Both the position numbers and the translations under genes were made by a program. DNA of 64,000 nucleotides, from the NCBI GenBank assembly GCA_036000965.1, contig DASYUT010000265.1, positions 24,555-88,554 of the forward strand. Reading direction: 5' to 3'. A model generated the notes under the pieces. That model did not search any database. It was not told the origin of the DNA and saw only the letters and a list, made by a program, of their open reading frames with translations. Shown here one piece after another: positions 1 to 64,000 of the stretch. Every line of letters starts with the position of its first letter. Positions within the stretch are counted from its first letter, which is position 1. This DNA is from Actinomycetes bacterium. GTDB taxonomy: Bacteria; Actinomycetota; CALGFH01.

Positions 1-1316
1 TGGCCGGGCGCCTGGGGCGCCCTGGCCGGTCGCAGGCGACCAGACAGCGGCCGCAGGCGGTCGGAGAGGGCCAGGCGGGGCGGGGCGGGGGCTCTCCCGG
101 CCGAGTGCAGCAGCCCCCAGGCCGACAGGGCGAGGCCGCCGAGGCAGATCCACGCGAGCGCCCACAGCCCGGGGGCCGGGCCGAACGGGACGGCGGTGGC
201 CACGGCCGCCGCCGCCACCCAGCAGAGCTGGAAGATCGTCTCGTAGCGGGCAAAGGTCCGGGCGCGCACGTGGTCGGGTGCCTCGTGCTGCACCAGGCTG
301 TCGAACGCCAGCCGGCCGGCACCCGCCGAGAAGCCGACCAGGGCGGCGACAACGCCGGCGCGCAGCAGCCCGAAGCCGAAGGCCGCCCACACGGCGGCCA
401 CCACGGTCAGGGCCAGCGAGGCGAGCAGCTGCACCGGCTCCCGCAGCACCGCCCGGAGTGCCGGCGCGGTCACCGAGCCGGCGAACCCTCCGGCCGCCGC
501 GGCGGCCACCGTGATCGCGAGCCCCTTGCCGCCCTGGCCGTCGGCCCGGAGCAGGAAGGCGAGCAGGAAGGTGGCGAAGCCGACCGCGGAGCGCAGCGTG
601 GCCATGGCGATGCCACCGGCCAGCAGGCGGGGCGTGAGCAGCTCCTGGTAGCGCCGGATCCGTTCCCGCGGCCTGGCCTCACCCTCGCCCTCGCCGTTCG
701 GCAGCCCGGTCGCGGCCAGCACGCCGGCAGCGAACACCACCGCGGCGGTCCACAGGGTGGCGCCCGTCCCCACCCAGTGGTTCAGCGCGAGCGCGGGGCC
801 GGACGCGGCGGCGCCGGCGCCGACCGAGATGACCGCCACCCGGCCGTTGGCCCACATCAGGGAGCGGTCCGGGGGCCTCGCCTCCGGCACCAGGGCGCAG
901 CGGCTCACGCCGTGCACGCGCGACAGCACGAGCAGGCCGAAGGCGAGCGGGTAGAGCGCGAGCTGCTGGACGCGGCTCGACAGCAGGACCGCGAGCACGA
1001 CCCGGCCGGCCATGGCCGCCACGATCGCGACCCGGTAGGAGCCGGCCCGGCGGTCCAGCCACGGCCCCACCAGCGGCGAGAGCACCGCGAAGGGCGCCAT
1101 CGTGAGGGCGAGGTACAGCGCGACCTTGGCCCGGGCCTCCCCCAGCGGCACCGAGAAGAACACCGTGTCGGCCAGGGCCACGGCCACCAGCACGTCGCCC
1201 GCGGCGTGGGCGGCCTGGGTCTCGAGCAGCCGCCGGAAGGCCCGCCAGCGCCAGCTCGCCGCCCTGGTCTGGCTACCGGGCGGTCGCGCCTCGGGCGTGC
1301 CGGCGGGCGGGGTCAT
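1..1316 (-). CDS. MFS transporter, partial (3' end runs off the window start)
   Basis: The minus-strand reading frame is open from the ATG at 1316 to position 1. Its translation (MTPPAGTPEARPPGSQTRAASWRWRAFRRLLETQAAHAAGDVLVAVALADTVFFSVPLGEARAKVALYLALTMAPFAVLSPLVGPWLDRRAG...) is hydrophobic, multi-TM and MFS-like. The track's 105..1406 + ORF is its antisense. Confidence 0.55.
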   Translation of the reverse strand, partial: MTPPAGTPEARPPGSQTRAASWRWRAFRRLLETQAAHAAGDVLVAVALADTVFFSVPLGEARAKVALYLALTMAPFAVLSPLVGPWLDRRAGSYRVAIVAAMAGRVVLAVLLSSRVQQLALYPLAFGLLVLSRVHGVSRCALVPEARPPDRSLMWANGRVAVISVGAGAAASGPALALNHWVGTGATLWTAAVVFAAGVLAATGLPNGEGEGEARPRERIRRYQELLTPRLLAGGIAMATLRSAVGFATFLLAFLLRADGQGGKGLAITVAAAAAGGFAGSVTAPALRAVLREPVQLLASLALTVVAAVWAAFGFGLLRAGVVAALVGFSAGAGRLAFDSLVQHEAPDHVRARTFARYETIFQLCWVAAAAVATAVPFGPAPGLWALAWICLGGLALSAWGLLHSAGRAPAPPRLALSDRLRPLSGRLRPARAPQAPG

Positions 1317-1546
1317 GACCCCAGTATGGGGCGGCCCGCCCGGGCGCGGAACCCTCGGTCGCCGGGTCATGCCAGGGTCACCGGGTCTCCGAGGATGCCC
1401 CGGTGACGTCCTGCTGGGACTGCACCAGCCGGCCCTCCCCGTGTGCCGCGGTCGATGCCCCTCCTGGTATTCTCCCCGACCCGGCCGACACCGCGCCCGC
1501 TGAGCAAGCCAGTCGAGTAGTGATGAAAGGGTGCCGGAGGGCGGAA

Positions 1547-2623
1547 AGTGACGATGTGGTGAGTCGAGGCACGTACCGGTCAAGAAGCTGGGCGAGGCGG
1601 GCAGCGGGCCGCTGGAGCGGCATGCTGGCGCGGCGCCACCCGGGCGTCCAGGCCCCCCGGCCGGAGCCGCCGGTCCGCATCCGGCCGGCTACCGTGCTGC
1701 TGCTGCTCGGCGGCCTGTTCGCCGTGCACCTGCTGCTGCCCCAAGTCGGGGAGCTGCGCCAGACGCTCGACGCGCTCGAGCACGCGCGCTGGCCCTGGCT
1801 GGTGGCCGCGCTGGCGGCGGCGGCGATGAGCTACCCTGCCGCCGGCCTGGCCCTGGTGGGCTCGGCCGGCCAGGAGCTGGCGCTCGGCCGCACCACCGCG
1901 GTGCAGCTCGCCGCGTCGTTCGCCAACCCGATGGCGCCCGCCGGTCTCGGCGGCGCCGGCCTCAACGCCCGCTACCTGGAACGCGCCGGGCTCAGCCGGG
2001 CCCAGGCCACCGCCGCGGTCGCGGTGAACCTCGCCGCCGGCGCGCTCATCCACGTCGCCGCCCTGCTGGCCGCGGCCATCCTGACCGGCCACGCCCGCAC
2101 CGGCGAGGTCCGCCTGCCGAGCCGCTGGCCGGTGCTCGTCGCCGTCGTCACGGTGCTCACCCTGGCCGGCGTGGTGGTGGTCTGGTCGCCGGCCCTGCGC
2201 CGGCGTGTGCTGCCGCGGGCGGTGCGGGCACGGGTGCTGTGGCCGGCATGGACGGGGGTGCGCAGCCTGGGCGCGACCCTTCGCCGTCCGGGCAAGGCGA
2301 CCCGGCTGCTCGGCGGGTCGGCCGGCGTGACCGCCTGCTACATCCTCGCGCTGTATGCCAGCCTGGAGGCGTTCGGCGCCCACCTCCCCCTGGCCAGGGT
2401 GGCCGTGGTCTTCCTGGGCGGCTGGGCGGTCGCCTCGCTCAGCCCAACCCCGGGTGGGCTGGGGGCGGTGGAGGCCGCGCTGGTGGCCGGGCTCACCGCG
2501 GTCGGCGCGCCCGCCGGGCCGGCGATCGCCGGTGTGCTGACGTTCCGGCTGCTGACGTTCTGGCTGCCCGTGCTACCGGGCTGGCTGGCCTTCCGCGCCC
2601 TGCGGGCCCGCGGCACCGTTTGA
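1547..2623 (+). CDS. YbhN/UPF0104 family membrane protein (lysylphosphatidylglycerol-synthase TM-region-like flippase-like domain)
   Basis: ORF 1403..2623. GGAGG at 1536-1540 lies 6 nt before an in-frame GTG at 1547. The protein is multi-TM with the C-terminal motif RLLTFWLPVLPGWLAFRAL typical of the family. Confidence 0.6.
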   Translation, partial: SDDVVSRGTYRSRSWARRAAGRWSGMLARRHPGVQAPRPEPPVRIRPATVLLLLGGLFAVHLLLPQVGELRQTLDALEHARWPWLVAALAAAAMSYPAAGLALVGSAGQELALGRTTAVQLAASFANPMAPAGLGGAGLNARYLERAGLSRAQATAAVAVNLAAGALIHVAALLAAAILTGHARTGEVRLPSRWPVLVAVVTVLTLAGVVVVWSPALRRRVLPRAVRARVLWPAWTGVRSLGATLRRPGKATRLLGGSAGVTACYILALYASLEAFGAHLPLARVAVVFLGGWAVASLSPTPGGLGAVEAALVAGLTAVGAPAGPAIAGVLTFRLLTFWLPVLPGWLAFRALRARGTV

Positions 2624-2652
2624 GGCTGAGAGCCTGCAGCTTGGTGCTGCAG
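2624..2652 (+). terminator. Possible stem-loops after the YbhN-like stop (no U-tract)
   Basis: ggct-gag-agcc and ctgcagc-ttggt-gctgcag inverted repeats directly follow the TGA at 2621-2623. No T-run follows, so the call is weak. Confidence 0.2.
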
Positions 2653-2754
2653 ATCCGGGACTTGCCCTCGCAGCGGACGGCATCGATGCGGGCACCGTCC
2701 TCCGCCACCACGCAAGGCAGCGGTCGTCACCGTCGCCACCTCAGGCGGCGCACT

Positions 2755-2852
2755 GGGGGTCCGGCAGCGGCGCGGGAAGGGCCTCACTCGCCTGCCGCTC
2801 CCGGTCCACGTCTCGGTCTCGGGGGTCCGGCAGCGGGGCGGAAAGGCCCTCA
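2755..2852. repeat. ~33-bp direct repeat x2 (period ~65 bp) in an intergenic region
   Basis: gggggtccggcagcggcgcgggaagggcctcac at 2755-2787 and gggggtccggcagcggggcggaaaggccctcac at 2820-2852. Confidence 0.6.
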
Positions 2853-3971
2853 CCCTCTGGGCGGCAGCAGCGCGGTCGCCCAGCCCGGCCACACTCCCTC
2901 GTCACCAGGAGGCAGCAGGGCGGCGAGCGCGCCGAGAAGCGCCGCCGCGGTCGGCGGCCGCCGGGTCGGGTCGGGGTCCAGCAGCCGCCACAGCAGGACG
3001 TCCAGCTCCACGGGCACCCCGCTGTGCACCTCGCGCGCCCGCGGGCGCCGCGCGGCCAGCTGCGCCGGGCGGCCATGTCCGGCCAGCTGCGCCGGCCGGA
3101 CATGGCCGTCCTCGGCCCGCCCCGCCTCGTAGGCCGGCTCGCCGGTGACCACCTCGTACAGCACGACGCCGAGGGCGAACAGGTCCATGCTCGCCGCGGT
3201 CGGCTCGCGGCGGCACTGCTCCGGCGCCATGTAGTCGACCGTTCCGCGCGCGCGGCCGTATGGGGCAGGGCGGCCGAGCTCCCGGCACAGCTCGAGGTCG
3301 ATGACGACGGGACGCCCCTCGCGCAGCACCACGTTGCCGGGCTTCAGGTCGAGGTGTGCCAGGCCACAGCCGTGCAGGTAGTGCAGCGCGCCGGCGATCT
3401 GCATTCCGACAAGCACCGTGTCGATCGGGCTGAGCGGTCCCGCGTCGTCGACGAGGTCGCCCAGGGTGGGGCCTTCGACGTACTCGAAGAGCAGGTGCGG
3501 GCGGGCGGCGTCGAGCCGCCGTGCCAGCGGTCGCTGGAGACCGGGGTGGGCCAGCCCGTCCAGGCGGTCGGCCTCGCGCCGCAGCGAGGCAACGGCCCGC
3601 GGGTGGCCGAGGAATGCCGGCTTGGGCAGCTTTGCCGTGACCGGGCTCCAGTGCGCGACCGACCAGGCCAGCCACGTCTCGCAGCGTCGCCCGTCGCCAA
3701 GGCGCGCCCAGGCGTGCAGCCCGGGCTCGATCTCCTCGCCCTCGGCGAACGCCCACGGCTCGGCTTCCTCCGTGGCGCCCACCGCCGCTGGAGACCCCGG
3801 GACGCTCACCACGCGGGCGTCCGGCGGCGCCGACGCAACGGCCGCGGAGCACCGGGACCTCGGGTCATCTCGGGTCATCGTCGTCAGTCGAGCACCCGGA
3901 CCGAGTTCGGCAGGCTCAGCAGGCGCCGCGGAGCGCCGAGAGCTCGGGTCATCGTTGTCAGGGACGTGCAC
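2850..3971 (-). CDS. Ser/Thr protein kinase with atypical catalytic motifs (HLDLKPGN, DLE in place of DFG)
   Basis: The kinase domain carries HLDLKPGNVVL, VVIDLELCRELG and VDYMAPE. GGAGG lies 6 nt upstream of the GTG at 3971 on the minus strand. The N-terminus is low-complexity with a short DNA repeat. Confidence 0.7.
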   Translation of the reverse strand: MHVPDNDDPSSRRSAAPAEPAELGPGARLTTMTRDDPRSRCSAAVASAPPDARVVSVPGSPAAVGATEEAEPWAFAEGEEIEPGLHAWARLGDGRRCETWLAWSVAHWSPVTAKLPKPAFLGHPRAVASLRREADRLDGLAHPGLQRPLARRLDAARPHLLFEYVEGPTLGDLVDDAGPLSPIDTVLVGMQIAGALHYLHGCGLAHLDLKPGNVVLREGRPVVIDLELCRELGRPAPYGRARGTVDYMAPEQCRREPTAASMDLFALGVVLYEVVTGEPAYEAGRAEDGHVRPAQLAGHGRPAQLAARRPRAREVHSGVPVELDVLLWRLLDPDPTRRPPTAAALLGALAALLPPGDEGVWPGWATALLPPRG

Positions 3972-4125
3972 CGTGCACCTCCGGGAGGACCGGGGCCGGC
4001 GACACGGGAGGCCGCCGGCCCCGGTTTGGACCGTCAGTCGCAGGACTGCGACCGGCTGCTGCAGGACCTGCTGGTCGTGCTGGTACGCCAGCCGCAGCCA
4101 GCCGCGTGCACCTGGGCGAGGCCCT

Positions 4126-5967
4126 TCACCCCGCCACTCCGGAAGGCAGACGACACCGAATCACCTCCTTCCCGGTCTGTTGGCCTGCGGGATGTGACCC
4201 GTCGCTCGGGACGGGGTGCCAGAGGGCCCAGAGGCGGGCGTACGCGCCGCCCTCGGCCAGCAGCTCGGCCGGCGGCCCCTGCTCGACCACCCGGCCCTGA
4301 TCGAGGACGACGACGCGGTCGGCGGCCGCGGCGAGGGACAGCCGGTGCGACACCATCAGCACGGTCCGGCCACGGGCGATGCGCGCGAGCGCCTCGACGA
4401 CGAGCGCCTCGGCGGCGGCGTCCAGCCCGCTGGTCGGCTCGTCAAGCAGGAGCAGGTCGGCGCGGCGCAGCACCGCCCGGGCGATCGCGATCCGGCGCCG
4501 CTGCCCGCCGGAGAGCAGGCCGCCCGCCTCCCCCACCGGCGTGTCGTAGCCGTGTCGCAGATGCCGCGCGAACTCGTCGACCAGCGCCTCCTTCGCCACG
4601 GCGAGCAGTTCCTCGTCGGTCACGTCCGGACGTCCGAAGGCGATGTTGTCCCGCACCGTGCCGTCCATCAGCCACGGCTCCTGCGGGACCAGGGCGACCC
4701 GGGCCCGCAGCGCGGCCGGCGCGCAGGCCGACAGGTCGACGCCGTCGACGAGGACAGCGCCGGAGTCCGGCTCGTAGAGGCGGAGCAGGACGTCGAGCAG
4801 GGTCGACTTGCCACTCCCGGACGGCCCGACGACGCAGACCGTCTCGCCCGTCCGGACGGTCAGCGACACCCGCTGCAGCACCGGCACCCCGGGCGTGTAG
4901 GCGAAGGAGACCCGGTCGAGCCGCAGCTCGCGGCGGAACGGTGGAACCGGCAGCGGGTGCGCCGGCTCGGCGACGGCCTCGTCGCTTCGCAGCACCTCGA
5001 GCAGCCGCTCGCCGCTCGCGGCTCCGCGCGCCACCGTGCTCGACATCCGGGTCAACGACCGGATCGGGCCGTAGAGGCTGGCCAGGTAGGACAGCACCAC
5101 GAGCAGGGTGCCGAGGGTGATCCGGCCGCTCTGCACGCGCTGCACACCAAGCCACAGCACCGCCCCGCTGCCGAACGCGAGCGCGAGGTCGGCCAGGGGG
5201 GAGAACCGGGCCTCCACCTTGAGCGCGTGCAGCGCCGCCCCGGTGCTCGCCACGTTGTGCCCGGCGAACCTGTCACGGGACAGCGCCTCCTGGCCGAACG
5301 CCTGCACCACCCGGACGTTGCGGAGAAGGTCTGCGGCGCTGGCCGACAGCCGCCCGCTCGCCGTCCGGGCCGCCCGCTGGGTCGCACGAACCCGGCGCCA
5401 GCGCACGACGGCGAGCCCAGCGAGCAGCGGGGTGACCACCAGGGCGGCGAAGGCGAGGACCGGGTCGACCCGCAGCAGCACGACCAGCATCCCGAGCAGC
5501 AGCAGCACCTCCGGGACCACGACCGTGAACCCCGCGACCAGGTAGTCCTCGACCCGGTTCACGTCGCCGACCAGCCGGGTCACCAGCTCGCCGCTGCGGT
5601 TGCGGTCGTGGAAACGGAGCCTGAGGCTCAGCAGCCGGTCCATCAGAGCCTGGCGCAGGTCGGCGCCGACACGCTCCGCCGCCGCCCCCGTCAGGATCCT
5701 GATGAGGTAGCCGACCAGGCCAGACACTCCCACCAGCAGCACGGAGCCGCCGGCGGCGGCACCGCTGAGCGCGGCAGGCGACAGGCCGGACAGAGGGGAC
5801 AGCCAGCCCGGGAGCGGATGGTCCCCGAGCGCGTTGTCGATCGCAAGCTTCAGCGGCCACGGCCTGGCCAGTTCGAGCAGGATCTCGGCCAGGGTCAGCC
5901 CGATCGCCACCGCGAGCGATGCGCGGTACGCCATCAAGTACGACCACAGGGACGCTGGGCCCCTCAT
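4126..5967 (-). CDS. ABC transporter, fused permease/ATP-binding protein (type I exporter, MsbA-like)
   Basis: N-terminal six-TM region, then Walker A GPSGSGKST, signature LSGGQRRRIAIARA and Walker B LLLLDE. Start ATG at 5967 (MRGPASLWSYL...) with GGAGGTGG 6 nt upstream. Confidence 0.8.
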   Translation of the reverse strand: MRGPASLWSYLMAYRASLAVAIGLTLAEILLELARPWPLKLAIDNALGDHPLPGWLSPLSGLSPAALSGAAAGGSVLLVGVSGLVGYLIRILTGAAAERVGADLRQALMDRLLSLRLRFHDRNRSGELVTRLVGDVNRVEDYLVAGFTVVVPEVLLLLGMLVVLLRVDPVLAFAALVVTPLLAGLAVVRWRRVRATQRAARTASGRLSASAADLLRNVRVVQAFGQEALSRDRFAGHNVASTGAALHALKVEARFSPLADLALAFGSGAVLWLGVQRVQSGRITLGTLLVVLSYLASLYGPIRSLTRMSSTVARGAASGERLLEVLRSDEAVAEPAHPLPVPPFRRELRLDRVSFAYTPGVPVLQRVSLTVRTGETVCVVGPSGSGKSTLLDVLLRLYEPDSGAVLVDGVDLSACAPAALRARVALVPQEPWLMDGTVRDNIAFGRPDVTDEELLAVAKEALVDEFARHLRHGYDTPVGEAGGLLSGGQRRRIAIARAVLRRADLLLLDEPTSGLDAAAEALVVEALARIARGRTVLMVSHRLSLAAAADRVVVLDQGRVVEQGPPAELLAEGGAYARLWALWHPVPSDGSHPAGQQTGKEVIRCRLPSGVAG

Positions 5968-6084
5968 CGGAACCACCTCCAGCAGCTGACACCCGGCCCG
6001 GCACTCGCTGATGTGCAACCCGGCGAGCCCGGCCAGGCCGGCGAAGGCCGCGGGATGGGGTCGCACCGAACCGACCCAGACCCT

Positions 6085-6217
6085 GAGCGTGAGAGCTCGT
6101 CACCAAGGCCATCGGTTCTTCCCGGCACGACCCTGAGGGCCCGCCACCACGGCCATCGGTTCTTCCCAGCCTGACCCTGAGGGCCCGCCACCACGGCGGC
6201 CGGTTCTCCCGGGCACG
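6085..6217. repeat. ~44-bp tandem repeat x~3 in a divergent promoter region
   Basis: gaccctgagggcccgccaccacggccatcggttcttcccagcct and gaccctgagggcccgccaccacggcggccggttctcccgggcac, preceded by a degenerate copy. Confidence 0.6.
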
Positions 6218-6364
6218 ACCACCGCCTGGGAGCTGGCTCCCGGTTCGGATGAGGCCGGGAGCCCTCGCGACCGCCCTCAGCGGGCCTCCTCAAGCGTGAC
6301 CAAAACGGTGTTTCATGGAGGCCGGTGGCGGCAGGGGCCGGCGTTCGGCGGAGGAGTTGCTGGC

Positions 6365-7351
6365 ATGAGAATGGAATCCTCGGTGGTGTCCGTCTCCTGG
6401 ATCCCGTGGGGCGCTGTCGAAGGGATGGTCAAGGTCCCTTTCGAGATGGGTGTCGCCCACTACGACATGCCGCCCCCGGACCGGCTCACCGACCTCCAGG
6501 CGCTGCTGGCCTCCAGCGCCGTCCGGTTCGCCAACGAGCTGCGGGCCTGGGTCGAGATGGACGGTGGCAAGGTCACCGGGTGCGGGCACGTCGGCAAGGG
6601 GCACATGGGGTCCACCAGCATGCGCGTGGCCGGCCTGGGCGTGACCTTCCCCGGGGTCAGCTTCCCCGACCTGCGCGGCGAGCCCGAGGTCCGGGAGGAC
6701 GCTGTGCGCTTCACCCAGACGGTCGGTGGACGGGCCGGCATGCCGGCGCCCCGCCGCGTCCGCCGCAGGCCGTTCGCGCAACTCGCCGCGCCGACCGTCT
6801 GGTCGACCCTCGCCCTGACCATCTACGCGGACGGGTCCTCGGACTTCGAGGTGGTGGGGGCGAGCCCGTTCCCCCGCCACTGGATCTACGACCACGACGG
6901 CCGGCTCGCGGCCAAGACCGGCTTCATCGACTTCGAGACCTGGTACCGGGAGTCGTTCGGCGACAAGAGCCCGTGGGGTGACGAGGAGTCGCCGGTGATC
7001 GTGACCGCGGTGGAGAGCGCCCTGGAACGGGAGCTCTCCCGCCTCATCATCGGGTCCGACCCGCCGTTTCGGCGGCTGTCGCCCGGGGAGGCGCTGGTCG
7101 AGCAGGGCGAACCGGGCGAGGAGCTGTTCCTGCTGTTCGACGGCATCCTGTCGCTCGAGCAGGACGGCCGGCCGGTCGTCGAGATCGGCCCTGGAGCGAT
7201 CCTCGGCGAGATGGCGCTGCTCGAAGGGGGCCGTCGCACGGCGACGCTGCGCGCCGTGACCCCGTGCCGGGTCGCGGTCGTGCACGGCGACCGTGTCAAC
7301 CGGGAGATGCTCACCGAGCTCGCTCGGCGGCGCCGCGGGGACGCGCCCTGA
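6365..7351 (+). CDS. Cyclic-nucleotide-binding (cNMP/CAP-effector) domain protein with an uncharacterised N-terminal domain
   Basis: The C-terminal segment GEELFLLFDGILSL...IGPGAILGEMALLEGGRRTATLRAVTPCRVAVV matches the cNMP-binding fold. GGAGGAG lies upstream of the ATG at 6365. Confidence 0.6.
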   Translation: MRMESSVVSVSWIPWGAVEGMVKVPFEMGVAHYDMPPPDRLTDLQALLASSAVRFANELRAWVEMDGGKVTGCGHVGKGHMGSTSMRVAGLGVTFPGVSFPDLRGEPEVREDAVRFTQTVGGRAGMPAPRRVRRRPFAQLAAPTVWSTLALTIYADGSSDFEVVGASPFPRHWIYDHDGRLAAKTGFIDFETWYRESFGDKSPWGDEESPVIVTAVESALERELSRLIIGSDPPFRRLSPGEALVEQGEPGEELFLLFDGILSLEQDGRPVVEIGPGAILGEMALLEGGRRTATLRAVTPCRVAVVHGDRVNREMLTELARRRRGDAP

Positions 7352-7409
7352 CCGCGGTGACAGCCTATCCTGGTGCTCCTCCGTCCAGCGACAGCCGTGG
7401 AGGGCGGGC

Positions 7410-10196
7410 GTGACCTGCGCGAACTGTGGAGAGGTCAACCCCGGTCAGGCGCGGTTCTGCCTCAACTGCGGTGCGCCGCTGGGTGCCGGCGGGCGGTGGC
7501 GCGGCGCCCGCAAGGTGGTGACCGTCGTCTTCAGCGACGTCACCGGCTCGACCGCGCTCGGCGAGCGGCTCGACACCGAGTCGCTCAGCCGGATCATGGC
7601 CCGCTACTTCGACGCGATGCGGACGCTGGTCGAGTGGCACCACGGCGTGGTGCAGAAGTTCGTCGGGGACGCGGTCGTCGCGGTGTTCGGCGTCCCGATC
7701 GTGCGCGAGGACGACGCACTACGGGCCGTCCGGGCCGCCGCAGCCATGCAGGACCACCTTGCGGAGCTGAATGCCGCCCTCGCCCGGGACTGGGGTGTCG
7801 GTCTGAGGATCCGCATCGGGGTCAGCACCGGGGAGGTGATGGTCGGCGACGCGCGCCTCGGCGGCGCGCTGGTGATCGGCGACACGGTCAACCTGGCCAC
7901 CCGGCTCGAGGCGGCGGCCAGGCCTGGGGAGATCCTGCTGGACCGGAGGACCTGGCACCTGGCCCGCGACGCAGTGGTGGTGGTCGAGGTGACGCCCGAG
8001 CAGCTCGCCGGCAGTGGCATCCCCGGCGCTGCCTACCGGCTCATCGACGTCTCGCCCGACGTCCCTGGCCACCTCCGCCGCCAGGACAGCCCGCTGGTCG
8101 GCCGTGACGACGAGCTCCGGCTCTTCGACTGGATCCGCCGACGGAGCACCAGGGAGTCCACCTGCCACCTGCTCACCGTGCTGGGCGCCGCCGGGGTGGG
8201 CAAGTCGCGCCTGGTCGCCGAGGCCGTCGGCGCTGCCGGCAGGCAGGCCACCGCCCTGGTCGGGCACTGCCCCCCCGACGCCGAGGGCAACACCTTCTGG
8301 CCGATCGCCGAGGTCGTCCGTGGGGCGGCCGAGGTCAAGAGCGCCGACTCGCCCGACGAGGCCCAGGGCAAGCTGACCGAGCTGCTCTCCGACGCCCCCG
8401 ACGGGCCACGGGTCGCGGGCCGCATCGGCCGGCTCATCGGCCTGGAGGCGACGCCGCTGCCGGCGGAGGAGACGGGCTGGGCCGTCCGGCGGTTCCTCGA
8501 GGTGCTGGCCAGCCGCAAGACCCTGGTGGCCCGCCTCGACCACCTCGACGGCTGGGAGCGGGCGGTGCTGGAGCGGGGCGCGGTCGTCGGCGAGGTGTTC
8601 GAGCGGGCGGCAGTGGTCGAGCTGTCACCGTCGGACGTCCGACCGGCCGTCCCGGACCACCTGCTCTCGCTCATCAGGAAGGAGCTGCTGCGCTCGGCCC
8701 GGTCCGGGCTGTCCGGCGGGGAGGCGTTCCGGTTCCGCCACCTGCTCGTCCGCGACGCCGCCTACGGCGCCATGCCCAAGCAGGCCAGGGCCGACCTGCA
8801 CGAGCGCTTCGCGGCCTGGCTGGAGCGAACCGTGGGCGAGCGGGTGCGCGAGTACGAGGAGATCATCGGCCACCACCTCGAGCAGGCCTACCGCTACCGC
8901 TCCGAGCTGGGACCGACCGACGCCGGGGCGCGAGCCGTCGCCGCCCGGGCCGCCGGGCAGCTGGCCGCAGCCGGGAACCACGCCTTCGCACGGGCGGACA
9001 TGCCGGCAGCGGCCAACCTTCTCGGCCGCGCCGCCGCGCTGCTCCCGGACACCGACGCGGGGCGCCTGGAGCTGCTTCCGAACCTCGCCCGGGCGCTCAC
9101 CGACAGCGGCAGGTTGTCCCTGGCGGAGGCGACGCTCACGCAGGCGACCGAGCTCGCCCGCGCCACCGGTGACCGCCGCGCCGAGGCCCACGCCGAGCTG
9201 GGGCGGTACTGGCTGCGGTACTACGCCGGGCGCGGAGGCTGGCTCGAGGACACCATGCGTGGCGCGGAGCAGCTCATCCCGGTCTTCGAGCGGCTCGGCG
9301 ACGACGCCGGCCTCGCCAAGACGTGGCGGCTGCTCTCCGAGGTGCACCTGACCCGCCTCCACATCGCCGCCAGCGAGGCGGCGGCGGCGCGCGCCGTCGA
9401 GCACGCCCGGCGGGCCGGAGACGAAAATGCGGAGGCGTCCGGCCTCGGCCACCTCGCCGTCGCCGGGGCATGGGGACGCAGGCCCGTGCCTGACGGCATC
9501 CGTCGCACCGAGGCCATCCTGGCAGAGGCCCGGGGCCGCCGGGACGTCGAGGCCGCCGCGTTGAAGGGGCTTGCCGGCCTGCGGGCGATGAGCGGCGACT
9601 TCGACGCGGCCAGGGAGCTCATGGCCCGCCACCGGGCGATCATCCAGGAGATCGGGCGCAAGCTGGTGCTCGGCGGGAGCGCGCAGATGGCCGCCTACGT
9701 GGAGATGCTGGCCGGCGACGCCCGCGGTGCCGAGCGGGAGCTGCGCCGTGGCTACGAGATCCTGGACTCGGCCAGCGACCGCGCCTACCTGCCGGCCGTG
9801 GCCGCCATGCTCGCCCACGCGCTCGAAGCCCAGGGCCGCTACCAGGAGGCCGAGCGGTATCTCGAGCGAGCCTGGGCCATGGCGGTCAGCAGGCGAACTG
9901 CCAGGCTGCCCACCGGTCGGCGAGCCGTGCGTAGACGGCCTCGTGCTGGCAGGCCGAGTCCTCCCAACGGAACCGGGTCGCCACCCGCCGCCCCGCCGCA
10001 CCGAGTCGCGCCCGCAGCTCGCTGTCGGTCGCCGTCGTGCGCATCGCGTCCGCCAGTGCGGCGACGTCGCCCGGGGCCACCAGGAGCGCGTCCCTCCCGC
10101 CGACCAGGTATTCGCGGAACACGGGAATGTCGGTGGCGATCACGGGGAGACGCGCGGCCATCGCTTCGAGCACCACCAGGCCCCAACCCTCCTTGA
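7410..10196 (+). CDS. Adenylate/guanylate cyclase (class III) with N-terminal zinc ribbon, central AAA/NB-ARC-like ATPase and C-terminal TPR region
   Basis: Zinc ribbon CANCGEVNPGQARFCLNCGAPL. Cyclase motifs VVTVVFSDVTGSTAL, FVGDAVVAVFG and IGDTVNLATRLE, then a P-loop GAAGVGKS and TPR-like repeats. GGAGGG lies 5 nt before the GTG at 7410. The last ~100 aa are low-complexity and overlap the convergent GT gene, so the true C-terminus is uncertain. Confidence 0.75.
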   Translation: MTCANCGEVNPGQARFCLNCGAPLGAGGRWRGARKVVTVVFSDVTGSTALGERLDTESLSRIMARYFDAMRTLVEWHHGVVQKFVGDAVVAVFGVPIVREDDALRAVRAAAAMQDHLAELNAALARDWGVGLRIRIGVSTGEVMVGDARLGGALVIGDTVNLATRLEAAARPGEILLDRRTWHLARDAVVVVEVTPEQLAGSGIPGAAYRLIDVSPDVPGHLRRQDSPLVGRDDELRLFDWIRRRSTRESTCHLLTVLGAAGVGKSRLVAEAVGAAGRQATALVGHCPPDAEGNTFWPIAEVVRGAAEVKSADSPDEAQGKLTELLSDAPDGPRVAGRIGRLIGLEATPLPAEETGWAVRRFLEVLASRKTLVARLDHLDGWERAVLERGAVVGEVFERAAVVELSPSDVRPAVPDHLLSLIRKELLRSARSGLSGGEAFRFRHLLVRDAAYGAMPKQARADLHERFAAWLERTVGERVREYEEIIGHHLEQAYRYRSELGPTDAGARAVAARAAGQLAAAGNHAFARADMPAAANLLGRAAALLPDTDAGRLELLPNLARALTDSGRLSLAEATLTQATELARATGDRRAEAHAELGRYWLRYYAGRGGWLEDTMRGAEQLIPVFERLGDDAGLAKTWRLLSEVHLTRLHIAASEAAAARAVEHARRAGDENAEASGLGHLAVAGAWGRRPVPDGIRRTEAILAEARGRRDVEAAALKGLAGLRAMSGDFDAARELMARHRAIIQEIGRKLVLGGSAQMAAYVEMLAGDARGAERELRRGYEILDSASDRAYLPAVAAMLAHALEAQGRYQEAERYLERAWAMAVSRRTARLPTGRRAVRRRPRAGRPSPPNGTGSPPAAPPHRVAPAARCRSPSCASRPPVRRRRPGPPGARPSRRPGIRGTRECRWRSRGDARPSLRAPPGPNPP

Positions 10197-11121
10197 GGGA
10201 GGGGAACACGAACGCGTCGGCTGCCTGGTACCAGCAGGGAAGCTCCTGGTCCGGGACCGTGCCGAGCAGGACGACGTCCCGGCCCAGCTCGAGTCCTGAC
10301 GCCCGAGCCCGGGTCAGGACGCGGTCGCGGTAGGCGGCGTAGTCCTGGAACGAGTGGCCGCCGACGACCGCGAGCACGGGCGAGGGCTGCAGGGTGCGCC
10401 GCAGCGCGGCCATTGCCTCGATGAGCTCGGCGGCGCCTTTGCGTGGCTCGATGCCGCCGACGGTGAGGAAGAGGAAGCGGCCCTCCGCGCCCACCCTGGC
10501 GCGGAACGGACCTGGGTCGAAGGCCGGCACCCGGGCGAAGCGCTCGGCGTCGACCCCGTTGCGCACGACCTCGGCCGCCACGCCGTACTCCTCCTCGAGC
10601 ACCCGCCGCCACCAGTGGCTCACCACGAGGACGTGGTCGGGCTCGAGGATGGCCCGGCGCTGGCACTCGACCAGCGCCTGCGTGGTGAAGTCGTCGACGT
10701 GGTGGACGGTCCGCACCACCAGCACCGGCGCGCCGAGGTCGCGGACGCGCGCGGCGGCCCGGGCCGAGATGCAGTCCTGGGCGTGGAGGATGCGGGAGGC
10801 GGGCTGCAGGGCGGCCAGCCCTTCGGCGAGGACGTCGACCGACCGGAACACCCGCTCCTCGAGGTCGGGTGCTGGCGGCGGCGTGGGGATGATGGTGTGC
10901 TGGACCGTCGTGGGCCGGAAGAAGCCGGCCTCCGGGTCGCCGAGCGCCACGACGCGCACGGGCATGCCGAGCCGGTGGAGCGCCTCGGCCAGCTGCAGCG
11001 TGTGCACCACACCGCCCCGGGGCCTGGTCGAGTACGTCACCAGGACGACGTCGGCGCTGACCGGGCGCTCCTCCTGCTCCCGACCGGGCCCCGGCCCGCC
11101 CGCCGACGTAACGGGGGCCAC
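9886..11121 (-). CDS. GT4 family glycosyltransferase (MshA/MSMEG_0565-like)
   Basis: The N-terminal domain (VVLVTYSTRPRGGVVHTLQLAEALHRLGMPVRVVAL) and the C-terminal EGWGLVVLEAMAARLPVIATD motif fit GT4. The stop TGA is at 9886. The start is ambiguous: GTG at 11121 or GTG at 11181 inside the tandem repeat. Confidence 0.7.
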   Translation of the reverse strand: MAPVTSAGGPGPGREQEERPVSADVVLVTYSTRPRGGVVHTLQLAEALHRLGMPVRVVALGDPEAGFFRPTTVQHTIIPTPPPAPDLEERVFRSVDVLAEGLAALQPASRILHAQDCISARAAARVRDLGAPVLVVRTVHHVDDFTTQALVECQRRAILEPDHVLVVSHWWRRVLEEEYGVAAEVVRNGVDAERFARVPAFDPGPFRARVGAEGRFLFLTVGGIEPRKGAAELIEAMAALRRTLQPSPVLAVVGGHSFQDYAAYRDRVLTRARASGLELGRDVVLLGTVPDQELPCWYQAADAFVFPSLKEGWGLVVLEAMAARLPVIATDIPVFREYLVGGRDALLVAPGDVAALADAMRTTATDSELRARLGAAGRRVATRFRWEDSACQHEAVYARLADRWAAWQFAC

Positions 11122-11127
11122 CCCCGC

Positions 11128-11274
11128 TGGCCTCACGGGAACCCGCCCGCCGGCGTCACGGGGCCCGCCCGCCGGCGTCACGGGACCCCGCCCGCCGGCG
11201 TCACGGGACCCCGCCCGCCGGCGTCACGGGGCCCCGCCCGCCGGCGTCACGGGGCCCCGCCCGCGGTCTCGGGG
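11128..11274. repeat. 22/23-bp tandem repeat x~6 (ccccgcccgccggcgtcacgggg)
   Basis: Units at 11142, 11164, 11186, 11209 and 11232, plus a partial copy at 11255. The unit is not a multiple of 3. The array spans the fdrA stop codon and the GT 5' region. Confidence 0.8.
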
Positions 11275-12809
11275 CGACGGGCGGCGACGGCGGCGGCCAC
11301 GACCGCGCCGCGGGCCGCCGTCGGCACCACGATGCAGCCGGCGTCCAGCAGCTTCCGGCACTGCTCCCAGCGGCCCTGCGGGTCGCGGTCGGTGCCGAGG
11401 ACGTAGGCGACCACCTGCGGCCCGCCGCGCTGGGCCATCACCTCGGCGCAGGCCGGGGCCAGCACGCCGGCCGGATCGGGATGGACGCCGTGACCGAGGA
11501 CCACGTCGACGAGCACCACTGCCGTGGACGGGTCGCGCCCCTCTCGGAGGATGGGCTCGGTGCGCGCGCCGGGGTCGAGCATCGGGTGTGGGCGGCCCCT
11601 GGTGAACTCCTCCTCGCCGACGTCGAGGCAGATGTGGCCGGCCGGCGGGGCCGGGAGGCCCCAGGCCGGCCGCAGCGGCGTGTTGGAGTGGACGGGCCCG
11701 AGCCGGGCCGACAGCACCACCATCGCCTCGTAGCAGAGGGTGCCGCCGGAGAACACGCCCCGCACCGCACGCCGGCCCGGCGCGAGCCGCGCGCAGGCAC
11801 GCCCGGCCGCCTCCGCGAGCCCGGCCCCGGGGTCGGGGCACGACCTGCCGAGCTTGGCGAGGACGTCGAGCACGCCCCGCTCGGCGGTGGCGGCCGCCGT
11901 CACCCCCCGCCGCTCCGGGATCGGCGCGTCGAGCCCGATCAGGACGGCCACCAGCGGCTTGGTGCCGGCCGTGTCGAGCACGGCCGCGGCCACGTCCTCG
12001 TCGGGCGGCTTGGACACCAGCAGGATCGCCTCGGTGGCCTCGTCGCGCTCGAGGGCCTCGATGGCGAGGCGGGCCATGCGCCCACCGACCTGGCGGGAGA
12101 GGTCGCGGCCGCCGACGCCGATCACGTGGGAGACGCCTGCGCCCCACCGGTCGAGCAGGCTCATGACCTCCTGGGCTCCCGTGCCCGCGGCAGCCACGAT
12201 CCCCACCGGGCCCCGGGCGACCGCGTTGGCAAACCCCAGCCCGATCCCGCCCAGCATGGCCGTGCCAGCGCCCGGGCCCATCACCAGGCGCCCGGCCGCC
12301 TGGGCCCGGGCCTTGAGCGCCGCCTCCTGCTCCACCGGCACGTTGTCGCTGAACAGCAGGACGTGCAGCCCGGCCGACAGCGCCTTGTGAGCCTCGAGCA
12401 CCGCGTAGGGGCCGGGCACGGAGACGACCGCCGTGTTGGCCCCCGGGAGCAGGGCGAGCCCCTCGTCGAGCGTCCTCGGCCGCGGCTCGCGTCCCGCCTG
12501 GCACCCGCGTCCCGCCTGGGGCTCGCGCCCGGGCTCGCCGAGGAGCGCCCGCTCGGCGGTTGCCAGCGCCGCCCCGGCGGCCTCGGCGGAGGCCGCCCGC
12601 ACAGCTAGCACGAGGTCGTTGGCACCGACCGTGGGCAGCTCCCCGGACCCGAAGCCCTCCGACTCGAGCATCTGGAGATTCGCCGGGGTGCCCATCAGCG
12701 CCCCCGCCCACGCCACCCCCGGCGTCTCGAGCATCGCCCGGGAGCCGGCCATCAGCCGGACCGAGTCGAGGTAGGTGGCCGGGTGGACACGGGTGCGCGC
12801 GACCGTCAC
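11247..12809 (-). CDS. fdrA: FdrA family protein (acyl-CoA-synthetase NDP-forming-like; oxamate carbamoyltransferase subunit AllF-like)
   Basis: Collinear similarity to E. coli FdrA throughout: an N-terminus ending YLDSVRLMAGS, then LVMGPGAGTAM, GVSHVIGVGGRDLS, LVSKPP and GRPHPMLDP. The GTG start at 12809 overlaps the upstream ORF's TGA (GTGA). Confidence 0.8.
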   Translation of the reverse strand: MTVARTRVHPATYLDSVRLMAGSRAMLETPGVAWAGALMGTPANLQMLESEGFGSGELPTVGANDLVLAVRAASAEAAGAALATAERALLGEPGREPQAGRGCQAGREPRPRTLDEGLALLPGANTAVVSVPGPYAVLEAHKALSAGLHVLLFSDNVPVEQEAALKARAQAAGRLVMGPGAGTAMLGGIGLGFANAVARGPVGIVAAAGTGAQEVMSLLDRWGAGVSHVIGVGGRDLSRQVGGRMARLAIEALERDEATEAILLVSKPPDEDVAAAVLDTAGTKPLVAVLIGLDAPIPERRGVTAAATAERGVLDVLAKLGRSCPDPGAGLAEAAGRACARLAPGRRAVRGVFSGGTLCYEAMVVLSARLGPVHSNTPLRPAWGLPAPPAGHICLDVGEEEFTRGRPHPMLDPGARTEPILREGRDPSTAVVLVDVVLGHGVHPDPAGVLAPACAEVMAQRGGPQVVAYVLGTDRDPQGRWEQCRKLLDAGCIVVPTAARGAVVAAAVAARRPETAGGAP

Positions 12810-12946
12810 GCGAACTGCCCGTCCCGCAGGTGGCCCTCGGCCTCGTCCGCGGTCATCGCGTTGGCCTGCTGCTCCTCGAACGTGCCAGCTTGATCGGCGC
12901 GGGTCAGGGCGTTGCCGCCCAAGGCCAGGACGACGGTCTGCTTCAT
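12806..12946 (-). CDS. 46-aa ORF resembling the N-terminus of carbamate kinase / amino-acid-kinase family; translationally coupled to fdrA (possible gene remnant)
   Basis: MKQTVVLALGGNALTRADQAGTFEEQQANAMTADEAEGHLRDGQFA* shows the AAK-family N-terminal motif (VV-ALGGNAL). GAGGA lies 10 nt upstream of the ATG at 12946. The stop overlaps the fdrA GTG. Confidence 0.35.
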   Translation of the reverse strand: MKQTVVLALGGNALTRADQAGTFEEQQANAMTADEAEGHLRDGQFA

Positions 12947-13094
12947 GCTGGGCACGTCCTCGTTCCCGCATGGAGGCGCGCACGGTCCGTGGCGACCAGG
13001 CCCGGCCTCTTGATCGACGATAGCGAACGCAGCGTTTAGGATAGTTCACGCAAGGAAGCTGGCACAACGGTTCCACGCCGCTGCTGGAGGCGCG

Positions 13095-13763
13095 ATGATC
13101 CCTGCCATGCCTCCCGACCCTGCGAGCCCCCAGGGCGAGGTCCCGGACGAGGTCGTGCGCCGCTGGCGTGCTGCCGAGGAGCAGCTCTACCCGGTCGTCA
13201 TGACCCGGCCCGACCTCTACGAGCGCAGCATCCAGCTCGTGCGGGCCGTGGCCGACGAGCTGCGGCCGCTCACCACCCCGGCGGCGCTGCTGGCGGCGTA
13301 CGCGGGCGCCGCCGAGCTCGTGGCCGTCGTGATCCAGCGACAGGACCTGGCCGTCGAGGGCCTGGACTTCGGGCTCGCGACCGACGCCGCGTTCAGCCTG
13401 CGCTACCGCGAGGTCCTTGGCGAGGTCGCCCGGGAGCAGGCCATGGAGCGGGTCCGGGCGGCCAGGGAGCGGGGCGACGAGTGGGTGCTCCTGCACGAGA
13501 GCGGCACGCTCGCCCACGCACCGGCGGTGCCCTACCGCCGACTCGAGATGCGCCTCCGGGACGGCGCCGGCCTGCACATGTTCGTCCAGCAGGACCCGGC
13601 CACGGCCGGGCCGCTGTACGGGGTCGAGGCGGTGCAGCTCGACCCCCACACCGGCGACTGGCTGACCGACGCGGCCCCCTGGGCGCGGTCCGAGACGTTC
13701 GGCCAGCCGGAGCCCTGGCGGCGGCTGGCCGAGGAGCTGCGCGGGCGCCGGCAGAACCCTTGA
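13095..13763 (+). CDS. Hypothetical protein
   Basis: Clean 222-aa ORF with GGAGG 5 nt before the ATG. The composition is not an antisense artefact. It is the first gene of the plus-strand cassette ahead of the amidohydrolase, rSAM-like and GNAT genes. Confidence 0.5.
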   Translation: MIPAMPPDPASPQGEVPDEVVRRWRAAEEQLYPVVMTRPDLYERSIQLVRAVADELRPLTTPAALLAAYAGAAELVAVVIQRQDLAVEGLDFGLATDAAFSLRYREVLGEVAREQAMERVRAARERGDEWVLLHESGTLAHAPAVPYRRLEMRLRDGAGLHMFVQQDPATAGPLYGVEAVQLDPHTGDWLTDAAPWARSETFGQPEPWRRLAEELRGRRQNP

Positions 13764-13860
13764 CACCCTCCGCACCAAGCCCCCGACACCCTCCGCACCA
13801 ACCCTTGACACACCTTCCGCACCGTGGAAGATTTCCTTTAGTAGATGCCACTCTTCCAAA
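13759..13860 (+). promoter_or_regulatory. Three ~22-bp direct repeats each carrying TTGACA/CCGACA, followed by an AT-richer stretch; candidate promoter for the amidohydrolase/rSAM/GNAT genes
   Basis: ccTTGACAccctccgcaccaagccc, ccgacaccctccgcaccaaccc and TTGACAcaccttccgcaccgtgg, then gaagatttcctttagtagatg. Confidence 0.4.
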
Positions 13861-13898
13861 AGTGATCGGCCCGGGCCGGTCAAGTGAGAGGTGGGCAC

Positions 13899-14759
13899 AT
13901 GGCCAGCGAGCGAGTCCCCCGGCGAGTGATCGACGGCCATAGCCACATCGGAGAGATGGCGGCGTGGCGCTTCTACGACCTGAAGGAGCCGGTCAAGCCC
14001 ACGGTCTACGAGTTCGCCACCACCGGGGACTACATGGCCCACCTGGACCGTCTCGGCGTCGAGCGGGCACTGGTGATCTCCAACTACGGGATCCCCCAGC
14101 AGGAGCAGCCGTTCTCCCTGAACCCGCTCGTGCTCGACTCGGTGCAGGCCTCTGACCGGCTCTGCGGTGCGCTCTGGGTCTCGTTCCTGCCGCAGAACAG
14201 GGAGCGGACCCTCGAGGCGCTGAAGCACGCCGGCGAGGCGCGCGTCGTCGCCCTCAAGACGACCTTCCTGCTCGGCGGCAACCCGAACCCGGAGACCTGG
14301 GACGAGGAGACGGCCGCGCTGGCCGAGGCCTGCTTCGCCGCCGCCGAAGAGCACGACCTGGTGTTCCACTTCCACACCAGCCCCGGCGGCGCCTCGGACA
14401 TCAGCAACTTCATCCCGCTGGTCGAGCGGTACGGCAGGCGGGTGAAGCTCTACCTCGTCCACTTCGGCGGCGGCGTCAGCGGGCACATCCGGCTGGTGCC
14501 GCGGTTCCTGGACTGGGTCGAGGAGGGGTACAAGGTCTACACCGACACCACGTGGTGCATCGGCTTCGGCCCCCGCTGGCTGCTCAGCGAGATCGAGCGC
14601 CGCGACGTCGGGCACGACCGGGTGATCTTCGCCTCCGACGAGCCGTGGAGCGACTTCTGGGGCGAGTACTGGAAGATCGCCGGCGCCCGCGCCAGCTCGG
14701 AGCTGAAGGAGCGGGTCTTCCACCAGAACTTCGAGGACCTGTATGGGCACCGGTGGTGA
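13899..14759 (+). CDS. Amidohydrolase family 2 (TIM-barrel metal-dependent hydrolase)
   Basis: VIDGHSHIG at the N-terminus, an HFH motif and a C-terminal acidic residue pattern. GAGAGGTGGG precedes the ATG at 13899. Confidence 0.75.
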   Translation: MASERVPRRVIDGHSHIGEMAAWRFYDLKEPVKPTVYEFATTGDYMAHLDRLGVERALVISNYGIPQQEQPFSLNPLVLDSVQASDRLCGALWVSFLPQNRERTLEALKHAGEARVVALKTTFLLGGNPNPETWDEETAALAEACFAAAEEHDLVFHFHTSPGGASDISNFIPLVERYGRRVKLYLVHFGGGVSGHIRLVPRFLDWVEEGYKVYTDTTWCIGFGPRWLLSEIERRDVGHDRVIFASDEPWSDFWGEYWKIAGARASSELKERVFHQNFEDLYGHRW

Positions 14760-15918
14760 CGCCCGGCCGGACCGCCTGGAGCGCGCGAGGCCCGTGGTGA
14801 CGCCGGAGCTCGGCCGCGTGATCACCGAGCTGCAGAGCGAGGGCTTGCGGATCGAGCAGCCGGTGGAGGCCCGGCGGGGCGGCGCCGGGCCCTCCGACGC
14901 CGGGATGATCTGGGTCGAGGGCATCCCGGTGACCGTCCCCGTGAGTGCCGACTACGTCGCCGGCTCCCCGTTCGTGCTGCGCCGGGAGGACCAGGGCTGG
15001 GGGATCTACCGCCGCGGGCAGCGGGTCGCCTCCGCCGACCCGCTCGAGCGGCCCCGCTTCTACGACCTCAGCACCGCCGACGGCATCCCGTACTGGAAGA
15101 TCGCACTGCTCCACCTCGACTCGCTGGCCAGCACCGTGCTGCAGACCTGCGCCTACTGGGGCACCGACGACCAGTGCCACTTCTGCGGCATCGAGCTGTC
15201 GCTCGAGGCCGGTCGGACGATCGCGGTGAAGCGCCCGGAGCAGCTCGCCGAGGTCGCCGTGGCCGCCAAGGCGCTCGACGGCGTGGTCGACGTGACCCTC
15301 ACGACCGGCAGCACCCACGGCCCCGACCGGGGCGCGCGGTACCTGGGCCGCTGTGCTCACGCGGTCAAGCAGGCGAGCGGGCTGCCCGTCGAGGGGCAGT
15401 TCGAGCCGCCCGCCGACCTCGGCGTCCTGGACGAGGTCCACGAAGCGGGCCTGGACTCGGTCGGCATGCACGTGGAGTCGTTCGACCCGCAGGTGCTGGC
15501 CCGGATCGCGCCGGCCAAGGCCCGCACCGGCATCGACGGGTACTTCCGGGCCTGGGAGCGGGCGGTCGAGGTGTTCGGCGCAGGCCAGGTCTCGACCTAC
15601 GTGATCCTCGGCATGGGCGAGGACCCCGGGGTGACCGTCGAGGGCTGCCGGCGGGCCATCGACATGGGCGTCTACCCGTTCGTCGTGCCGCTCCGGCCCG
15701 TGCCAGGCAGCCTCATGGAGCACTGCCGGCCCCCCACCGCCGACGACATGGACGCCGTGTACCGCCAGGTGGCCCCCTACCTGGTGGCCCGGGGGGTGGC
15801 GTCGTGGGACGTCCGCGCCGGCTGCGCCCGTTGCCAGGCGTGCTCGGCCATCTCCATCCTGGAGCGGGACCTTGCCAGCGACCAGCGCACCCATCTCCCC
15901 ATTCTCGACGTGCGCTGA
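14743..15918 (+). CDS. Putative radical-SAM-like protein with a non-canonical CX9CX2C cysteine motif (resembles the Nit1C/MSMEG_0568-cluster radical SAM)
   Basis: The cluster CAYWGTDDQCHFCG sits in a region consistent with a SAM-radical core. The ATG overlaps the amidohydrolase stop, with GAGGA 6 nt upstream. Confidence 0.5.
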   Translation: MGTGGDARPDRLERARPVVTPELGRVITELQSEGLRIEQPVEARRGGAGPSDAGMIWVEGIPVTVPVSADYVAGSPFVLRREDQGWGIYRRGQRVASADPLERPRFYDLSTADGIPYWKIALLHLDSLASTVLQTCAYWGTDDQCHFCGIELSLEAGRTIAVKRPEQLAEVAVAAKALDGVVDVTLTTGSTHGPDRGARYLGRCAHAVKQASGLPVEGQFEPPADLGVLDEVHEAGLDSVGMHVESFDPQVLARIAPAKARTGIDGYFRAWERAVEVFGAGQVSTYVILGMGEDPGVTVEGCRRAIDMGVYPFVVPLRPVPGSLMEHCRPPTADDMDAVYRQVAPYLVARGVASWDVRAGCARCQACSAISILERDLASDQRTHLPILDVR

Positions 15919-16399
15919 CCTCGAGGCGGCCGTCGGCGCGGACGCGACGGTCGGCTGCCGCCTGGTCGCCACGACCGCCGAGCGCGAGCTGCACCTGCGC
16001 ATCCGGGCGGAGGTCTTCGTCAACGAGCAAGGCCTGTTCGCCGTGACCGACCGGGACGCCCACGACGACGACCCGGGCACGCTGCACGTACTCGGGCTGT
16101 GCGGCCCCGTGGCCGCCGGCGCCGTGCGCCTGTACCCGCTGGACGAGCCGGGGCGCTGGAAGGGCGACCGCCTGGCCGTGCTGCCCGCGCTCCGCAAGCA
16201 CGGCCTCGGGGCGCCGCTGGTGCGGTTCGCGGTGCGCACGGCCGGCGAGCGGGGTGGCCGGGAGATGCTCGCCCACGTGCAGCTCCGCAACGTCGCCTTC
16301 TTCGAGCAGCTCGGCTGGCACCGGCTCGGCGAGCCGGCCGACTACTGCGGCCGGCCGCACCAGCGCATGCGCATCGGCCTGCGACCGCCCCGCACCTGA
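15872..16399 (+). CDS. GNAT family N-acetyltransferase
   Basis: The acetyl-CoA-binding region VRLYPLDEPGRWKGDRLAVLPALRKHGLGAPLV...NVAFFEQLGW fits GNAT. The probable TTG start at 15872 has GGAG upstream. Confidence 0.6.
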   Translation: MPATSAPISPFSTCADLEAAVGADATVGCRLVATTAERELHLRIRAEVFVNEQGLFAVTDRDAHDDDPGTLHVLGLCGPVAAGAVRLYPLDEPGRWKGDRLAVLPALRKHGLGAPLVRFAVRTAGERGGREMLAHVQLRNVAFFEQLGWHRLGEPADYCGRPHQRMRIGLRPPRT

Positions 16400-16442
16400 G
16401 CTGGAGGCGGCCCGGCCCGCACCTGAGCGGGAGGCGGCCCGG

Positions 16443-17417
16443 TCAGCGCGGCACCCGGGCCCGGGTTCCGAGGCCCGTCACCGTCTCGCGGTGCAGGTCC
16501 AGGACGAGTGCCTCCGCCCCGCCGAGGCGAGCCCGCAGCGCCCCCGAGCCGTCCAGGACGGCGACCGGCTCGCAGGCGAGGCCACGGTCGAGGAACGGCG
16601 CCCGGCAGGCGTCCACCTTGCCGGGCGGCGCGCAGAGCAGGAACGCGAAGGCTGGGAAGGCGACGAGCCAGCGGGCCAGGGACACCCCGGCCGGGCGGGG
16701 CAGGGCGTCCAGGTCGACGGTGGCGCCCAGCCTGCCGTACTCGAGCAGCATCGCAAGCGAGCCGAGCAGCCCCGCCATGCTGACGTCCTTGGCCGCCACG
16801 CAGGCACCCGACTCGGCCACGCGGGGCAGCAGGCGGACGTCGTCGGCGACGGCGGCGCCGCGCTGCGGCAGCGACGCGAAGAACGGGAAGTCCTCCCGCA
16901 TCGTCCCGTCCAGGCAGCAGGCGACCAGCAGGGTCTGGCCGGGGGCGGCCGCGCGCACCGACAGCACGCGTGCCGCCCGGCCGAGGCCGAACGCCGAGAT
17001 CCCCGGCGGGCCGTCCCGGATCGTGAGGTGGCCCCCCACCACGGGCACCCGGTACAGCTCGGACGCGTGCCGCATGCCCTCCAGGGCGCGCCGGGCGAGC
17101 GGCTCGGAGGCGACCACGGTGTCCACGATCGCCAGCGGCCAGGCCCCCATGGCGGCCAGGTCGTTCACGTTGGTGAGCACCGCGGCGACGCCGGCGGCGA
17201 ACGGGTCGGCCTCCACGAAGCGGGTCAGGAGCGCCTCGCCTCCGACCACCAGCGAGCAGGCTCCGTCGCTGACGACGGCCCCGTCGTCACCCGGCCCGCT
17301 GCGCCAGTCCGTGGGCCCGAGCACCTCGGTCACCAGCCCCAGCGGGGACTTGCCGCGCAGGCCGGCGTGCGCGCGGACCCCGTTCACGACCTCCTCGAGC
17401 AGCGCCGCCGCTCCCAT
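16443..17417 (-). CDS. AIR synthase-related (PurM-like superfamily) protein
   Basis: PurM-like motifs DDGAVV, NVNDLAAMGAWPL and VVGGHLT. ATG at 17417 with GGGGAGGAG 6 nt upstream. Confidence 0.7.
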   Translation of the reverse strand: MGAAALLEEVVNGVRAHAGLRGKSPLGLVTEVLGPTDWRSGPGDDGAVVSDGACSLVVGGEALLTRFVEADPFAAGVAAVLTNVNDLAAMGAWPLAIVDTVVASEPLARRALEGMRHASELYRVPVVGGHLTIRDGPPGISAFGLGRAARVLSVRAAAPGQTLLVACCLDGTMREDFPFFASLPQRGAAVADDVRLLPRVAESGACVAAKDVSMAGLLGSLAMLLEYGRLGATVDLDALPRPAGVSLARWLVAFPAFAFLLCAPPGKVDACRAPFLDRGLACEPVAVLDGSGALRARLGGAEALVLDLHRETVTGLGTRARVPR

Positions 17418-17418
17418 C

Positions 17419-17506
17419 CCTGCTCCTCCCCGGCGTGCGCGCACGCCTCTTGAGGAAGATCCCATGACCGTCTTGAGGAAGATCACATGCCCGTTTACTA
17501 TACGAA
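17419..17506. promoter_or_regulatory. Divergent promoter region with a 16-bp perfect palindrome and a 23-bp direct repeat
   Basis: GGCGTGCGCGCACGCC at 17428-17443. cttgaggaagatcccatgaccgt and cttgaggaagatcacatgcccgt at 17447-17492. The AT-richer stretch tttactatacgaaatg precedes the ComA start. Confidence 0.5.
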
Positions 17507-18301
17507 ATGATGGCCAGCACCGGCTTCCTCGACCTCCCGCCCCGCAGTTCCAAGCCTCGACAGGCGGGGGTCACCCACGTGCTCGACAAGGGCCTCCCCC
17601 TGGCCGAGATGGAGCCGCTCCTGGCCATCCTCGCCGACCACGTCGACCTGTGGAAGCTGGGCTGGGGGACCGCGTACCTCGACCCGACCGTCGGTGACAA
17701 GGTCGCCCTGCTGGCCCGGCACGACGTGCGCGCCTGCGTCGGCGGGACCCTCCTCGAGGTCGCCTGGGCCCAGGGCAAGGCCGAGGCCTGCCTGGCCTGG
17801 GCCTCCGGGCTCGACTTCCCCTGCGTGGAGGTGTCCAACGGCGCGGTCGGCATGCCGCTGGCCGAGAAGCGACGGCTGATCGCCGAGGCCGCCGAGGGCT
17901 TCACGGTCCTGGCCGAGGTCGGCGCGAAGGACCCGAGCGTCCCGGTCTCGCCCTCCGGCTGGGCCGCGGAGATGCTCGGCGACCTCGAGGCCGGGGCGTC
18001 CTGGGCGGTGGCCGAGGGGCGCGAGAGCGGCACCGTCGGCCTGTACCGGCCGGACGGCTCGGTACGGGAGGACGTGGTCGACGCCGTGGTGGGCGCCGTC
18101 GGCCTGCGCCCGCTGCTCTTCGAGGCCCCGGCAAAGCACCAGCAGGCCTGGCTCATCCGCCGCTTCGGCTCCGACGTGAGCCTCGGCAACGTGCCGGCCC
18201 CGGAGGTGCTCGGCCTGGAGACGCTCCGCCTCGGGCTGCGGGCCGACACGATCGAGCTGGCGCGCTCGCGCGGCACGGCCATGAGCGCGGCGGGGCCGTG
18301 A
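17507..18301 (+). CDS. comA: Phosphosulfolactate synthase (ComA) family protein
   Basis: GVTHVLDKG...HVDLWKLGWGTAYL is the ComA family pattern (GWGTS/A). First gene of a tightly coupled operon. Confidence 0.75.
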   Translation: MMASTGFLDLPPRSSKPRQAGVTHVLDKGLPLAEMEPLLAILADHVDLWKLGWGTAYLDPTVGDKVALLARHDVRACVGGTLLEVAWAQGKAEACLAWASGLDFPCVEVSNGAVGMPLAEKRRLIAEAAEGFTVLAEVGAKDPSVPVSPSGWAAEMLGDLEAGASWAVAEGRESGTVGLYRPDGSVREDVVDAVVGAVGLRPLLFEAPAKHQQAWLIRRFGSDVSLGNVPAPEVLGLETLRLGLRADTIELARSRGTAMSAAGP

Positions 18302-19182
18302 GGAACCTCGTCCCCGGCCGCTACCGCGACGTGTCGGTCGCCAGCGTCGACGGCAGCCTCAGCGCCGAGAGCCTCGGGCGCCACTTCCTCGGCCGCGAGG
18401 CCTACCGCCGCACCCGCTACGTGATCGCCCGCCGGGGCCCCGAGGCGGCCCTGGTCCAGGTGACCAAGGCGTCCGAGGTACCGCTGCTCTCGCCGATCGT
18501 CGGCGTCCGGGTGCTCGCCCCACCCGGCGAGTGCGCCGTGGTCGACGCCCCCGAGGTCGACACCGGCGTCCCCTCCCAGCTCGCGCGGGCCGCCCGCGAG
18601 CTGGCCCCCGGCGCCCGCTGCGTGGTCGTGCAGGGGCGCTACCGCCACGTCAGCTTCATCCTCGACCCCGACCCGATCCGGGTCCGCGTGGTCGAGGTCG
18701 TCCCACCGGAGCCGCCGAAGCTGCTGGACCAGGCGCGCCGGGTGCTGGAGATGGCCGAGGACCTCCCCCCGATCGAGCTGCTCCCGGTCCTCACCGACCT
18801 CACCGAGCTGGCCGGGCGGCGGCCCGCCCGGCGCTACCTGCTCCCGTGCCGGGGCTCGGGCATCCGCATCGACGGCGCCGAGACCAGGTTCCTGGACGAG
18901 CGGCCCGCCAGGGAGGAGTGGGTGCTCCTCGGCTGCACCCGCTCCCGCGAGCTGCACGGATGGTTCTACGGAGAGGAGGCCGAGGTGGTGGACATGTGCC
19001 CCCGCCGGCTGGCCGGACCGGCCGGGACCACCCCCGTGCTCACCAAGTGCTGCCTGCTCGAGGAGCACGTCGAGCGCGACGGCGCCCGCGTGACCGTCCC
19101 CTGGGGCGCCTCGCTCGACCTCGTGCGCGAGGGGCTGGCCCGCATCGCGGCCATGGCGGAGCCGGCATGGTCGCCCGCCTGA
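18298..19182 (+). CDS. Hypothetical protein
   Basis: 294-aa ORF whose GTG start overlaps the comA stop (GTGA). No recognisable family. Confidence 0.45.
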   Translation: MRNLVPGRYRDVSVASVDGSLSAESLGRHFLGREAYRRTRYVIARRGPEAALVQVTKASEVPLLSPIVGVRVLAPPGECAVVDAPEVDTGVPSQLARAARELAPGARCVVVQGRYRHVSFILDPDPIRVRVVEVVPPEPPKLLDQARRVLEMAEDLPPIELLPVLTDLTELAGRRPARRYLLPCRGSGIRIDGAETRFLDERPAREEWVLLGCTRSRELHGWFYGEEAEVVDMCPRRLAGPAGTTPVLTKCCLLEEHVERDGARVTVPWGASLDLVREGLARIAAMAEPAWSPA

Positions 19183-20543
19183 GCGACTCCGAGCTGTACG
19201 CCCACCTGTGGGGGACCGGCGAGCTGCGCGCGGTGTTCGAGGAGCGCGCCCGCCTGCAGTCCTGGCTCGACATCCTGGCCGCCCTGGCCCAGGCCCAGGC
19301 CGAGCTTGGCATCATCCCGGCCGAGGCCGCCGCGGCCGTCGCCAGGTCGGCGTCGGTGGACCGGCTCGACCTGGCGTTCGTGGCCGCCGAGACCCGGCGG
19401 ACCTCGCACTCCACGCTCGGGATCATCCGCGGCCTGGAGCGCGTGCTGCCACCCGAGGCGCACGAGTACGTCTACTACGGCGCGACCGTCCAGGACGTCA
19501 CCGACACCTGGACGGCGCTCGCGGTACGCAGGGTCGGCGCGGTCGCCTGGCGCGACCTGCGCCGGATCCGGGCCCACCTGGTCGACCTGGCGGAGCGGCA
19601 CCGCGACACGGTCATGGCCGGGCGCACGCACGGGCAGCCGGGCGCCGCGGTCACGTTCGGGTTCAAGGCCGCCTCCTGGGCCGACGAGGTCCACCGGCAC
19701 GTCGCCCGCCTGCGCGAGGGCGCGTCCCGCTGGCTGGTCGGCCAGCTCGCCGGCGCGGTGGGGACGGTGGCGTTCTTCGGCGACCAGGGGCTCGCCCTGC
19801 GGGCCCGCTTCTGCGCCCGCCTGGGGCTCGCCGACCCGGGCATCTCCTGGCTCACCTCCCGCGACCGCCTGGCCGAGTTCGGCCACCTCCTGGCCATGGT
19901 CACGGCCACCCTGGCCCGGATCGGGACCGAGGTGTACGAGCTGCAGCGGCCCGAGATCGGCGAGCTGCGCGAGCCGGCCGGGCACGAGGCGGTCGGGAGC
20001 ATCACCATGCCCCACAAGCGCAACCCGGAAGGCGCCGAGCACCTGGCCACCCTCGCCCGCCTGGTCAGGGCCCAGTCCGGCGTCCTGACCGAGAGCATGG
20101 TGGCCGAGCACGAGCGCGACGGGCGGGCCTGGAAGGCGGAGTGGCTGGCGTTCCCCGAGGCCTGCCTGCTCGCGGGCGCCGCCCTCGAGCAGGCCGAGCG
20201 GCTGCTGGCCGGGCTCGAGGTGAACACCAGGGCGATGGCGGCCAACCTGGCCGCCGGGCGTGGCTACCTCGCTTCCGAGCAGGTCCTGGCCATGCTGGCG
20301 CCCACGGTCGGCAAGCACCGGGCCCAGGCCCTGCTCCAGGAGGCGCTGCGGGCGGGGTCGGCCCTGGGCCAGCCGCTCGGGGACGCCCTGCTGGCGAGCG
20401 CGGCGCTGCGGCCGCACCTCGACCCCGACGCCCTGCGGCCGCTCCTGGCCGCCCCCGACGCCGGCTCCGCCGCCGCCATGGCCGACGAGGTCGTCCGGCG
20501 GATCCGCGCCGACGGGCAGCGCGAGGCGGGCGGGTGGCCGTGA
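19167..20543 (+). CDS. Aspartase/fumarase-superfamily lyase, adenylosuccinate-lyase-like
   Basis: Signature GSITMPHKRNPEGAEH (GSSxMPxKxNP). The N-terminal region fits the lyase_1 fold. The ATG at 19167 overlaps the upstream gene by 16 nt. Confidence 0.8.
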   Translation: MVARLSDSELYAHLWGTGELRAVFEERARLQSWLDILAALAQAQAELGIIPAEAAAAVARSASVDRLDLAFVAAETRRTSHSTLGIIRGLERVLPPEAHEYVYYGATVQDVTDTWTALAVRRVGAVAWRDLRRIRAHLVDLAERHRDTVMAGRTHGQPGAAVTFGFKAASWADEVHRHVARLREGASRWLVGQLAGAVGTVAFFGDQGLALRARFCARLGLADPGISWLTSRDRLAEFGHLLAMVTATLARIGTEVYELQRPEIGELREPAGHEAVGSITMPHKRNPEGAEHLATLARLVRAQSGVLTESMVAEHERDGRAWKAEWLAFPEACLLAGAALEQAERLLAGLEVNTRAMAANLAAGRGYLASEQVLAMLAPTVGKHRAQALLQEALRAGSALGQPLGDALLASAALRPHLDPDALRPLLAAPDAGSAAAMADEVVRRIRADGQREAGGWP

Positions 20544-21523
20544 ACCCGTCCGGCCGCTTCCGGCTCGCCACGCTCCCGACGCCGCTGGCCCGCGCGGCAC
20601 GGCTCGAGCGGGCGCTGGGCGCCCCGCCGCTGTATGTCAAGCGCGACGACCTCACCGGGTTCGCGCTCGCCGGCAACAAGGCCCGCCAGCTCGAGCTGCT
20701 CGTCGGTGACGCGGTCGGCCGCGGCTGCGACGCGCTCGTCACCGGGGCCGGCCCCGGCTCGAACTTCTGCCAGGCGGCGGCGCTGGCGGCCCGGGTCGCC
20801 GGCCTCGGCTGCGTCCTGGTCATGTACGGCGCCGAGCCGGCCTCGCCCCATCCCAACCTCGCGCTCGCCCGCGCCTCCGGGGCCGAGATCCGCTTCACCG
20901 GCCGCCCGGAGCGCGAGTCCGTCGACCCGGTCCTGGACGAGGCGGCGGCCGAGCTCGAGGCCGAGGGACGCCGGCCGTACCTGGTCCCCCGCGGCGGGTC
21001 CAGCGGTGTCGGCGCGGCCGGCTACGCCCTGGCCGCCACCGAGCTCGCCGCCCAGCTCGACGCCGAGCGGGTCGCGCCAGAGCTGGTCCTGGTCGCCGCC
21101 GGCTCCGGCAGCACCCAGGCCGGCCTGGTCGCCGGCACGGTGGCCGGGGGCCACCCCTGGCGGGTGGCGGGCGCGTCGGTCAGCCGCCCGGTGGCCGAGT
21201 GCGCCGACCAGGTGCTGCGGCTCGCCCGCGCCGCCGCGGCACTCCTCGGCCAGCCGGCCGCGGAGGCCCGGCACGTCGAGGTGTGGGACGCCCGCGGTCC
21301 CGGCTACGGGATCCCCTCCCCGGAAGGCGAGCGGGCCGCCCGGGTGGCCGCCGACACCGAAGGCCTCCTGCTGGACCCGGTGTTCACGGCCAAGGCGCTC
21401 GCCCTCCTGCCCCGTCTCGTGCACGACGGCGTCCGCGGTCCGGTCGTCTTCTGGCACACCGGCGGGACTCCCGGTGCGCTCGCGCACCTGACACGAGGAG
21501 GTGGGCGGTGCGGCAACCGGTGA
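20540..21523 (+). CDS. PLP-dependent enzyme of the ACC deaminase / D-cysteine desulfhydrase family
   Basis: LYVKRDDLTGFALAGNKARQLELL matches the KRDDL...GGNKxRKLE motif. Glycine-rich PLP loop. The GTG start overlaps the upstream stop (GTGA). Confidence 0.8.
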   Translation: MNPSGRFRLATLPTPLARAARLERALGAPPLYVKRDDLTGFALAGNKARQLELLVGDAVGRGCDALVTGAGPGSNFCQAAALAARVAGLGCVLVMYGAEPASPHPNLALARASGAEIRFTGRPERESVDPVLDEAAAELEAEGRRPYLVPRGGSSGVGAAGYALAATELAAQLDAERVAPELVLVAAGSGSTQAGLVAGTVAGGHPWRVAGASVSRPVAECADQVLRLARAAAALLGQPAAEARHVEVWDARGPGYGIPSPEGERAARVAADTEGLLLDPVFTAKALALLPRLVHDGVRGPVVFWHTGGTPGALAHLTRGGGRCGNR

Positions 21524-23007
21524 GCAGGGGGCTGGGGCCGGCGGCGGAGGCGCCCGCCCCGGAGCTGGTCGAGGCCGGCTTCGCCCTCGAGGTGGCCGAC
21601 GCGCCGCTGCTCCACCACGGGCTGAACCTGGCCGACATGGCGCACGTCCTGGACCTGCGCGCCCGCCGGGTGATGCCGGAGGAGCCGGCCCGCCGGCTGC
21701 TCCGGCTCCTGCTCGTCGCCCACCAGACGCCGGCCGCCGAGTTCCCCTACGACCCGGTCCACGGCGAGGTCTACAACTGCCGCGAGCGGTTCTTCGTCGA
21801 GCGGCTCGGCGACGACGCCGGCTGGCTGCACGCCGGGCGGCCCCGGCGCGAGGCCGGCCGGGTGGCGCTCCGGCTGCTCCTGCGGGTCCTCGTGGCCGAG
21901 CTGGTGTCGGACACGGCCGCGTTCGCCCGCGCGGTGGCCGGGCAGGCCGGCGAGCACGCCGAGACCCTCATGCCCGACCAGACCTACCTGCAGCAGGCGC
22001 AGCCGTCCACGTTCGGCCACTACGTGCTCGCCTTCGCCTACCCCGCCCTGCGCGACGCCGAGCGCCTGCTGCAGGGACTCGACTGGGTCGACCGCAGCCC
22101 GGCCGGCGCGGGCTGCGTCAACGGCAGCCGGCTGCTGGCCGACCGGACCCGGCCGGCCGACCTGCTCGGCTTCCCCGCCGTCATCGAGCACACCCGCGAC
22201 GCGATGTGGCAGACCGACGGCCTCGTCGACTTCCTGGCCACGTCGGCCAGCCTCGTCACCAACCAGAGCAAGCTGGCCGAGGACCTCGAGATCTGGGACA
22301 GCCAGGAGTTCGACTTCGTCGACCTGGCCGGCCCCTACACCCGGGCCAGCGTGCTCATGCCGCAGAAGCGCAACCCGTACGCGCTGTCCATCGTCCGGGG
22401 CGCGGCCGGGATCCTCATCGGGCGCCTCTCCGGGTTCCTGGCTGTGGTCAAGACGCCGTCGGCACGCAGCGACAACCTGATCTTCGCCTACGGGGAGGTG
22501 CCGCGCTCCCTCGAGCTGGCCGGCAGGATCACCCGCCTGACGACCGGCGTGGTGGCGAGCCTCACCGTGAACCGCGAGCGGATGCGGGAGGTGCTCCTGT
22601 CCGGCTTCTGCCAGGCCACCGACCTGGCCGAGTTCGTCATGCAGGCGTGCGGGGTCGACTACCGCACAGCCTACCTGGTGGTCGGCAGGGCGGTCCGCCA
22701 GGCCAGCCGGCAGGGGCTGCGCGGGATCGACCTGACCGGCGAGCTGCTCGACGCGGCGGCGCGCGAGCAGATCGGCCGGCCGCTCGGGCTCACCGGTCGG
22801 GACCTCGCCGAGGTCCTCGACCCGCGGGCGATCGTGCTGACCCGGCTGGCCCCCGGCGGCGCCGCACCGGAGGTCGTGCGGGGCATGGCCCGCTCCTGCA
22901 CCGAGGCCGCCGACCGGCTCCTCGCCGTGGCCGCCGGGCACGCCGAGCGCTTCCGCCTGGCCGAGGAAGCCCTGCTCAACCAGGCGCGGGAGGTGGCTCG
23001 TGGCTAG
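21508..23007 (+). CDS. Aspartase/fumarase-superfamily lyase, argininosuccinate-lyase-like
   Basis: SVLMPQKRNPYALSIVRG is the ArgH-type signature. GAGGAGG lies 6 nt before the GTG at 21508. Confidence 0.8.
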   Translation: MRQPVSRGLGPAAEAPAPELVEAGFALEVADAPLLHHGLNLADMAHVLDLRARRVMPEEPARRLLRLLLVAHQTPAAEFPYDPVHGEVYNCRERFFVERLGDDAGWLHAGRPRREAGRVALRLLLRVLVAELVSDTAAFARAVAGQAGEHAETLMPDQTYLQQAQPSTFGHYVLAFAYPALRDAERLLQGLDWVDRSPAGAGCVNGSRLLADRTRPADLLGFPAVIEHTRDAMWQTDGLVDFLATSASLVTNQSKLAEDLEIWDSQEFDFVDLAGPYTRASVLMPQKRNPYALSIVRGAAGILIGRLSGFLAVVKTPSARSDNLIFAYGEVPRSLELAGRITRLTTGVVASLTVNRERMREVLLSGFCQATDLAEFVMQACGVDYRTAYLVVGRAVRQASRQGLRGIDLTGELLDAAAREQIGRPLGLTGRDLAEVLDPRAIVLTRLAPGGAAPEVVRGMARSCTEAADRLLAVAAGHAERFRLAEEALLNQAREVARG

Positions 23008-23090
23008 GCGGGTCCGCCACGACGAACTCGAGCTCCGGCTGCCCGCGCAGCCGGTACGCCCCTTCCCAGCGGGCCGTCACCTCCATCACC

Positions 23091-24527
23091 GTGAACGCTA
23101 ACCCCCCGCCCCGGCGCGATCCAGTCCTGCTCCCCGGCGAGGTGCGGGTCGTCAACCTCGGCCTGCCGGTGTTCGGCGACGCGGTCCGGGCCCAGGGGGC
23201 GGCCGCGGTCGACGTCGACTGGCGCATCCCCGCCGGCGGCCACCCGGAGCTGGTCGCCGCCCTGGAGCGGCTCTGCGGGCCCCTCTCGGGCCGGGTGGAG
23301 ACGGCCAACCGCGAGGTGGTCCGCCGGCTCGACGAGGGGACGCCGGCCCTGACCGGGATCGCCCCGGCCGCCGAGGTGGTCCCGGGGGTGGACGCCCGGA
23401 CCGTCCTGCACTGCGGCCCTCCCCTGGACTGGGAGGACTTCTGCGACCCGCTGCGCCGCTCGGTCCGGGCCTCGGTGCTGGCCGAGGGATGGGCGTCCTC
23501 GCCGGAGGATGCCGAGCGGCTGGTGGCCACGGGACGCGTGCGGCTCGAGCCGGCCAACCATCACGCCGCGGTCGTGCCGATGGCGACCACCCTCGGCCCC
23601 TCCGCTCCCGTGTTCGTGGTCGAGAACCACCAGGGCGGGAACCGCGCGTTCTCCGGGCTCAACCAGGGGCCGGGCGCGACGGCCTGGTTCGGGATGGACG
23701 CTCCAGCGGCGGTCGAGCGGCTGGTCTGGCTGCGCGACGTCGCCGCCCCGGTGCTGGGCGCCACGATCGCCGGGACCGGGCCGGTCGAGCTGTTCCCGCT
23801 GGTCGCCCAGGGCCTACAGATGGGCGACGACGTCCACATGCGGACGCAGGCGACCACGAACCTGCTCCTGCGCCACCTGCTCCCGCAGCTCGTGGCGGTC
23901 GACTCCCCGCTCCTGGTCGAGGTGGCCCGGTTCCTGTCAGGCAACCACCTGTTCTTCCTGAACCTGGCCATGGCCGCGGCCAAGGCGGTCGCCGACTGGG
24001 CCGGCCAGGTCGCGGACTCGAGCGTGGTGGTGGGGATGGCCCGCAACGGCACCACGTTCGGCATCCGGCTGGCCGGCACCGACGGCGACGCCTGGTTCGT
24101 CGCCCCCGCCCCGCCGGTCGGCCGGGCGCTCTACTACCCGGGGTTCGGCCCGGAGGTGAGCGCGCCCGACATCGGCGACAGCGCGGTCCTCGAGCTGGTC
24201 GGGCTGGGCGGGCCGGCGGCGGCCGCGTCCCCGGCGGTGGCCGCCTTCCTGGGCGGGACGATGGCCGACGCGGCGGCGGCCACCGAGGCTGCGGACCATG
24301 TCTGCGCCGGCCGGAGCAGCCGCTTCAAGCTCCCGCTGCTCGACTTCCGTGGCGCCCCGATCGGCGTGGACGTGCGCAAGGCGGTGGAGCTCGAGATCAC
24401 CCCGTCGATCAACACCGGCATCCTCCACGCCACCGCAGGGACCGGCCAGGTCGGCGCCGGGATCGCGGAGGCGCCGATCGAGTGCTTCCGCCGGGCGCTG
24501 CTCGCCCTCGACGAGCGGCTGCGGTGA
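23091..24527 (+). CDS. ylbE: YlbE family protein (DUF1116; oxamate carbamoyltransferase subunit AllG-like)
   Basis: Strong collinear similarity to E. coli YlbE, including VFVVENHQGGNRAFSGLNQG and FFLNLAMAAAKA. The start is uncertain (GTG at 23091 or at 23142). Confidence 0.75.
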   Translation: MNANPPPRRDPVLLPGEVRVVNLGLPVFGDAVRAQGAAAVDVDWRIPAGGHPELVAALERLCGPLSGRVETANREVVRRLDEGTPALTGIAPAAEVVPGVDARTVLHCGPPLDWEDFCDPLRRSVRASVLAEGWASSPEDAERLVATGRVRLEPANHHAAVVPMATTLGPSAPVFVVENHQGGNRAFSGLNQGPGATAWFGMDAPAAVERLVWLRDVAAPVLGATIAGTGPVELFPLVAQGLQMGDDVHMRTQATTNLLLRHLLPQLVAVDSPLLVEVARFLSGNHLFFLNLAMAAAKAVADWAGQVADSSVVVGMARNGTTFGIRLAGTDGDAWFVAPAPPVGRALYYPGFGPEVSAPDIGDSAVLELVGLGGPAAAASPAVAAFLGGTMADAAAATEAADHVCAGRSSRFKLPLLDFRGAPIGVDVRKAVELEITPSINTGILHATAGTGQVGAGIAEAPIECFRRALLALDERLR

Positions 24528-24535
24528 CCAGGGCG

Positions 24536-24675
24536 GGCGCACCGGGAGCCCTGGCCCGGCTGGTGGGCGCGCCAGGCCGCACCGCAGGCGCACCGGGAGC
24601 CGCACCTGGGAGGGAGGTGCGCCGCTGCGCAGGCTGGGCGTACCAGGAGCCGCACGTGGGGAGGCGGGTGCGCCG
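24536..24675. repeat. Direct repeats (gcgcaccgggagcc...gggaggNggtgcgccg) x3 between ylbE and ylbF
   Basis: Copies at 24536, 24589 and 24638, each containing a GGGAGG-like element. Confidence 0.5.
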
Positions 24676-25446
24676 GTGAGGGCCCTCCTGGCCGGCGCGG
24701 CGGCGGCCCGCGCCCTGGCTCCCCGGGGGGACGGGGTGGTCGTGGCCTGGTTCCCGAAGGCGACCTACGTCCGGATGCCGGGAGGGCTCCTGGCCCTGAC
24801 CGCCCCGGCCGTGCCCCCAGGACCGCTGCACATGGTCCTCGACGCGCCGCTGGCGGCACGGCCGGGAGCGCCGGTGACCCGGTCGGGGAACCGGCTCCTG
24901 GTGGGCCCGGCCTGCGTCGAGCTGCACGGCGTCCGGACGTGGGCCGGGCCGCTGCCAAGCCCCGTTGAGGTGCGCCGCAGCGCCGGGCTGGTGATCGAGG
25001 CGGCGTCGGGGACGGCGGCCGGTTCGGCCCTGCTCGCCCACCCGTACCGGGAGCCGGCCCTGCACGCGCTCGAGCGCCTGCGCGCGGAAGACCTGGCCGG
25101 GGCGGTCGGGCTGCTTGCCGGCCTCGGGCCCGGGCTCACCCCGGCGGGCGACGACGCCCTGGCCGGCATGCTGCTGGCCCGGCGGGCGCTCGACGGCCCT
25201 GGCGCCGAGGCCCGGCTCCGGTCGGCGCTCAGGGCCGCCAGGACCAGCGCGTTGAGCCTGGCGTTCCTTGGCTGCGCCGCCGCCGGGCAGTCCATCGACC
25301 CGGTGCACCAGCTCCTCGGGGCCGCCGCGCGGCGGGACCCCGGGACGGCGGTGACGGCGGCCAGGGCCCTCGCAGAAGTCGGCGCCTCGTCGGGCGCCGA
25401 CTTCTGCTTCGGGCTGCTGGCCGTCCTGCCGGCCGGCGCTGGGTAG
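24676..25446 (+). CDS. ylbF: YlbF family protein (DUF2877; AllH-like)
   Basis: GLGPGLTPAGDDALAGMLLA matches the DUF2877 GxGxGLTPxGDD motif. GTG at 24676. Confidence 0.6.
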   Translation: MRALLAGAAAARALAPRGDGVVVAWFPKATYVRMPGGLLALTAPAVPPGPLHMVLDAPLAARPGAPVTRSGNRLLVGPACVELHGVRTWAGPLPSPVEVRRSAGLVIEAASGTAAGSALLAHPYREPALHALERLRAEDLAGAVGLLAGLGPGLTPAGDDALAGMLLARRALDGPGAEARLRSALRAARTSALSLAFLGCAAAGQSIDPVHQLLGAAARRDPGTAVTAARALAEVGASSGADFCFGLLAVLPAGAG

Positions 25447-25448
25447 GC

Positions 25449-25937
25449 TCAGACCGTCCAGGTGTTGAGCTGGAAGGCCCCGGCCCGCCAGGCGGCCAGC
25501 GCCGAGTCCAGCACGTCGAGCGGGTTGAACGCCTTCACCCCTTCGATCAGGTCGTCCTCCCGGAACCCGTACAGGGCTCCCATGGCGAAGCGGCAGGCGT
25601 AGACGTGGGCGCCCTCCTTGAGGAGGGTCTTGATCTGGTTGTTGATGGCCAGGTTGCCGGGGAAGCCTTCCTTGCCCACCGACGGGTAGCCACGGGTGGC
25701 CGACGCCATCAGGACGCCCGGCCCGTAGAGGACGACGTGGACGTCGAAGCCCTTGCGGACCAGGCGGGTGGCGGTGAGGAGGTTCACCAGGCCGACCGAG
25801 CCCTCGTAGGGAACGGTGTGCATGAACACGAAGGCCTTCTCGCCCGGGTTCGCCTGGATGTCCTCGAACACCTTCTCCTCGGTGTTGTAGAGGTAGGCCC
25901 CCTCCTCGGCCCGTGGCGTGTCGACGGTCTTTGGCAT
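25449..25937 (-). CDS. DsrE/DsrF-like (sulfur-relay fold) family protein
   Basis: 163-aa protein (AFVFMHTVPYEGSVGLVNLLTATRLVRKGFDVHVVLYGPG) with a conserved Cys. GGAGGAG lies 10 nt upstream of the ATG at 25937. Family assignment is tentative. Confidence 0.5.
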   Translation of the reverse strand: MPKTVDTPRAEEGAYLYNTEEKVFEDIQANPGEKAFVFMHTVPYEGSVGLVNLLTATRLVRKGFDVHVVLYGPGVLMASATRGYPSVGKEGFPGNLAINNQIKTLLKEGAHVYACRFAMGALYGFREDDLIEGVKAFNPLDVLDSALAAWRAGAFQLNTWTV

Positions 25938-25975
25938 GGTGTCCGCTCCTCCTGCTCGGGGTCGGGATGCTCTGG

Positions 25976-26263
25976 CTAGGCGGTGGGCTGGCGGCGGACC
26001 GGCCGCCGGGCCACCCCGCCTGAAGCGCGCGAGGCCTGCCAGCGGCGACGATGGCTGCCGGGGAGTACCTGGATGACGGACCGCCGCAGCCCCCATGGAA
26101 GGCGCCGGTAGACGGGTACGAACACGCGCCGCCAGAAGAAGGGGCCCAGACCCGCTTCCTGCACCGGCCCCGGGCGGTCCAGGTACCGCCGGGCCAGGTC
26201 GGCCTGCGCGCGCTCGAGCAGGTAGCGCTCGGCGTTGGCGCGCAGCCACTGCGAGAAGCTCAC
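25976..26263 (-). CDS. Small hypothetical protein (95 aa)
   Basis: The GTG start has AGGAGG 6 nt upstream, overlapping the stop of the upstream oxidoreductase gene. Confidence 0.35.
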   Translation of the reverse strand: MSFSQWLRANAERYLLERAQADLARRYLDRPGPVQEAGLGPFFWRRVFVPVYRRLPWGLRRSVIQVLPGSHRRRWQASRASGGVARRPVRRQPTA

Positions 26264-26266
26264 CCA

Positions 26267-27601
26267 TCACCTCCTGATTGACGCCAGGCCGTTCTGGGCG
26301 GCCAGGGCGATCGGCTCGTTCAGCGCCCCGATGGGCGGCGAGTAGACGTTCTCCATCCAGGCCAGGTCCTCGAGGGTCACCCCGGTCTTGATGGCCATGG
26401 CCAGGAAGTCGGCCCGCTCCTTGATCCCCTCCTGGCCGACCAGCTGGGCGCCGATCAGCCGCAGGCTGCCCGGCGAGGCCAGCAGCTTCACCCGGAGCTT
26501 CTTCACCCCCGGGTAGTAGCGGGCCCGGGAGATGCCCTCGGCCACGCCCATGACGAACGGGATGCCGAGCGCGGTCGCGGTCGTCTCCCCGAACGAGGCG
26601 CCGCCGATCATCCACTTGCCGGCCACCATCCCCCAGGGCACGTAGACCGGCTGGTAGGTCCGGGTCCCACCGGCGGCGCCGGACCCGGCCACCTTGCCCT
26701 GGGCGTACGCGTGGCTGCCGGACAGCCCCTGGATCGGGATGTTGGTGATCCCGTGGGGCAGCTCCACGCAGTCGCCGGCCGCGAACACGCCCTCCACCGA
26801 CGTGGCCATGCGCTCGTCGACCACGACCCCACCGGTGGAGCCGATCTGGACGCCGGCCCGGCGGGCGAGGGTGTTGTTGGGCTGCTTGTGGGTGCACACC
26901 ACCACGACCTCGGCTGGCAGCTCGCCCTCGGAGGTGGCCACCGCGCGCACCCTCCGGTCGCCCACGAACGCCGTCACCCGGGTGTTGAAGTGCGTCTTCG
27001 CGCCGAGCTCGGCCCACGACTCCTCGACCGGCCGCATGATGTCGGGGTCGGCCGCCTCGGCCAGCGGCCACGGACGCGGGTCGACCAGGTGGGTCTCGAT
27101 GCCGCGATGGGCCAGAGCGGTGACCATCTCGAGGCCGAGCGGCGACGCCTCGACCACGACCGCGACCCGCACGTCGTCGAGGACCCGGTCCCATTCCATG
27201 GCCTGGCGGATGTTCTTGACGTAGTACAGGCCCTCGAGGTCCGACCCTGGGACGCCCGGGTCGGCGTAGTCGAAGCCGGTGGCCAGCACCAGGCGATCGA
27301 AGGGGACGTCGCCCTCGCCCTCGACGGCGACCCGTCTCTGCTCGAGGGCGAGGGCGGTCACCCGGGTCTCGTAGTGGATGTCGATGCCGGCCCGCTCGTA
27401 GGCCTCCTTGCCCTGCAGGAACAGGGACTCGAAGTCGGCGATCTCGCGGCCGTGGACGTAGGGGATGCCGCAGGGGCTGTAGGCGGCGTCCTCGTACTCG
27501 GTGTAGACGGTCACCCGCGCATCCGGGTCGACCTGCTTGGCGCTGCCGGCAGCTCCGATGCCCGCGGCGCCACCCCCCACGATGACGATCTGCGGCGCCA
27601 T
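26267..27601 (-). CDS. FAD-dependent pyridine nucleotide-disulfide oxidoreductase, CoA-disulfide reductase / NADH oxidase family (single-Cys type)
   Basis: N-terminal IVIVGGGAAG, redox Cys in YSPCGIPY, a second dinucleotide fold and a C-terminal dimerisation domain. Confidence 0.8.
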   Translation of the reverse strand: MAPQIVIVGGGAAGIGAAGSAKQVDPDARVTVYTEYEDAAYSPCGIPYVHGREIADFESLFLQGKEAYERAGIDIHYETRVTALALEQRRVAVEGEGDVPFDRLVLATGFDYADPGVPGSDLEGLYYVKNIRQAMEWDRVLDDVRVAVVVEASPLGLEMVTALAHRGIETHLVDPRPWPLAEAADPDIMRPVEESWAELGAKTHFNTRVTAFVGDRRVRAVATSEGELPAEVVVVCTHKQPNNTLARRAGVQIGSTGGVVVDERMATSVEGVFAAGDCVELPHGITNIPIQGLSGSHAYAQGKVAGSGAAGGTRTYQPVYVPWGMVAGKWMIGGASFGETTATALGIPFVMGVAEGISRARYYPGVKKLRVKLLASPGSLRLIGAQLVGQEGIKERADFLAMAIKTGVTLEDLAWMENVYSPPIGALNEPIALAAQNGLASIRR

Positions 27602-27625
27602 CCTCGCCCCCAGGGGTCACCATTT

Positions 27626-27690
27626 CGGCAGCTGGTACATTCGACAGTTGGTACATGTGCGACAGTTGGCACACGTGCGACAGCTAATTC
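27626..27690. promoter_or_regulatory. 18-bp tandem repeats (cgacagttggtacatgtg x~3.5) in the divergent promoter between the oxidoreductase operon and the XRE regulator: candidate operator
   Basis: ggcagctggtacattcga, cagttggtacatgtgcga, cagttggcacacgtgcga, cagctaattcacc. Each carries an ACATGT/ACACGT palindromic core. The region is locally AT-richer. Confidence 0.55.
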
Positions 27691-27693
27691 ACC

Positions 27694-28449
27694 ATGATGA
27701 ACGCAGCATCGCCTATACTACTCGGTGCATCCAGAGCGTCAAGGAGCGAGGTAGCCTTGGGTGGAGAAGACGTGCGGGTGAGCGCCGACGGAGCAGCCGC
27801 CTCGCCGAAGCCGGGCCGGGCCCGTGGAGCCGCGCGGGCCGCCGTCAGGGCGCGCAGGTCGGCGTCGGCCGGGCGGGACGACCAGCTCGGCCAGATCATC
27901 GAGTCGATCGGGCCGAAGGTCCGCCATCTCCGCCAGCTCAAGGGCCTGTCGCTCCAGCAGCTCGGCGAGCGGTCCGACATCTCCGCCGCCGCCATCCACA
28001 AGATCGAGCGCAACGGGATGGTCCCGACCATCACGACGCTCATGAAGCTCGCCGTCGCCCTCAACCGGCCCCTGTCGTACTTCGTGGAGGAGGACACGAC
28101 CGCCGACGGCCCGGTGGTCTTCATTCCCGCCGGCGAGCGCAAGCCGGTCTTCACCTCCAAGGCAGGGCTCGAGCTGCGCAGCATCACCGGCCCGTACGGC
28201 CGGTTCTTCATGGCCGGGGCCGCGGCCAGGGTCCAGCCCCTGGCCGACAGCGGCGAGAAGCCGATGGAGCACCCCGGCGAGGAGCTCGTCTTCCTGCTCG
28301 AGGGTGCGCTCGAGCTCGAGGTCGACGGCGAGACCTACCGGCTCTCCGCGGGCGACTCCCTGCACTTTCGCACCGACCGCCCGCACCGCTGGCGCAACCC
28401 GCGGCAGCAGGAGGCCCGCGCCGTCTGGATGGCGCTGCGCCCCATGTAG
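27694..28449 (+). CDS. XRE-family HTH + cupin-domain transcriptional regulator
   Basis: HTH region IGPKVRHLRQLKGLSLQQLGERSDISAAAIHKIERN. C-terminal cupin region GEELVFLLEGALELEVDGETYRLSAGDSLHF. The start is uncertain because the N-terminal 70 aa are low-complexity. Confidence 0.7.
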   Translation: MMNAASPILLGASRASRSEVALGGEDVRVSADGAAASPKPGRARGAARAAVRARRSASAGRDDQLGQIIESIGPKVRHLRQLKGLSLQQLGERSDISAAAIHKIERNGMVPTITTLMKLAVALNRPLSYFVEEDTTADGPVVFIPAGERKPVFTSKAGLELRSITGPYGRFFMAGAAARVQPLADSGEKPMEHPGEELVFLLEGALELEVDGETYRLSAGDSLHFRTDRPHRWRNPRQQEARAVWMALRPM

Positions 28450-28577
28450 CCACGGCGGTGAGACGGCGCCCGCCAGACCATGACCGCCCACTCGTGGCGG
28501 CCCGCCCGGCTCCCTTGTCGCACATGACGCCTGATGCGATGGTAAGCGCGCGATGAGCCACCACCTCGACGTATCGC

Positions 28578-28690
28578 TCAGGGAGCTGATCGAGGCCGAG
28601 GCATGCGACGGGAACGACGCCAAGTCGTCAGGGAGCTGATCGAGGCCGAGGCATGCAACGGGAACGAGGCGCGTCAACGGGAACGAGGCC
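28578..28690. repeat. ~43-bp direct repeat x2 (period 50 bp) upstream of the GT39 gene
   Basis: tcagggagctgatcgaggccgaggcatgcgacgggaacgacgc and tcagggagctgatcgaggccgaggcatgcaacgggaacgaggc, then gcgtcaacgggaacgaggcc. Confidence 0.7.
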
Positions 28691-28719
28691 AGGTCGTCTT
28701 GGAGTTGCCGACCAGGGAA

Positions 28720-30474
28720 ATGACCCCCGAGCATGACAAGGGAACGGCCGGGGGGACGTGGGCTCCCGATCGCATCGCGCTGCGGTCGCCCATCGCGGCG
28801 ACCGCCATCGTCGTCTTCCTGCTCGGCCAGATGGCGGTTGCCATGTCGCTGTCCAGCCGGGGCGACACGGCGACCTATGACGAGCCTGCGGGCCTCGCGG
28901 CCGGTATCGCGTACACGAACCAGCACGACCTGCGGCTGAACTACGAGCATCCGCCCCTGGCCAAGATCCTCGCCGCCCTGCCGGTCGCCCACAGCGGCGT
29001 GAGGCTGCCGTCGACCGCGGAGTTCGGCGCCGGGGACCAGTGGGAGCTCGGGCGGCGGATCCTGTTCGACAACGGCGCCGGCCCCGGCGGGGTGCTATGG
29101 CTCGCGCGCCTGCCCATGATGCTGCTCACGCTCGCCTTCGCGCTGGTGGTGTACGCGTTCGCACGCGACCTGTTTGGCGCGTGGGCGGCGCTGGTCCCGT
29201 TGGCGGTGGTGACACTCGACCCCAACCTGGTGGCCCACGGGCGGCTGGTGACGACCGACGTCCCGGTCGCCGGCTTCCTGCTCCTCACCCTTTGGCTCTT
29301 GGCGAGGGCCTCGCGAGCGCCGTCGCCGTGGGGGCTGCTGGTGGCGGGCGGCGCAGCCTACGGCCTGGCGCTCGCGTCCAAGTACTCGGCGCTGGTGCTC
29401 GCGCCGGTCGTGGTGCTGCTCGCTTTCCTCGTCGGCACCCGCGCATCGCGGCCCTGGCTACGGCGGCTGGCGCGTGGTGCGCTCGCGGCCGCCCTTGTGG
29501 TCGCGGCTGGCCTCGCGATCGTCTGGGGCGTGTACCTGGCCGTGGACCCGGGCCTGCGCTTCTCCGTCGAGCAGCCGCAGGCCCCCGGGGTCCTGGCGTC
29601 CACCGCCCGGCTGCTCCCCGTCCCCAAGCCGTACCGGGCGGGCGTCGAGTTCCAGATCATCGCCGACAAGAGCAGGCGCCCCGCGTTCCTGTTCGGCCGG
29701 CACTACGACGGCGGGCTGCCCGTCTACTACCCCGCGCTCCTCGCAGTCAAGAACCCGCTCGGTACGATCGCGCTCTGGGCGCTCAGCGCACTCGTGGCGC
29801 TACGCTCGCCCCGGCGCCGGGACCTGGTGCTGTTCGTGCTCCTCCCAGCCGCGTGGGTCCTGGGGGTCGGCATGCAGTCGAACACCAACATCGGCTACCG
29901 CCACATCCTGCTCGTCCCGCTGGTCCTCGCGGTCGCGACGGGGACGGTGGCGGCCACCGGACGCAGGGCCTGGACGATGGCCGTGCTCGTGCTCCTGCTC
30001 GCCACAGCCGTGAGCACCTGGCGTGCCCACCCGTTCTACCTGTCCTATGTCAACGAGGTGTTCGGGGGACCGGCGCACGCCCACGCCCTGTTGAGCGACT
30101 CGAACGTCGACTGGGGCCAGGACGCCGCGCGGCTGGGCCGCTACCTGCGGGAGCACCACCTGGACGGCCGGGTCTCGCTGCTCTGGTCCAGCAGCGTCCC
30201 ACCCGCCGAGTACGGCATCCGGGCGCGTGACCTGTGCACGATCCCACCGGGCGAAGTCCGCGGGGTGGTGGTCGCGTCGGTCACGGCGCTGAACAGCATC
30301 TACGGGGCGAAGTTCGACTTCCTCCGGCTCGGCTACCGGCCCGTCGCCGAGGTCGGGCGCTCGATCCTCGTCTACGACGTCGACGGGTCTGGCCCGCCGC
30401 GCGGCGACCTCGCCCCGCCGAGATGCCCCGTCCACGACCTCATGTGGCCGGCCCACCAGGGGCGGCGGCCGTGA
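28720..30474 (+). CDS. GT39 / ArnT-like (GT-C) membrane glycosyltransferase (protein-O-mannosyltransferase-like)
   Basis: About 12 TM segments. N-terminal loop TYDEPAGLAAGIAY...HPPLAKIL fits the Pmt/GT39 DE-motif loop. Large C-terminal periplasmic domain. Start taken at the ATG at 28720. Confidence 0.65.
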   Translation: MTPEHDKGTAGGTWAPDRIALRSPIAATAIVVFLLGQMAVAMSLSSRGDTATYDEPAGLAAGIAYTNQHDLRLNYEHPPLAKILAALPVAHSGVRLPSTAEFGAGDQWELGRRILFDNGAGPGGVLWLARLPMMLLTLAFALVVYAFARDLFGAWAALVPLAVVTLDPNLVAHGRLVTTDVPVAGFLLLTLWLLARASRAPSPWGLLVAGGAAYGLALASKYSALVLAPVVVLLAFLVGTRASRPWLRRLARGALAAALVVAAGLAIVWGVYLAVDPGLRFSVEQPQAPGVLASTARLLPVPKPYRAGVEFQIIADKSRRPAFLFGRHYDGGLPVYYPALLAVKNPLGTIALWALSALVALRSPRRRDLVLFVLLPAAWVLGVGMQSNTNIGYRHILLVPLVLAVATGTVAATGRRAWTMAVLVLLLATAVSTWRAHPFYLSYVNEVFGGPAHAHALLSDSNVDWGQDAARLGRYLREHHLDGRVSLLWSSSVPPAEYGIRARDLCTIPPGEVRGVVVASVTALNSIYGAKFDFLRLGYRPVAEVGRSILVYDVDGSGPPRGDLAPPRCPVHDLMWPAHQGRRP

Positions 30475-32705
30475 CCGCCGCGTCGCCACGGCCCGGCGAC
30501 CCTTCGCGGGTCGGCCCGTACGTCGTGCTCGAACGGCTCGGCCACGGCACGAAGGGCACCGTCTACCTTGGCCAGGCGGAGGACGGTAGGCTCGTCGCCC
30601 TCAGGACGATCCGCCCCGACTGGGCGCGGGACGACGAGTTTCGCGCCTGGTTGCGCCTTGCGGCCCACGCCGCCCGCCAGGTGGGGCGGCTCTGTACCGC
30701 CCCGGTCCTGGAGATCCAGCTCGACGCCGACCCTCCCTACCTTGTCACCGAGTACGTGGACGGCCCCAGCCTGCAGGCCTTCGTCGACGAGAACGGGCCG
30801 CTCGCCACCACGGCCCTCGACGGGCTCGCGGTTGCCACAGCCGCGGCGCTGATGGCGATGCACGCCGCTGACGTGGTGCACCACGACCTCAAGCCTACGA
30901 ACGTGCTGCTCTCCCCGCAGGGTCCCTGGGTTGTCGACGTCGCGATCGCCAAGGCGTTCCAGTCCGCAGTCGCCCTCGGCCGCACCGAGCTGGCCGCCAC
31001 GCCCGGCTTCCTCGCCCCTGAGCAGGTGCTTGGGAGGCAGGTGACGGCCGCCGCCGACGTCTTCGCCTGGGGCGGGGTCATCGCCTTCGCCGCGACGGGA
31101 CGGCCGCCCTTCGGCTCAGGCCCGCTGGGGGACGTGTCGCACCGGGTCGTCCACGAGGAGCCCCGGCTCGACAGCATGCCCGGCCCCCTGCGCGAGCTGG
31201 TCGCGGCCGCGATGCGGAAGGAGCCGAAGGCCCGCCCGGTGGCCCGGGACCTGTTCGAAGCCCTGACCGGCGGTACCGCCGCTGGCGACCCGCGCGCGGT
31301 CGTCCGGCAGGTGCTGGAGCACACCTGGAGCGAGGTCGGTCGCAGTGCCGCCGCGACGGCCAGCCCGAGCGCGGCACCGCAGCGGCCGGCTCCGCGCACG
31401 CCTGTCGGCCCCCCGCCCGCACCCGCCGCGGCCGACCCCGTGCACGCGCCCGCCGCACCCGCGTCCGCCGCGGCCGACCCCGCGCACGCGCCCGCCGCAC
31501 CCGCGTCCTCCGCGGCCAGCCCCGCGCGCGCACCCGCAGCGCCCGCGGCCAGCGCGGCCGACCCCGCGCGCGCACCCGCAGCGGCCGGGTCCGCGCCCGC
31601 GGCCGGCGACGCGGCGAACCAGGCGACCCCCCCGGCTGCGACTGCCGCCCCGGCCGGCGCGGACCGGGAGCGGGGCGCGGACCGGGAGCGGGTGGAGTGG
31701 ACCCAGCCACAATGGACGCCGCGCCTGGGGCGAAGACACCGTGGGTGGCCGCGGAGGCTGCTCGCGTTCGTCGCCGGCCTCGCGGTGGTCCTGGCGGCGC
31801 TCGTCGTCCCGGGCTGGCGAGACATCGTGGGCAGGGTGACGGCACCCCGGTGGCACCGGCTCGCCGACTTGCCCATCCCCGTGGCGGCCGCCGGGGTCAC
31901 CGCCTTCCAGGGGCGGCTGTGGGTCGCCGGCGGCATCACCACGCGCGACAACCAGCCGCAACCGGTACGTGACGTGCAGGTGTACGACCCGAAGGCCAGG
32001 CGCTGGAGCGCCGGCCCCAGCCTGCCGCGGCCGACGAGCTTCGCCCCGCTCGTGTCCACCGGGACGGCGCTGCTCCTGGTCGGTGGCCTGGTGTCGGACG
32101 GCTCCACCGCGACAGTCCTCCGCCTCGACGCGGCTGGCGGCAGGTGGGTCGAGGACACGCCGTTGCCCTCGCCGCGAGGCGCTGGCGCCGCTGCCTGGGA
32201 CGGGTCCCAGCTCGTGTTCGGGGGCGGCGTGCGGCGTGACCACAAGGCCGCTGACGACGTGTGGGCCATGAGGGAAGGGACCTGGAGGCCGATCGGCAGG
32301 CTGCAACGGCCTCGCGAGCAGCTCGCTGCCGGCACAGACGGCCGCGGCAACGTCTGGTTCCTGGCTGGCCGCGACCCCAGCCTTGCCGGCCACCAGAACC
32401 TTGGCACGGTCGACGTCGTGAAGAGCGGCCGCGTGCACCCGGCCCCGCAGCAGGTGACCCCCGTGCATGGCCCGAGCGCCGTGTGGTGGCCGGGCACGGG
32501 CGTCTGCCTTCTCGGTGGACAGCTCGCGAGCGGGTACTCCGGGCGGGTGGAATGCCTCGGCCGGCAGGATCGCGAAGGGCAGCTGCCGCCGTTGCCGGCG
32601 CCCCGGGCTGGGCTCGGCGCCGCCGTGATCGGCGACGTGGTCTACGTGGTCGGGGGCTACGGACTCGGCTTCTGGGGCAGCCCGCGGACCGAGTCGTTCC
32701 GGTGA
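30471..32705 (+). CDS. Ser/Thr kinase-like (probable pseudokinase: VALR, HHD, DVA variants) with Pro/Ala-rich repeat linker, TM segment and C-terminal Kelch/beta-propeller domain
   Basis: Kinase fold LERLGHGTKGTVY, HHDLKPTNVLL and GFLAPEQ. The beta3 Lys is replaced by Arg and DFG reads DVA. Kelch-like repeats from ~aa 520. The GTG at 30471 overlaps the upstream TGA. Confidence 0.7.
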   Translation: MTAASPRPGDPSRVGPYVVLERLGHGTKGTVYLGQAEDGRLVALRTIRPDWARDDEFRAWLRLAAHAARQVGRLCTAPVLEIQLDADPPYLVTEYVDGPSLQAFVDENGPLATTALDGLAVATAAALMAMHAADVVHHDLKPTNVLLSPQGPWVVDVAIAKAFQSAVALGRTELAATPGFLAPEQVLGRQVTAAADVFAWGGVIAFAATGRPPFGSGPLGDVSHRVVHEEPRLDSMPGPLRELVAAAMRKEPKARPVARDLFEALTGGTAAGDPRAVVRQVLEHTWSEVGRSAAATASPSAAPQRPAPRTPVGPPPAPAAADPVHAPAAPASAAADPAHAPAAPASSAASPARAPAAPAASAADPARAPAAAGSAPAAGDAANQATPPAATAAPAGADRERGADRERVEWTQPQWTPRLGRRHRGWPRRLLAFVAGLAVVLAALVVPGWRDIVGRVTAPRWHRLADLPIPVAAAGVTAFQGRLWVAGGITTRDNQPQPVRDVQVYDPKARRWSAGPSLPRPTSFAPLVSTGTALLLVGGLVSDGSTATVLRLDAAGGRWVEDTPLPSPRGAGAAAWDGSQLVFGGGVRRDHKAADDVWAMREGTWRPIGRLQRPREQLAAGTDGRGNVWFLAGRDPSLAGHQNLGTVDVVKSGRVHPAPQQVTPVHGPSAVWWPGTGVCLLGGQLASGYSGRVECLGRQDREGQLPPLPAPRAGLGAAVIGDVVYVVGGYGLGFWGSPRTESFR
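31431..31598 (+). repeat. 42-bp in-frame tandem repeat x4 encoding (ADPxHAPAAPASxA)n in the kinase linker
   Basis: gccgaccccgtgcacgcgcccgccgcacccgcgtccgccgcg and three near copies. Confidence 0.7.
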
Positions 32706-32774
32706 CCGCCCACCGGGAGGTCCTGATGGGCATTGACACCCCCGTCAGCTCACCGTCAACAGCGGCGATACCAT

Positions 32775-32926
32775 CGGCGTGAGGACGGAAAGCCCGCGGC
32801 GTGAGGAACGGAGAGCCCGTCGAGATCCGGGTCCCGGCGGTGGTGGCGCACTGGCCTCACGAGCGCAACGACCGGGGGTGGCGGACTGGCCTCACGAGAG
32901 CAACGACCGGGTGGTGGCGCACTGAC
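32775..32926. repeat. Two sets of direct repeats (22-bp x2; ~37-bp x2.4) upstream of the beta-PGM/GH65 gene
   Basis: ggcgtgaggacggaaagcccgc / ggcgtgaggaacggagagcccg, then ggtggtggcgcactggcctcacgagcgcaacgaccggg / ggtggcggactggcctcacgagagcaacgaccggg / tggtggcgcactgacc. Confidence 0.65.
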
Positions 32927-32948
32927 CCCCTACGGGAGGAACGACCAG

Positions 32949-35900
32949 GTGGTGACGGTCATGGCGTACCAAGGTGCGATCTTCGACGTGGACGGCGTCC
33001 TGGTCGACTCGCCACACGAGCTGGCCTGGCGCGAGGCGCTCAGGCAGCTGATGGACGGCGACTGGCGCGACATCCGCGACCAGACGGCCTACACCCCTGA
33101 ACGCTTCACCCCCACGGTGTACCAGCAGGTGATGGCCGGCATGCCCCGGATGGCCGGCGCCCGCGCCGCCCTGGAGTACTTCGGGGTGCCCGACGTCGAC
33201 CGCCGGGCCGAGCAGTACGCGGCCGGCAAGCAGGAGCGCGTGGTCGAGCTGATCGAGGCAGGCGAGTTCGTGGCGTTCGCCGACGCGCTCCGGTTCATCC
33301 TGGCCGTCAAGGACCTCGGAATCGCGACCGCAGCCGCGTCGTCGTCCAAGAACGCCAACCTGTTCCTGCAAAGGATCCGCCTGGACACCTTCGCCGCCGA
33401 GCAGCGGCTGGACTACCAGTTCATCCGGCCCGGGCTCACCCTGCTCGACCTGTTCGACGCCGACATCTCCGGACGCGACTTCCCGCGCGGCAAGCCGGAC
33501 CCGACGATCTTCTTGACCGCGGCCGAGGAGCTGGGCGTCCGCCCGAGCACCTGTTTCGTGGTCGAGGATGCATCCAGCGGGATCCAGGCGGCCAAGGCGG
33601 CCACGATGGCGGCCCTCGGCGTGGCCCGCCTCGGCGACGAGGAGCTGCTGGCCAAGGCCGGCGCGGACCTGGTCGTGACCACGCTCGACGACGTCTCCCT
33701 GGACGCCCTGGCCGAAGGCCGGCTCGAGGAGCGGCGGGCGGCCGGGGAGCGCCGGCGGCGGCATACCGAGCGGCCGCCGAGCGTCTGGTCCCTCGTCTAC
33801 GACGGCTTCGACCCGGAGTGTCAGGGGCTGCGCGAGACGCTGTGCGCCCTGGGCAACGGATTCTTCGTGACCCGCGGCGCCCTGCCCGAGGCCCAAGCGG
33901 ACGGGGTCAACTATCCGGGCACCTACGTGGCCGGCCTGTACAACCGGCTCAAGACCAAGATCGCCGGCCGCACGGTCGAGAACGAGGACCTCGTCAACGT
34001 CCCGAACTGGCTGCCTCTCAGGTTCCGGGCCGCCGACGGGCCGTGGTTCGACGTCCGCAGCGCCGACGTCCTGGACCACAGCCTCGAGCTCGACCTGCGC
34101 GAGGGGACGCTCACCAGGCACCTGCGCTGGCAGGACCCGGATGGCCGCCGCACGGGCATGGTGCAGCGCCGGCTCGTCAGCATGAAGGACGAGCACCTGG
34201 CCGGCCTGGAGACCACCTTCACGGCCGAGAACTGGTCGGGGACGCTGGAGGTCCTCTCGGGACTGGACGGCCGGGTCGTGAACGCCGGGGTGAAGCGCTA
34301 CCGCGACCTGAACGGCCGCCACCTGGACGTGCTCCACGCGGGCGAGGTGGACCCCGACACGGTCGAGCTGCAGGTGGAGACCAACCAGTCCCACATCCGG
34401 GTGGCGCTCACGGCCCGCACCAGGCTCCTGCTGGACGGCCGGCGCGCAGCCGACCGGCGCCTGGTCGCCGAGCCCGGGTTCGTCGGCCACGCGCTCACGC
34501 TCAACCTGGAGCAGGGCCGGCCAGCCACGGTCGAGAAGGTGGTCGCCCTCTACACCTCCCGAGACCGCGCGATCTCCGAGAGCCTGCTGGACGCGCGCGA
34601 GGCGGCGCGGCGCGCGCCCGACTTCGACGAGCTCCTGGCCCGGCACAGGGGTGCCTGGAGCCTCCTGTGGAACCGCTTCGACCTCCAGCTGGACAGCGCC
34701 AACGAGTGGATCGAGACGGTCCTGCACCTCCACATCTTCCACCTGCTGCAGACCGTGTCGCCGTACGCGACCCACCTCGACGTCGGCGTCCCGGCGCGTG
34801 GCTGGCACGGGGAGGCGTACCGGGGCCACATCTTCTGGGACGAGCTGTTCATCTTCCCGTTCCTGAACTTCCAGCGACCGATCCTGGCGGGCGCGCTGCT
34901 CAACTACCGCCACGCCCGCATCGGTGCGGCCCGCGCGGCGGCCCGGGAGGCCGGGTACCGTGGGGCGATGTTCCCGTGGCAGAGCGGCAGCAACGGGCGC
35001 GAGGAGACCCAGGAGCTGCACCTGAACCCGCGCTCCGGTCGCTGGCTGCCCGACCACTCCCACCTGCAGCGCCACGTCAACATCGCGATCGCGTACAACG
35101 TCTGGCAGCACTTCATGGTGACCGGGAGCATCCAGTTCCTCCGCTTCACCGGCGCCGAGCTGCTGCTCGAGATCGCGCGGTTCTGGTCCAGCATCGCCAC
35201 CTACGACCCGGAGCTGGACCGCTACGAGATCCTCGGCGTGATGGGACCGGACGAGTACCACGACGCCTACCCTGACAGCGACCGGCCCGGCGTGAGCAAC
35301 AACACCTACACCAACGTCGGGGCGGTCTGGGTGCTGCTCCGGGCCCTTGAGACCCTCGAGGTGCTGCCGCCGCACTACCGGCAGGAGGTGACCGAGGAGC
35401 TGCGGCTCGGTGAGGACGAGCTCGACCGCTGGCGCGCCATCACCCGCAAGATGCGGGTCGTCTTCCACGCCGACGGCGTGCTCAGCCAGTTCGAGGGCTA
35501 CGAGCAGCTGCAGGAGTTCGACTGGGAGGGCTACCGGGCCAAGTACGGCGACATCCAGCGGCTCGACCGGGTGCTCGAGGCCGAAGGCGACAGCCCCAAC
35601 CGGTACAAGGTCTCCAAGCAGGCCGACGTCCTGATGCTGCTGTACCTGCTGTCCCGCGACGAGCTGCGGGAGCTGCTGCGCAACCTCGGCTACGAGGTGA
35701 CGCAGGACCAGCTCGCCCGGACCGTCACCTATTATCTCGAGCGCACCTCGCACGGGTCCACGCTCAGCGGCGTGGTGCACGCCTGGGTGCTCGCGCGCAT
35801 GGACCCGGAGCAGGCGTGGCAGTTCCTGCTCCGGGCGCTGGAGAGCGACATCGCCGACGTCCAGGGCGGGACCACCGCCGAGGGCATCCACTTGGGGGCG

Positions 35901-36179
35901 ATGGCCGGCACGGTGGACGTCGTGCAGCGCTGCCTGACCGGCATGCGGGCGCAGGGGGAGGTGCTCCGCTTCGACCCGGCGCTGCCCCCGCAGGTGAAGC
36001 AGCTCGACTTCAGCGTCCACTACCGGGGGCACCGGATCGAGGTCATGCTGGCCGAGGACCGCATGCGGGTCAGCCCGCGCCCCTCCGCAGCCCCGCCCAT
36101 CAAGCTCCGCATCCGCGGCAGGGCTGTCGGGCTCGAGCCCGGCCGGCAGGCGGACTTCCAGCTGGAGCCCAGGCCGTGA
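32949..36179 (+). CDS. Fusion protein: beta-phosphoglucomutase (HAD) + glycoside hydrolase family 65 disaccharide phosphorylase
   Basis: N-terminus AIFDVDGVLVDS...GKPDP (HAD beta-PGM). Central and C-terminal GH65 regions (HIFWDELFIFPFL, catalytic acid region). GGGAGGA lies 8 nt before the GTG at 32949. Confidence 0.8.
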   Translation: MVTVMAYQGAIFDVDGVLVDSPHELAWREALRQLMDGDWRDIRDQTAYTPERFTPTVYQQVMAGMPRMAGARAALEYFGVPDVDRRAEQYAAGKQERVVELIEAGEFVAFADALRFILAVKDLGIATAAASSSKNANLFLQRIRLDTFAAEQRLDYQFIRPGLTLLDLFDADISGRDFPRGKPDPTIFLTAAEELGVRPSTCFVVEDASSGIQAAKAATMAALGVARLGDEELLAKAGADLVVTTLDDVSLDALAEGRLEERRAAGERRRRHTERPPSVWSLVYDGFDPECQGLRETLCALGNGFFVTRGALPEAQADGVNYPGTYVAGLYNRLKTKIAGRTVENEDLVNVPNWLPLRFRAADGPWFDVRSADVLDHSLELDLREGTLTRHLRWQDPDGRRTGMVQRRLVSMKDEHLAGLETTFTAENWSGTLEVLSGLDGRVVNAGVKRYRDLNGRHLDVLHAGEVDPDTVELQVETNQSHIRVALTARTRLLLDGRRAADRRLVAEPGFVGHALTLNLEQGRPATVEKVVALYTSRDRAISESLLDAREAARRAPDFDELLARHRGAWSLLWNRFDLQLDSANEWIETVLHLHIFHLLQTVSPYATHLDVGVPARGWHGEAYRGHIFWDELFIFPFLNFQRPILAGALLNYRHARIGAARAAAREAGYRGAMFPWQSGSNGREETQELHLNPRSGRWLPDHSHLQRHVNIAIAYNVWQHFMVTGSIQFLRFTGAELLLEIARFWSSIATYDPELDRYEILGVMGPDEYHDAYPDSDRPGVSNNTYTNVGAVWVLLRALETLEVLPPHYRQEVTEELRLGEDELDRWRAITRKMRVVFHADGVLSQFEGYEQLQEFDWEGYRAKYGDIQRLDRVLEAEGDSPNRYKVSKQADVLMLLYLLSRDELRELLRNLGYEVTQDQLARTVTYYLERTSHGSTLSGVVHAWVLARMDPEQAWQFLLRALESDIADVQGGTTAEGIHLGAMAGTVDVVQRCLTGMRAQGEVLRFDPALPPQVKQLDFSVHYRGHRIEVMLAEDRMRVSPRPSAAPPIKLRIRGRAVGLEPGRQADFQLEPRP

Positions 36180-36200
36180 CCGCATCAGACATGCCTTCGG

Positions 36201-37262
36201 TCAATAGCTCAGCGCGATCTTGACGGCCGCTTGCGGGTGCTGGTCGATCCACTGGTAGGCCGCCGGCGCGTCCTCGAACGTGAACGCTCGGCCGAGCAGG
36301 CCGTCGACTGAGACCTGGTCGGTGTACAGCAGCCGCGTGGCGGTGCCCATGACCCGGCGCCGGTGCCACAGCGGCGCATGCCGGTCGGGCGCACCCCAGG
36401 CGCCGATGGACGCGATCAGCGACAGCCGGTTGTGGTGGAACTCCTCACCGAGCCGCACGTTGGCCGCGCCGCCCTGGTAGAAGCCGGCCGCGACCACCGT
36501 GCCACCCAGCCCGGCCGCGGCCAGCGCGCCCTGCAGCCCCCGGTCCGACCCCGACACCTCGATGGCGACGTCGACGCCGGCGCCGCCGTTGAGCTCCCGG
36601 ACCCGCAGGCCGACCGGAGGGTCGGCGGTCGGGTCGAGCACCCGCGTCGCGCCCAAGTCCATGGCCAGCTGCCGCCGGTGGGGGTCGGGGTCGACCGCGA
36701 AGACGTTCTGGATGCCCTCCAGCGTGCACATCTGCACCGCCAGCAGGCCGATCGCGCCCAGCCCGTGGACGCTGACCGCGTCGCCGAGCTTGATCTCGGC
36801 GTCGTGGACGGCCTGCAGCGCCACCGCGGCCAGGCTGATGAACAGCGCCCGCTCGGGACGCTCGGCCGTGGGCAGCCGCACCAGCGGGTAGGTGGCCGCC
36901 AGCGATGCCGCCACGTCCAGGACCGTCTCCTCCTGATGGGGGGTGCCGGTGTGGACCAGGTCACCGACCCGCACCTCGGTGACGTCCGGGGCGGCCTCGA
37001 CGACCTCGGCGAGCATCTCGTAGCCGAGCGTCACCGGGTAGGTGGCCACGGTGCCGGCGGGCGGGGCGACGAAGGCGCGCAGGCCCCGGTCGAAGACCTT
37101 GTCGGTGAACGCCGACGTGCCGCGGTAGAGGCTCAGCTCGGTGCCGTGGCTGATGGCGCTGAGGCGGGCGCGCAGCCGGATCTCGCCGGGCCGCAACGGA
37201 CGGGAAGCCTGCTCGGACAGCCGCAGCTGGCGTGGGCCGTCGAGGACGAGCGTGCGGGGCAT
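36201..37262 (-). CDS. Medium-chain dehydrogenase/reductase (zinc-independent ADH-like, sorbitol/threonine DH fold)
   Basis: MDR fold with GLGAIGLLAVQ in the Rossmann region and SHGTE in place of the Cys zinc ligand. GGAAGGAG upstream of the ATG at 37262. Confidence 0.7.
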   Translation of the reverse strand: MPRTLVLDGPRQLRLSEQASRPLRPGEIRLRARLSAISHGTELSLYRGTSAFTDKVFDRGLRAFVAPPAGTVATYPVTLGYEMLAEVVEAAPDVTEVRVGDLVHTGTPHQEETVLDVAASLAATYPLVRLPTAERPERALFISLAAVALQAVHDAEIKLGDAVSVHGLGAIGLLAVQMCTLEGIQNVFAVDPDPHRRQLAMDLGATRVLDPTADPPVGLRVRELNGGAGVDVAIEVSGSDRGLQGALAAAGLGGTVVAAGFYQGGAANVRLGEEFHHNRLSLIASIGAWGAPDRHAPLWHRRRVMGTATRLLYTDQVSVDGLLGRAFTFEDAPAAYQWIDQHPQAAVKIALSY

Positions 37263-37367
37263 CGGGTGTGTGCTCCTTCCGAGGAACTATGCTCAGCGTA
37301 CGACGCGAGCGGGCTCGGCAGCCGCCAACCACAGCCCAGCGTCCGCCCCGGGGAGGGTCTGGTGAGC

Positions 37368-38174
37368 ATGAAGCTTTCGTGCCAGGAGCAGCTGCTGCCA
37401 GGCACCAGCCTGGAGGCCAAGTTCGACTTCGCGCGCCGGGCCGGGTTCGCCGGCATCGAGCTGCGCGCCCGTGGTGACGGCCAGTTCGCTGCGCGCCTGC
37501 CCGAGTTCCGCGCCGCCGCGCGCGCCGGCGTGGTCATGGCGACGGTGTGCCCGGAGACCGACCATTTCATCGGCGACTTCGACGCCGACAAGCGGCGCGA
37601 CGCGGTCGCGCAACTCCGCTCGCAGCTCAGCGTCATCGCCGAGCTCGGCGGCGAGGGGGTCCTCACCCCGGCCAGCTGGGGGATGTTCAGCCTGCGGCTG
37701 CCGCCGTTCGTACCACCCCGCGCGCAGCGCGAGGACCGCAAGGTGCTGCTGGACGCGCTGGCGGTGCTGGGCGAGCACGCCGCGCGCGAAGGCGTCTGGC
37801 TGGCCCTCGAACCGCTCAACCGCTTCGAGGACTACATGGTCAACCGGCTCGACCAGGCCGTCAGTCTCGCCGAGGAGGTCGAGCGGGAGCTCGGGCTGGA
37901 CTCGGTGCGGGTGTGCGCGGACCTGTTCCACATGAACATCGAGGAGGACGACCTTGCCAAGGCCATCGTCGACACCGGCCCGCGGCTCGCCCACGTCCAC
38001 GTCGACGACTCCAACCGGCTCCAACCCGGCACGGGCCACCTGGACTTCGCCGCGGTGCTCGATGCGCTGCGCACCGTCGGCTACGACGGCTGGCTGACCC
38101 TCGAATGCCGCCTCCGCGGCGACCCGGAGGAGGCACTGCCGGCCACCTCCCAGTTTCTGGCGCGCTACCTGTAG
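37368..38174 (+). CDS. Sugar phosphate isomerase/epimerase (xylose-isomerase-like TIM barrel)
   Basis: LALEPLNRFE...LFHMNIEE...HVHVDD are AP-endonuclease-2/TIM-barrel family motifs. GGGGAGGG upstream of the ATG at 37368. Confidence 0.75.
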   Translation: MKLSCQEQLLPGTSLEAKFDFARRAGFAGIELRARGDGQFAARLPEFRAAARAGVVMATVCPETDHFIGDFDADKRRDAVAQLRSQLSVIAELGGEGVLTPASWGMFSLRLPPFVPPRAQREDRKVLLDALAVLGEHAAREGVWLALEPLNRFEDYMVNRLDQAVSLAEEVERELGLDSVRVCADLFHMNIEEDDLAKAIVDTGPRLAHVHVDDSNRLQPGTGHLDFAAVLDALRTVGYDGWLTLECRLRGDPEEALPATSQFLARYL

Positions 38175-38415
38175 GGGCGGGCTTCACGGCTGGCCAGCGC
38201 CGCGCACGGAGGCCGCATGCCGGTTCAGCCGGTGTGCGGCCCGCCTCGAGCATCTCGTTCGCCCGCCTCGTCGCAGCGTTCCCCTTGCGGAGCCCCCGCT
38301 CGAGCTCCCCCTGCTCGTCGAGCTCCCCCTGCTCGGCCGGGTGGGCCGGTCGATTCGGCGGCCCTGGTCGGCTTCAGCCTGACGCCAGCCGACCTGGGTG
38401 GGTCGGGGAACCTGG

Positions 38416-39237
38416 TCAGCGGGCCACCTTGCCGCCCTGGACGCTGTCGGACCCGGCCAGCCGCTGCGCGAGGTAGACGGGGACGACGGACAACAGGATC
38501 GCGATCACGCCGACCGCGTTGACGATGGGTCCCTGGTTCGGCCGCGAGTAGTTGCGCAGGATCCAGATGGGCAGCGTGGGGTCGTCGCCCACCGTGAACG
38601 TGGTCACGATGACCTCGTCGAAGCTGAGAGCGAAGGCCAGCAGCGCGCCGGCCAGCAGCGCGGTCCGAACGGCTGGGAAGGTCACGAAGCGGAAGGTCTG
38701 CCAGGGGTCCGCACCAAGATCGAGCGACGCCTCCTCCAGGTTGCGGGCGGTGCGGCGCAGGCGGGCGACCACGTTGTTGAACACGATCACGATGCAGAAC
38801 GTCGCGTGGCCAACGATGATCGTGAAGGTGCCGAACGGCAGGCCGCCCAGCAGCGGCGCCTCCGAGAACGTCGCGTTGAGGGCCATGCCGGTCACGATCC
38901 CGGGCAGCGCGATGGGGATCACCACCAGGAACGAGACGGTGTCCCGGCCGAAGAACCGGTAGCGCTGCACCGCGAAGGCGGCCAGGGTGCCGAGGACCAG
39001 GGCGATGAGCGTCGCCCCCAGCCCGACCCTCACCGAGGTGAGCAGCGCGGCGCGGGCGCCCGCGTTGGTCAGCGCCCGGCCGAACCACTCCAGGGAGAGT
39101 CCGTCGATCGGCCAGCGCTGCACCCGCGAGCGGTTGAACGCGTACACGGTGAGCACGACGATCGGCGCGTACAGGAAGGCGAGCGTGAACGCGCTGCCGG
39201 CCCGCAGGGCGACCCTGGCCAGGCGCGACTGGATCAT
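38416..39237 (-). CDS. ABC transporter permease (PotC/PotI-like, spermidine/putrescine type)
   Basis: Six-TM permease with the EAA-like loop region. The ATG at 39237 overlaps the stop of the upstream permease (ATGA). Confidence 0.75.
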   Translation of the reverse strand: MIQSRLARVALRAGSAFTLAFLYAPIVVLTVYAFNRSRVQRWPIDGLSLEWFGRALTNAGARAALLTSVRVGLGATLIALVLGTLAAFAVQRYRFFGRDTVSFLVVIPIALPGIVTGMALNATFSEAPLLGGLPFGTFTIIVGHATFCIVIVFNNVVARLRRTARNLEEASLDLGADPWQTFRFVTFPAVRTALLAGALLAFALSFDEVIVTTFTVGDDPTLPIWILRNYSRPNQGPIVNAVGVIAILLSVVPVYLAQRLAGSDSVQGGKVAR

Positions 39238-40142
39238 CACAGGCTCTCGAACGCTCCCAGCCTGCGGGCGATCAGCAGGTAGACGATCATGATGAGGATG
39301 GGCACGGTCGCGAAGGCCGCCGCGAGCGGCAGGTTGCCCGCCACGCCCACGTTGGCATACACGACGTTGCCGATGAACTGGGTGCTGGAGACGAGCTGGG
39401 GCGTGATGTAGTCGCCCAGCGTCAGCGAGAACGTGAAGATCGACCCGGCCGCCACAGCGGGGAGCGCCAGTGGCAGGATCACCCGCCGGAAGGTGGTCGT
39501 CGTCGGAGCGCCGAGGTCGCCCGACGCCTCCAGCAGGGAGTCCGGGATCCTCTCCAGGCCGGCGTAGATCGGCAGGATCATGTACGGCAGCCACAGGTAG
39601 CTGAACACCAGCCAGGTGGCGACGTTGCCGAAGCCCGGGCCCCGGAGCCCCAGCGGCTCCAGCACCCAGTTCACCACGCCGTCCTCGGACAGCATGATCC
39701 GCCAGGCGTACACCTTGACCAGATAGCTGGCCCACAGGGGCATGAGCACGGCGACCACCAGCAGCCGGCGCGCGCGCGGCGTGGCCACCTTGGCCATGGT
39801 GAAGGCGACCGGGAACGCCAGCACGGCGGTGGTCAGCGTCACTGCGGCGGCGATCGCGGCCGTCCGCAGCGTGATCGACCGGTAGACCGGCTCCTGGACG
39901 AGCTGCCGGAAGTTGCCGAGGCCGAACTCCTTGACGAGGTTGCCGAAGTCGCCCAGCCGCCAGAACGCGGCTGCCAGCAGGACCGCGAGCGCGCCGAAGT
40001 AGGCGATCACCAGCCAGCCGACCGGGCCGGCGAGCAGCAGACCGAGCTGGAGCCGGCGGCGGCCGCGGAGCAGCCTCGCCACGCGCCGCACGAGCCCCGG
40101 TGAGGCACGCCCGGCAGGCGCGGTGGTGGCCGTGGTCACCAC
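39237..40142 (-). CDS. ABC transporter permease (PotB/PotH-like)
   Basis: TM permease, second of the pair. GTG start assigned at 40142, downstream of the SBP stop. Confidence 0.7.
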   Translation of the reverse strand: MVTTATTAPAGRASPGLVRRVARLLRGRRRLQLGLLLAGPVGWLVIAYFGALAVLLAAAFWRLGDFGNLVKEFGLGNFRQLVQEPVYRSITLRTAAIAAAVTLTTAVLAFPVAFTMAKVATPRARRLLVVAVLMPLWASYLVKVYAWRIMLSEDGVVNWVLEPLGLRGPGFGNVATWLVFSYLWLPYMILPIYAGLERIPDSLLEASGDLGAPTTTTFRRVILPLALPAVAAGSIFTFSLTLGDYITPQLVSSTQFIGNVVYANVGVAGNLPLAAAFATVPILIMIVYLLIARRLGAFESL

Positions 40143-40176
40143 CGCGCCCCAGGCGCCGGCAGCCCGGAGGGGGCTG

Positions 40177-41379
40177 TCAGCCCTTGATCTCCGTCCATGC
40201 CCGGACCCACTCGGAGTAGTCCTTGCACACGCTGCCGCGGTCGTCGCCACACTTCTTCACCGGCGTGGTCCAGTACGCCACGCGGCTGAAGTAGGCCTCG
40301 TCGTCGGCGTGAAACGTCTTGCAGTGGTTCTTGTCGGCCGTCTCCTGGCACGACAACCGGTTGGCCGGCGCCTCGCCGAAGAACTCGGCAACCTGTGCGT
40401 TGGCCTTGGGGGACACGATCCAGTCCATCCACAGGTACATGCAGTTGGGGTGCTTGGCCTTGGACGAGATCATCCAGGTGTCGGACCAGCCCGTGGCGCC
40501 CTCCTTGGGCAGGGTGACCCCGACCGGCACCTTCTCGGCCTCCAGCAGGTTGGCGATCACCTGCCAGGTCGTGCCGACCACCGAGTTGCGGTTGGTGAAC
40601 GCGGCGACCTCCTTGGTGTAGTCCGACCAGTACTCGCCGATGACGGACCGCTGCCCCTTGAGCAGGTCGACGGAGGCTTGGAGCTGCCGGTCGTCCAGCT
40701 CGTACGGGTTGGTGATGCCGAGCTCGGGCTTGGTCGCCTTCAGGTACAGCGCGGCGTCGGCGATGTAGATCGGACTGTCGTAGGCCGTGACCTTGCCCTT
40801 GTAGGGGGAGTTCGGGTCGAACACCACGCCCCAGCTGTCCGGCGCCTGCTTGACCACGTCCGAGCGCCACATGAGCAGATTCGCGCCGCGGCCGTGGGGG
40901 ATGCCGTAGTTGACGCCGTCCACGGTGTTGTGCGGCTTGTCCTTGAGCCCGTCGAACACCTCCTTGTAGCTGGGGACAAGGTCGACGTTGACAGGGCTCA
41001 CCTCACCCGTGGCGATCAGCCGCAGGGTCGCGTCGCCGGAGGCGGAGACGCCGTCGTACTTGCCGCTCTTCATCAGCGTGACCATCTCGTCGGAGGTGTT
41101 GCCAACGGTGACGTTGACGTTGCAGCCGGTCTTCTTCTCGAAGGGCGTCACCCAGTCCACCTTCGGGTCGGTCGAGCCGTCCTCCACGTAGCCGGCCCAC
41201 GCGACCAGGTCGACCCGGCCCTCACCCTGGCCGAGCTGGGCGAGGGCCGTGGGCTTGGACGCCCCGGTGTCCCCTCCACCCCCGCCCCCGCTGCCGCCGC
41301 CATCGCCCCCGCAGGCGGCAAGCAGCAGGAGCAGTCCGATGACGAGGATGGCTGTCCGTCGACGTACCACGGTCCCCAC
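40177..41379 (-). CDS. ABC transporter substrate-binding lipoprotein (PotD/PotF-like polyamine-binding)
   Basis: Signal peptide with lipobox LLLAACGG. Periplasmic-binding-protein fold similar to spermidine/putrescine SBPs. Confidence 0.8.
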   Translation of the reverse strand: MGTVVRRRTAILVIGLLLLLAACGGDGGGSGGGGGGDTGASKPTALAQLGQGEGRVDLVAWAGYVEDGSTDPKVDWVTPFEKKTGCNVNVTVGNTSDEMVTLMKSGKYDGVSASGDATLRLIATGEVSPVNVDLVPSYKEVFDGLKDKPHNTVDGVNYGIPHGRGANLLMWRSDVVKQAPDSWGVVFDPNSPYKGKVTAYDSPIYIADAALYLKATKPELGITNPYELDDRQLQASVDLLKGQRSVIGEYWSDYTKEVAAFTNRNSVVGTTWQVIANLLEAEKVPVGVTLPKEGATGWSDTWMISSKAKHPNCMYLWMDWIVSPKANAQVAEFFGEAPANRLSCQETADKNHCKTFHADDEAYFSRVAYWTTPVKKCGDDRGSVCKDYSEWVRAWTEIKG

Positions 41380-41395
41380 CTTTCTGTCGCGGCCG

Positions 41396-42637
41396 TCACT
41401 CCGGCAGCAGCAGGTTGTGCTGCCGGTCCCACACCAGCCGGACCGGCCGCCCCTTGGCGGCCAGCACCTCCATCGACGAGGTGGCGAGGTTCTGCTGGGT
41501 CACGACCAGCTCGCCGCCCACGTCCAGGCGCACCACGAAGCGCGTCTGCGAGCCGAGGTAGGCGACGTCGGCGACGACTCCGGTGGCGGTGCTCTCGCCG
41601 GCGCCTGGCGTCCCGTCCAGCTCGGTGATCCGGATCTTCTCGGGCCGGACGGTGAAGGTGCCGTCCCGGCCGGTGACCGCCCGCGCGGCCTCGCCCCCGA
41701 GGAGGTTCGACGTGCCCACAAAGCCGGCCACGAACGCGCTGCCCGGTCGCTCGTACAGCTCGGCCGGCGTGGCGATCTGCTCGATCCGGCCTTGGCTGAA
41801 GACGGCGATGCGGTCGCTCATCGTGAGAGCCTCGTCCTGGTCGTGGGTGACGAACACGAACGTGATCCCCACCTCGTGCTGGATCGCCTTCAGCTCGCGC
41901 TGCATCTCCTCGCGCAGCTTGCGGTCCAGGGCGCCGAGGGGCTCGTCGAGCAGCAGCACACTCGGCCGGTTGACCAGCGCCCTGGCCAGCGCCACGCGCT
42001 GGCGCTGCCCGCCGGACAGCTGGGAAGGCCGCCGGCCGCCGAAGCCCTCCAGCCGGACCAGACGCAGTGCGTCGGCCACGCGCGCGGTGCGCTCCGCCTT
42101 GGCCACCTTCTTCACCAGCAGCCCGTAGGCCACGTTGCCGGCGACGCTCATGTGCGGGAAGAGGGCGTAGTCCTGGAACACGGTATTGACGTCGCGCTCG
42201 TAGGGCGGGCGGTCGGTGACGTCCTCACCGTGGAGCAGGACCCGGCCCGCAGTCGGCGTCTCGAAGCCGGCGATCAGCCGCAGGCAGGTGGTCTTGCCGG
42301 AGCCGGAGGGGCCGAGCAGCGAGAAGAACTCGCCAGCGCGGACCTCCAGATCGACCCCGGCCACGGCCTCGACGTCGCCGAACCGCTTGACCACCCCGGC
42401 GAGGCGGACGGCCGCCTGGCCAGGTGACGCGGCTGGGGCCCGCCCGTCGACGCCGGGCTGGTCCGCGCCCGGCCGCCTGGCCCGCCCGAGGGTGTCCAGC
42501 GCCCAGGCGCCCCCACCCTGGCCGGATGCAGGCTGGCCGGATCCAGGCTGGCCGGATCCAGGCTGGCCGGATCCAAGCTGGCCGGATCCAAGCTGGCCGG
42601 ATCCAAGTTGGGAGGGAGCCTCGTCAGGACCTGTCAT
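41396..42637 (-). CDS. ABC transporter ATP-binding protein (PotA/PotG-like) with N-terminal (L/PGSGQ)6 repeat extension
   Basis: Walker A GPSGSGKTT, signature LSGGQRQRVALARAL, Walker B VLLLDEPLGALD and a C-terminal TOBE-like domain. ATG at 42637 with GAGGAGGGG immediately upstream. Confidence 0.8.
   Translation of the reverse strand: MTGPDEAPSQLGSGQLGSGQLGSGQPGSGQPGSGQPASGQGGGAWALDTLGRARRPGADQPGVDGRAPAASPGQAAVRLAGVVKRFGDVEAVAGVDLEVRAGEFFSLLGPSGSGKTTCLRLIAGFETPTAGRVLLHGEDVTDRPPYERDVNTVFQDYALFPHMSVAGNVAYGLLVKKVAKAERTARVADALRLVRLEGFGGRRPSQLSGGQRQRVALARALVNRPSVLLLDEPLGALDRKLREEMQRELKAIQHEVGITFVFVTHDQDEALTMSDRIAVFSQGRIEQIATPAELYERPGSAFVAGFVGTSNLLGGEAARAVTGRDGTFTVRPEKIRITELDGTPGAGESTATGVVADVAYLGSQTRFVVRLDVGGELVVTQQNLATSSMEVLAAKGRPVRLVWDRQHNLLLPE
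42518..42607 (-). repeat. 15-bp in-frame tandem repeat x6 (ctggccggatccagg) encoding (L/P)GSGQ repeats
   Basis: Six consecutive 15-bp units. The translation is LGSGQLGSGQLGSGQPGSGQPGSGQPASGQ. Confidence 0.75.
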
Positions 42638-42732
42638 CCCCCTCCTCTTCCGCAGGCCAGACAGCGGCCTTCCACCGAGGCCGAGCCGCTGAGGCCAAAG
42701 CATGACGGGAGAGCAAGCACCCAGCAAGAGCA

Positions 42733-45210
42733 TCACTCCGCCCAGGTTCGAGCGAGCGACTGCAGGGCCTCGACAGCCGGGCCGACATCGATCTGCTGCT
42801 CACCCTCCTGCCCGGCCGGGACGAGGGGGAGGAGCATCTGATGGGCGGGGCGGAGCGCCGTTCCGAGGTCGGCGGGGGTCAGGCCGCGGCGTGCCACCGC
42901 CCAGGATGCCACCAACGCCTCGATCCCGACGACCACCCATGCACTCTGGAGCAGCCGCTCCGCCTCGGCCAGCGCATGGGGCGCGAGACCGGCGACATCC
43001 TCCACCCCTTCCGCGAGCTGCCCGTGGTAGTGGGGGGTGACCGGCATCGCCGCGATCGACGAGGTTGCGACGTGGGCGGCGACGATGTAGCTGAGGTTGA
43101 GGAACTGGGCTCCGCCCGAGGCGCCCGCCTCGGCGGCCAGTCCCATGGGAAGGCCGCTGAAGCTCGACCAGTGCAGCTTGTGGGTTCGTTCCGCGCTCGC
43201 CCGAAGCGCCTTGGCCAGCGCCAGCCTGAGCGCGTCCATGGTGATGGCGAGCAGCGTCGTCTCCGGGTTGCCGTGAGACACCAGCTCGCCGGTTGCCAAG
43301 TCGACCAGGGGGTTGTCGACCGTCGCGTTGAGCTCCCGCTCCCAGGTCTGCCAGGTCCAGGCGAGGGTCTCCCGGCCCGCGCCGCTCACCTGGGGGACGC
43401 AGCGGAAGCTGAGCGGGTCCTGGAGGAACCGCGGTTCGCCGGGTCGCCACAGGCGACTGCCCGCAAGCAGCCGGCGGAGCCGTTCCCCCGCCCACCGGTG
43501 GCCGGGCTGGGGGTGGGCCTGGTCGACGACGGCGCTCCATGCCTGCGGGTTGCCGCGGAAGCCCTCCAGCGCCAGCGCCGCGGCGATGTCCATGGCGATG
43601 AGGAGCCTGCGCGCCTCTGCCAGGACGAGCGCGCCGCGACCGAGGGTGAGGCTGTTGTTGTTGACGAGGGCCAGCGCCTCCTTCGGTGCGGGGGAAGCGG
43701 GCGCGGCCGGCGGCTGCTCCGGCCCGCGCCCGTCGCCCGCGAGCAGCGTGCCGCCACCGACCAGGGGCAGCGCCAGCTGCGCGAGCGCCACGAGGTCCGA
43801 GGCGCCCACCGAGCTGCCGAGGTCGACTGCTGGCAAGCGGTCGTCGCGCAGGTTGGCCAGCAACCATTCGACCAGCGCGGGCCGGACCCCGGAGCGCCCG
43901 CTGGCAAAGAGGTTCACCTGGATCGCCATGCAGGCGCGCACGAGCTCCGCCGGCGCCACGGGCCCGGGCGAGCGCGTGGCGTGTGCGTAGAGCAGCTGCC
44001 GGTTGAACTCCTGCAGCCGCTCCGTCTCGATCATGTAGTCCTTCTGGGAGCCCACCCCTGTCGTGGTGCCGTACGCCCGCACGCGCTGGTCCACGAGCTG
44101 CTCGACCACGGCTCGCCCCCGGGCGATCCGCTGCCACGCCGCTTGCGGGACCTCGACTGTGGCCGTGCCGCTGGCGATGCGTTCCACGTCGTCGATCCGA
44201 AGGCTCTCGCCGTCGAGCAGCACGGGAGCCGTGCTGGGACCGGCCTCGTCCAGGACGCCCTGCCGCGTCGGCATGGGGACCCTCCGCTTGGCCGCGTGCA
44301 TGAGGTGGAGCAGTAGCCGGATCACCGTGTCGGACGTCGTCTGGCCGACGTCCAGCGAGGGGAGGAGGCCGACGACGCAGACGCCGACGACCCTGCCGCG
44401 CGCCGAGAGGCCGCGCAGCAGGGCGGCTGCCTCGTGGAAGAGCAGGCCGCCCTGGCGTGGGCGGCTCGTCCCTGGCGCGATCGACGGGTCGAGGCCGTCC
44501 ACGTCCAGGGTGACGAGGAACCGCCCGCCTTCCGGAAGCCGGCCCAGCAGCCAGTCCACGCCGTGCATCCGCACGTCGACGGCGTCGACCAGCAGCGTGC
44601 CGGCGTCCCGGGCGTCCCGGGCGTCCCGGGCGTCCCGATGCGCCTCGATCTGGACGACATGGGGTGGCCCCGAGCCCTCGTAGGCTTGGAGCACGCACTG
44701 TGGGATGGAGCCGTCGCCGCCGAGCACGATCGGCACGACGTCGCGTTCGACGAGCGCATGGACCACCCGGGTCGTGCCTTCCCGCTGGAGGGCCGGGTCA
44801 CGCGGGTCGGCAGGGACGTCGCCGCAGTCCACGAGCGACACGGGGCCGCCGTCGAGGACGTCGCCGGCGTCGTGCGAGAGCAACCCCGCGAACCGCTGCG
44901 AGCGTCGTCGGAGCACCGCTGGGGCGTCGCAGGCGTCGGACCCGGCCCCGTGAGCGTCCGACCCGGCCACGTGTGCGTCCGACCCGGCCCCGTGAGCGTC
45001 CGATGCAGCCCCGTGTGCGTCAGACCTGGCCACGTGTGCATCCGATGCAGCCCCGTGTGCGTCGGACCTGGTCCCGTGCGCGTCGGACGGTGCTCCGCAG
45101 GGCGCTCCGACCACCGCGAAGCCGGTGGCCACGGTAGACGGGTCGTGGTGCGCCGGAGCATCGAGGAAGGTGCCCGCCTCCCGGCCAGGTGGCAGCAGGG
45201 TGATGGCCAT
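42733..45210 (-). CDS. Fusion ORF: arginase/formiminoglutamase-family ureohydrolase domain (N-terminal) + histidine/aromatic ammonia-lyase-family domain (C-terminal) with degenerate MIO motif
   Basis: N-terminal domain VPIVLGGDGSI...LVTLDVDGLDP (ureohydrolase). C-terminal domain with a HAL-like N-terminus (LLDGESLRIDDV...AYGTTTGVGSQKD), but SVGAS-D replaces the Ala-Ser-Gly MIO triad. No stop separates the domains. ATG at 45210 with GGAGGAAGG upstream. Confidence 0.55.
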   Translation of the reverse strand: MAITLLPPGREAGTFLDAPAHHDPSTVATGFAVVGAPCGAPSDAHGTRSDAHGAASDAHVARSDAHGAASDAHGAGSDAHVAGSDAHGAGSDACDAPAVLRRRSQRFAGLLSHDAGDVLDGGPVSLVDCGDVPADPRDPALQREGTTRVVHALVERDVVPIVLGGDGSIPQCVLQAYEGSGPPHVVQIEAHRDARDARDARDAGTLLVDAVDVRMHGVDWLLGRLPEGGRFLVTLDVDGLDPSIAPGTSRPRQGGLLFHEAAALLRGLSARGRVVGVCVVGLLPSLDVGQTTSDTVIRLLLHLMHAAKRRVPMPTRQGVLDEAGPSTAPVLLDGESLRIDDVERIASGTATVEVPQAAWQRIARGRAVVEQLVDQRVRAYGTTTGVGSQKDYMIETERLQEFNRQLLYAHATRSPGPVAPAELVRACMAIQVNLFASGRSGVRPALVEWLLANLRDDRLPAVDLGSSVGASDLVALAQLALPLVGGGTLLAGDGRGPEQPPAAPASPAPKEALALVNNNSLTLGRGALVLAEARRLLIAMDIAAALALEGFRGNPQAWSAVVDQAHPQPGHRWAGERLRRLLAGSRLWRPGEPRFLQDPLSFRCVPQVSGAGRETLAWTWQTWERELNATVDNPLVDLATGELVSHGNPETTLLAITMDALRLALAKALRASAERTHKLHWSSFSGLPMGLAAEAGASGGAQFLNLSYIVAAHVATSSIAAMPVTPHYHGQLAEGVEDVAGLAPHALAEAERLLQSAWVVVGIEALVASWAVARRGLTPADLGTALRPAHQMLLPLVPAGQEGEQQIDVGPAVEALQSLARTWAE
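44932..45085 (-). repeat. 21-bp in-frame tandem repeat x7 encoding (SDAHGAx)n inside the arginase-like N-terminal region
   Basis: gcgtccgacccggccccgtga and its variants are repeated consecutively. Confidence 0.75.
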
Positions 45211-45388
45211 CCTTCCTCCGTGCTGTCGAGGGTCAGGGAACGGGGACGTCGCCACCGTGCCAGATATTCTTGCGCCTCGGGGCCTCCGCCGAGCCGTGCC
45301 GGACCCCTCGAGGCTGCGCCGAGCGTGCCGGACGCCTCCGGGCCTCCCCGAGGCGTGCCCGACCACGCCGATGCCGGCGGACCGCCGG

Positions 45389-45886
45389 TCAGGCCGCCGG
45401 GTCGAGCGGCCGCAGCTCCTCGGCGTAGCTGACCGAGACGCGGCGCATGACGCCGTCGGCGCCGAACGCGTACTGCCCGAGCCGCCAGAGCGGTGGCGAG
45501 TAGGCGTGGATGGTCACGCCGCCCTCGCGCTCGCCGCTCATCCGGTGGATGTGGTCGGGCCCGAAGCAGAACGACTGCCCCTCGGGCACCACGGTGACCA
45601 CGTGCTCGCTGCCGAGCCGTGGGTTGCACTCGATGACGGCGCCTCGCACGACGCGGACCGCCCCCGAGGAGATGTCGTGGTCGTGCCACCCGGTATCACT
45701 GGTCCAGGTCCAGCAGAGCAGCCACACGTCCACGTGCTCGTCACGGTGCAGGGAGACGTAGTGGCGCTTCTCGTCGGAGAACGCGACGTGCTCGCTCCAA
45801 AGCTCAGGGCGAGCCGCCAGGTCGTCGACGAGCGCTCGGAGCTCGTGCTTGTCGAGGACTCGGGCGGGCAGTGTCTCCCAGGTCAT
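45389..45886 (-). CDS. Cysteine dioxygenase type I-like cupin (thiol dioxygenase family)
   Basis: 165-aa cupin with a His-rich metal site (HVDVWLLCWTWTSDTGWHDHDISSG...HIHRM). AAGGAG lies 8 nt upstream of the ATG at 45886. Confidence 0.6.
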   Translation of the reverse strand: MTWETLPARVLDKHELRALVDDLAARPELWSEHVAFSDEKRHYVSLHRDEHVDVWLLCWTWTSDTGWHDHDISSGAVRVVRGAVIECNPRLGSEHVVTVVPEGQSFCFGPDHIHRMSGEREGGVTIHAYSPPLWRLGQYAFGADGVMRRVSVSYAEELRPLDPAA

Positions 45887-46782
45887 CCCATGGCTCCTTG
45901 GAGGTCGAGAAACCGGGTCGGATTCGTGGTGCGGATGGCGTGCGCGGCCGCCGCGCCAAGGCCGGGGTCGCTGGGGAGCGCGTACGGCCGGTCCGAGCCG
46001 AGCACGACGGCGTCGACGCCGAGGACGCGGACCATGGCATCGACCGCACGCGTGCCATAGGAGGAGCTCTCGACGAAGACCTCCGGGTCCACCGTGCCCC
46101 GGTCGCCGCCGCGCGCCCGCAGGCGCTCGCCATGCAGGGGAGCGAGGCCGGCGAGCATCGCGAAGCAGACCCGCAGCCGCGGATGGCGTGGCCGACCGAA
46201 GGCCCGGAAGGCGAACCAGGCGGCATGCATCTGCTGCACGTACGGCACCAGCGCGGGCCACCAGGCTGGGGCTCGGCGCGCTGCCAGCGGGGCGGCGCCC
46301 GGGTGGACGAAGAGCGGGCGGCCGTGGGTCTCGAGCAGGTCGAGCAGCGAGGCGCACCGCTCGTACCCCTGCGCGTCGAGCACCGCGGTCGCGGGGAGCT
46401 GCAGCCCGACGCAGCCGCGGCCCAGTTCCTTGCCGGCCTGGGCGGGGTCGATCTCGCTCAGGCACACCGAAGCCCAGGACAGGAACGGCGTGGGCAGCGC
46501 GAGCACGCCGTCGTGGTAGGTGTCCAGCAGCGGCAGCGCCTCCTCTGGCGGAAGCCATTCGATGCCGAGCGGGCTGGACAGGGATACGAGGACGAGGTCG
46601 AGCCCGTCCTCGCTCGCCTGGGCCTGGCGGCAGGCGACGTCATGGTCGGCAGGATCGACGGCGAAGTCTGGCTGGCCGTCCAGGACGAGGGTCCAGCCGA
46701 CCATCCTCGGCGCGTGCCGACGGCTCCGCAACGCGTCGACGAGCGCGTCGGGCCAGAGGTGCTGATGGACGTCGACGCGCAT
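45883..46782 (-). CDS. Amidohydrolase family 2 protein
   Basis: N-terminal VDVHQHLWP, typical of amidohydrolase_2 (ACMSD-like). GAGGCGG upstream of the ATG at 46782. The stop overlaps the downstream start (ATGA). Confidence 0.75.
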   Translation of the reverse strand: MRVDVHQHLWPDALVDALRSRRHAPRMVGWTLVLDGQPDFAVDPADHDVACRQAQASEDGLDLVLVSLSSPLGIEWLPPEEALPLLDTYHDGVLALPTPFLSWASVCLSEIDPAQAGKELGRGCVGLQLPATAVLDAQGYERCASLLDLLETHGRPLFVHPGAAPLAARRAPAWWPALVPYVQQMHAAWFAFRAFGRPRHPRLRVCFAMLAGLAPLHGERLRARGGDRGTVDPEVFVESSSYGTRAVDAMVRVLGVDAVVLGSDRPYALPSDPGLGAAAAHAIRTTNPTRFLDLQGAMG

Positions 46783-46810
46783 GCGACCGCCTCGAGGTTG
46801 AGCGATGCAG

Positions 46811-46856
46811 TGAGGTTAAGCGATTCAGTGAATCGATTAAGTGAAGCGCTTAACCA
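46811..46856. promoter_or_regulatory. Cluster of LacI-type operator-like palindromes (AAGCGCTT, AATCGATT) in a divergent promoter
   Basis: gttaagcgattcagtgaatcgattaagtgaagcgcttaac lies in a locally AT-richer stretch between the amidohydrolase/CDO operon and the lacI-family gene. Confidence 0.45.
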
Positions 46857-46896
46857 CGGCGGCGTCAAGCCGCCGGAGGCCGGCTGGCGGCTCGCG

Positions 46897-47014
46897 GCAG
46901 GTGGGCCCCTGGCCGGACCACGCCGCAGCGGGGACAGGTGGCCTCCGGCCAGACCGGGCCGCAGCGGGGACAGGTGGCCTCCGGCCGGACCGGACCGCAG
47001 CGGGACAGGAATCC
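46897..47014. repeat. 36-bp tandem repeat x~3 (ccgcagcggggacaggtggcctccggccNgaccggN)
   Basis: Copies at 46923 and 46959, with partial copies at 46897 and 46995. Confidence 0.7.
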
Positions 47015-47053
47015 TTCCGGGTCGCGACCGGTCGTCTCAGGTAGCCTGTGTCC

Positions 47054-48082
47054 ATGTCGCGGCCACGCAAGCGAGTCACGATCCAGCAGGTCGCCGAGGC
47101 CGTCGGGTTGTCGGCCGCGGCTGTCTCCTACGCCCTGCGCGGAAGCCACGTCTCCAAGGAGACCGAGGAGCGTGTCCGGCGGGTGGCCACCGAGCTGGGC
47201 TACGAGGCACACCCGATCGCCCGCGCGCTGGCGAGCGGCCGCACGAGCATGGTGGGGGTGATCTCGGGCTCGCTGGAGGACCTGTGGCAGCAGCAGGTGA
47301 GCGTCGGCATCGGGCGCGAACTGCTGGCCCGCGACCTGTACGCGCTCATCGTGGACGCGGGGGGCGACCCGGAGCGCGAGCAGGCCCTGGCGCTGCAACT
47401 GCGCGACCAGAGCGTCGACGGTCTCATCCTGTCCCCGCTGGACCCCTCCGCGCCGCTCTGGGCGGACCTCGCCGAGACCCTGCCCGTGGTGGCCATCGGG
47501 GACTCCCTGCAGGGCGCGCGACCGACCGGCGAGGTGCTGTTCGACAACCGGGCGGGCGTGACGCTGGCGCTGGAGCACCTGCACCAGCTCGGGCACCGGC
47601 GCATCGCGGTGCTGACCTCGACCCAGCCCAGCACCCCGGACCGCCCGGCAGACACCTACGTGCTGGCCGAGGCGCGGCGGCTCGGTCTCGACGTCGCCGT
47701 GCGGACCGCGCCCCACTCCCTCGCCGAGGCCACCAAGGTGGCCAGGAAGGTGCTCTCCGCAAACAGCCGGCCCACCGCGCTGTTCTGCTTCTCCGACTCG
47801 ATCGCCTACGGCGGGTATGCGGCAGCCCGGGACCTCTCCCTGCGGATCCCCGCCGACCTGTCGATCACCGGGTACGACAACCACCCGGTGTCGTGCCTGC
47901 TGTCCCCGCCCCTGACGACCTTCGACTGGGACCGCGAGGGGATCATCCGCACGGCGGTCCAGCTCGTGGTCGCCGCCATCAACGGCAGGCCGCGCCGGCG
48001 CCGGGTCGTCAAGACACCCGTGCTGCACCTGCGAGGGTCCACCGGCGCGCCCCCTCGACCCGGACCACGCCGCCGCTCCTGA
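47054..48082 (+). CDS. LacI family transcriptional regulator
   Basis: N-terminal HTH VTIQQVAEAVGLSAAAVSYALRG and a periplasmic-binding-protein-like effector domain. Alternative GTG start at 47048. Confidence 0.8.
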   Translation: MSRPRKRVTIQQVAEAVGLSAAAVSYALRGSHVSKETEERVRRVATELGYEAHPIARALASGRTSMVGVISGSLEDLWQQQVSVGIGRELLARDLYALIVDAGGDPEREQALALQLRDQSVDGLILSPLDPSAPLWADLAETLPVVAIGDSLQGARPTGEVLFDNRAGVTLALEHLHQLGHRRIAVLTSTQPSTPDRPADTYVLAEARRLGLDVAVRTAPHSLAEATKVARKVLSANSRPTALFCFSDSIAYGGYAAARDLSLRIPADLSITGYDNHPVSCLLSPPLTTFDWDREGIIRTAVQLVVAAINGRPRRRRVVKTPVLHLRGSTGAPPRPGPRRRS

Positions 48083-48300
48083 CCAGCTGTCGTTCCTGAC
48101 CGGCCGCCGCTCCCGGCGGCCGCTCCTGACCAGCCGCCGCACCCGACCAGCCGCCGCACCCGACCAGCCGCCGCACCGGACTGGCCGCCGCACCCGACCA
48201 GCCGCCGCACCCGACCAGCCGCCGCACCGGACTGGCCGCCGCACCGGACTGGCCGTCGCACCCGACCAGCCGTCGCACCCGACCCGCCGCGGTTCCCGAC
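48077..48300. repeat. 17-bp tandem repeat array x~12 (gaccagccgccgcaccc) filling the convergent intergenic region
   Basis: Consecutive 17-bp units run from the lacI stop codon to just before the ADH stop. The unit is not a multiple of 3. Confidence 0.85.
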
Positions 48301-48316
48301 CGGGGACGAGACCAGG

Positions 48317-49474
48317 TCACGACGCGGGCACCGCGCCGGCGAGCACCGGATCGAGGATCGCGACCGTGCGCGCCGCCCCGTCGCCCCGGCGGAGGCGGTC
48401 GAACGCCGCCTCGAGGCCGTCGAGGTCGGTGAGGTCGGAGACCCCCGTGGCGAGGTCGAGCAGCCCGTCGGCCGCCAGGCGCGCGAGCTCGGCGACGTCC
48501 GCGGCCGGATCCCCGGACCCGTAGTAGGAGCCCTTGAGGCCCTTCTCGGCGAGCAGCTCGATCCCCGGGACCGCCACCTCCACCCCCTTGGGCACGATCC
48601 CCACCACCACCGCGGTGGCGCCAGGTCGGAGCAGGTCCCAGGCCAGCCGGACCGTTTCGGGCTGCCCGACCACCTCGAACGCGTGGTCGACGCCGACGCT
48701 CGTGAGCCCGAGCGTCGCCGCGACCGGGTCGTCGCGCACCGAGTCCAGCACGTGCGTCGCCCCGGCCGCCAGCGCACGCTCGAGCTTGGCGGGGTCGCGG
48801 TCGACGGCGACAATGGGGTCGGCCCGGGCCAGGCGCGCGCCCGCGACGACCTGCAGGCCGACGCCCCCGCAGCCCACCACCGCCACGCTCTCGCCGGGCT
48901 CCACGCGCGCGGCGTGACGCACCGCGCCGACGCCGGTCACCACACCGCAGCCGATCACGGCCGCCTGCCACAGCGGCAGGACCGGCGGGATCGGGACGGC
49001 CGAACCAGCCGGGACCACGCTGCGCTCGGCGAAGCACGAGACGAAGTTGAAGTGCTTGAGTGGCCGGCCGTCAAGGAGCGACAGGCGCGAGGTCCCGTCG
49101 AGCAGGGTCCCCGCCCAGGACCGGCCGGCCGCCGTCCGGCACAAGTTGCGCCGTCCCGCCAGGCACTCAGGGCAGGTGCCGCAGCTCGGCACGAAGCAGA
49201 ACGCCACCGGGTCACCGGGCGCCACATGACCGACTCCCGCGCCCACCTCCTCGACCACGCCCGAGCCCTCGTGGCCGAGCACGGTCGGCCAGCGCCCATC
49301 CCCGAGGTGCCCCTCGGCGAGGTGCAGGTCGGAGTGGCAGACCCCGGCCGCCGCGACGCGCACGAGCACCTCGCCGGCGCGCGGCGGTTCCAGCCGGACC
49401 TCCTCGACCACGAGGGGCCTCCGGGCCTCGTGCAGCACCGCTGCCCGCACCGTGCGGGTCTCGTGCGCCACCAC
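48317..49474 (-). CDS. Zinc-dependent alcohol dehydrogenase (class III / formaldehyde-dehydrogenase-like)
   Basis: GVCHSDLH, GHEGSG and the structural-zinc Cys cluster CGTCPEC, with Rossmann GCGGVG. The GTG start has GAGG upstream. Confidence 0.8.
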   Translation of the reverse strand: MVAHETRTVRAAVLHEARRPLVVEEVRLEPPRAGEVLVRVAAAGVCHSDLHLAEGHLGDGRWPTVLGHEGSGVVEEVGAGVGHVAPGDPVAFCFVPSCGTCPECLAGRRNLCRTAAGRSWAGTLLDGTSRLSLLDGRPLKHFNFVSCFAERSVVPAGSAVPIPPVLPLWQAAVIGCGVVTGVGAVRHAARVEPGESVAVVGCGGVGLQVVAGARLARADPIVAVDRDPAKLERALAAGATHVLDSVRDDPVAATLGLTSVGVDHAFEVVGQPETVRLAWDLLRPGATAVVVGIVPKGVEVAVPGIELLAEKGLKGSYYGSGDPAADVAELARLAADGLLDLATGVSDLTDLDGLEAAFDRLRRGDGAARTVAILDPVLAGAVPAS

Positions 49475-49480
49475 CGGACC

Positions 49481-50587
49481 TCAGCCGACCCGGTAGGGCT
49501 CGAGGGCCTCGAGGTCGGGGGTGACGCCGAGGCCGGCACCGGGCGGGGGCGCGATCGTGCCGTCGGCGGCGACCTCGACCGGCTCGGGCAGCAGCCAGTC
49601 GCGGCGCTCCGCGGACCACAGCGGTGGGTCGAGCGGCACCTCGACGTACGGGCAGGTCGAGACCGCGAGCGCAAGGTGGAGGTTGGCCACCAGCCCGAGA
49701 CCGTTGCTCCAGGTGTGCGGCGAGAACATCCTGCCGCACAGGCTCGCCAGGGCGGCGATCCGCCGGCACCCGGCGATCCCGCCGGCGAGCACGGCGTCGG
49801 GCTGGACGACGTCGACCCCGCCGCGCAGCACGAGGTCGCGCGCCTCGTGGAGGTGCCGGACCATCTCGCCGGCCGCGAGCCGCATCGACGTGCGGTGTCG
49901 CAGCGCCCTGTAGCCGTCGACGTCGTCGGTCCGCAGCGGCTCCTCGAGCCAGTAGACGCCCAGCCGCTCGAGCTGGGCCGCGCACTGCGCGGCCGTCGGC
50001 ACGTCCCACCGGGGCGTGACGTCGCCGGCCATGCGCCATCCCTGGTTGGCGTCGACCATCAGCTCCACCTGGGAGCCGAGCGCGTCGCGCACCGCCTCCA
50101 CCACCTCGAGGTCGCGCCGCCAGTCGTGGTGGAAGCGCAGCTTCACCGCGCGGATGCCTCGCTGCTGCAGCTCCTTGACCCGACGCACCCGCTCCTCGGG
50201 CTCCACCAGCTCGCCGGTGGACGCATAGGCCACCAGCCGCTCCGAGCGCCCCCCGAGCAGCTGCCACAGCGGCAGGCCGAGCGCCCGCCCGACCAGGTCC
50301 CAGACGGCCACCTCAACGGTCCACGGGCGACCGCCGTGGAAGTCCACGGTCTCGCACAGCTCGAGGACGCGCTCGGTCCGCCGCGGGTCCACGCCGACCA
50401 GCAGCGCCTCGAGCTGGCGGGCGTCGGGCAGGTGGCCGCCGCTCGCGTAGCCGGCGAGCCCGTCGTCGGCGCGCACCACCACGATGGTGGCGTCGAGCGC
50501 CGCGCGGGGCGCCGGGTCCCAGGCGGCCCGGAACGCCGGCTCGAGCCGCGCGCGGTAGCGGCGGGTCTCGACGGCCGCGATGCGCAC
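49481..50587 (-). CDS. Enolase-superfamily enzyme (mandelate racemase / muconate lactonizing enzyme family)
   Basis: The MR/MLE N-terminal and C-terminal barrel domains carry conserved metal ligands (KLRFHHDW...VDANQGW...EEP...). GTG at 50587. Confidence 0.75.
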   Translation of the reverse strand: MRIAAVETRRYRARLEPAFRAAWDPAPRAALDATIVVVRADDGLAGYASGGHLPDARQLEALLVGVDPRRTERVLELCETVDFHGGRPWTVEVAVWDLVGRALGLPLWQLLGGRSERLVAYASTGELVEPEERVRRVKELQQRGIRAVKLRFHHDWRRDLEVVEAVRDALGSQVELMVDANQGWRMAGDVTPRWDVPTAAQCAAQLERLGVYWLEEPLRTDDVDGYRALRHRTSMRLAAGEMVRHLHEARDLVLRGGVDVVQPDAVLAGGIAGCRRIAALASLCGRMFSPHTWSNGLGLVANLHLALAVSTCPYVEVPLDPPLWSAERRDWLLPEPVEVAADGTIAPPPGAGLGVTPDLEALEPYRVG

Positions 50588-50605
50588 CCTCAGTCACCCC
50601 CACCC

Positions 50606-51127
50606 TCAGTCGCCCCCGTAGAAGGGCGTGCTCGCGGCCTCGCGGCGCGCCGCCAGCGCGGTGACCTCCTCTGCAGAGGGAGGCCGCAGCGCGTCGGCGA
50701 GCGCGCGGAAGGTGGCGCTGCGGCTGGCCTTGCGGACCGCGGTCTCGTCGTGGGCGGCGGGGTCGATCCAGACCGCGACGAGCAGCAGCAGCTCGGCCGC
50801 GTCACCAGGGTCGACCATCCCCTCGGCGACCGCGTCGAGCACGCCCTGGGCGATTCCGAGCTGGGCCGCGCCCCAGACGAGCCGGGACTGGGCCTGGTCC
50901 TCGAGCGGCGCCTTGTTCACGACCACGGTGGTGGGGCGCACCATCGCCCCACGCTCGAGGCAGGCGATGAACGGCAGGTGCCCGGGGCGCGGCGAAGCGA
51001 GCGCGGCCGCCACCGCGGCGCCCGTGGCCGAGCCGCGACGGGCCGCGACGACGTTGACGTGGCTGCCGTTGGGGTCCTCGCCGGCCCAGCCCTCGCCGAT
51101 GCGCCCGTCCACGGGGTCGGTGCCCAT
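50606..51127 (-). CDS. Formaldehyde-activating enzyme (Fae) family protein
   Basis: Collinear similarity to Fae: GEGWAGEDPNGSHVNVV...RGS, LDAVAEG and a C-terminal TPFY. The ATG is preceded by GGAGG, created by a 19-bp duplication of the upstream gene's end. Confidence 0.6.
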   Translation of the reverse strand: MGTDPVDGRIGEGWAGEDPNGSHVNVVAARRGSATGAAVAAALASPRPGHLPFIACLERGAMVRPTTVVVNKAPLEDQAQSRLVWGAAQLGIAQGVLDAVAEGMVDPGDAAELLLLVAVWIDPAAHDETAVRKASRSATFRALADALRPPSAEEVTALAARREAASTPFYGGD

Positions 51128-51146
51128 CACGCCTCCTTCACCGGGG

Positions 51147-52319
51147 TCATGCCTCCTTCACCGGAGTGCCTGCGCCGCCGGCCGGCCGCCGCCGCCGGCG
51201 TCGCTGCCGCCGCCGGGGCTCGAGCAGGACCCGGCGCGCCCCGCCCGAGCGTAGCAGCGCGAACGCTGCCTCGACCTCCTCGAGCGGCAAGCGGTGTGAG
51301 ATCAGGCGGTCGAGCGGGAGGCGCCCCGAGCGGTACAGCCCGAGGATCGTGGGGAAGTCCCGCGCCGGCTGCGTCGAGCCGTACGCGCTGCCGAGCACCC
51401 GGCGTTCCATCCGGGGGACCGAGAGCGCGGGCAGGCGCAGCTCGGCGTCGGCGCGCGGGATCCCCACCAGGACCGCGGCGCCGCGCGCGCGCGTCGACAG
51501 GAACGCCGCCTCGGCCACCTCGGGCCGGCCGCTGGCCTCGACCGCGTAGTCCACCCCGCCGCCGCTCGCCGCGCGCACCGCCTCGGCGGTCGCCTCAGGG
51601 TCGCCGGCCCAGCGCACGGCGTCGGTCGCGCCCAGCGCCAGGGCCGCCTCGAGCTTCTCGGGCGAGACGTCGACGGCCAGCACCGGTGCGGCGCCGGCCG
51701 CGACCGCGCCGAGGATGGCGGACAGCCCCACTCCGCCGCAGCCGAGCACGGCGACGCGCTCGCCCGGGCGCACGCCCGCGGTGTTCCAGACCGCCCCGAC
51801 GCCGGTCGCGACCGCGCACCCGACGAGCGCCGCCACCTCCAGCGGTACGTCCGCGTCGACCGGCACGCACGAGCGCTCGGCCACTACCGCGCGCTCGGCG
51901 AAAGTCGACAGCAGCGAGTAGTGGTAGACGGGCTCGCCCTGGCGCGACAGGCGCGGCGTGCCGTCGAGCAGGCCGCCGTGGCCCATGGCCCCCCAGGCCG
52001 TGCGGCACAGGTGGGCGAGGCCCCGCAGGCACTCCTCGCAGCGCCCGCACCACGGGATCCAGGAGAGCGCCACCGGCTGGCCGGGACGGAGCGCCACGCC
52101 CGGCCCCGCCTGCTCCACCACCCCGGCGCCCTCATGCCCCAGCACGACAGGGCAGCGTGTGGGCGCGGTGCCGTCGATGGCGTTGAGGTCGGAGTGGCAC
52201 ACGCCGCTGGCGTGGAGCCGCACGAGCACCTCGCCCGGCCCGGGCGGGGCGAGCTCGACCTCGGTCACTTCGAGCCTGGCGCCGGTCTCGGGCAGCACGA
52301 CGGCGAGGACCGTCGTCAC
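51147..52319 (-). CDS. Zinc-dependent alcohol dehydrogenase (second copy)
   Basis: GVCHSDLN, GHEGAG, CGRCEEC and GCGGVG. The GTG at 52319 overlaps the ATPase stop (GTGA). Confidence 0.75.
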   Translation of the reverse strand: MTTVLAVVLPETGARLEVTEVELAPPGPGEVLVRLHASGVCHSDLNAIDGTAPTRCPVVLGHEGAGVVEQAGPGVALRPGQPVALSWIPWCGRCEECLRGLAHLCRTAWGAMGHGGLLDGTPRLSRQGEPVYHYSLLSTFAERAVVAERSCVPVDADVPLEVAALVGCAVATGVGAVWNTAGVRPGERVAVLGCGGVGLSAILGAVAAGAAPVLAVDVSPEKLEAALALGATDAVRWAGDPEATAEAVRAASGGGVDYAVEASGRPEVAEAAFLSTRARGAAVLVGIPRADAELRLPALSVPRMERRVLGSAYGSTQPARDFPTILGLYRSGRLPLDRLISHRLPLEEVEAAFALLRSGGARRVLLEPRRRQRRRRRRPAGGAGTPVKEA

Positions 52320-54514
52320 GGCCCGGGCTCGGCCGTCACGCTCCCTGTCGCGCCCAGCTGCAGGCGCCGCAGCTCCTCGATGGGGATGTGGCAGCGTATG
52401 AGGTGGCCGGGCTCGACCTCGGCCAGCAGGGGCTCGCTCTGCTCGCAGATCGGGCCCAGCTTGCGGGGGCAGCGCGTGTGGAACACGCAGCCCGAGGGCG
52501 GGGAGGCGGCGCTCGGGATCTCGCCGGAGAGCCGGATGCGCTCGCGAGTCCCGCCGCGGCCCTGCTCCTGGCCGTGGCCGGTGGCCAGGATCGGCGCCGC
52601 CGACAAGAGCGCCTCGGTGTAGGGGTGGTGGGGCCCCCGGAACACGACGTCGGCCGGGCCCACCTCCATCAGGCGCCCGAGGTACAGCACCGCGATCCGG
52701 TCGGCGACGAAGCGCACCACGCCCAGGTCGTGGGAGATGAACAGGTAGGTGACGCCCTCGTCGCGCTGCAGGTCCACCAGCAGGTTGAGGATCGCGGCCT
52801 GCACCGAGACGTCGAGCGCGGAGGTGGGCTCGTCGCACACCACCACACGGGGCTCCCCGGCGAACGCACGGGCGATGGCCACACGCTGCTTGAGGCCCCC
52901 CGAGAGCTGTGCCGGCTTGGCGTCGAGCGCGGGCCGGTCGAGCCGGACCGAGCGCGTCAGCTCCATGATGCGCCGCTCGCGCTCGTCGCCGCGCAGCCCC
53001 AGGAGCTTGGCCAGCGCCCGGCCGATGATCCGGTGCACCGAGTGCCGGCGGTTGAGCGAGGAGTCGGGGTTCTGGAACACGATCTGGATCTCGCGCACCT
53101 GCTCCGGCGAGCGGTGCACGATCCTGGGATCCAGCGGCGCGTCGTCCAGCTCGACGACCGAGCCCTTGTCGGGTCCGGTGAGCCCGAGCAGCGACCGTGC
53201 CAGGGTGGTCTTGCCGCTGCCCGACTCGCCCACGAGGCCGAGCACCTCCCCGCGCCGGATCGCGAGCGAGATGTCGGTGAGCGCCTGCACCTCGCGCCCC
53301 TCCTGGTGGAACGTCTTGGACAGGTGGTCCAGCCGCACGACCGGCCCTGCCGCAGCCGGTGCCCCGGCGTCCGGCCGACCGTCCCCGCCCGGGCCCCGCG
53401 CGCCGGCGGGGGCCTCCCGCGCCGCCGAGGGCGGACCATCGCCGCCAGGGCCCCGCGCGCCGGCGGGCACCTCCCGCTCGACCGAGACCGGGAGCTCCTG
53501 GGCTCGCTCGTGGAAGAAGCAGCGGCTCTGGTGGCCGGCGCCCGTCTCGTAGAGGGCCGGCTCCTCCTGGCGGCAGCGCTCCTCGGCCAGCCCGCAGCGG
53601 TCGGCGAACACACACCCCGGGATCACCGCCCCGATGGGCGGGGGGAACCCGGGGATGGTGTCGAGCACGCCCCGGTCCTTGCTGTCGCCCCACTTGGGGA
53701 CGGCTCGCAGCAGGCCCACGGTGTAGGGGTGGCGCGGGTCGCCGAGCAGCGTGCTGGTCGCACCCTCCTCCACCAGCCGTCCGGCGTACAGGACCCCGAT
53801 GCGGTCGCACATGCGCGCGATCACGCCGAGGTTGTGGCTGATGAACAGCACGCTCGTCTGGTACTCGCGCCGCAGCGCCGCCACCAGGTCGAGCACCTCC
53901 GCCTCCACCGTCGCGTCGAGCCCGGTGGTGGGCTCGTCGAGGATCAGCAGCGAGGGGTTGGCCGCCAGCGCCATCGCGATGACCACCCGCTGCTGCATGC
54001 CGCCGGAGAGCTGGTGGGGGTAGCGGCGCATCACGCCAACGGGGTCGGAGATCTGGACCTTCTGGAGCATCGCGCGGGCACGCTGGTGCGTCTCGTCCTT
54101 GGCCGTGCCCAGGACCCGGAAGGACTCGGCCACCTGGTCGCCAACCCGGATCGAGGGGTTCAGGGCGGTCCCGGGGTTCTGGTAGACCATCGAGACGGTA
54201 TGGGAGCGCAGCCGCCTGAGCCCCTCCTCGTCCATGCGGAACAGGTCGGCGCCGTCGATGCGGATCTCGCCCGACGTCACCCGCGCGTTGCGGGGCAGGT
54301 AGCGCATGGCGGCGAAGGCGACCGTGGACTTGCCGCAGCCGGACTCGCCGACCAGCCCGTAGGACTCGCCGCGGGCCACCTCGAAGCTGACGCCGCGGAC
54401 AGCCTCCCGGTCCCTGCCCCGCACGCGGTAGGCGAGCCTGAAGTCCGACACCTCGAGGGCCGGGACGGCCGCGGGCACGGTGGCACCGGGCTCGAGCGGC
54501 GCAGCGGCGCTCAC
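52316..54514 (-). CDS. ABC transporter ATP-binding protein, fused duplicated ATPase (DppD-DppF / OppD-OppF type)
   Basis: Two complete NBDs (GESGCGKST...LSGGMQQRVVIAMAL...LILDEPTTGLD and GESGSGKTT...LSGGLKQRVAIARAF...VVCDEPTSALD), each with a C-terminal oligopeptide-type extension. The GTG overlaps the permease stop. Confidence 0.85.
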   Translation of the reverse strand: MSAAAPLEPGATVPAAVPALEVSDFRLAYRVRGRDREAVRGVSFEVARGESYGLVGESGCGKSTVAFAAMRYLPRNARVTSGEIRIDGADLFRMDEEGLRRLRSHTVSMVYQNPGTALNPSIRVGDQVAESFRVLGTAKDETHQRARAMLQKVQISDPVGVMRRYPHQLSGGMQQRVVIAMALAANPSLLILDEPTTGLDATVEAEVLDLVAALRREYQTSVLFISHNLGVIARMCDRIGVLYAGRLVEEGATSTLLGDPRHPYTVGLLRAVPKWGDSKDRGVLDTIPGFPPPIGAVIPGCVFADRCGLAEERCRQEEPALYETGAGHQSRCFFHERAQELPVSVEREVPAGARGPGGDGPPSAAREAPAGARGPGGDGRPDAGAPAAAGPVVRLDHLSKTFHQEGREVQALTDISLAIRRGEVLGLVGESGSGKTTLARSLLGLTGPDKGSVVELDDAPLDPRIVHRSPEQVREIQIVFQNPDSSLNRRHSVHRIIGRALAKLLGLRGDERERRIMELTRSVRLDRPALDAKPAQLSGGLKQRVAIARAFAGEPRVVVCDEPTSALDVSVQAAILNLLVDLQRDEGVTYLFISHDLGVVRFVADRIAVLYLGRLMEVGPADVVFRGPHHPYTEALLSAAPILATGHGQEQGRGGTRERIRLSGEIPSAASPPSGCVFHTRCPRKLGPICEQSEPLLAEVEPGHLIRCHIPIEELRRLQLGATGSVTAEPGP

Positions 54515-55401
54515 CGTTCGAACACCTGGGTGAGCGCGTCGGAGACGAGGTTCACGCCGACGACCAGGCTGGCGATGGCGATGGCCGGGAACAGCGTCGG
54601 CCACCAGATGCCGCCCGGGAGGAACCCGTAGTCGTTGAAGATCGTGACCCCCCAGTCCGGCGCGGGCGGCTGGATGCCGAACCCCAGGAACGACAGCGTG
54701 GCGATCAGAAAGATCGCATAGCCGAGCCGCACCGTGAACTCCACCAGGATCGGCGCGGTCACGTTGGGCAGGATCTCCACGAACATGACGTAGGGCGCGC
54801 GCTCGTTGCGGAGCTTGGCCGCCTGCACGTACTCGAGCTCGCGTTCGGCGAGCACCGCGGCCCGCACGGTGCGGGCGATGATCGGGGTGAACACGAGCCC
54901 GATCACCACGATCACCGTGACGTTCGACGGGCCGAGCGCCACCAGCGCGAGCAGCCCGACGACCACCGCCGGCAGCGCGAGGACGGCGTCGACCACGCGC
55001 ATGAGGATGTCGTCGACTGCGCCGCGGTAGTAGCCCGTCACGAGCCCGATGGCGGTCCCGGCGACCGTGCCGATCGCGGTCGCGAGCGGGGCGACGACGA
55101 GGATGCCCCGCGCGCCCGCGATGACCCGCGAGAACACGTCCCGGCCGAGCTCGTCGGTCCCGAACCAGTTGCTCGACGACGGCCGGGCGAGCCGGTGGAG
55201 CACGTTGACCGCGAAGGGGTCGTGCGTCTCGATCAGGCTGCCGAAGACCGCGCACACGACCCAGAACCCGACGACCACCGCCCCCACCAGGAAGGTGGGC
55301 GAGCGGCGCAGCACGCGCCAGCGCTCCCCGCGGACGGCCCGCCGCCCCTGCCTGCCGCGGACGCTGTCGAGCTCGGCCGAGACCTGTTCGCCGACGCTCA
55401 T
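54511..55401 (-). CDS. ABC transporter permease (DppC/OppC-like)
   Basis: TM permease with the BPD_transp_1 signature region. Confidence 0.8.
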   Translation of the reverse strand: MSVGEQVSAELDSVRGRQGRRAVRGERWRVLRRSPTFLVGAVVVGFWVVCAVFGSLIETHDPFAVNVLHRLARPSSSNWFGTDELGRDVFSRVIAGARGILVVAPLATAIGTVAGTAIGLVTGYYRGAVDDILMRVVDAVLALPAVVVGLLALVALGPSNVTVIVVIGLVFTPIIARTVRAAVLAERELEYVQAAKLRNERAPYVMFVEILPNVTAPILVEFTVRLGYAIFLIATLSFLGFGIQPPAPDWGVTIFNDYGFLPGGIWWPTLFPAIAIASLVVGVNLVSDALTQVFER

Positions 55402-55420
55402 TCCACACCCCTATGGACGC

Positions 55421-56374
55421 TCATTCCGTGCCCCCGTAGCGGATGCGCGGGTTGAGCAGCGAGTAGCCGATGTCGGCGAGCAGCGTGGTCAGCAGGTACA
55501 CGATCCCCATCACCATCACCGTGCCCTGCAGCAGGGGGAAGTCCTTCTTCGTGGCGGCCAGGAAGGTCAGCTGTCCGATCCCCTGGTAGTTGAAGATGAC
55601 CTCGATCACCACCAGCCCGCCGATGAGGTAGCCGGTCTGGGTGGCGACCACCGCGATCGTCGGCAGCAGCGCGTTGCGGAGCACGTGGCGGAAGATCACG
55701 GTCCGCTGCGAGATCCCCTTGAGCACCGCGGTGCGGGTGTAGTCGGCGTCCAGCGCCTCGATCATGCCCGCACGGGTGATCCGGGCGATGTAGCCGAACA
55801 GCACGAACACCAACGGGATCGCGGGCAGGAGGAGGTAGCGCAGCTGCGTGCCGGGCCCGCTTCCCCTGGGGGCCTGGGCGGTGACCGGGAGCCACTGCAG
55901 CTGCACGGCGAACACCAGGATGACCACGATGCTCCAGACGAACTCGGGCACCACGGTGGCGGACAGGCCGCCCACCGTCACGACGCGGTCCACCGCCCGG
56001 CCGTGGGAGAGCCCGGCCGCGATCCCGCCGAGGATGCCGAGCGGCACCACCAGCACGAACGCCACGAGCGCGAGCTTGAGCGAGTTGAGCAGCGCCGACC
56101 CGAGCAGCGAGGACACGGGGACCTGGAAAGAGAGCGACTCGCCCAGGTCACCACGCACCGCGCCGGACAGCCAGTCCCAGTACTGCACCGCGATGGGCCG
56201 GTCCGTCCCCAGCCGCTGGTTCAGAGCGGCGACGGCCTCGGGTGCGGCGAAGGGCCCCAGGATGCGGCGGCCGACGTCACCGGGGAGCACCTGCATCCCG
56301 ACGAAGACGATGGTCGCGAGCAGCCAGAGCGTCAGCACCGCAAGCCCGACGCGCCGGAGGACGAACCGGCCCAT
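55421..56374 (-). CDS. ABC transporter permease (DppB/OppB-like)
   Basis: TM permease with the EAA motif region. Upstream partner of the DppC-like gene. Confidence 0.8.
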   Translation of the reverse strand: MGRFVLRRVGLAVLTLWLLATIVFVGMQVLPGDVGRRILGPFAAPEAVAALNQRLGTDRPIAVQYWDWLSGAVRGDLGESLSFQVPVSSLLGSALLNSLKLALVAFVLVVPLGILGGIAAGLSHGRAVDRVVTVGGLSATVVPEFVWSIVVILVFAVQLQWLPVTAQAPRGSGPGTQLRYLLLPAIPLVFVLFGYIARITRAGMIEALDADYTRTAVLKGISQRTVIFRHVLRNALLPTIAVVATQTGYLIGGLVVIEVIFNYQGIGQLTFLAATKKDFPLLQGTVMVMGIVYLLTTLLADIGYSLLNPRIRYGGTE

Positions 56375-56526
56375 GCCTTACCTCACTCGTTCCTGTCTGA
56401 TGGCTGTCGCTGGGAACTCATCTACCGGTAGTCCTCGTTCGATGTGGGGGGAGCTCGCTCCCCCCACGGCCCCCCAAGAGCGCCTGTGCCATGGTCGGGG
56501 TACTCGGCGAATCCATCGGACAGGCC

Positions 56527-58212
56527 CTAGGCCAGTTGCCCTGCCTTGGTGAGCCGGATGTGGCCCATGGCCGTTGGCTCCACCCCGGCGATGTTGGTCT
56601 GCGTCGCGCTCATGTGGAAGTGGAAGTACGGGAAGAGGACCGGCGACTCATCCAGCAGCAGCTGCTCGATCTTTGCCGCAGCGGCCTTCTGCGCCTGCAC
56701 CTCGACCGCGGCCACGTACTGCTTGACCAGCGCGTCGTAGTCCTTGTTGTGGAAGTGCGCCGAGTTCCACGGGCCGCTCGAGGTGAGCGGGGCGCTGAGG
56801 AACACGTTGGGCACGCCGCGGTGGCCGTAGTCGGTGATCCCCATGGTCGAGTCGAGCCAGGGCGACTTCCCGAACACCGCCGACCCGTAGTAGGTGCTCG
56901 GGTTGGTCACGCTGAGGTTGATCGTGCCGCCGACCTGCTGCACCGCCTGCTTGATCGTCTGCGCGAGCAGCGGGATCTCGTAGCCGTTCCAGGTCGCGAG
57001 CGTCACCGTGAAGCTGGACTTCCCCGCGTCGGCGAGCAGCTGCTTGGCCTTGTCGACGTCCTTCGCGCGCTGCGCGACGGACGTGTCGGTCGAGGGGAAG
57101 ACAGGGGCGAACGGCGAGTCGTTGCCCATGTCGCCCTTGCCGCTCAGCAACCCCTGGACCAGCGCCGGGCGGTCCAGCAGCAGGGCGATGGCCTGCCGCA
57201 CCCGCTTGTCGGTGAAGGGCTCCTTGTCGGTGCGCATGTGCACCTGCCGGTGCGCGGCCGAGCGCAGCTCCAGGACCTTGACGTTGGGGTTGTTGAACAG
57301 GGGCTGGCCGGTGGAGGCGGAGAACTGGCTCACCACGTCGAGCTGCTTGCTCTGCAGTGCGAGCACGCGCGGCTGCTCGTCGGCGTAGAACTTGAGCGTG
57401 ACGGTGTCCAGGATGGGCGACCCCGCCTGCCAGTAGCTGGGGTTCTTCGCGTAGGCCACCTCCGACCCGGTCTTGAAGCTCGTCATCTTCCAGGGGCCCG
57501 TCCCGACGAACGAGGTCTCGTACTTGCCGCCGTAGTCGTAGTTGGCCGGCAGGATGATCGTGTTGTAGTTGTCCGAGCTCACCAGGTAGGGGAAGTTCCC
57601 GTTCGGGGCGTCGAGGTGGAAGGCCACCGTCTGGTCGTCGACCACCTGGACCCCGGCCGGCTTCAGCACCCCGGCGAACGCCGAGAGCGCGCTCGAGCCC
57701 CCCTTGGGGTCGGAGTGGGTCTTGAAGGTCTTTGCAACGTCCTCGGCCTTCAGCGGCTGGCCGTTGTTGAAGGTCACGCCCTGGCGGATCTTGAAGGTCC
57801 ACACCGAGCCGTCGGCGTTGGGCGACCAGCTCTCCGCGAGGACGGGCTGCAGGTTGAGCTTCTCGTCCGACCAGGTGAGGTACTCGCCGGCCTGCCCGAG
57901 CACGGCCAGCCCCCCCTCGTCGGCCACCGTGAGGGGGTTGACGGCCGCCGAGGGGGCGATGATCCCGACGGTCATCGTGCCGCCCTTCTTGACGGCCCCG
58001 GTGGCGCTGCTCCCGGTGGTCCCAGGCGTCGACGACCCCCCGCAGGCCGCAGCCAGGAAGCCGAGCACTCCCATCGACATCCCGAGCACCGTCCCACGCC
58101 GGATGAACTCCCGCCGCGAGATCCTGCCGGCGACCAGCTCGTCGATCAGGTGGTTGTCGAGCTCGGTCCGGCGGGCCCGAACCTCGTCGACCCGGCGCTG
58201 CAACTCCTCCAT
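56527..58212 (-). CDS. ABC transporter substrate-binding protein, family 5 (DppA/OppA/NikA-like), Tat/lipoprotein signal
   Basis: Tat-like SRREFIRRG, then the lipobox LAAACGG. SBP_bac_5 fold. GGAGGTG lies 6 nt upstream of the ATG at 58212. Confidence 0.8.
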   Translation of the reverse strand: MEELQRRVDEVRARRTELDNHLIDELVAGRISRREFIRRGTVLGMSMGVLGFLAAACGGSSTPGTTGSSATGAVKKGGTMTVGIIAPSAAVNPLTVADEGGLAVLGQAGEYLTWSDEKLNLQPVLAESWSPNADGSVWTFKIRQGVTFNNGQPLKAEDVAKTFKTHSDPKGGSSALSAFAGVLKPAGVQVVDDQTVAFHLDAPNGNFPYLVSSDNYNTIILPANYDYGGKYETSFVGTGPWKMTSFKTGSEVAYAKNPSYWQAGSPILDTVTLKFYADEQPRVLALQSKQLDVVSQFSASTGQPLFNNPNVKVLELRSAAHRQVHMRTDKEPFTDKRVRQAIALLLDRPALVQGLLSGKGDMGNDSPFAPVFPSTDTSVAQRAKDVDKAKQLLADAGKSSFTVTLATWNGYEIPLLAQTIKQAVQQVGGTINLSVTNPSTYYGSAVFGKSPWLDSTMGITDYGHRGVPNVFLSAPLTSSGPWNSAHFHNKDYDALVKQYVAAVEVQAQKAAAAKIEQLLLDESPVLFPYFHFHMSATQTNIAGVEPTAMGHIRLTKAGQLA

Positions 58213-58586
58213 CGCACACCTCCGGACCCGGAGCCGCACGACGGCTCCGCTCCTCGGTCGCTCGGCCGCGGGCAGGCTCTGCGTGCCTGCTTCCTGCGGA
58301 GCTTTCCTGCCAGGGAGAGCCCCTCTCTCTCCTTGAGACGCCGTCCTCGCGGAACGGGATCTTCCTCGTGCCTGGGGAGACTCGCCCTGCCGACGCATAG
58401 GATGCCCCTTTCCAGGATGCAGGGGAAGCCCGTCAGCCCCCTGGCGCGTCGCTCATGGAGCCGGCGCCGCACGCAGCGCCGGACCCTGCAGACAGCCCTG
58501 GACCTTGCGCGCCGCCCGGGGCCACGCAATCACCCCGAAACGGGATGCTTGACCGACGCTCCAGGTCATCGAGGCGCCCGCTCGAG

Positions 58587-59471
58587 TCAGGCCGATGCCG
58601 CGGTGGCGTCCGACCCGACCACGTCGGCGAGCCGATCCACCTGGTCGACATCGGCGACGGTGGGGTCGAAGACCAGCTCGTCCACGCCGAGCTCCTCGAA
58701 GGCCGCGGCCCGCTCCCGGACCGCGGCCGGTGTGCGGGGTGCGCCCATGGCGATCCCCTCCGCCCACTCACCGGCGAACCCGTAGTAGGTGCGCAGGTTG
58801 CGGACCGACTCCTCGGTGTGCTCCTCACCCAGCGAGAAATAGGACAGGACGACGATCCGCGGCTGCCCGTCGCCGCCGGCCTGCTCCCACGCGGCCCGAA
58901 AGGCCCCGATCACGCCGGCGGCCATCTCCGGCGAGGCCCCCCCGATGGTGTAGCCCGCGCGCCACCGGACCGCTCGTGGCGCCGCCAGATCCGGCCGCCC
59001 GCCGATCAGCAGCGGGATGCGGCCCCTCGTGGTCGGCGGGGCGACCGGGAACTGGCTCCCGGGGACCGGCTCGCCCGCCCAGGCCCGGTGGAGCAGTTCC
59101 AGGTCGGCATCGAACCGCTTGCCGCGGTCGGAGAACGACCGGCCGGTCAGCTGGAAGTCGTCGGCCCGCGCTCCCACCCCCAGCCCGAGGGTGAAGCGGC
59201 CGCCTGAGATCTGGTCGACGCTCGCCGTCACCTTGGCCAGCAGCACCGGGCTGTAGGCGGGTTCGAGGAGGATGTTGGTCAGCAGGCCGATCCGGTCGCT
59301 CACCGCCGCCGCCGCGGCCAGGGCCGTGAGCGAGTCGTAGCTGGGATAGGCGACCCGGTCGATCGTCGCGAGCGTGGAGAACCCGCGGTCCTGAGCGCGC
59401 CTGGCCCAGGTGAGCAGCAGCTCTCCAGGGACGTCGAGGACGGTGTTCGGGAGGCCGATGCCAATCTGCAT
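58587..59471 (-). CDS. LLM-class (luciferase-like) flavin/F420-dependent oxidoreductase
   Basis: N-terminal MQIGIGLPN and the TIM-barrel LLM pattern. GGAGGAA lies 8 nt upstream of the ATG at 59471. Confidence 0.7.
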   Translation of the reverse strand: MQIGIGLPNTVLDVPGELLLTWARRAQDRGFSTLATIDRVAYPSYDSLTALAAAAAVSDRIGLLTNILLEPAYSPVLLAKVTASVDQISGGRFTLGLGVGARADDFQLTGRSFSDRGKRFDADLELLHRAWAGEPVPGSQFPVAPPTTRGRIPLLIGGRPDLAAPRAVRWRAGYTIGGASPEMAAGVIGAFRAAWEQAGGDGQPRIVVLSYFSLGEEHTEESVRNLRTYYGFAGEWAEGIAMGAPRTPAAVRERAAAFEELGVDELVFDPTVADVDQVDRLADVVGSDATAASA

Positions 59472-59620
59472 GTCCAGTTCCTCCTCTGGCTCCCAGTGGT
59501 GACGAGGCCGGCAGGCGGCATTGTCGTCGAAGCGGGACGTCGGGCGGGCCCTCCTGCCTAGCCGGCCCAGCCGCTCATCGGTCGCCCGCTGGCCGTCGAG
59601 CTCCGCGGGCGGGCTCGAGG

Positions 59621-60079
59621 CTAGCCCTCGCCGATGTCCTCGTTCCAGATCTCGGGATGCTCGTGGATGAACCGTTCCATGAGATCCCCGCATTCAGGCG
59701 AGTCGACCACGGTGATCTCGACGCCTGACGCCCGGAGCCAATCGACCCCGCCGCGGAAGTGGCGGTCCTCTCCGACGACGACCCGGGGGATGCGGAACTG
59801 CCGGATCAGGCCGCTGCAGTACCAGCAGGGGGCCAGGGTTGTCACCATGGTGGTGCCGCGATAGCTCTGCTGCCGGCCAGCCTTCCGGAAGGCGTCGGTC
59901 TCACCGTGGATCGAGGGGTCGTCTTCCTGCACTCTCCGGTTGCGCCCCCGCCCCAGGAGCCGACCGTCCGCTGCGAACAGGGCGCCGCCCACCGGCACGC
60001 CGCCCTCGCTCAGCCCGATCCTGGCTTCCTCGATGGCGACTGCCAGCATGCGGTCGACTGCTCCCGTTTCGCCCGCCAT
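59621..60079 (-). CDS. Cytidine/deoxycytidylate deaminase-fold protein (nucleoside/nucleobase deaminase, TadA/GuaD-like)
   Basis: Zinc ligands HGETDA and PCWYCSG. Confidence 0.75.
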   Translation of the reverse strand: MAGETGAVDRMLAVAIEEARIGLSEGGVPVGGALFAADGRLLGRGRNRRVQEDDPSIHGETDAFRKAGRQQSYRGTTMVTTLAPCWYCSGLIRQFRIPRVVVGEDRHFRGGVDWLRASGVEITVVDSPECGDLMERFIHEHPEIWNEDIGEG

Positions 60080-60112
60080 CAGCGGCCTCCTTGGTGACGC
60101 CGTGCGTCGGGG

Positions 60113-60228
60113 TGGTGGCCCGTCGGGATGGTGGCCCGTCGGGATGGTGGCCCGACGGGGTGGTGGCCCGACGGGGTGGTGGCCCGACGGGGTGGTGGCC
60201 CGTCGGGGTGGTGGCCCGACGGAGCCTA
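60113..60228. repeat. 16-bp tandem repeat x7 (ggtggcccgNcgggNt) upstream of the deaminase gene
   Basis: Seven consecutive units lie between the amidohydrolase stop and the deaminase start. Confidence 0.8.
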
Positions 60229-60247
60229 CCCGGTTGGCTCGCGAGCC

Positions 60248-61198
60248 TCAGACCGGCAGGTCGAGCAGGCCGGCGGCGTTCGCTCCCAGGATCCGCTCCT
60301 TCTCGCCTGTCGAGAGCAGCGGCAGTTCCATGACCAGCCCGACCGTCCGATCCAAGTCGTACCAAGGGAAGTCGGTGCCGAACATGACCCGCTCGGTGCC
60401 GATCTCCTTGATCATGTGGGCCAGGTCCTCGTCCGTCGGAGCCTTCGGCGCTCCGGTCCACTCGACGATCTCGCAGAGGTCGAATGCCACCTTCGGGAAT
60501 GCCCGGGCCAGGCCGAGCGTCTGGCGCCAGCTCCCCCCGCCGAGATGGGCCAGGACCACGGTGAGGCGGGGGTGATGTTCGAGCACGCTGGCGAACGCCT
60601 GGGGCTCGGCGAACGGTTCCCCGCCCTTGGCGGACCCGGTGTGGGACAGCACCACCAGGCCCAGCTCCTCGCAGACGTCGTAGACAGGGCGCATGCGCGG
60701 GTCGTTCGGCTCGAACCGCTGCGCCACCGGGTGCAGCTTGATGCCGTGGGCCCCCCGGTTCGCCATGTCTCGCAGATGCTCGACGTTCTCGTCGGGTGAC
60801 AAGGCCCAGGGGTCCACCCCGACGTACGGGGTGAGCTGGGGAACCGGGGCAAGGGCGTCGACCAGCCACCGGTTGGCGGCGCGGAACCGCTCGGCCATGG
60901 TCGTTTCGATCTCGGCCACGGCCGCGGCCCGGTCCTCGCCTTGGAGGTCCTCCGGCAGCATCGCCACCGCCTCTTCCCGGAAGAGGTCCACACTCAACAG
61001 GTTCACGGCGATGCCGTGGCTGAACCCGGCCTCATCCATGGCCACGAGCGCGTCGCCGACCGTCCCGCTGGAACGGCTGAACGTGACCCCCTGCTTCTCT
61101 CCGTACTCCCAGATCTCGTAGCCGGCCTTCCACCAGTCTCCCGACTCCGCGGACGGATACAGGTGCATGTGGACGTCGACTCTGAGGGGGTCCGCCAT
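60248..61198 (-). CDS. Amidohydrolase family 2 protein
   Basis: N-terminal VDVHMHLYP, a HTGS motif and a C-terminal FGTDFP. Confidence 0.75.
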   Translation of the reverse strand: MADPLRVDVHMHLYPSAESGDWWKAGYEIWEYGEKQGVTFSRSSGTVGDALVAMDEAGFSHGIAVNLLSVDLFREEAVAMLPEDLQGEDRAAAVAEIETTMAERFRAANRWLVDALAPVPQLTPYVGVDPWALSPDENVEHLRDMANRGAHGIKLHPVAQRFEPNDPRMRPVYDVCEELGLVVLSHTGSAKGGEPFAEPQAFASVLEHHPRLTVVLAHLGGGSWRQTLGLARAFPKVAFDLCEIVEWTGAPKAPTDEDLAHMIKEIGTERVMFGTDFPWYDLDRTVGLVMELPLLSTGEKERILGANAAGLLDLPV

Positions 61199-61207
61199 CT
61201 CGCCTCC

Positions 61208-62224
61208 TCACGCGCCGCCGACGGCCCTGGCCGCGGCACGCCGTTCGGCCCGGGCGTCCCGCCACCGGGGCTGGTCGCAGATCCGGCCGAGGGACTCCAC
61301 AACGACGTGGGCGGCCAGGTACGAGGTCAGTCCCGTGCGGACGTCGAGCAAGGGGTTGACCTCGACGAGGTCGAGGCCGATCACCTCGGTCCGCTCGGCC
61401 ACGGCGAACATGGCGTCCCGCAGCTCGGCGTAGCTCATGCCATTCGGCTCCGCCGAGACGCAGCCCGGGATGAGGGACATGTCGAGGACGTCGATGTCGA
61501 CGCTGACATAGCACCGAGCCCCCTGGGGGATCCCGTCCAGCACCGAGTCGACGGGGCGATCCCGGAACTCCTCCATGGTCACGACCCGGTTGCCGTCGTG
61601 GAGCGAGTCCTCGTGCATCGTCTCCGTGTTGCGGATGCTCCGGATCCCTACCTGGTTGATGGACCGCACGTTCGGCATCAGGCGGATGTGCCGGAACGCG
61701 TGCTGGTTGGTGAACTCCAGCCCGTGGATGAACGGCATGTAGTCGATGTGCGCGTCGAAGTGGACGACGTGGAAGGGCTCCTTTCCCTCGAACGCCCGGA
61801 CCACCGGGAACGTGATCGCGTGGTCACCGCCCAGGGCCACAGGCATGGCCCCGCGCTCGATCACCTTGCGGGTGAGCCCGGTGATGTTGGCGAAGGTGTC
61901 CACCACGTTGGTGGGGAGCACGTCAGCGTCGCCCACGTCCACGATCCGCTGCTCCGCCATCTCCCGCTCGAGGAACCGCCGGCGGGCCTGGGGGTCGTAG
62001 TAGCCGCGGCCGTCGGTGACGAACCGGAGCGAGTGCTCCCGGATCGAGCGGGCACCGAACCGGGACCCCGGCATGAAGGGCGAGCCTTCGTCGGTCGGTA
62101 CGCCAAGGACCGCGATGTCGGCGTCGAGGCTGTCCAGGTCGGTGCAGACGGCCGACCCGAGGAACGAGGGGATCCCGGCGAACGGGAAGCTCGCCCGGCC
62201 GCCGTCGCCGTCAGCCAGTTCCAT
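61208..62224 (-). CDS. Agmatinase/arginase-family ureohydrolase
   Basis: GGDHAIT, DAHIDY and DIDVLD manganese-ligand motifs. Confidence 0.8.
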   Translation of the reverse strand: MELADGDGGRASFPFAGIPSFLGSAVCTDLDSLDADIAVLGVPTDEGSPFMPGSRFGARSIREHSLRFVTDGRGYYDPQARRRFLEREMAEQRIVDVGDADVLPTNVVDTFANITGLTRKVIERGAMPVALGGDHAITFPVVRAFEGKEPFHVVHFDAHIDYMPFIHGLEFTNQHAFRHIRLMPNVRSINQVGIRSIRNTETMHEDSLHDGNRVVTMEEFRDRPVDSVLDGIPQGARCYVSVDIDVLDMSLIPGCVSAEPNGMSYAELRDAMFAVAERTEVIGLDLVEVNPLLDVRTGLTSYLAAHVVVESLGRICDQPRWRDARAERRAAARAVGGA

Positions 62225-62298
62225 CCTGTGACCTCCTTGCCGAACGTGGACGCGCTGTGGACTATGCTGCCGTGACGCCGCCGCTGGCCGGGGAGCCC

Positions 62299-62919
62299 AT
62301 GAGGAACGAGTTCGTCCTGGTACCGGCCGGCGAGGCCCGGGTGGTCCACGTGGCCTCCGGCGGGCGGTTCCGCGTGGTCGACGTCGAGGGCGGACAGGTC
62401 GTGGACCTGTTCGCGTTCGCCGCCGACGACGTCGGGGAGTACGCCAGCGCCGAGCACACCAGGGTCTCGGTGAACCGGCTGTTCCCGCGGGTGGGCGAGG
62501 CGTTCGTCACGAACCGGCGCCGCCCGGTCCTCTGGTTCGAGGAGGACGACTCCCCCGGGGTGCACGACATGCTGTGCGCGGCCTGCGATCCTGTCCGGTA
62601 CCGGCTCCTCGGCGTGGACGGGTGGCATCCGTCCTGCCAGGAGAACCTCCAGCGGGTGATGGCCGGGCTCGGCCACGACCGGATCGAGGTGCCCCAGCCG
62701 ATCAACTTGTTCATGGCCGTGCGGGTCGAGCCGGACGGCTCCTTCACCTGGAGCTCGGCGCCCACCAAGGCCGGGGACGGTGTCGTCCTGCGCGCCGCGC
62801 TCGACTGCGTCGTCGTGGCGTCCGCGTGCCCGCAGGACCGCAACGAGATCAACCACTACCGGCCAACGCCCATCGGCATCGAGCTCCTCCAGCGGCTCCC
62901 GACTCCGGGAAGCTCGTAG
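62299..62919 (+). CDS. DUF1989 family protein (urea-carboxylase-associated family)
   Basis: Motifs VPAGEARVV...VVDVEGGQVVDL, TNRRRPVLWFEEDDSPGVHDML and LRAALDCVVVASACPQD match this family. Alternative GTG start at 62257. Confidence 0.6.
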   Translation: MRNEFVLVPAGEARVVHVASGGRFRVVDVEGGQVVDLFAFAADDVGEYASAEHTRVSVNRLFPRVGEAFVTNRRRPVLWFEEDDSPGVHDMLCAACDPVRYRLLGVDGWHPSCQENLQRVMAGLGHDRIEVPQPINLFMAVRVEPDGSFTWSSAPTKAGDGVVLRAALDCVVVASACPQDRNEINHYRPTPIGIELLQRLPTPGSS

Positions 62920-62984
62920 TCTCGAGCCTGCCCGGGGCGGTGAGCACCGCCGCGCGGATCATGCCCCGGTGAGCCGGTCGCCGC

Positions 62985-64000
62985 CTACGAGCCGGCCACC
63001 GTCGGGGGCGCCGCCATCTCCTGTACAGGGGCCACCACCCGGCCCCGCATCCCGACCAGGTAGACGGCGCCGCCGACCGCCATGCCGACCAGCCAGGACA
63101 GGTCGGCGCCGGAGAGGACGTTCTTCGAGATGAAGCCTTGGAGCGGCGTCACCAGGCCGAACTCGAACAGCCAGCCGGCGAGCAGCCCGAGGATGAAGGC
63201 CCCGATCCCGACCCAGTTCACGTCCCCGTAGGCGCTCCGGCCGGGCTCCGCGTAGAGCTGGTCCACGTCGATTCGCTGCTTCCTGAGCAGGTAGAAGTCG
63301 GCCAGGACCACCCCTGCCCACGGCGACATCCACAGGACCAGCCCGACCATCCAGTTGTCGAAGCTCTGGGCGAACGAGGGTGCGCGCAGGAAGTAGAGGG
63401 TCACCGCGTAGCCGACGACCCCGGCCAGGAGCCCCAGCGCGAACCGCGAGGCGCGGATGCCGGCACTGACCGCGGCCAGGGCCGAGGAGTAGACGTTGAG
63501 GATGTTCGTGGCCACCGGCCCGTGCAGCACCATCAGCATGACCAGCACGGCCACGACGCCCCCGAACACCGACGTCACGAGCTTCGACGGGTCGGTGGAC
63601 TGGCTGACGCTGGCGATGGTGGCGCCCAGGACCGCCAGCCACACCGTGGGGATGAACATCCCGATGTAGCTGTACCAGAACACCGATCTCGAGGGGATCC
63701 GCCTGGGCACGAAGCGCGAGTAGTCGGACGCCCAGGTCACCCAGGAGATCCCCCAGCCAACGCCGATGGCCGTGATGAGTCCCGTGATGGCCGAGAAGTG
63801 CGCCCCCCCGGTCAGCTTGGTCGTCAGGCTCCAGTTGACGACCCCCGGCCGGGACCAGGCCAGGACGCTCATGAGCAGCATGATCGCCGCTGTCACCGGG
63901 ACGGTGTACTTCTCGAAGGTCCGGATCAGGTAGAAGCCGTACACCCCGATCCCGACCTGGATGACCATGATGACGGTCACGACGATGAACTTGACCGCAA
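62985..64000 (-). CDS. NCS1 family (purine-cytosine/allantoin/uracil) permease, partial (5' end beyond the window)
   Basis: Multi-TM C-terminal portion typical of NCS1 transporters. The ORF is open to the window end. Confidence 0.6.
   Translation of the reverse strand, partial: AVKFIVVTVIMVIQVGIGVYGFYLIRTFEKYTVPVTAAIMLLMSVLAWSRPGVVNWSLTTKLTGGAHFSAITGLITAIGVGWGISWVTWASDYSRFVPRRIPSRSVFWYSYIGMFIPTVWLAVLGATIASVSQSTDPSKLVTSVFGGVVAVLVMLMVLHGPVATNILNVYSSALAAVSAGIRASRFALGLLAGVVGYAVTLYFLRAPSFAQSFDNWMVGLVLWMSPWAGVVLADFYLLRKQRIDVDQLYAEPGRSAYGDVNWVGIGAFILGLLAGWLFEFGLVTPLQGFISKNVLSGADLSWLVGMAVGGAVYLVGMRGRVVAPVQEMAAPPTVAGS

Follow-up and report, generated by a model that had tools for sequence, protein, structure and literature searches.

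In Mycobacterium tuberculosis, the Ser/Thr kinase PknF and the ABC exporter Rv1747 are encoded in one operon, and PknF controls Rv1747 by phosphorylating it (PMC3138270, PMC8339232). Mycobacterial PknG, a soluble kinase of the Hanks type, has no Arg in its HRD motif (PMC4238996). In MviN (Rv3910), a member of the ActPs3 family, a transmembrane (TM) segment joins a cytoplasmic pseudokinase to an extracellular binding domain, and the protein also includes a membrane enzyme for envelope biosynthesis (PMC12599244). By definition, a pseudokinase lacks at least one of three residues, namely the VAIK Lys, the HRD Asp, and the DFG Asp (bioRxiv 10.1101/2025.01.12.632604). An Arg at the position of the β3 Lys is found in the membrane-associated DYD pseudokinases, where the αC Glu is missing and the second Asp of the DYD motif pairs with the Arg (bioRxiv 10.1101/2025.01.12.632604). 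It is also found in the actinobacterial ActPs2 proteins, which have a C-terminal TM segment, an Asn for the HRD Asp, a deletion at the DFG motif, and large insertions both between β3 and αC and in the activation loop (PMC12599244).

We analyzed a stretch of 64,000 nucleotides of DNA from an Actinomycetes bacterium (hereafter, the window) that encodes two kinase-like proteins, K1 (positions 2850..3971, minus strand) and K2 (30471..32705, plus strand). A first-pass annotation had presented both as candidate pseudokinases or scaffolds that are paired within a signaling-rich neighborhood. We favor, with moderate confidence, a different reading, where the two belong to unrelated modules: a competent K1 that goes with an ABC exporter, and an impaired receptor, K2, that goes with a PMT-type glycosyltransferase (GT). 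It builds on observed residue states, family conservation, gene pairings, topology, and folds, while catalytic competence, the substrates, and the direction of regulation are inferred. Their supposed pairing amounted to mere co-occurrence at a distance of 26 kb, with each gene residing in a conserved two-gene module of its own, and on the contig that carries the K2 ortholog, we found no kinase gene within 10 kb on either side. We therefore rejected a cognate kinase-pseudokinase pair, as the K1-K2 synteny is not conserved and each protein has its own conserved partner. The signaling-rich character applies only to the first 10 kb, where Pfam corroborated the annotated cNMP-binding protein (6296..7351, plus strand; cNMP_binding, 62.2 bits) and the cyclase, a zinc-ribbon/class III cyclase/AAA_16/TPR protein (7293..10196, plus strand; Guanylate_cyc, 66.8 bits; AAA_16, 40.7 bits; plus TPR matches), both of which we treat as context only. 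The other window genes that we scanned were metabolic or transport genes. A scan of the whole window against Rfam returned no match.

K1 is an intact open reading frame of 373 amino acids with a GGAGG box 6 nt ahead of its GTG start. It scored 100.1 bits against the Pfam Pkinase profile (cut-off 31.7), with the kinase domain at about nt 2922-3749, whereas NCBIfam yielded only sub-threshold generic kinase matches. An AF2 model of the protein (pLDDT 88.5) had the active kinases PknB, PknA, Stk1, CaMKII, and Aurora as its nearest solved folds (Foldseek; E value of 1e-21 for PknB). With a Pfam score above the gathering cut-off and a kinase fold, K1 is thus a soluble Hanks-type Ser/Thr kinase. Residues were assigned by HMMER alignment to M. 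tuberculosis PknB, where the K1 G-loop reads LGDGRRCETW and where VTAK, RREA, and MAPEQ of K1 correspond to VAVK, RREA, and LSPEQ of PknB. The alignment bore out the motif changes that the first-pass annotation had listed for K1: HLDLKPGN (nt 3333-3356) stands opposite HRDVKPAN of PknB, and DLE (nt 3291-3299) opposite DFG, such that K1 lacks both the HRD Arg and the Phe-Gly of DFG and is a non-RD kinase. The β3 Lys (nt 3630-3632), the αC Glu, the HxD Asp, the catalytic-loop Asn, and the DFG Asp are all present. K1 accordingly falls outside the pseudokinase definition, with the VAIK Lys, the HRD Asp, and the DFG Asp all retained. An alignment that recovers the Lys speaks against the pseudokinase label by the first-pass annotation's own account; it did so for K1, while for K2 it did not. 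The label could thus be upheld for K2, which lacks both the β3 Lys and the αC Glu, but not for K1.

The features of K1 recur throughout its family. The five catalytic residues (K, E, D, N, D) were invariant in all 38 aligned family members. Among 120 K1 homologs, the listed motif variants had HLD or HCD in the catalytic loop, and the DFG position was occupied by DLG (61), DFD (42), DFG (8), DLD (6), DFE (2), or DLE (1), which places an acidic third residue in 51 of the 120. Loci from metagenomes repeated this pattern (HLD/HCD, D[LF][GDE]). The activation loop is short throughout the family and has no conserved Ser/Thr phospho-acceptor in its middle, and a C-terminal LWPxWA motif is, alongside the LGDGRRCETW G-loop, characteristic of the family. 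Judged by its sequences, the K1 family is a large, conserved, and uncharacterized group of small soluble non-RD kinases. A profile search of genome contigs with the family alignment, which keyed on generic kinase patterns, returned matches of at most 38% identity and no true family member, and the family is placed taxonomically by a few named MAGs.

These data bear on the proposal that both K1 and K2 signal noncatalytically, as pseudokinases or scaffolds. Both proteins do lack the HRD Arg and the DFG Gly, and K1 alone in its family has a Glu at the latter position, which is an unusual replacement. However, the Lys, Glu, Asp, Asn, and Asp that K1 keeps are family-invariant, which would be hard to explain without catalysis, the third DFG residue is acidic in a large share of its homologs, as counted above, and bacterial non-RD kinases such as PknG exist, so that we regard this proposal as very improbable. 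PknG is active, is not known to be controlled by phosphorylation of its activation loop, and carries rubredoxin and TPR domains. DFD, likewise, occurs in the active human kinases Mnk1/2. While both PknG and K1 are soluble and non-RD, K1 consists of little more than the kinase domain, flanked by short conserved motifs at the N and C termini, and its genomic partner is a different one. Loss of the Arg from HxD and of the Gly from DFG is not enough to define a pseudokinase, and motif reading alone mislabels K1. It was the family-level check that corrected the label and that exposed the pairing of the kinase with an exporter.

A different possibility is that the K1 family is active, while the copy in the window was recently crippled and is drifting toward a pseudokinase. 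The exact DLE motif was unique among roughly 150 family members and restricted to the K1 90% cluster. Moreover, a 27-bp ×2.1 tandem duplication within K1 (3053..3108, minus strand; Tandem Repeats Finder) encodes RPAQLAGHG/RPAQLAARR, a 10-aa insertion in the C-lobe that, among the aligned family members (alignment A1), was seen in the window sequence only and that was modeled at low confidence (pLDDT 56-58). Given the unique DLE and this private insertion, the present K1 copy could be weakened. Further small tandem repeats in its N-terminal extension point the same way. Against this stand the intact reading frame with its normal coding GC3 (0.88), the intact ABC partner, and the recurrence of DLE and the duplication in each of the five 90% cluster members that are full-length (records from NCBI, JGI, and Logan). 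The relatives with DFE, DFD, or DLD furthermore indicate that the third DFG position can accommodate an acidic residue. We hence consider a recently crippled K1 to be quite unlikely.

The gene immediately upstream of K1 shares its strand and encodes an MsbA-like ABC exporter (4126..6066, minus strand), a TMD-NBD half-transporter with the Pfam domains ABC_membrane and ABC_tran. It matched the NCBIfam model TIGR02204 (MsbA_rel) with 430 bits, under the cut-off of 780. The translation shows an intact exporter in which the Walker A, signature, Walker B, and H-loop motifs can all be read, and its C-terminal tail is rich in Ser/Thr. An orthologous exporter gene (47-80% identity) was found directly upstream of the K1 homolog and on the same strand at 26 of the 28 loci with enough upstream DNA, which collapse to 6-7 lineages. 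Two further loci (L130 and L131) add two lineages with the same arrangement, yielding 9 distinct lineages, and in 2 more lineages, the exporter gene lies at most 5 kb from that of the K1-family kinase. The pair occurred in an Armatimonadota MAG and also at a locus that we read as Gram-negative-like from its Alginate_exp and sigma54-activator genes. The outer flanking genes varied from locus to locus. In the window, the cNMP-binding gene is divergent from the exporter-K1 pair, and it was absent at the other exporter-K1 loci that we compared. A promoter and terminator scan of the gap between exporter and K1 found none. The papers that we searched contain no description of this partnership between an ABC exporter and a soluble kinase, which is conserved across more than one phylum.

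K1 keeps every catalytic residue and its family is nearly always encoded behind an ABC exporter gene, from which we infer that K1 is probably an active kinase. It would work together with the MsbA-like exporter encoded directly upstream, most likely by phosphorylating the exporter itself or a protein bound to it, where the Ser/Thr-rich C-terminal tail is a candidate site. K1 itself would probably be regulated through partner binding rather than through phosphorylation of its activation loop. The arrangement resembles that of PknF and Rv1747, with a Ser/Thr kinase gene alongside an ABC exporter gene. The two systems nevertheless differ: PknF is a membrane RD kinase and K1 is soluble and non-RD, and the signal reaches Rv1747 through its two FHA domains, whereas the window exporter carries only ABC_membrane and ABC_tran domains by Pfam, and no FHA or R-domain-like module. 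It thus lacks the FHA domains that mark a transporter of the PknF-Rv1747 type, and it is no more than a candidate substrate of K1. The pair would provide a simple two-gene system for the control of an FHA-less bacterial exporter by Ser/Thr phosphorylation.

The tight two-gene module with an exporter would also fit a role where K1 phosphorylates the cargo of the exporter, a peptide or small molecule, and where the pair forms a modification-export or resistance cassette. K1 showed weak generic NCBIfam matches to the kinase domains of lanthipeptide synthetases, which agrees with such a role. We nonetheless hold it to be improbable, as the K1 C-lobe is fully of the protein-kinase type with an APE motif, the nearest folds are protein kinases, and no precursor peptide, lyase, cyclase, or biosynthetic gene was conserved beside the pair at the loci compared. 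For this last reason, we rejected K1 as a lanthipeptide/RiPP kinase. Phosphorylation of the exporter or of a protein bound to it remains our preferred reading.

K2 is a receptor-like degenerate kinase of 744 amino acids whose kinase domain spans about 30519-31295. Alignment to PknB confirmed the altered motifs that had been noted for it, with VALR for VAVK (Arg45 at the β3 position, 30603-30605), HHD for HRD (HHDLKPTN, 30879-30902), and DVA for DFG (30936-30944), and revealed a change that the first-pass annotation had missed: The αC Glu is replaced by Ala, with LRLAAHA aligned to RFRREAQ. By its β3 Lys-to-Arg replacement, K2 is a pseudokinase under the definition given above. It does retain the GxGxxG motif, the catalytic Asp, the Asn, the DFG Asp, and APE. 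In addition, its G-loop contains a Lys (GHGTKG) that is conserved among the K2 orthologs, at a position where canonical relatives carry Met or Gln. Among the 120 kinase-domain homologs listed for K2, 118 had a canonical DFG, DLG, or DMG motif, and the K2 changes were shared only with the ortholog P0121 (80% identical); P0369 and P0370, members of the P0121 90% cluster, also carry them. The K2 kinase domain nests among canonical kinases on a mildly long branch, and canonical relatives with the same kinase-TM-Kelch architecture exist (P0380, P0379, P0490). The closest canonical kinase, P0126, had neither a GT neighbor nor a Kelch domain. The dN/dS ratio between the window and the K2 ortholog (0.47-0.61 at a dS of 0.07-0.14) was uninformative, and the neighboring GT gave the same ratio. 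On this sequence evidence, K2 appears to be a recent natural conversion of a kinase into a pseudokinase, with the changes fixed only in close orthologs. It would descend from a kinase-TM-Kelch receptor kinase and have become catalytically impaired in its own lineage. The canonical sister proteins allow for a comparison of the two states across such a conversion.

With several catalytic residues kept and a Lys in the G-loop, atypical catalysis by K2 is possible. In such a scenario, K2 would be an active kinase where the β3 Arg and the G-loop Lys replace the Lys-Glu pair, in the manner of WNK or POMK. The retained GxGxxG, HxD Asp, Asn, DFG Asp, and APE, and the conservation in orthologs of a Lys that canonical relatives lack, are in line with this, as are the ATP-binding predictions for β3-Arg pseudokinases and the POMK/WNK precedents (PMC12599244). 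On the other hand, K2 lost the αC Glu, the DFG Phe, and the DFG Gly together, and its DVA motif offers the Arg no acidic partner of the DYD type. The β3 Lys-to-Arg change is, moreover, the standard kinase-dead mutation. We therefore judge an active K2 to be unlikely and retain the impaired receptor as our preferred reading. K2 does not fit the described β3-Arg groups either. It has the Arg and the missing αC Glu in common with the DYD pseudokinases, but its motif is DVA instead of DYD. Among the defining features of ActPs2, it shares the Arg only, since it keeps the HxD Asp, has DVA, and, compared with PknB, shows no large insertions. The kinases most closely related to K2 are canonical.

The TM segment and the Kelch propeller that had been annotated in K2 were both recovered. 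Hydropathy gave a single hydrophobic helix (aa 430-448; 31758-31814), followed by the Kelch region at about 31839-32702 (Pfam Kelch_1, 59.7 bits), which AF2 modeled as a 6-blade propeller (pLDDT 93.4). Its top Foldseek matches were the six-blade Kelch domains of NS1-BP, Keap1, and KLHL12, at TM-scores of about 0.74-0.83. That the Kelch sensor faces outward is supported by this helix, by the propeller model, and by a pair of Cys residues that are invariant in the ectodomain. A kinase-TM-β-propeller architecture like that of K2 is also found in PknD (NHL) and in AfsK-like PQQ/WD40 kinases, and the best NCBIfam match of K2 was AfsK (178.6 bits, far under the cut-off). Unlike in those proteins, the propeller of K2 is a Kelch, and its TM-Kelch module is common to proteins headed by TIR, caspase, CHAT, or HSP70-like domains.

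Upstream of K2 lies a membrane glycosyltransferase gene (28603..30474, plus strand) whose product matched Pfam PMT_2 (60.7 bits, cut-off 26.1) and PMT (33.6 bits, cut-off 22.7). These matches sustain the earlier GT39 label as far as a PMT/PMT_2 kind (GT39-like, GT-C), while searches of NCBIfam and of PDB sequences returned no match. After its first hydrophobic segment, the translation contains a YDEP...EHPPLAK stretch that we take to resemble the PMT loop-1 motif. The reported translational coupling was borne out in the sequence, with the GT stop overlapping the K2 start in a GTGA at 30471-30474. The 4-bp overlap was kept in the ortholog contig L001, where the flanking genes differ, so that the GT-K2 pairing is documented in only two lineages, which are 80% identical. 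We propose that the extracytoplasmic six-blade Kelch senses something at the cell surface, that the degenerate kinase domain works either as a switch between conformations or as a scaffold for docking, and that together they regulate, or report on, the coupled PMT-type GT. Such regulation would be akin to the control of mycobacterial cell-wall synthesis by the MviN pseudokinase. Like MviN, K2 has a pseudokinase-TM-extracellular domain order and is coupled to a membrane envelope enzyme. MviN, however, is a single fused protein that retains none of the catalytic motifs and whose activation loop is deleted, whereas K2 keeps the catalytic Asp, the Asn, the DFG Asp, and a full-length activation loop, with the GT as a separate, coupled gene.

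The link between TM-Kelch proteins and membrane GTs appears to extend beyond K2. A membrane glycosyltransferase gene adjoined all four TM-Kelch genes with a nonkinase head that we examined (three TIR, one caspase), and K2 in this sense is one instance of what looks like a repeated association of outward-facing Kelch sensors with membrane glycosyltransferases. The TIR, caspase, and CHAT heads on the Kelch sensor hint at functions in envelope surveillance or conflict. A more speculative interpretation, to which we assign a low likelihood, is that the TM-Kelch ectodomain and the neighboring membrane GT define an undescribed family of cell-surface surveillance receptors with swapped cytoplasmic heads. 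The head of K2 would then be a noncatalytic adaptor, and the GT would build or modify a surface glycan or glycoprotein that is monitored by the Kelch domain. The swapped heads would comprise TIR, caspase, CHAT, an HSP70-like ATPase, and active or degenerate protein kinases, a grouping that we put forward just as tentatively and that corresponds to the effectors of conflict and programmed-death systems known from multicellular bacteria. PADLOC gave generic kinase matches only for K1 and K2 (PD-T4-6, mad6) and none for the glycosyltransferases, and we hence made no defense-system assignment.

The kinase domain and the TM helix of K2 are connected by a cytoplasmic, juxtamembrane Pro/Ala-rich linker. 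The 42-bp repeat that had been described there was found at ×4.3 copies (31416..31594, plus strand; Tandem Repeats Finder, score 225) and encodes AADPxHAPAAPAS units. Glycosylation of this linker by the neighboring GT was considered and rejected, because the only TM helix follows the linker and leaves it on the cytoplasmic side. At the site of this repeat, the K2 ortholog has a different one, EAGAPLP, and the copy number of the linker repeat is unequal between P0121 and P0370.

The first-pass annotation had paired the two kinases of the window and proposed both as candidate pseudokinases or scaffolds. That proposal holds for K2, the kinase-TM-Kelch protein, where the beta3 Lys is replaced by Arg and the alphaC Glu by Ala, but not for the Ser/Thr kinase K1, where the catalytic residues are all present. 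Nor are the two a pair; each has a partner of its own, an exporter for K1 and a glycosyltransferase for K2. We consider these two conserved modules the more useful outcome, the original finding being moderately interesting.

K1 (2850..3971, minus strand) is an intact ORF, with GGAGG 6 nt ahead of its GTG start; the window as a whole is high-GC DNA (70-78%). Its protein kinase domain (Pfam, 100.1 bits) has the M. tuberculosis PknB kinase domain as best solved relative (E 5e-25). Aligned to PknB, the G-loop of K1 reads LGDGRRCETW, and VTAK, RREA, HLDLKPGN, DLE, and MAPEQ stand opposite PknB VAVK, RREA, HRDVKPAN, DFG, and LSPEQ, respectively. The HLD and DLE motifs reported earlier are thus real, and the beta3 Lys, alphaC Glu, catalytic Asp, Asn, and metal-binding Asp are all kept. 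By the accepted definition (bioRxiv 10.1101/2025.01.12.632604), a pseudokinase lacks at least one of three residues, VAIK Lys, HRD Asp, and DFG Asp; K1, with all three present, falls outside it. AF2 modeled K1 with confidence (pLDDT 88.5, pTM 0.87), and the solved folds nearest to the model are active kinases (PknB, PknA, Stk1, CaMKII, Aurora, and PDK1). An exact protein look-up returned HEV8652208.1 (310 aa), which belongs to K1's 90% cluster and is annotated as serine/threonine-protein kinase; the start differs between gene callers (310, 320, 342, or 373 aa), and the low-complexity N-terminal extension contains a perfect 10-bp x2.1 repeat (CTCGGGTCAT; 3859-3879).

A search of 5.8 billion proteins yielded 344 K1 relatives at E <= 1e-10. 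The best 120 of these (~47-56% identity, ~290-380 aa, a kinase domain without other domains) have a near-constant LGDGRRCETW G-loop, retain the beta3 Lys and alphaC Glu, and show HLD or HCD as catalytic loop in the motif variants listed, while their DFG position reads DLG (61), DFD (42), DFG (8), DLD (6), DFE (2), or DLE (1). Across 38 aligned sequences, the five catalytic positions (Lys, Glu, Asp, Asn, and Asp) do not vary, and two further motifs are conserved, LWPxWA at the C terminus and one at the N terminus. Judged from these alignments, HLD in K1 is a family trait; private to its lineage are just two features, the Glu of DLE and an insertion of 10 aa that arose by a 27-bp tandem duplication (3053-3108). 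The activation loop of the family is short and lacks a conserved mid-loop Ser/Thr. A non-RD kinase needs no loop phosphate to neutralise the HRD Arg, and such a loop is the pattern that established kinase biology leads one to expect of it. PknG offers a bacterial precedent for a non-RD kinase (PMC4238996).

Directly upstream of K1, on the same strand, lies an MsbA-like ABC exporter gene (4126..6066, minus strand). Both proteins are 100% identical to those encoded on JGI metagenome contig Ga0307278_10000773, and of the long contigs looked up for K1 homologs (n = 3), two have the exporter immediately upstream and the third has it at a distance of 4.5 kb on that side. Scanning metagenomes with the back-translated G-loop added 37 K1-type loci. 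Upstream DNA extended for 500 bp or more at 28 loci. At 26 of them, which reduce to 6-7 lineages, an exporter ortholog (47-80% identity) was directly upstream on the same strand; at the other two it lay farther upstream, at 1.6 and 4.5 kb. The same arrangement occurs in two further lineages, one HCD-type and one DFG-type, and the genes flanking the pair vary by locus. The carriers include an Armatimonadota MAG and another whose gene context was read as Gram-negative-like. Exporter and K1 form a conserved two-gene module, a pair unmentioned in the kinase-classification literature that we searched. The module is unlike the PknF-Rv1747 precedent (PMC3138270), since a domain search of the window exporter found no FHA domain. 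Its C-terminal tail is rich in Ser/Thr in close orthologs and is a candidate, nothing more, for an acceptor site of phosphorylation by K1. We favor a reading in which K1 would be an active, constitutively competent kinase, controlled by the exporter complex and acting on it. At one of these loci (L131), a second, longer kinase (478 aa; 640-2076) is encoded two genes upstream of the exporter. A cyclase and a cNMP-binding protein are present nearby, as first annotated (Pfam); a 44-bp x3 tandem repeat (82% matches; 6090-6220) in the divergent intergenic region between the starts of the exporter (6066) and cNMP-binding (6296) genes may be a regulatory array for the operon.

For K2 (30471..32705, plus strand), an alignment of the same kind confirmed VALR, HHD, and DVA and revealed the replaced alphaC Glu, a change missed in the first pass. 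Among the 120 homologs listed, VALR, LRLAAHA, HHD, and DVA are common only to K2 and its full-length, 80%-identical ortholog P0121; P0369 and P0370, from the 90% cluster of P0121, carry them too. DFG is found in 114 of the 120, DLG or DMG in 2 more, and the variants listed have the beta3 Lys and mostly HRD. A neighbor-joining tree groups the K2 kinase domain inside canonical actinobacterial kinases, on a mildly long branch (0.345 versus a median of 0.306). Exhaustive HMMER search turned up further kinase-TM-Kelch proteins whose HRD and DFG are canonical, and the kinase domain of P0380, clearly related to that of K2, retains VAIK, Glu, HRD, and DFG. K2 therefore descends from a receptor kinase and degenerated recently. 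Of the seven bacterial pseudokinase families in the literature, none fits K2; ActPs2 and DYD pseudokinases share the beta3 Arg but differ in their other defining features. Because K2 retains GxGxxG, the catalytic Asp and Asn, the DFG Asp, and APE, and has a Lys within its G-loop, nucleotide binding or atypical catalysis is possible. The 42-bp repeat described earlier amounts to x4.3 copies (31416-31594). Its units read AADPxHAPAAPAS; the ortholog (L001 10001-12205) carries a different repeat, of EAGAPLP units, and P0370 has one unit fewer (727 versus 734 aa), so the linker repeats expanded independently and vary in copy number, which fits a flexible cytoplasmic tether.

The ORF upstream of K2 (28603..30474, plus strand) encodes PMT and PMT_2 domains (Pfam) and has the GTGA overlap with K2 that was noted in the first pass. 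An identical 4-bp overlap joins a PMT-type gene to the kinase gene on the ortholog's contig, amid different flanking genes. P0126, the closest canonical kinase relative of K2, has neither a GT neighbor nor a Kelch domain. The annotated TM segment and Kelch propeller were recovered as a single hydrophobic helix (aa 430-448) and Kelch repeats (Pfam). When the TM-Kelch part alone served as query, the closer relatives (40-57% identity) bore TIR, caspase, or no head, to which exhaustive HMMER search added CHAT and HSP70-like heads; in all of these, the TM helix immediately precedes the propeller. In the gene contexts examined, those of four distinct headed proteins (three TIR, one caspase), the next gene was always a convergent GT2-type glycosyltransferase gene, whose 3' end overlaps that of the Kelch gene; its product has ~620 aa in the TIR loci and 323 aa in the caspase locus, where the contig ends. 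One Kelch homolog without TM helix had no adjoining glycosyltransferase gene. Glycosyltransferases thus occur beside differently headed TM-Kelch proteins; what is stable is the association of membrane glycosyltransferase and outside-facing Kelch, and what varies is the head. Modeling of the ectodomain, which has Cys invariant at two positions, gave a Kelch propeller of six blades (pLDDT 93.4), similar to Kelch domains that bind peptides.

For K2 we favor an MviN-like arrangement (PMC12599244), in which the propeller would read a surface signal and the non-catalytic kinase domain would relay it, either regulating the coupled glycosyltransferase or recruiting partners. In bacterial conflict systems, TIR, caspase, and S/T/Y kinase are interchangeable as effectors (PMC8195603); the variety of TM-Kelch heads matches these effector sets and so supports a surface-surveillance role for the TM-Kelch/GT module, which we nonetheless think rather unlikely. 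On three contigs (L123 and L124, carrying TIR-TM-Kelch genes, and a third), the TIR-Kelch/GT2 pair sits among TIR_2, TPR-S, MAP3K_TRAF_bd, patatin, SLATT, integrase, and transposase genes, surroundings that look like a mobile conflict island.

The remaining genes scanned across the window serve metabolism or transport. An oxidoreductase is encoded at 26267-27601 (HEV8652228.1 by exact protein look-up). An XRE/cupin regulator gene (27694-28449), just downstream of a 16-18-bp x3 tandem repeat (27624-27683), precedes the PMT-type gene. K2 and its ortholog are each followed by a sugar-related gene, but not by the same one: in the window (32949-36179) it encodes a 1076-aa protein in which a beta-phosphoglucomutase-like HAD domain is fused to a GH65 phosphorylase/hydrolase, and after the ortholog (L001 12283-13257) a trehalose-phosphatase. 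From the stop codon of K2 to the HAD-GH65 start, the intergenic DNA is taken up by a 23-bp x2 and a 35-bp x3.2 tandem repeat (32775-32954). A GT4 glycosyltransferase gene (9886-11181, minus strand), with a 23-bp x7.4 tandem repeat (11095-11264) at its 5' end, also matches the Pfam family "GT4-conflict" at 35.8 bits, against a cut-off of 26.

Follow-up and report, generated by a model that had tools for sequence, protein, structure and literature searches.

On the minus strand of the 64-kb stretch of actinobacterial DNA analysed here, referred to throughout as the window, an open reading frame (ORF) of 46 codons runs into the start of fdrA, and its product resembles the N-terminus of a carbamate kinase (CK). 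Where did so short a reading frame come from, and why does it still end on the fdrA start codon? Among the closest known systems is E. coli allFGHK (fdrA-ylbE-ylbF-ybcF), which encodes the oxamic transcarbamylase AllFGH together with the catabolic carbamate kinase AllK (PMC11326118, PMC9843812), oxalurate/oxamate carbamoyltransferase activity having been shown for the E. coli enzyme only (PMC11326118).

fdrA is intact and lies apart from allG and allH

As in E. coli allFGHK, the families FdrA/AllF, AllG and AllH are represented in the window, each by an intact gene (Table 1). FdrA matches Pfam Ligase_CoA (E 9e-30) and CoA_binding (E 2e-5), and a PF27530 HMA_AllF_N match is precomputed for an identical protein, so that the protein has the FdrA-type architecture of HMA_AllF_N, CoA_binding and Ligase_CoA domains; against the NCBIfam model NF004760 'acyl-CoA synthetase FdrA' it scores 387 bits, under the cutoff of 433. 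The protein is 85-91% identical to those of close relatives and has more than 3000 homologs at E <= 1e-100, and dN/dS values of 0.19 against locus L170 and 0.29 against locus L091 indicate that fdrA is under purifying selection. Both partner subunits of an AllFGH-type enzyme, AllG and AllH, are encoded at 23.0-25.4 kb. Unlike in E. coli, allG and allH lie about 10.2 kb from fdrA on the opposite strand, where they close a plus-strand operon that also includes ComA-like, DUF7714, two Lyase_1 and PLP enzyme (PALP) genes; no allantoin genes were seen around them, and a contiguous allFGHK cluster is absent. The distance and strand were given correctly in a preliminary description of the locus, which treated the split of fdrA from ylbE/ylbF as a peculiarity; it is the usual layout among relatives, and an fdrA standing apart from allGH is normal in this clade.

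Table 1. Positions of the features discussed, in window coordinates.
Feature	Position	Strand	Remarks
GAGGA Shine-Dalgarno of stub ORF	12957..12961	-	10 nt 5' of ATG; corresponds to ancestral CK ribosome-binding site; read in sequence
Stub ORF, almost certainly an eroded CK gene	12806..12946	-	46 codons + TGA; ATG 12946-12944, TGA 12808-12806
Stub codons 1-30	12857..12946	-	CK codons 1-30 (beta-1 strand + ALGGNAL glycine loop)
Deletion junction 1	about 12860-12857	-	inside shared GCG
Stub codons 31-46 (MTADEAEGHLRDGQFA)	12809..12856	-	CK codons 253-268
Deletion junction 2	12809/12808	-	
GTGA stop/start overlap	12806..12809	-	4 nt; stub TGA with fdrA GTG (12809-12807)
fdrA/allF	11247..12809	-	intact, 520 aa + stop; Pfam and NCBIfam matches
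allG	about 23004-24527	+	Pfam PF06545, E 3e-72; start codon not fixed
allH	about 24.6 kb-25446	+	Pfam PF11392, E 3e-21; start codon not fixed

The short reading frame carries the beginning of a carbamate kinase

The 46 sense codons of the stub translate to MKQTVVLALGGNALTRADQAGTFEEQQANAMTADEAEGHLRDGQFA, a product that NCBI lists as hypothetical protein VG276_23185 and JGI as 'carbamate kinase'. With its own ribosome-binding site and start codon, an open frame and a stop codon overlapping the downstream start, the stub has the layout of a short upstream ORF, and direct reading of the sequence confirmed both the GAGGA motif and the GTGA overlap with the fdrA GTG noted in the preliminary description. 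Searching the PDB with the stub peptide by phmmer returned carbamate kinases as the top matches (E 0.005-0.04), the sole NCBIfam matches were four carbamate kinase models (E 4e-5 to 4e-3), and a profile built from 57 neighbouring CKs matched residues 1-31 (E 9e-10). The resemblance to carbamate kinases claimed earlier thus has statistical support in three comparisons, while a Pfam scan of the 46-aa peptide, which is too short for it, gave no match at E <= 10.

The stub is far from a complete member of the CK family (EC 2.7.2.2; NCBIfam TIGR00746/NF009007; Pfam AA_kinase PF00696), whose fold spans about 310 aa: it scores 17-23 bits against NCBIfam cutoffs of 266-416, and only positions 1-34/38 of the models are covered. 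Catalysis in carbamate kinases involves the GGN(A) loop and the motifs HGNGPQVG, GGGGIP, DKD and GSMGPK. ALGGNAL alone is kept in the stub; the other four, whose presence in relatives was read from the relatives' sequences, fall in the deleted codons 31-252 and 269-321, and the product of the stub therefore cannot be a kinase.

A syntenic relative retains the intact gene

On contig L091 an intact 321-aa CK stands where the window has the stub, with the same ribosome-binding site, start codon and 4-nt stop/start overlap. The L091 protein reaches 315 bits with the carbamate kinase model NF009007 of NCBIfam, whose cutoff is 266. The two loci are closely related (FdrA 85% identical, DNA about 87%) and collinear on both flanks, where window positions 15057-12857 and 12812-9881 align at 86-88% DNA identity. 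Within the gene, L091:2019-2125 aligns with window 12966-12860 at 92% DNA identity and L091:2792-2842 with window 12859-12809 at 94%. Stub codons 1-30 share 28 of 30 residues with the L091 CK (DNA 92%), and codons 31-46 share 15 of 16 with its segment MTMDEAEGHLRDGQFA. The leader ...AACGAGGACGTG(C/G)CCAGCATGAAG... is common to the stub, the intact L091 CK and a 24-codon remnant at locus L172.

The stub occupies the orthologous position and its sequence is continuous with that of a bona fide CK gene, which establishes homology by descent, beyond mere similarity; the 46-codon ORF is almost certainly the remnant of a CK gene of the arcC/allK type. The earlier suggestion of a decayed CK gene ahead of fdrA is borne out by the intact gene in syntenic L091 together with the profile statistics, and the full-length CK that it led one to expect in orthologous loci is found at the same position in L091, L171, L092, L093, L173 and L175, as well as in about 119 more distant loci. 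The form of the decay had been described less accurately: the peptide is not the contiguous first 45 aa of a CK left by simple N-terminal truncation, but a mosaic of residues 1-30 and 253-268 (L091 numbering) made by two in-frame deletions.

Two in-frame deletions removed most of the gene

The first deletion corresponds to L091 2126-2791, a loss of 666 nt or 222 codons (CK codons 30/31 to 251/252). The second corresponds to L091 2843-3001, a loss of 159 nt (CK codons 269-321) that ends exactly at the CK stop codon, such that the G of the fdrA GTG derives from CK codon 268; L091 has ATGA at this place. Both deletions are multiples of 3 and bordered by short GCG-type microhomology, and together they cost the window lineage 275 of 321 CK codons. 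The erosion spared what bears on the gene behind the stub: the CK 5'UTR with its GAGGA and ATG, a frame that stays open, and a stop codon that overlaps the fdrA start.

Since the window belongs to a metagenome-assembled genome, with high-GC repeats nearby, one might suspect that assembly had collapsed an intact CK or made a chimera of it. The same stub, however, was recovered in 10 contigs from 10 samples processed by three assembly pipelines (ENA, JGI, Logan), at 99.3-100% DNA identity, the flanks carrying ordinary SNPs; both junctions are clean and keep the frame, and a search of the 64-kb window found no CK fragments elsewhere. With the same double deletion in 10 independent assemblies, the deletions are therefore real, and an artefact of assembly or sequencing is scarcely credible.

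The ancestral arrangement has been eroded repeatedly

In L092, L093, L171, L173, L175 and two further contigs (FdrA 70-86%), an amidohydrolase gene and a gene of 218-225 aa point away from a CK gene (319-336 aa) that leads into fdrA with a 4-nt overlap. A full-length CK lies directly 5' of fdrA at 119 loci, with an xTGA 4-nt overlap in 94 of them (79%), a 1-nt overlap in 5 and abutting genes in 4. Nearly all relatives have a CK genetically linked to allF, and the fdrA-GT pair in relatives has a 4-nt overlap as well. These comparisons point clearly to an ancestral state in which CK stood 5' of fdrA and was joined to it by a 4-nt overlap. The E. coli comparison in the preliminary description was right in that a CK belongs with fdrA; the order differs, as the kinase gene is 3' in E. 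coli (allFGHK), whereas the window and its relatives carry the CK, or its stub, immediately 5' of allF and overlapping it.

Several relatives have lost most or all of the kinase gene. The L166 remnant has a GTGA overlap and 132 codons, which cover CK profile positions 1-100 and the C-terminus; that of L029 arose by two in-frame internal deletions and also has a GTGA overlap. In L001/L002 there remain 12 codons, MRTVVLAPGNGT followed by a stop, corresponding to CK codons 1-10 and the last codons, and in L119 25 codons (MRIAVVAL... to the stop), both with ATGA overlaps at both ends. The 24-codon remnant of L172 is the frame-shifted exception, in which a G>A change makes a TGA 4 nt before the fdrA ATG. 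In L170, the closest relative (FdrA 91%), the stub, its ribosome-binding site and its start codon are all gone and fdrA is intact; the upstream ORF is therefore not indispensable. A new in-frame ATG near a -10-like box may compensate in L170, which is speculation. The fdrA genes of L170 and of the window both start with GTG. Finally, an entire regulator-linked clade is without CK, every such locus keeping an unbroken chain of overlapping ORFs into fdrA; at L003-type loci it is the upstream regulator gene itself that overlaps fdrA.

One gene family thus holds a graded series, from intact CK through stubs of 132, 46, 25, 24 and 12 codons to no intervening ORF, and nearly all of these stubs lead into fdrA through an uninterrupted chain of overlapping frames. 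In five of the six clear remnants the overlapped stop is exactly where the ORF ends (p about 0.018, binomial test against 1/3); the events are few, perhaps not fully independent, and in part known from single MAG or metagenome contigs. With two bridging micro-ORF lineages, whose origin is unproven, the count becomes 7 of 8 (p about 0.003). These bridging ORFs of 11-16 codons, in L009/L100/L020 and L015/L105, were considered as CK-derived and set aside, having no convincing DNA similarity to CK, and count in this looser statistic only. The longer FdrA homologs P0020, P0035 and P0028 were likewise rejected as in-frame CK-FdrA fusions, their extensions being C-terminal or not CK-like. Overall, erosion is recurrent and mostly frame-keeping, a pattern which suggests that a need for translational coupling shapes it.

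A possible role in delivering ribosomes to fdrA

Overlapping gene pairs couple by termination-reinitiation (PMC6728339, PMC10666635). On the likeliest mechanism, which follows this model, ribosomes would initiate at the old CK start, translate the 46 codons and terminate at the UGA, and the terminating ribosomes would reinitiate at the overlapping fdrA GUG, the stub acting as a sequence-independent ribosome-delivery ORF for fdrA. A coupling leader, as proposed in the preliminary description, is thus a plausible role for the stub, with translation of fdrA depending on that of the stub; indirect support comes from the frame-preserving erosion in five of six remnant lineages. The proposed reason why the frame was kept during erosion would then be selection on the expression of fdrA. 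Whether coupling is what retained the stub appears evenly balanced to us; for the combined account, a CK remnant made by two in-frame deletions and kept as a coupled ribosome-delivery ORF, we lean slightly in favour. A more general form, in which coupling constrains gene loss so that only deletions keeping the start, the frame and the overlapped stop are tolerated and the gene is whittled down to a minimal delivery ORF, might hold and is put forward tentatively.

The anti-SD duplex 5' of the fdrA GTG (GGGACGGG) has a predicted energy of -7.0 kcal/mol, near the mean over all loci, and the strength of Shine-Dalgarno-like sequences 5' of fdrA did not differ between coupled and uncoupled loci. A 7-bp hairpin burying the fdrA GUG is not conserved in L091 and was given no weight.

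The main competitor is that the stub is a neutral pseudogene fragment: a dispensable CK deleted piecemeal, with a transient, roleless stub that is in frame by luck and will in time vanish as in L170. CK has indeed been lost repeatedly and to differing extents (24 codons left in L172, none in L170 or the regulator-linked clade), and purely internal deletions are to be expected, since any that extended into the promoter or fdrA would be purged in any case. Without selection, the probability that both deletions of a lineage fall in frame is 1 in 9, a value that speaks for neutrality and against a coupling role. Derived GC>AT third-position changes are in excess in the stub (3/32 against 13/303 in fdrA), in the direction of relaxed constraint, and the difference is not significant (p = 0.19). 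Neutral decay does not, however, readily account for a frame preserved to the overlapped stop in five of six clear remnant lineages (p about 0.02), for the stop gained 4 nt ahead of the fdrA start in frame-shifted L172, or for the overlapping-ORF chain into fdrA at all the CK-less loci of the regulator clade. In its strict form it also requires recent deletions, roughly in the last fifth of the branch since L091, given that the stub in the window lineage has acquired 0 nonsynonymous and at least 5 synonymous changes since the split. The stub and the L091 CK differ at 7 synonymous and 3 nonsynonymous codons, all 3 of the latter on the L091 side, a count in which pre- and post-deletion changes are inseparable. 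We regard neutral decay as possible, though on the doubtful side.

The same lack of amino-acid change, alongside those synonymous changes, might instead be read as selection on the 46-residue peptide itself, which might, for instance, serve the AllF/G/H enzyme as a regulator or small subunit. Ten population contigs share the identical peptide, in a look-up that returns identical proteins only. That look-up showed no SNPs in the stub, with only about 0.3 expected in 141 nt, and recent deletion from a conserved N-terminus explains the missing nonsynonymous change as well. Among 5.8 billion proteins searched, the peptide itself was the sole match and no homologous short protein appeared; independent remnants retain different, unrelated CK pieces (12, 24, 25 and 132 codons), and L170 has no stub. 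What is retained of the 320-residue fold, a beta-strand with its glycine loop and a portion of a distant helix, is unlikely to fold by itself. A functional micro-protein, the other option of the preliminary description, finds no support in these comparisons and is very improbable.

The position of a short ORF in the 5' leader might also suggest an attenuation-type leader peptide that senses a metabolite or charged tRNA and controls fdrA transcription. A promoter/terminator consensus scan of the leader region, however, yielded nothing, with neither terminator nor antiterminator, Rfam returned no match, the leader RNA folded no better than shuffled sequence (z = 0.4), and the stub contains no regulatory codon runs. 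The stub is documented to have arisen recently, by deletion within an enzyme gene, and attenuation can be practically discounted.

Comparison with known coupled genes and pseudogenes

The proposed ribosome-delivery role for the stub has precedents. The CK-fdrA family shares with termination-reinitiation pairs the ATGA/GTGA overlap seen in 79% of its pairs; published coupled pairs are functional genes, often encoding subunits of one complex, whereas the upstream partner in the window is a non-functional stub. Synthetic 'bicistronic design' cassettes work alike, a short ORF delivering ribosomes to the downstream gene. Short upstream ORFs that 'deliver' ribosomes to a -4-overlapped gene have been proposed, notably in mycobacteria (Shell et al. 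2015, cited in the review PMC12548453), and also for MIRU elements, which insert an ORF at -4 spacing. Like the mycobacterial delivery ORFs, the stub is short, begins at an ATG with a Shine-Dalgarno of its own, ends in a NUGA overlap, occurs in an actinobacterial host, and presumably has an irrelevant peptide sequence. Unlike these and the MIRU-borne ORFs, it comes from erosion of an already coupled full-length enzyme gene and is neither de novo nor carried by a mobile element. If the coupling account is true, enzyme genes would give rise to coupled leader ORFs by a recurrent natural route, with several of its stages caught in one family.

With ordinary pseudogenes the stub shares internal deletions, junction microhomology, lost catalytic motifs and recurrent loss in relatives; unlike them, the stub and most of the independent remnants retain start, frame and stop, which is unexpected for unconstrained decay. 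The stub marks an intermediate stage of gene decay, with a modest twist in evolutionary terms. Should the pattern hold in a larger, phylogenetically controlled survey, translational coupling would be seen to shape gene decay, and some coupled short upstream ORFs in actinobacterial ribosome profiling would be seen to be relics of lost genes.

In a further departure from E. coli, the window CK is cut to 46 codons, and the putative AllFGH-type enzyme has no linked CK, at least at this locus and within the 64-kb window. Presumably, then, no linked kinase turns carbamoyl phosphate from this enzyme into ATP. In annotation, CK pseudogene remnant would be the proper label for the 46-aa 'hypothetical protein / carbamate kinase'.

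Origin of the 46-codon ORF upstream of fdrA

In the window, which has a G+C content of 73%, fdrA (allF) is directly preceded by a 46-codon ORF, hereafter the stub, already present in databases as NCBI hypothetical protein VG276_23185 and under the JGI label 'carbamate kinase'. A preliminary description had listed this ORF, its ribosome-binding site (RBS), the GTGA overlap, fdrA and the distant allG/allH genes, all of which were found, and had proposed a decayed carbamate kinase (CK) gene or a genuine micro-ORF. The FdrA protein aligns with other FdrAs from its very first residue, and its gene is under purifying selection (dN/dS 0.19-0.29).

The likeness of the stub to CK is real: the best PDB matches of its peptide are carbamate kinases (E 0.005-0.04; residues 3-33 on CK residues 3-36), in NCBIfam it hits only four models, all for carbamate kinase (E 4e-5 to 4e-3), and residues 1-31 match a profile built from 57 CKs adjoining fdrA homologs (E 9e-10). 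In the PDB search, HMMER weakly aligned the tail to CK residues ~240-270, a hint that it derives from another part of the enzyme.

By scanning metagenome contigs with the window FdrA, we found L091 (WNGB01001119.1), a locus that has an 85% identical FdrA and is collinear with the window to either side at the DNA level (86-88% identity over window 15057-12857 and 12812-9881). An intact 321-aa ORF (L091:2039-3004) occupies the position of the stub and matches NCBIfam NF009007 carbamate kinase (315 bits; cutoff 266) and Pfam AA_kinase (E 3e-26); the sequence upstream is the same as in the window (...AACGAGGACGTGCCCAGCATGAAGCAGACC...), and the CK TGA overlaps the fdrA ATG. Gap-tolerant DNA alignment of the window with L091 defined three blocks and two in-frame deletions, summarised in the table below. 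The stub protein corresponds to CK 1-30 (28/30 identical; L091 numbering) followed by CK 253-268 (MTADEAEGHLRDGQFA in the stub, MTMDEAEGHLRDGQFA in L091) and then directly by the CK stop codon, so that the earlier equation of all 46 residues with the first 45 of a CK stands for residues 1-30 and fails for the tail. Junction 1 falls within a GCG common to both sides, with an imperfect direct repeat around it (left TCGAGGAGCAGCGGG, right TCGAGAGAGCAGCAGG), while junction 2 joins ...CAGTTCGCG to TGACGG; fdrA starts with GTG in the window and ATG in L091, the window's G coming from CK codon 268. The motifs HGNGPQVG, GGGGIP, DKD and GSMGPK of intact relatives all lie within the deleted codons, and the stub product therefore cannot be a kinase. 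No further CK was found in the 64-kb window by tblastn with the L091 CK.

Coordinates of the stub, fdrA and associated features (window positions unless marked L091)
Feature	Position	Strand	Remark
GAGGA Shine-Dalgarno	12961-12957	minus	read from sequence
Stub ATG	12946	minus	then 46 sense codons
Stub stop TGA	12808-12806	minus	overlaps fdrA GTG 12809-12807
fdrA ORF, 520 codons	GTG 12809 to 11247	minus	Pfam Ligase_CoA + CoA_binding, NCBIfam FdrA model
GT4 glycosyltransferase gene	ORF 9886-11181	minus	
Aligned block 1	L091:2019-2125 = window 12966-12860		92% identity
Aligned block 2	L091:2792-2842 = window 12859-12809		94% identity
Aligned block 3	L091:3002-3070 = window 12808-12740		91% identity
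Deletion 1 in window	L091 2126-2791		666 nt, 222 codons; in frame
Deletion 2 in window	L091 2843-3001		159 nt, 53 codons; in frame
AllG (PF06545) + AllH (PF11392)	last two genes of operon ending 25446	plus	~10 kb from fdrA

An assembly artefact was rejected, as the identical stub occurs in 10 contigs from 10 samples and three assembly sources (ENA, JGI, Logan), 99.3-100% identical to the window and with flanks that differ by ordinary SNPs and by two polymorphic indels. Population contigs L082, L083 and L090 carry a 23-nt indel polymorphism at ~13761-13799, where the divergent 222-aa gene ends.

Ancestral gene order

Genome and metagenome collections yielded ~160 related loci, in 119 of which fdrA is immediately preceded by a full-length CK gene in the same orientation; 94 of these 119 show a 4-nt stop/start overlap (A/G/TTGA), five a 1-nt overlap and four abutting genes. 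Within the window clade (FdrA 70-86% identical to that of the window), a CK (319-336 aa), fdrA and a GT4 glycosyltransferase gene follow one another, divergent from a gene for a 218-225-aa protein followed by an amidohydrolase gene. This layout was observed with its CK in L092, L093, L171, L173, L175 and two more contigs, with the 4-nt CK-fdrA overlap in all of them and, according to the gene tables, a 4-nt fdrA-glycosyltransferase overlap in most. The conserved overlap identifies the window's GTGA as the old CK/fdrA junction, and the layout and upstream sequence of relatives identify GAGGA as the old CK RBS. Taken together, the orthologous loci establish where the stub came from, and the proposed decayed kinase gene is borne out: it is a CK gene eroded to 46 codons with its old RBS, start codon, frame and stop/start overlap kept.

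In L170, L172, L173 and L175, fdrA and the glycosyltransferase gene share a 4-nt stop/start overlap; in the window the two genes are separated by expansion of a tandem repeat with a 23-nt unit (CCCGCCCGCCGGCGTCACGGGGC, 7.4 copies, 11095-11264) spanning the fdrA stop (11247) and the GT4 start region. Its copy number is polymorphic, contig L081 lacking 24 nt at 11186-11209. Synteny with close relatives ends right after the glycosyltransferase gene (~9881), where L091 DNA matches window 58607-59526 and DNA of the related contig L099 matches window 40903-42731, indicating rearrangements within the species group. Within fdrA, an 18-nt repeat (2.7 copies, 12484-12531) encodes a repetitive linker (...QAGRGCQAGREPRP...) and in part accounts for the 520 aa of the window FdrA versus 513-514 aa in L091 and L172. 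The intergenic stretch that divides the stub-fdrA unit from the divergent 222-aa gene (13095-13763, no known family) contains an 11-bp perfect palindrome, AACGCTGCGTT (13026-13036), also present in L091, L170 and L172; it could be an operator, conservation being uninformative at such divergence.

Repeated loss of the kinase in relatives

Among relatives with FdrA identity of at least 85%, CK is intact in L091 and L171. In L172 (2850-2920) it is replaced by a 24-codon ORF, MKQSVVLALGG joined to TAAASFRPGRPPA and a stop (MKQSVVLALGGTAAASFRPGRPPA), in which CK codons 1-11 are fused out of frame to the CK 3' end; a G>A change made its TGA, which stands 4 nt ahead of the fdrA ATG (GTGGCG in L091 and L171, GTGACG in L172). 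As the window and L172 keep different pieces of CK, their deletions are independent. In L170, the closest relative (FdrA 91%), the loss is complete, reaching from the 5'UTR as far as the fdrA GTG. More distantly, L166 carries an in-frame 132-codon remnant (CK profile positions 1-100 plus C-terminus) and L029 a CK from which two internal in-frame deletions have removed the GGGGIP/DKD region, both with the GTGA overlap.

A large clade had HTH-cupin regulator, CK, fdrA as its ancestral order. This order is found in L102, where the regulator TGA overlaps the CK GTG, and ~20-30 nt lie between regulator stop and CK start in L008 and L047. The CK-less L001/L002 have a 12-codon ORF (MRTVVLAPGNGT, then a stop) that is alignable at the DNA level with nt 1-26 of the L102 CK and reaches from the regulator stop to the fdrA start, overlapping each by ATGA; in L119, also CK-less, a 25-codon ORF (MRIAVVAL...) has ATGA overlaps to regulator and fdrA. 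Bridging ORFs of 16 codons (L015/L105/L107) and 11 codons (L009/L100/L109/L020) also occur, whose descent from CK was sought and not established, and in L003, L006 and L101 regulator and fdrA overlap directly by ATGA.

Translational coupling and age of the stub

Two deletions would both be in frame by chance in 1 of 9 cases, so the window alone is weak evidence for a function of the stub. The path from CK start to overlapped stop is, however, kept in 5/6 clear CK remnants (window, L166, L029, L001/2 and L119; not L172), against 1/3 expected (binomial p ~0.018, in a small sample with event independence partly established and some states being single contigs), or in 7/8 with two bridging-ORF lineages added (p ~0.003). 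In the exception, L172, the new stop leaves a short gap of 4 nt. Such frame-keeping erosion is expected if fdrA translation relies on termination-reinitiation, in which an upstream ORF supplies ribosomes to the downstream gene (PMC6728339) and which is reported only for overlaps or very short intergenic distances (PMC10666635); the sole role of a short upstream ORF may be to drive translation of a gene coupled to it at -4, as a review notes for mycobacteria (PMC12548453). The best mechanistic reading, supported by recurrent frame-preserving erosion in relatives, is that the stub would act as a sequence-independent coupling ORF feeding ribosomes to fdrA. Against such a need, L170 keeps fdrA without any upstream ORF; there, A>T has given rise to an ATG in frame with fdrA, 7 codons ahead of its GTG and 6 nt after a -10-like box, TATCGT (L170:3680-3720), and we speculate that a leaderless mRNA may serve for fdrA expression. 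Coupled loci were not distinguished from uncoupled ones by Shine-Dalgarno strength upstream of fdrA, and the leader region gave no Rfam match, terminator or unusual fold. A tentative generalisation, to which we give somewhat less than even credence, is that gene loss is steered by translational coupling towards minimal leader ORFs.

With changes polarised by L091, L092 and L093, the 46 codons of the window have accumulated at least five synonymous changes since the L091 split (codons 9, 18, 19, 20 and 21) and no nonsynonymous ones, the three amino-acid differences having all arisen on the L091 side. At ~0.14 synonymous changes per site and ~100 nonsynonymous sites, ~14 amino-acid changes would be expected had the stub been neutral all along the branch; either the deletions are recent, falling in about the last fifth of the branch, or constraint acts on the peptide. 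Recent deletions appear the favoured reading, since remnants in relatives keep unrelated CK pieces and a protein search with the stub peptide found no homologous micro-protein elsewhere, which likewise speaks against the genuine micro-ORF suggested earlier. If the deletions are recent, the loss in L170 is also an independent event. The stub is a gene-decay intermediate, to be annotated as a pseudogene remnant, neither kinase nor new micro-protein.

Context of allG and allH

In E. coli the order is allF-allG-allH-allK (PMC11326118, PMC9843812), with the CK gene last, after allH, whereas CK precedes fdrA in the window clade. The separation of fdrA from allG/allH and their opposite strands, which the preliminary description contrasted with E. 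coli, are real and yet not special: allG/allH lie inside the 10-kb flanks in 33/80 genome loci, nearly always on the opposite strand, so that separation by kilobases is the norm.

The plus-strand operon at 17507-25446 combines allG/allH with genes for a ComA-like phosphosulfolactate synthase family protein (PF02679), DUF7714, two Lyase_1 enzymes (adenylosuccinate/argininosuccinate lyase-like) and a PLP-dependent enzyme; a radical SAM protein, an Amidohydro_2 protein, a GNAT and an AIR-synthase-related protein are encoded nearby. The allantoin context of E. coli is absent, and the substrate of the window's AllFGH-type enzyme may therefore differ. The lyase gene upstream of allG ends with TAG at 23005-23007; no in-frame ATG, GTG or TTG for allG was found at 22990-23010, though some homologs align from near 23004, and allH homology starts at ~24646. 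An HTH_3 + Cupin_2 regulator is encoded at 27688-28446 (plus strand); its domain architecture is shared with the regulator that immediately precedes CK-fdrA in many other lineages.

Follow-up and report, generated by a model that had tools for sequence, protein, structure and literature searches.

A variable 23-bp tandem repeat at the stop/start junction of an FdrA-like gene and a glycosyltransferase gene in an uncultured actinobacterium

A short sequence is repeated head to tail where an FdrA-like gene ends and a glycosyltransferase gene begins in a 64-kb stretch of actinobacterial DNA, the whole of which was analysed here and is referred to as the window. A sequence-only reading had proposed that changes in copy number could alter the FdrA C terminus and the glycosyltransferase N terminus or its expression in a phase-variation-like way. 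We asked how the array is built, how it varies, where it came from and what it would do to the translation of its neighbors.

The upstream gene (minus strand, 11247..12809) has its probable start at GTG 12809 and its TGA stop at 11249..11247, and encodes a succinyl-CoA-synthetase-alpha-like protein. Pfam domains Ligase_CoA and CoA_binding were found in this protein, with HMA_AllF_N in its relatives, and it scored 386.6 bits against NF004760, which is under the NCBI cutoff of 433. By domain content it is FdrA/AllF-like only, as the FdrA family cutoff was not reached. The downstream gene, on the same strand, has a longest open reading frame of 431 aa (9886..11181) and is a GT4 glycosyltransferase (GT) of the MSMEG_0565 family, with a score of 379.6 bits against TIGR04047 (cutoff 259.85). 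A radical SAM gene of the MSMEG_0568 family at 14743-15918 (412.8 bits versus a cutoff of 303.7) indicates that the locus belongs to the conserved MSMEG_0565-0572 cluster. At the other end of the GT, a plus-strand 967-aa ORF (7293-10196, a cyclase/ATPase-like regulator) shares about 310 bp (9886-10196) with the GT 3′ end. Its C terminus is R/P-rich over roughly 110 residues and apparently out of frame, which could reflect a frameshift or a spurious extension.

TRF located the array at 11095..11264 on the minus strand, with a period of 23, 7.4 copies, 87% matches and a score of 254. This result indicated that the 23-bp repeat noticed earlier is real, and the count of six given for it is fair for the GTG-bearing copies. 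The span of 11128-11274 assigned to it, however, has to be shifted, since good repeat similarity starts from about 11264-11266 and the lower edge lies at about 11095-11086. When units were defined on the coding strand from each GTGA, which is present in six of them, the array consisted of five near-identical units of 22-23 bp, one diverged unit of 24 bp and one decayed unit. Unit 1 (11228..11250, 23 bp, GTGACGCCGGCGGGCGGGGCCCC) carries the FdrA-like stop, the TGA of which falls inside the first GTGA (11250-11247). Unit 2 (11205..11227, 23 bp, GTGACGCCGGCGGGCGGGGTCCC) and unit 3 (11182..11204, 23 bp) have the same sequence, and unit 4 (11160..11181, 22 bp) is shorter by one G and provides, with GTG 11181, the first start of the long GT ORF. 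Unit 5 (11137..11159, 23 bp, ...GGGTTCCC) is the last full unit, so that the full units of the window allele measure 23, 23, 23, 22, and 23 bp. It is followed by the diverged unit 6 (11113..11136, 24 bp, GTGAGGCCAGCGGGGGTGGCCCCC), which has retained its GTGA despite changes at about one in four of the remaining positions, and the GTG of which (11136) is in the GT frame. Unit 7 (11086..11112, GTTACGTCGGCGGGCGGGCC...) is decayed and reads GTTA, having lost both the start and the TGA.

Each unit represents a whole junction module, composed of a G-rich Shine-Dalgarno (SD) remnant, a CCCC spacer, a GTG and then an A, and each contains the palindrome CGCCGGCG. The SD-like element is weak, reading GGGG versus GAGG in close relatives. 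The RNA of the array region is 87% GC, and the window is 73% GC. Searching the 64-kb window with the 19-nt unit core GTGACGCCGGCGGGCGGGG and allowing up to 3 mismatches, we obtained 6 matches, all of them within the array, where 0.79 were expected and none of 100 shuffles gave 6. No other copies of the unit were found in the 64-kb window, nor did the unit occur in tandem form in any of 185,579 GTDB representative genomes. The motif GGNCCCGTGA recurred outside the junction array only in an unrelated 21/42-bp array at 44933-45088, which looks like a coincidence.

The FdrA-like protein ends in ...ETAGGAP*. The sequence-only reading had the units encode its last nine residues; clear repeat sequence covers just the last 5-6 codons, and the preceding three or so resemble the unit weakly. 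Those codons are ancestral, because array-free relatives end in ...TAGEAP*.

To the window allele we compared three array-bearing contigs (L001, L002, and L006), which represent the same population, derive from JGI metagenome samples and are probably short-read assemblies. The flanks of the array were 98.7-99.96% identical among the window and these contigs. L006, with 99.4% identity to the window over 5.7 kb, has five full units of 22, 22, 22, 22, and 23 bp plus two substitutions, and 6 of the 14 difference events that separate it from the window fall inside the array of about 130 bp. L001 (98.7-99.8% identity) carries two full units ahead of units 6-7, and L002 (99.96% identity) ends inside the array, which shows that assemblers struggle there. 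The 23-bp unit 5 is common to all three alleles, namely those of the window, L001, and L006. That near-identical contigs have different arrays indicates that the array is a polymorphic mutational hotspot, and the outcome named beforehand as refuting the sequence-only reading, an identical copy number in all relatives together with a GT start at 11121, was not what we observed. The 5-versus-2 copy difference (68 bp, three units) could be a repeat collapse in assembly, whereas collapse is no explanation for the single-base differences within the L006 units. With head-to-tail copies beyond chance and a make-up that varies between conserved flanks, the array is a variable-number tandem repeat (VNTR), the copy-number part of this assignment being subject to possible collapse.

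The unit length has a direct consequence for the reading frame. Because 23 equals 24 minus 1, the GTG of each unit opens an 8-codon ORF (MTPAGGxP) that ends at the next GTGA. On the minus strand of the window, mini-ORF 1 (11224..11250; GTG plus seven codons, MTPAGGAP) is opened by the GTG of unit 1, and its TGA overlaps the next GTG at 11227; mini-ORF 2 (11201..11227, MTPAGGVP*) has its stop overlapping GTG 11204, and mini-ORF 3 (11178..11204, MTPAGGVP*) has its stop overlapping GTG 11181. The chain thus runs from GTG 11250 through 11227 and 11204 to 11181, at which point the 22-bp unit 4 puts the frame straight through into the GT. An alternative mini-ORF of the same kind starts from GTG 11159 (minus strand, 11133..11159, MTPAGGFP*), its stop overlapping GTG 11136. 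In L006 the chain comprises ORFs of 15, 15, and 8 codons, and in L001 it comprises two 8-codon ORFs; both end at the unit-6 GTG, the equivalent of 11136, which is the sole possible GT start in these two alleles. In all three alleles, 4-nt overlaps thus connect the FdrA stop to a GT-frame GTG without a break.

We then simulated changes of the array. Using the real units, 9 of 10 single-unit deletions or duplications kept the chain, and the loss of unit 5 alone broke it. Among the 511 compositions possible for arrays of 0-8 units, each 22 or 23 bp long, the chain was intact in 341 and broken in the other 170, and it was intact in all 255 that have a 23-bp last unit. Loss of this 23-bp last unit, or a 1-nt deletion therein, would break the chain. 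The intact chains of the three alleles are no evidence of selection on the relay, for the shared 23-bp last unit guarantees an intact chain in each of them. Moreover, such a relay arises automatically from any junction duplication with a length of 2 mod 3, which has a 1-in-3 chance of occurring.

The start of the GT is ambiguous, as had been suspected from the GTG in every copy. In addition to GTG 11181, in-frame starts are available at GTG 11136 (416 aa) and GTG 11121 (411 aa), and the N terminus reads MTPAGGPRDAGG... from 11181 and MRPAGVAPV... from 11136. Position 2 of the TIGR04047 model aligned to residue 45 of the longest ORF, at about position 11049, so the conserved protein does not include the first 44 codons, which take in the lower half of the array. 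The GTG at 11119..11121 (minus strand), at which an unambiguous start had been envisaged, is GAG in L001, L002, and L006 (11120 T to A) and is disfavored for this reason. A start downstream of the GGAGCAGGAGGAG motif was also rejected, since the GT frame contains no ATG, GTG or TTG between this motif and the conserved VVLVTYS strand. Looking up the exact GT sequence as translated from 11181, 11136, or 11121 retrieved no recorded gene. The JGI gene caller began the GT at an internal GTG (922 in L001 and 135 in L002, corresponding to 11010 in the window), 57 codons downstream; the protein so called (VVHTLQ..., 374 aa) loses the conserved first beta-strand and the GG loop. This internal start is a mis-annotation caused by the array.

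The origin of the array was sought in relatives of the locus. Scanning GTDB representative genomes with the GT gave 80 loci of 71% identity or less; all are from metagenome-assembled genomes (MAGs), mostly of Actinomycetota, and the best is an unclassified Actinomycetota MAG with 71% identity. That the GTDB representatives include only distant MAG relatives indicates an uncultured lineage as the source of the array. An FdrA/AllF-like gene lies directly upstream of the GT, on the same strand, in 72 of these 80 loci (L007-L086). The loci span Actinomycetota, Dormibacterota and others, with an FdrA-like/GT overlap that is nearly always 4 nt, and an FdrA-like gene seems to accompany the MSMEG_0565-family GT regularly and in tight coupling. 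We assembled a set of 74 loci, consisting of the GTDB loci with an upstream FdrA-like gene and the metagenome relatives, minus the array-bearing contigs. ATGA or GTGA (RTGA) was present at the FdrA-like stop in 71 of the 74, which identifies the 4-nt stop/start overlap as the junction that this gene pair has conserved. In 67 of the 71 RTGA loci the junction RTG shares the GT frame and reads openly into the GT core, and a recognizable SD motif was found upstream of the start in only 31 of these 67.

Four closer relatives, with 84-89% GT identity (L003, L004/L005, L087, and L088/L089), have exactly one junction each. Around it these single-junction relatives carry an imperfect direct repeat with 23-bp spacing, GCGGGCGAGGCCCC-GTGACGgCG-GCGGaCGGGCCC. 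The single junction together with this flanking repeat indicates that the array arose by in-place amplification of the operon's own junction. The annotated GT N termini of the single-junction relatives (MTAADGPGPGPE..., MTSTGGPVDGPE...) align with unit 7, which identifies unit 7 as the original ATG/GTG start site. Its codons now read GTT ACG TCG GCG GGC GGG (V T S A G G), and judging from this alignment the original GT start was inactivated by a single G-to-T change.

Repeats were also seen at the homologous junction of two other loci. L065 (~510-575) has a 33-bp two-copy repeat with GTGA in the second copy, and L043 (~1773-1804) has a 12-bp repeat of 2.7 copies directly after its ATGA; the FdrA-like/GT junction may be recurrently prone to duplication. 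In the relative L004 (86% identity), ABC-transporter genes directly follow the GT (L004 2227-6415), whereas their window homologues (38431-42731) are about 28 kb away from it, a displacement that points to a rearrangement or an insertion between close relatives.

Tandem arrays are not confined to this junction. In the 64-kb window, 12 arrays with a unit of at least 10 bp and a TRF score of at least 100 were detected, compared with none in each of 20 dinucleotide shuffles, and most of the 12 are intergenic on a GC3-based gene map. The lineage thus appears to be generally prone to tandem amplification, which makes the junction array less exceptional. A second 23-bp array (13755-13823, units like AACCCTTGACACCCTCCGCACC), with TTGACA in two of its three units, separates an ORF that ends at 13763 from the amidohydrolase and MSMEG_0568 radical-SAM genes; it has 3 units in the window and 4 in the 99.4%-identical L006, and may alter the promoter architecture for the cluster. 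At 48058-48301, the space separating two convergent genes is taken up entirely by a 17-bp array of 14.5 copies (ACCCGACCAGCCGCCGC), which also covers the final ~25 nt of the plus-strand gene that ends at 48082. A 16-bp array of 7.2 copies (60108-60222, 94% matches) lies directly past the stop of the minus-strand gene 60248-61207, ahead of the following gene on that strand; because neither start nor stop codons occur in its units, it does not form a relay. Two further arrays, at 44933-45089 (21/42 bp) and 45275-45364 (30 bp), are located inside a minus-strand stop-to-stop ORF (42733-45513), and the plus strand of the former contains GGCCCCGTGA twice, a 10-mer shared with the junction units that likewise looks coincidental.

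Taken together, the array is probably a young VNTR that was generated by slippage or unequal exchange at the conserved RTGA junction and is tolerated in the operon as a relay of mini-ORFs. The amplification would have proceeded by slipped-strand mispairing or unequal exchange between the imperfect repeats GCGGGCGAGGCCCC and GCGGaCGGGCCC, which lie 23 bp apart around the RTGA. This direct repeat is the obvious candidate for a slippage substrate, and its spacing would explain the 23-bp period. A ribosome finishing FdrA at the first TGA would restart at the overlapping GTG, read 8 codons (15 where two 22-bp units adjoin), stop at the next TGA and restart again, until it makes its final start at a GT-frame GTG, that is, 11181 in the window and the 11136 equivalent in the other alleles. 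Overlaps of -4 nt lead to strict termination-reinitiation coupling (PMC6728339), and a spacer of about 20 nt nearly abolishes it (PMC10666635). Taken as a plain spacer, the array would separate the first usable GT start from the FdrA stop by at least 110 nt; it may be tolerated because a -4 overlap is offered at every step instead of an uncoupling spacer of about 110 nt. We consider this relay geometry the most likely reason why an expansion was tolerated at so conserved a junction.

The same model predicts the effects of the array on both proteins. The FdrA C terminus would be left unchanged, the GT would carry an N-terminal extension that varies by up to 15 residues between alleles, and GT output would at most be dampened stepwise as re-initiation steps increase. 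Re-initiation at each GTG, and any effect of the array on expression, is what we infer from the arrangement of codons, and strong folding of the 87% GC array RNA (about -170 kcal/mol) could block re-initiation. A further step would be to regard the array as a natural "translational relay," a self-copying stop/start module in which the number and 22/23-bp make-up of units would set the count of serial re-initiation steps between the two proteins, tune the FdrA-like:GT ratio at population level and, in rare compositions, uncouple the genes, and which would illustrate the beginning of MIRU-type coupled repeats before dispersal; we consider this extension rather doubtful.

Several other explanations were weighed against the mini-ORF relay. 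One of them holds that the array is a neutral, untranslated spacer, with the GT initiated de novo at 11136 or 11181, its coupling to FdrA lost and the mini-ORFs incidental. Such a spacer would be consistent with a relay geometry that comes as a 1-in-3 by-product of the unit length, with an SD-like motif degraded relative to that of the relatives, and with the 12 arrays absent from shuffled sequence, which suggest a general mutational tendency; the recognizable SD in only 31 of 67 in-frame-overlap relatives also leaves a requirement for coupling in this group in doubt. The RTGA overlap kept in 71 of 74 relatives argues against it, for junction coupling is apparently under long-term constraint, as do the GTGA retained in the diverged unit 6 and the absence of a broken chain among the three alleles seen. 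We therefore regard the neutral spacer as a possible but less than likely explanation. Misassembly as the source of the array or of its variation is extremely unlikely. It is true that L001, L002, and L006 come from JGI metagenome samples and that L002 ends inside the array; nevertheless, the window and three contigs from other samples share the array, its flanks and units 5-7, and the single-base changes within the L006 units are unlike repeat collapse.

A structured RNA or DNA element acting independently of translation, such as a REP-like stabilizer, an attenuator or a protein-binding array, might be suspected from the palindrome in each unit and from the very stable predicted fold of the 241-nt sense strand (-169.8 kcal/mol). 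This fold, however, was no better than that of dinucleotide shuffles (-168.2 ± 5.3 kcal/mol; z = -0.29), 72 of 200 of which were at least as stable, so that a structured RNA was rejected on stem-loop stability. An Rfam search of 10500-12000 returned no match at E ≤1, no internal promoter-like or terminator-like site was found, and the unit is absent elsewhere in the window and from the representative genomes in tandem form. Such an element is thus very improbable.

Simple-sequence contingency loci have units of 1-7 nt inside an ORF or a promoter, each step of which shifts the frame. The array resembles them in that a slippage-prone repeat marks the 5′ end of a glycosyltransferase gene of the surface-sugar type. 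In a phase-variable switch, gain or loss of a unit or of a single G would toggle GT expression or alter the FdrA C terminus. Near-identical contigs do differ in the number and length (22/23 bp) of their units, losing unit 5 or shortening the last unit to 22 bp would bring ribosomes into the GT out of frame, and 170 of the 511 possible compositions are broken. Unlike those of contingency loci, however, the units here each reset the frame with their own stop and start, so that most changes are silent. The FdrA stop always falls within the first unit and is thereby fixed, each of the three alleles is "on," the path to the GT survives 9 of 10 simulated single-unit changes, no promoter-like site is present, and GTG 11136 would be usable for independent initiation even in a broken allele. 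The earlier proposals of a copy-number-dependent FdrA C terminus and of a phase-variation-like switch are thus not borne out, and we judge the switch improbable. Residual switch-like behavior from a 22-bp last unit or from loss of the last unit, in about one third of compositions, is a weak possibility.

The array, read as an amplified junction, was also compared with known systems. Of these, the mycobacterial MIRU-VNTR comes closest (Supply et al. 1997, described in PMC12548453, PMC3184786, and PMC2734929); the array is not a member of that family. As in MIRU-VNTRs, tandem repeats separate genes that are co-transcribed in an actinobacterial operon, copy number varies from strain to strain, and there is a small ORF per unit, the ends of which overlap the stop or start of its neighbors at -4 nt; in our case these are the GTGA-linked chains of 8- or 15-codon ORFs in all three alleles. 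In MIRUs, a -4 nt overlap couples the ORF to the gene downstream, an arrangement considered to minimize the effect of insertion (PMC12548453). In contrast, MIRU units measure 40-100 bp (PMC2734929, PMC3184786), compared with 22-24 bp here, which is below that size range, and MIRUs are scattered over some 40-50 loci per genome, where they appear to have been inserted with duplication of the target site (PMC12548453, PMC3184786, PMC2734929). The array unit derives from the operon's own junction, which is single-copy in relatives, rather than from an inserted element, no dispersal was detected for it (in the 64-kb window, and in tandem form in GTDB representatives), and its host is an uncultured soil actinobacterium and not Mycobacterium.

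Other parallels are partial. Gene pairs overlapping by ATGA or GTGA (PMC6728339, PMC10666635) share the canonical -4 overlap, which is present here on the same strand as RTGA at GTGA 11250-11247, in each following unit and, ancestrally, in 71 of 74 loci; the array differs in repeating the overlap three or four times in series via 8- or 15-codon ORFs. VNTR3239/ETR-F, between rnc and fpg of M. tuberculosis (PMC2734929), is likewise an operon gap of a few bp in relatives that is expanded in one lineage, next to a flanking gene that is otherwise conserved, as at the array. Its units, however, are 55-79 bp, its repeat length was correlated with the mRNA level, and its repeats begin 40 bp past the upstream stop and exclude that stop (PMC2734929). 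In the synthetic bicistronic design (as cited in PMC12548453), a short leader ORF has its stop overlapping the start of the target gene, and each array unit would similarly be a leader mini-ORF predicted to deliver the ribosome to the next start; the array differs in being natural, concatenated and without a strong SD motif.

Overall, the array is a tidy, fairly ordinary variable repeat, neither a new kind of system nor an on/off switch. For annotation, it means that gene callers will place the GT start inconsistently and that short-read assemblies may break or collapse at the array. For the biology of the locus, it illustrates how an operon can accommodate the expansion of a tandem repeat without polar damage, in that the copied unit is a complete stop/start junction. 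Both the single-junction state before amplification and several states after it are present in natural populations, and this allele series would be suited to measuring the efficiency of serial termination-reinitiation in a high-GC actinobacterium. The array also suggests a plausible way in which MIRU-like coupled repeats could originate.
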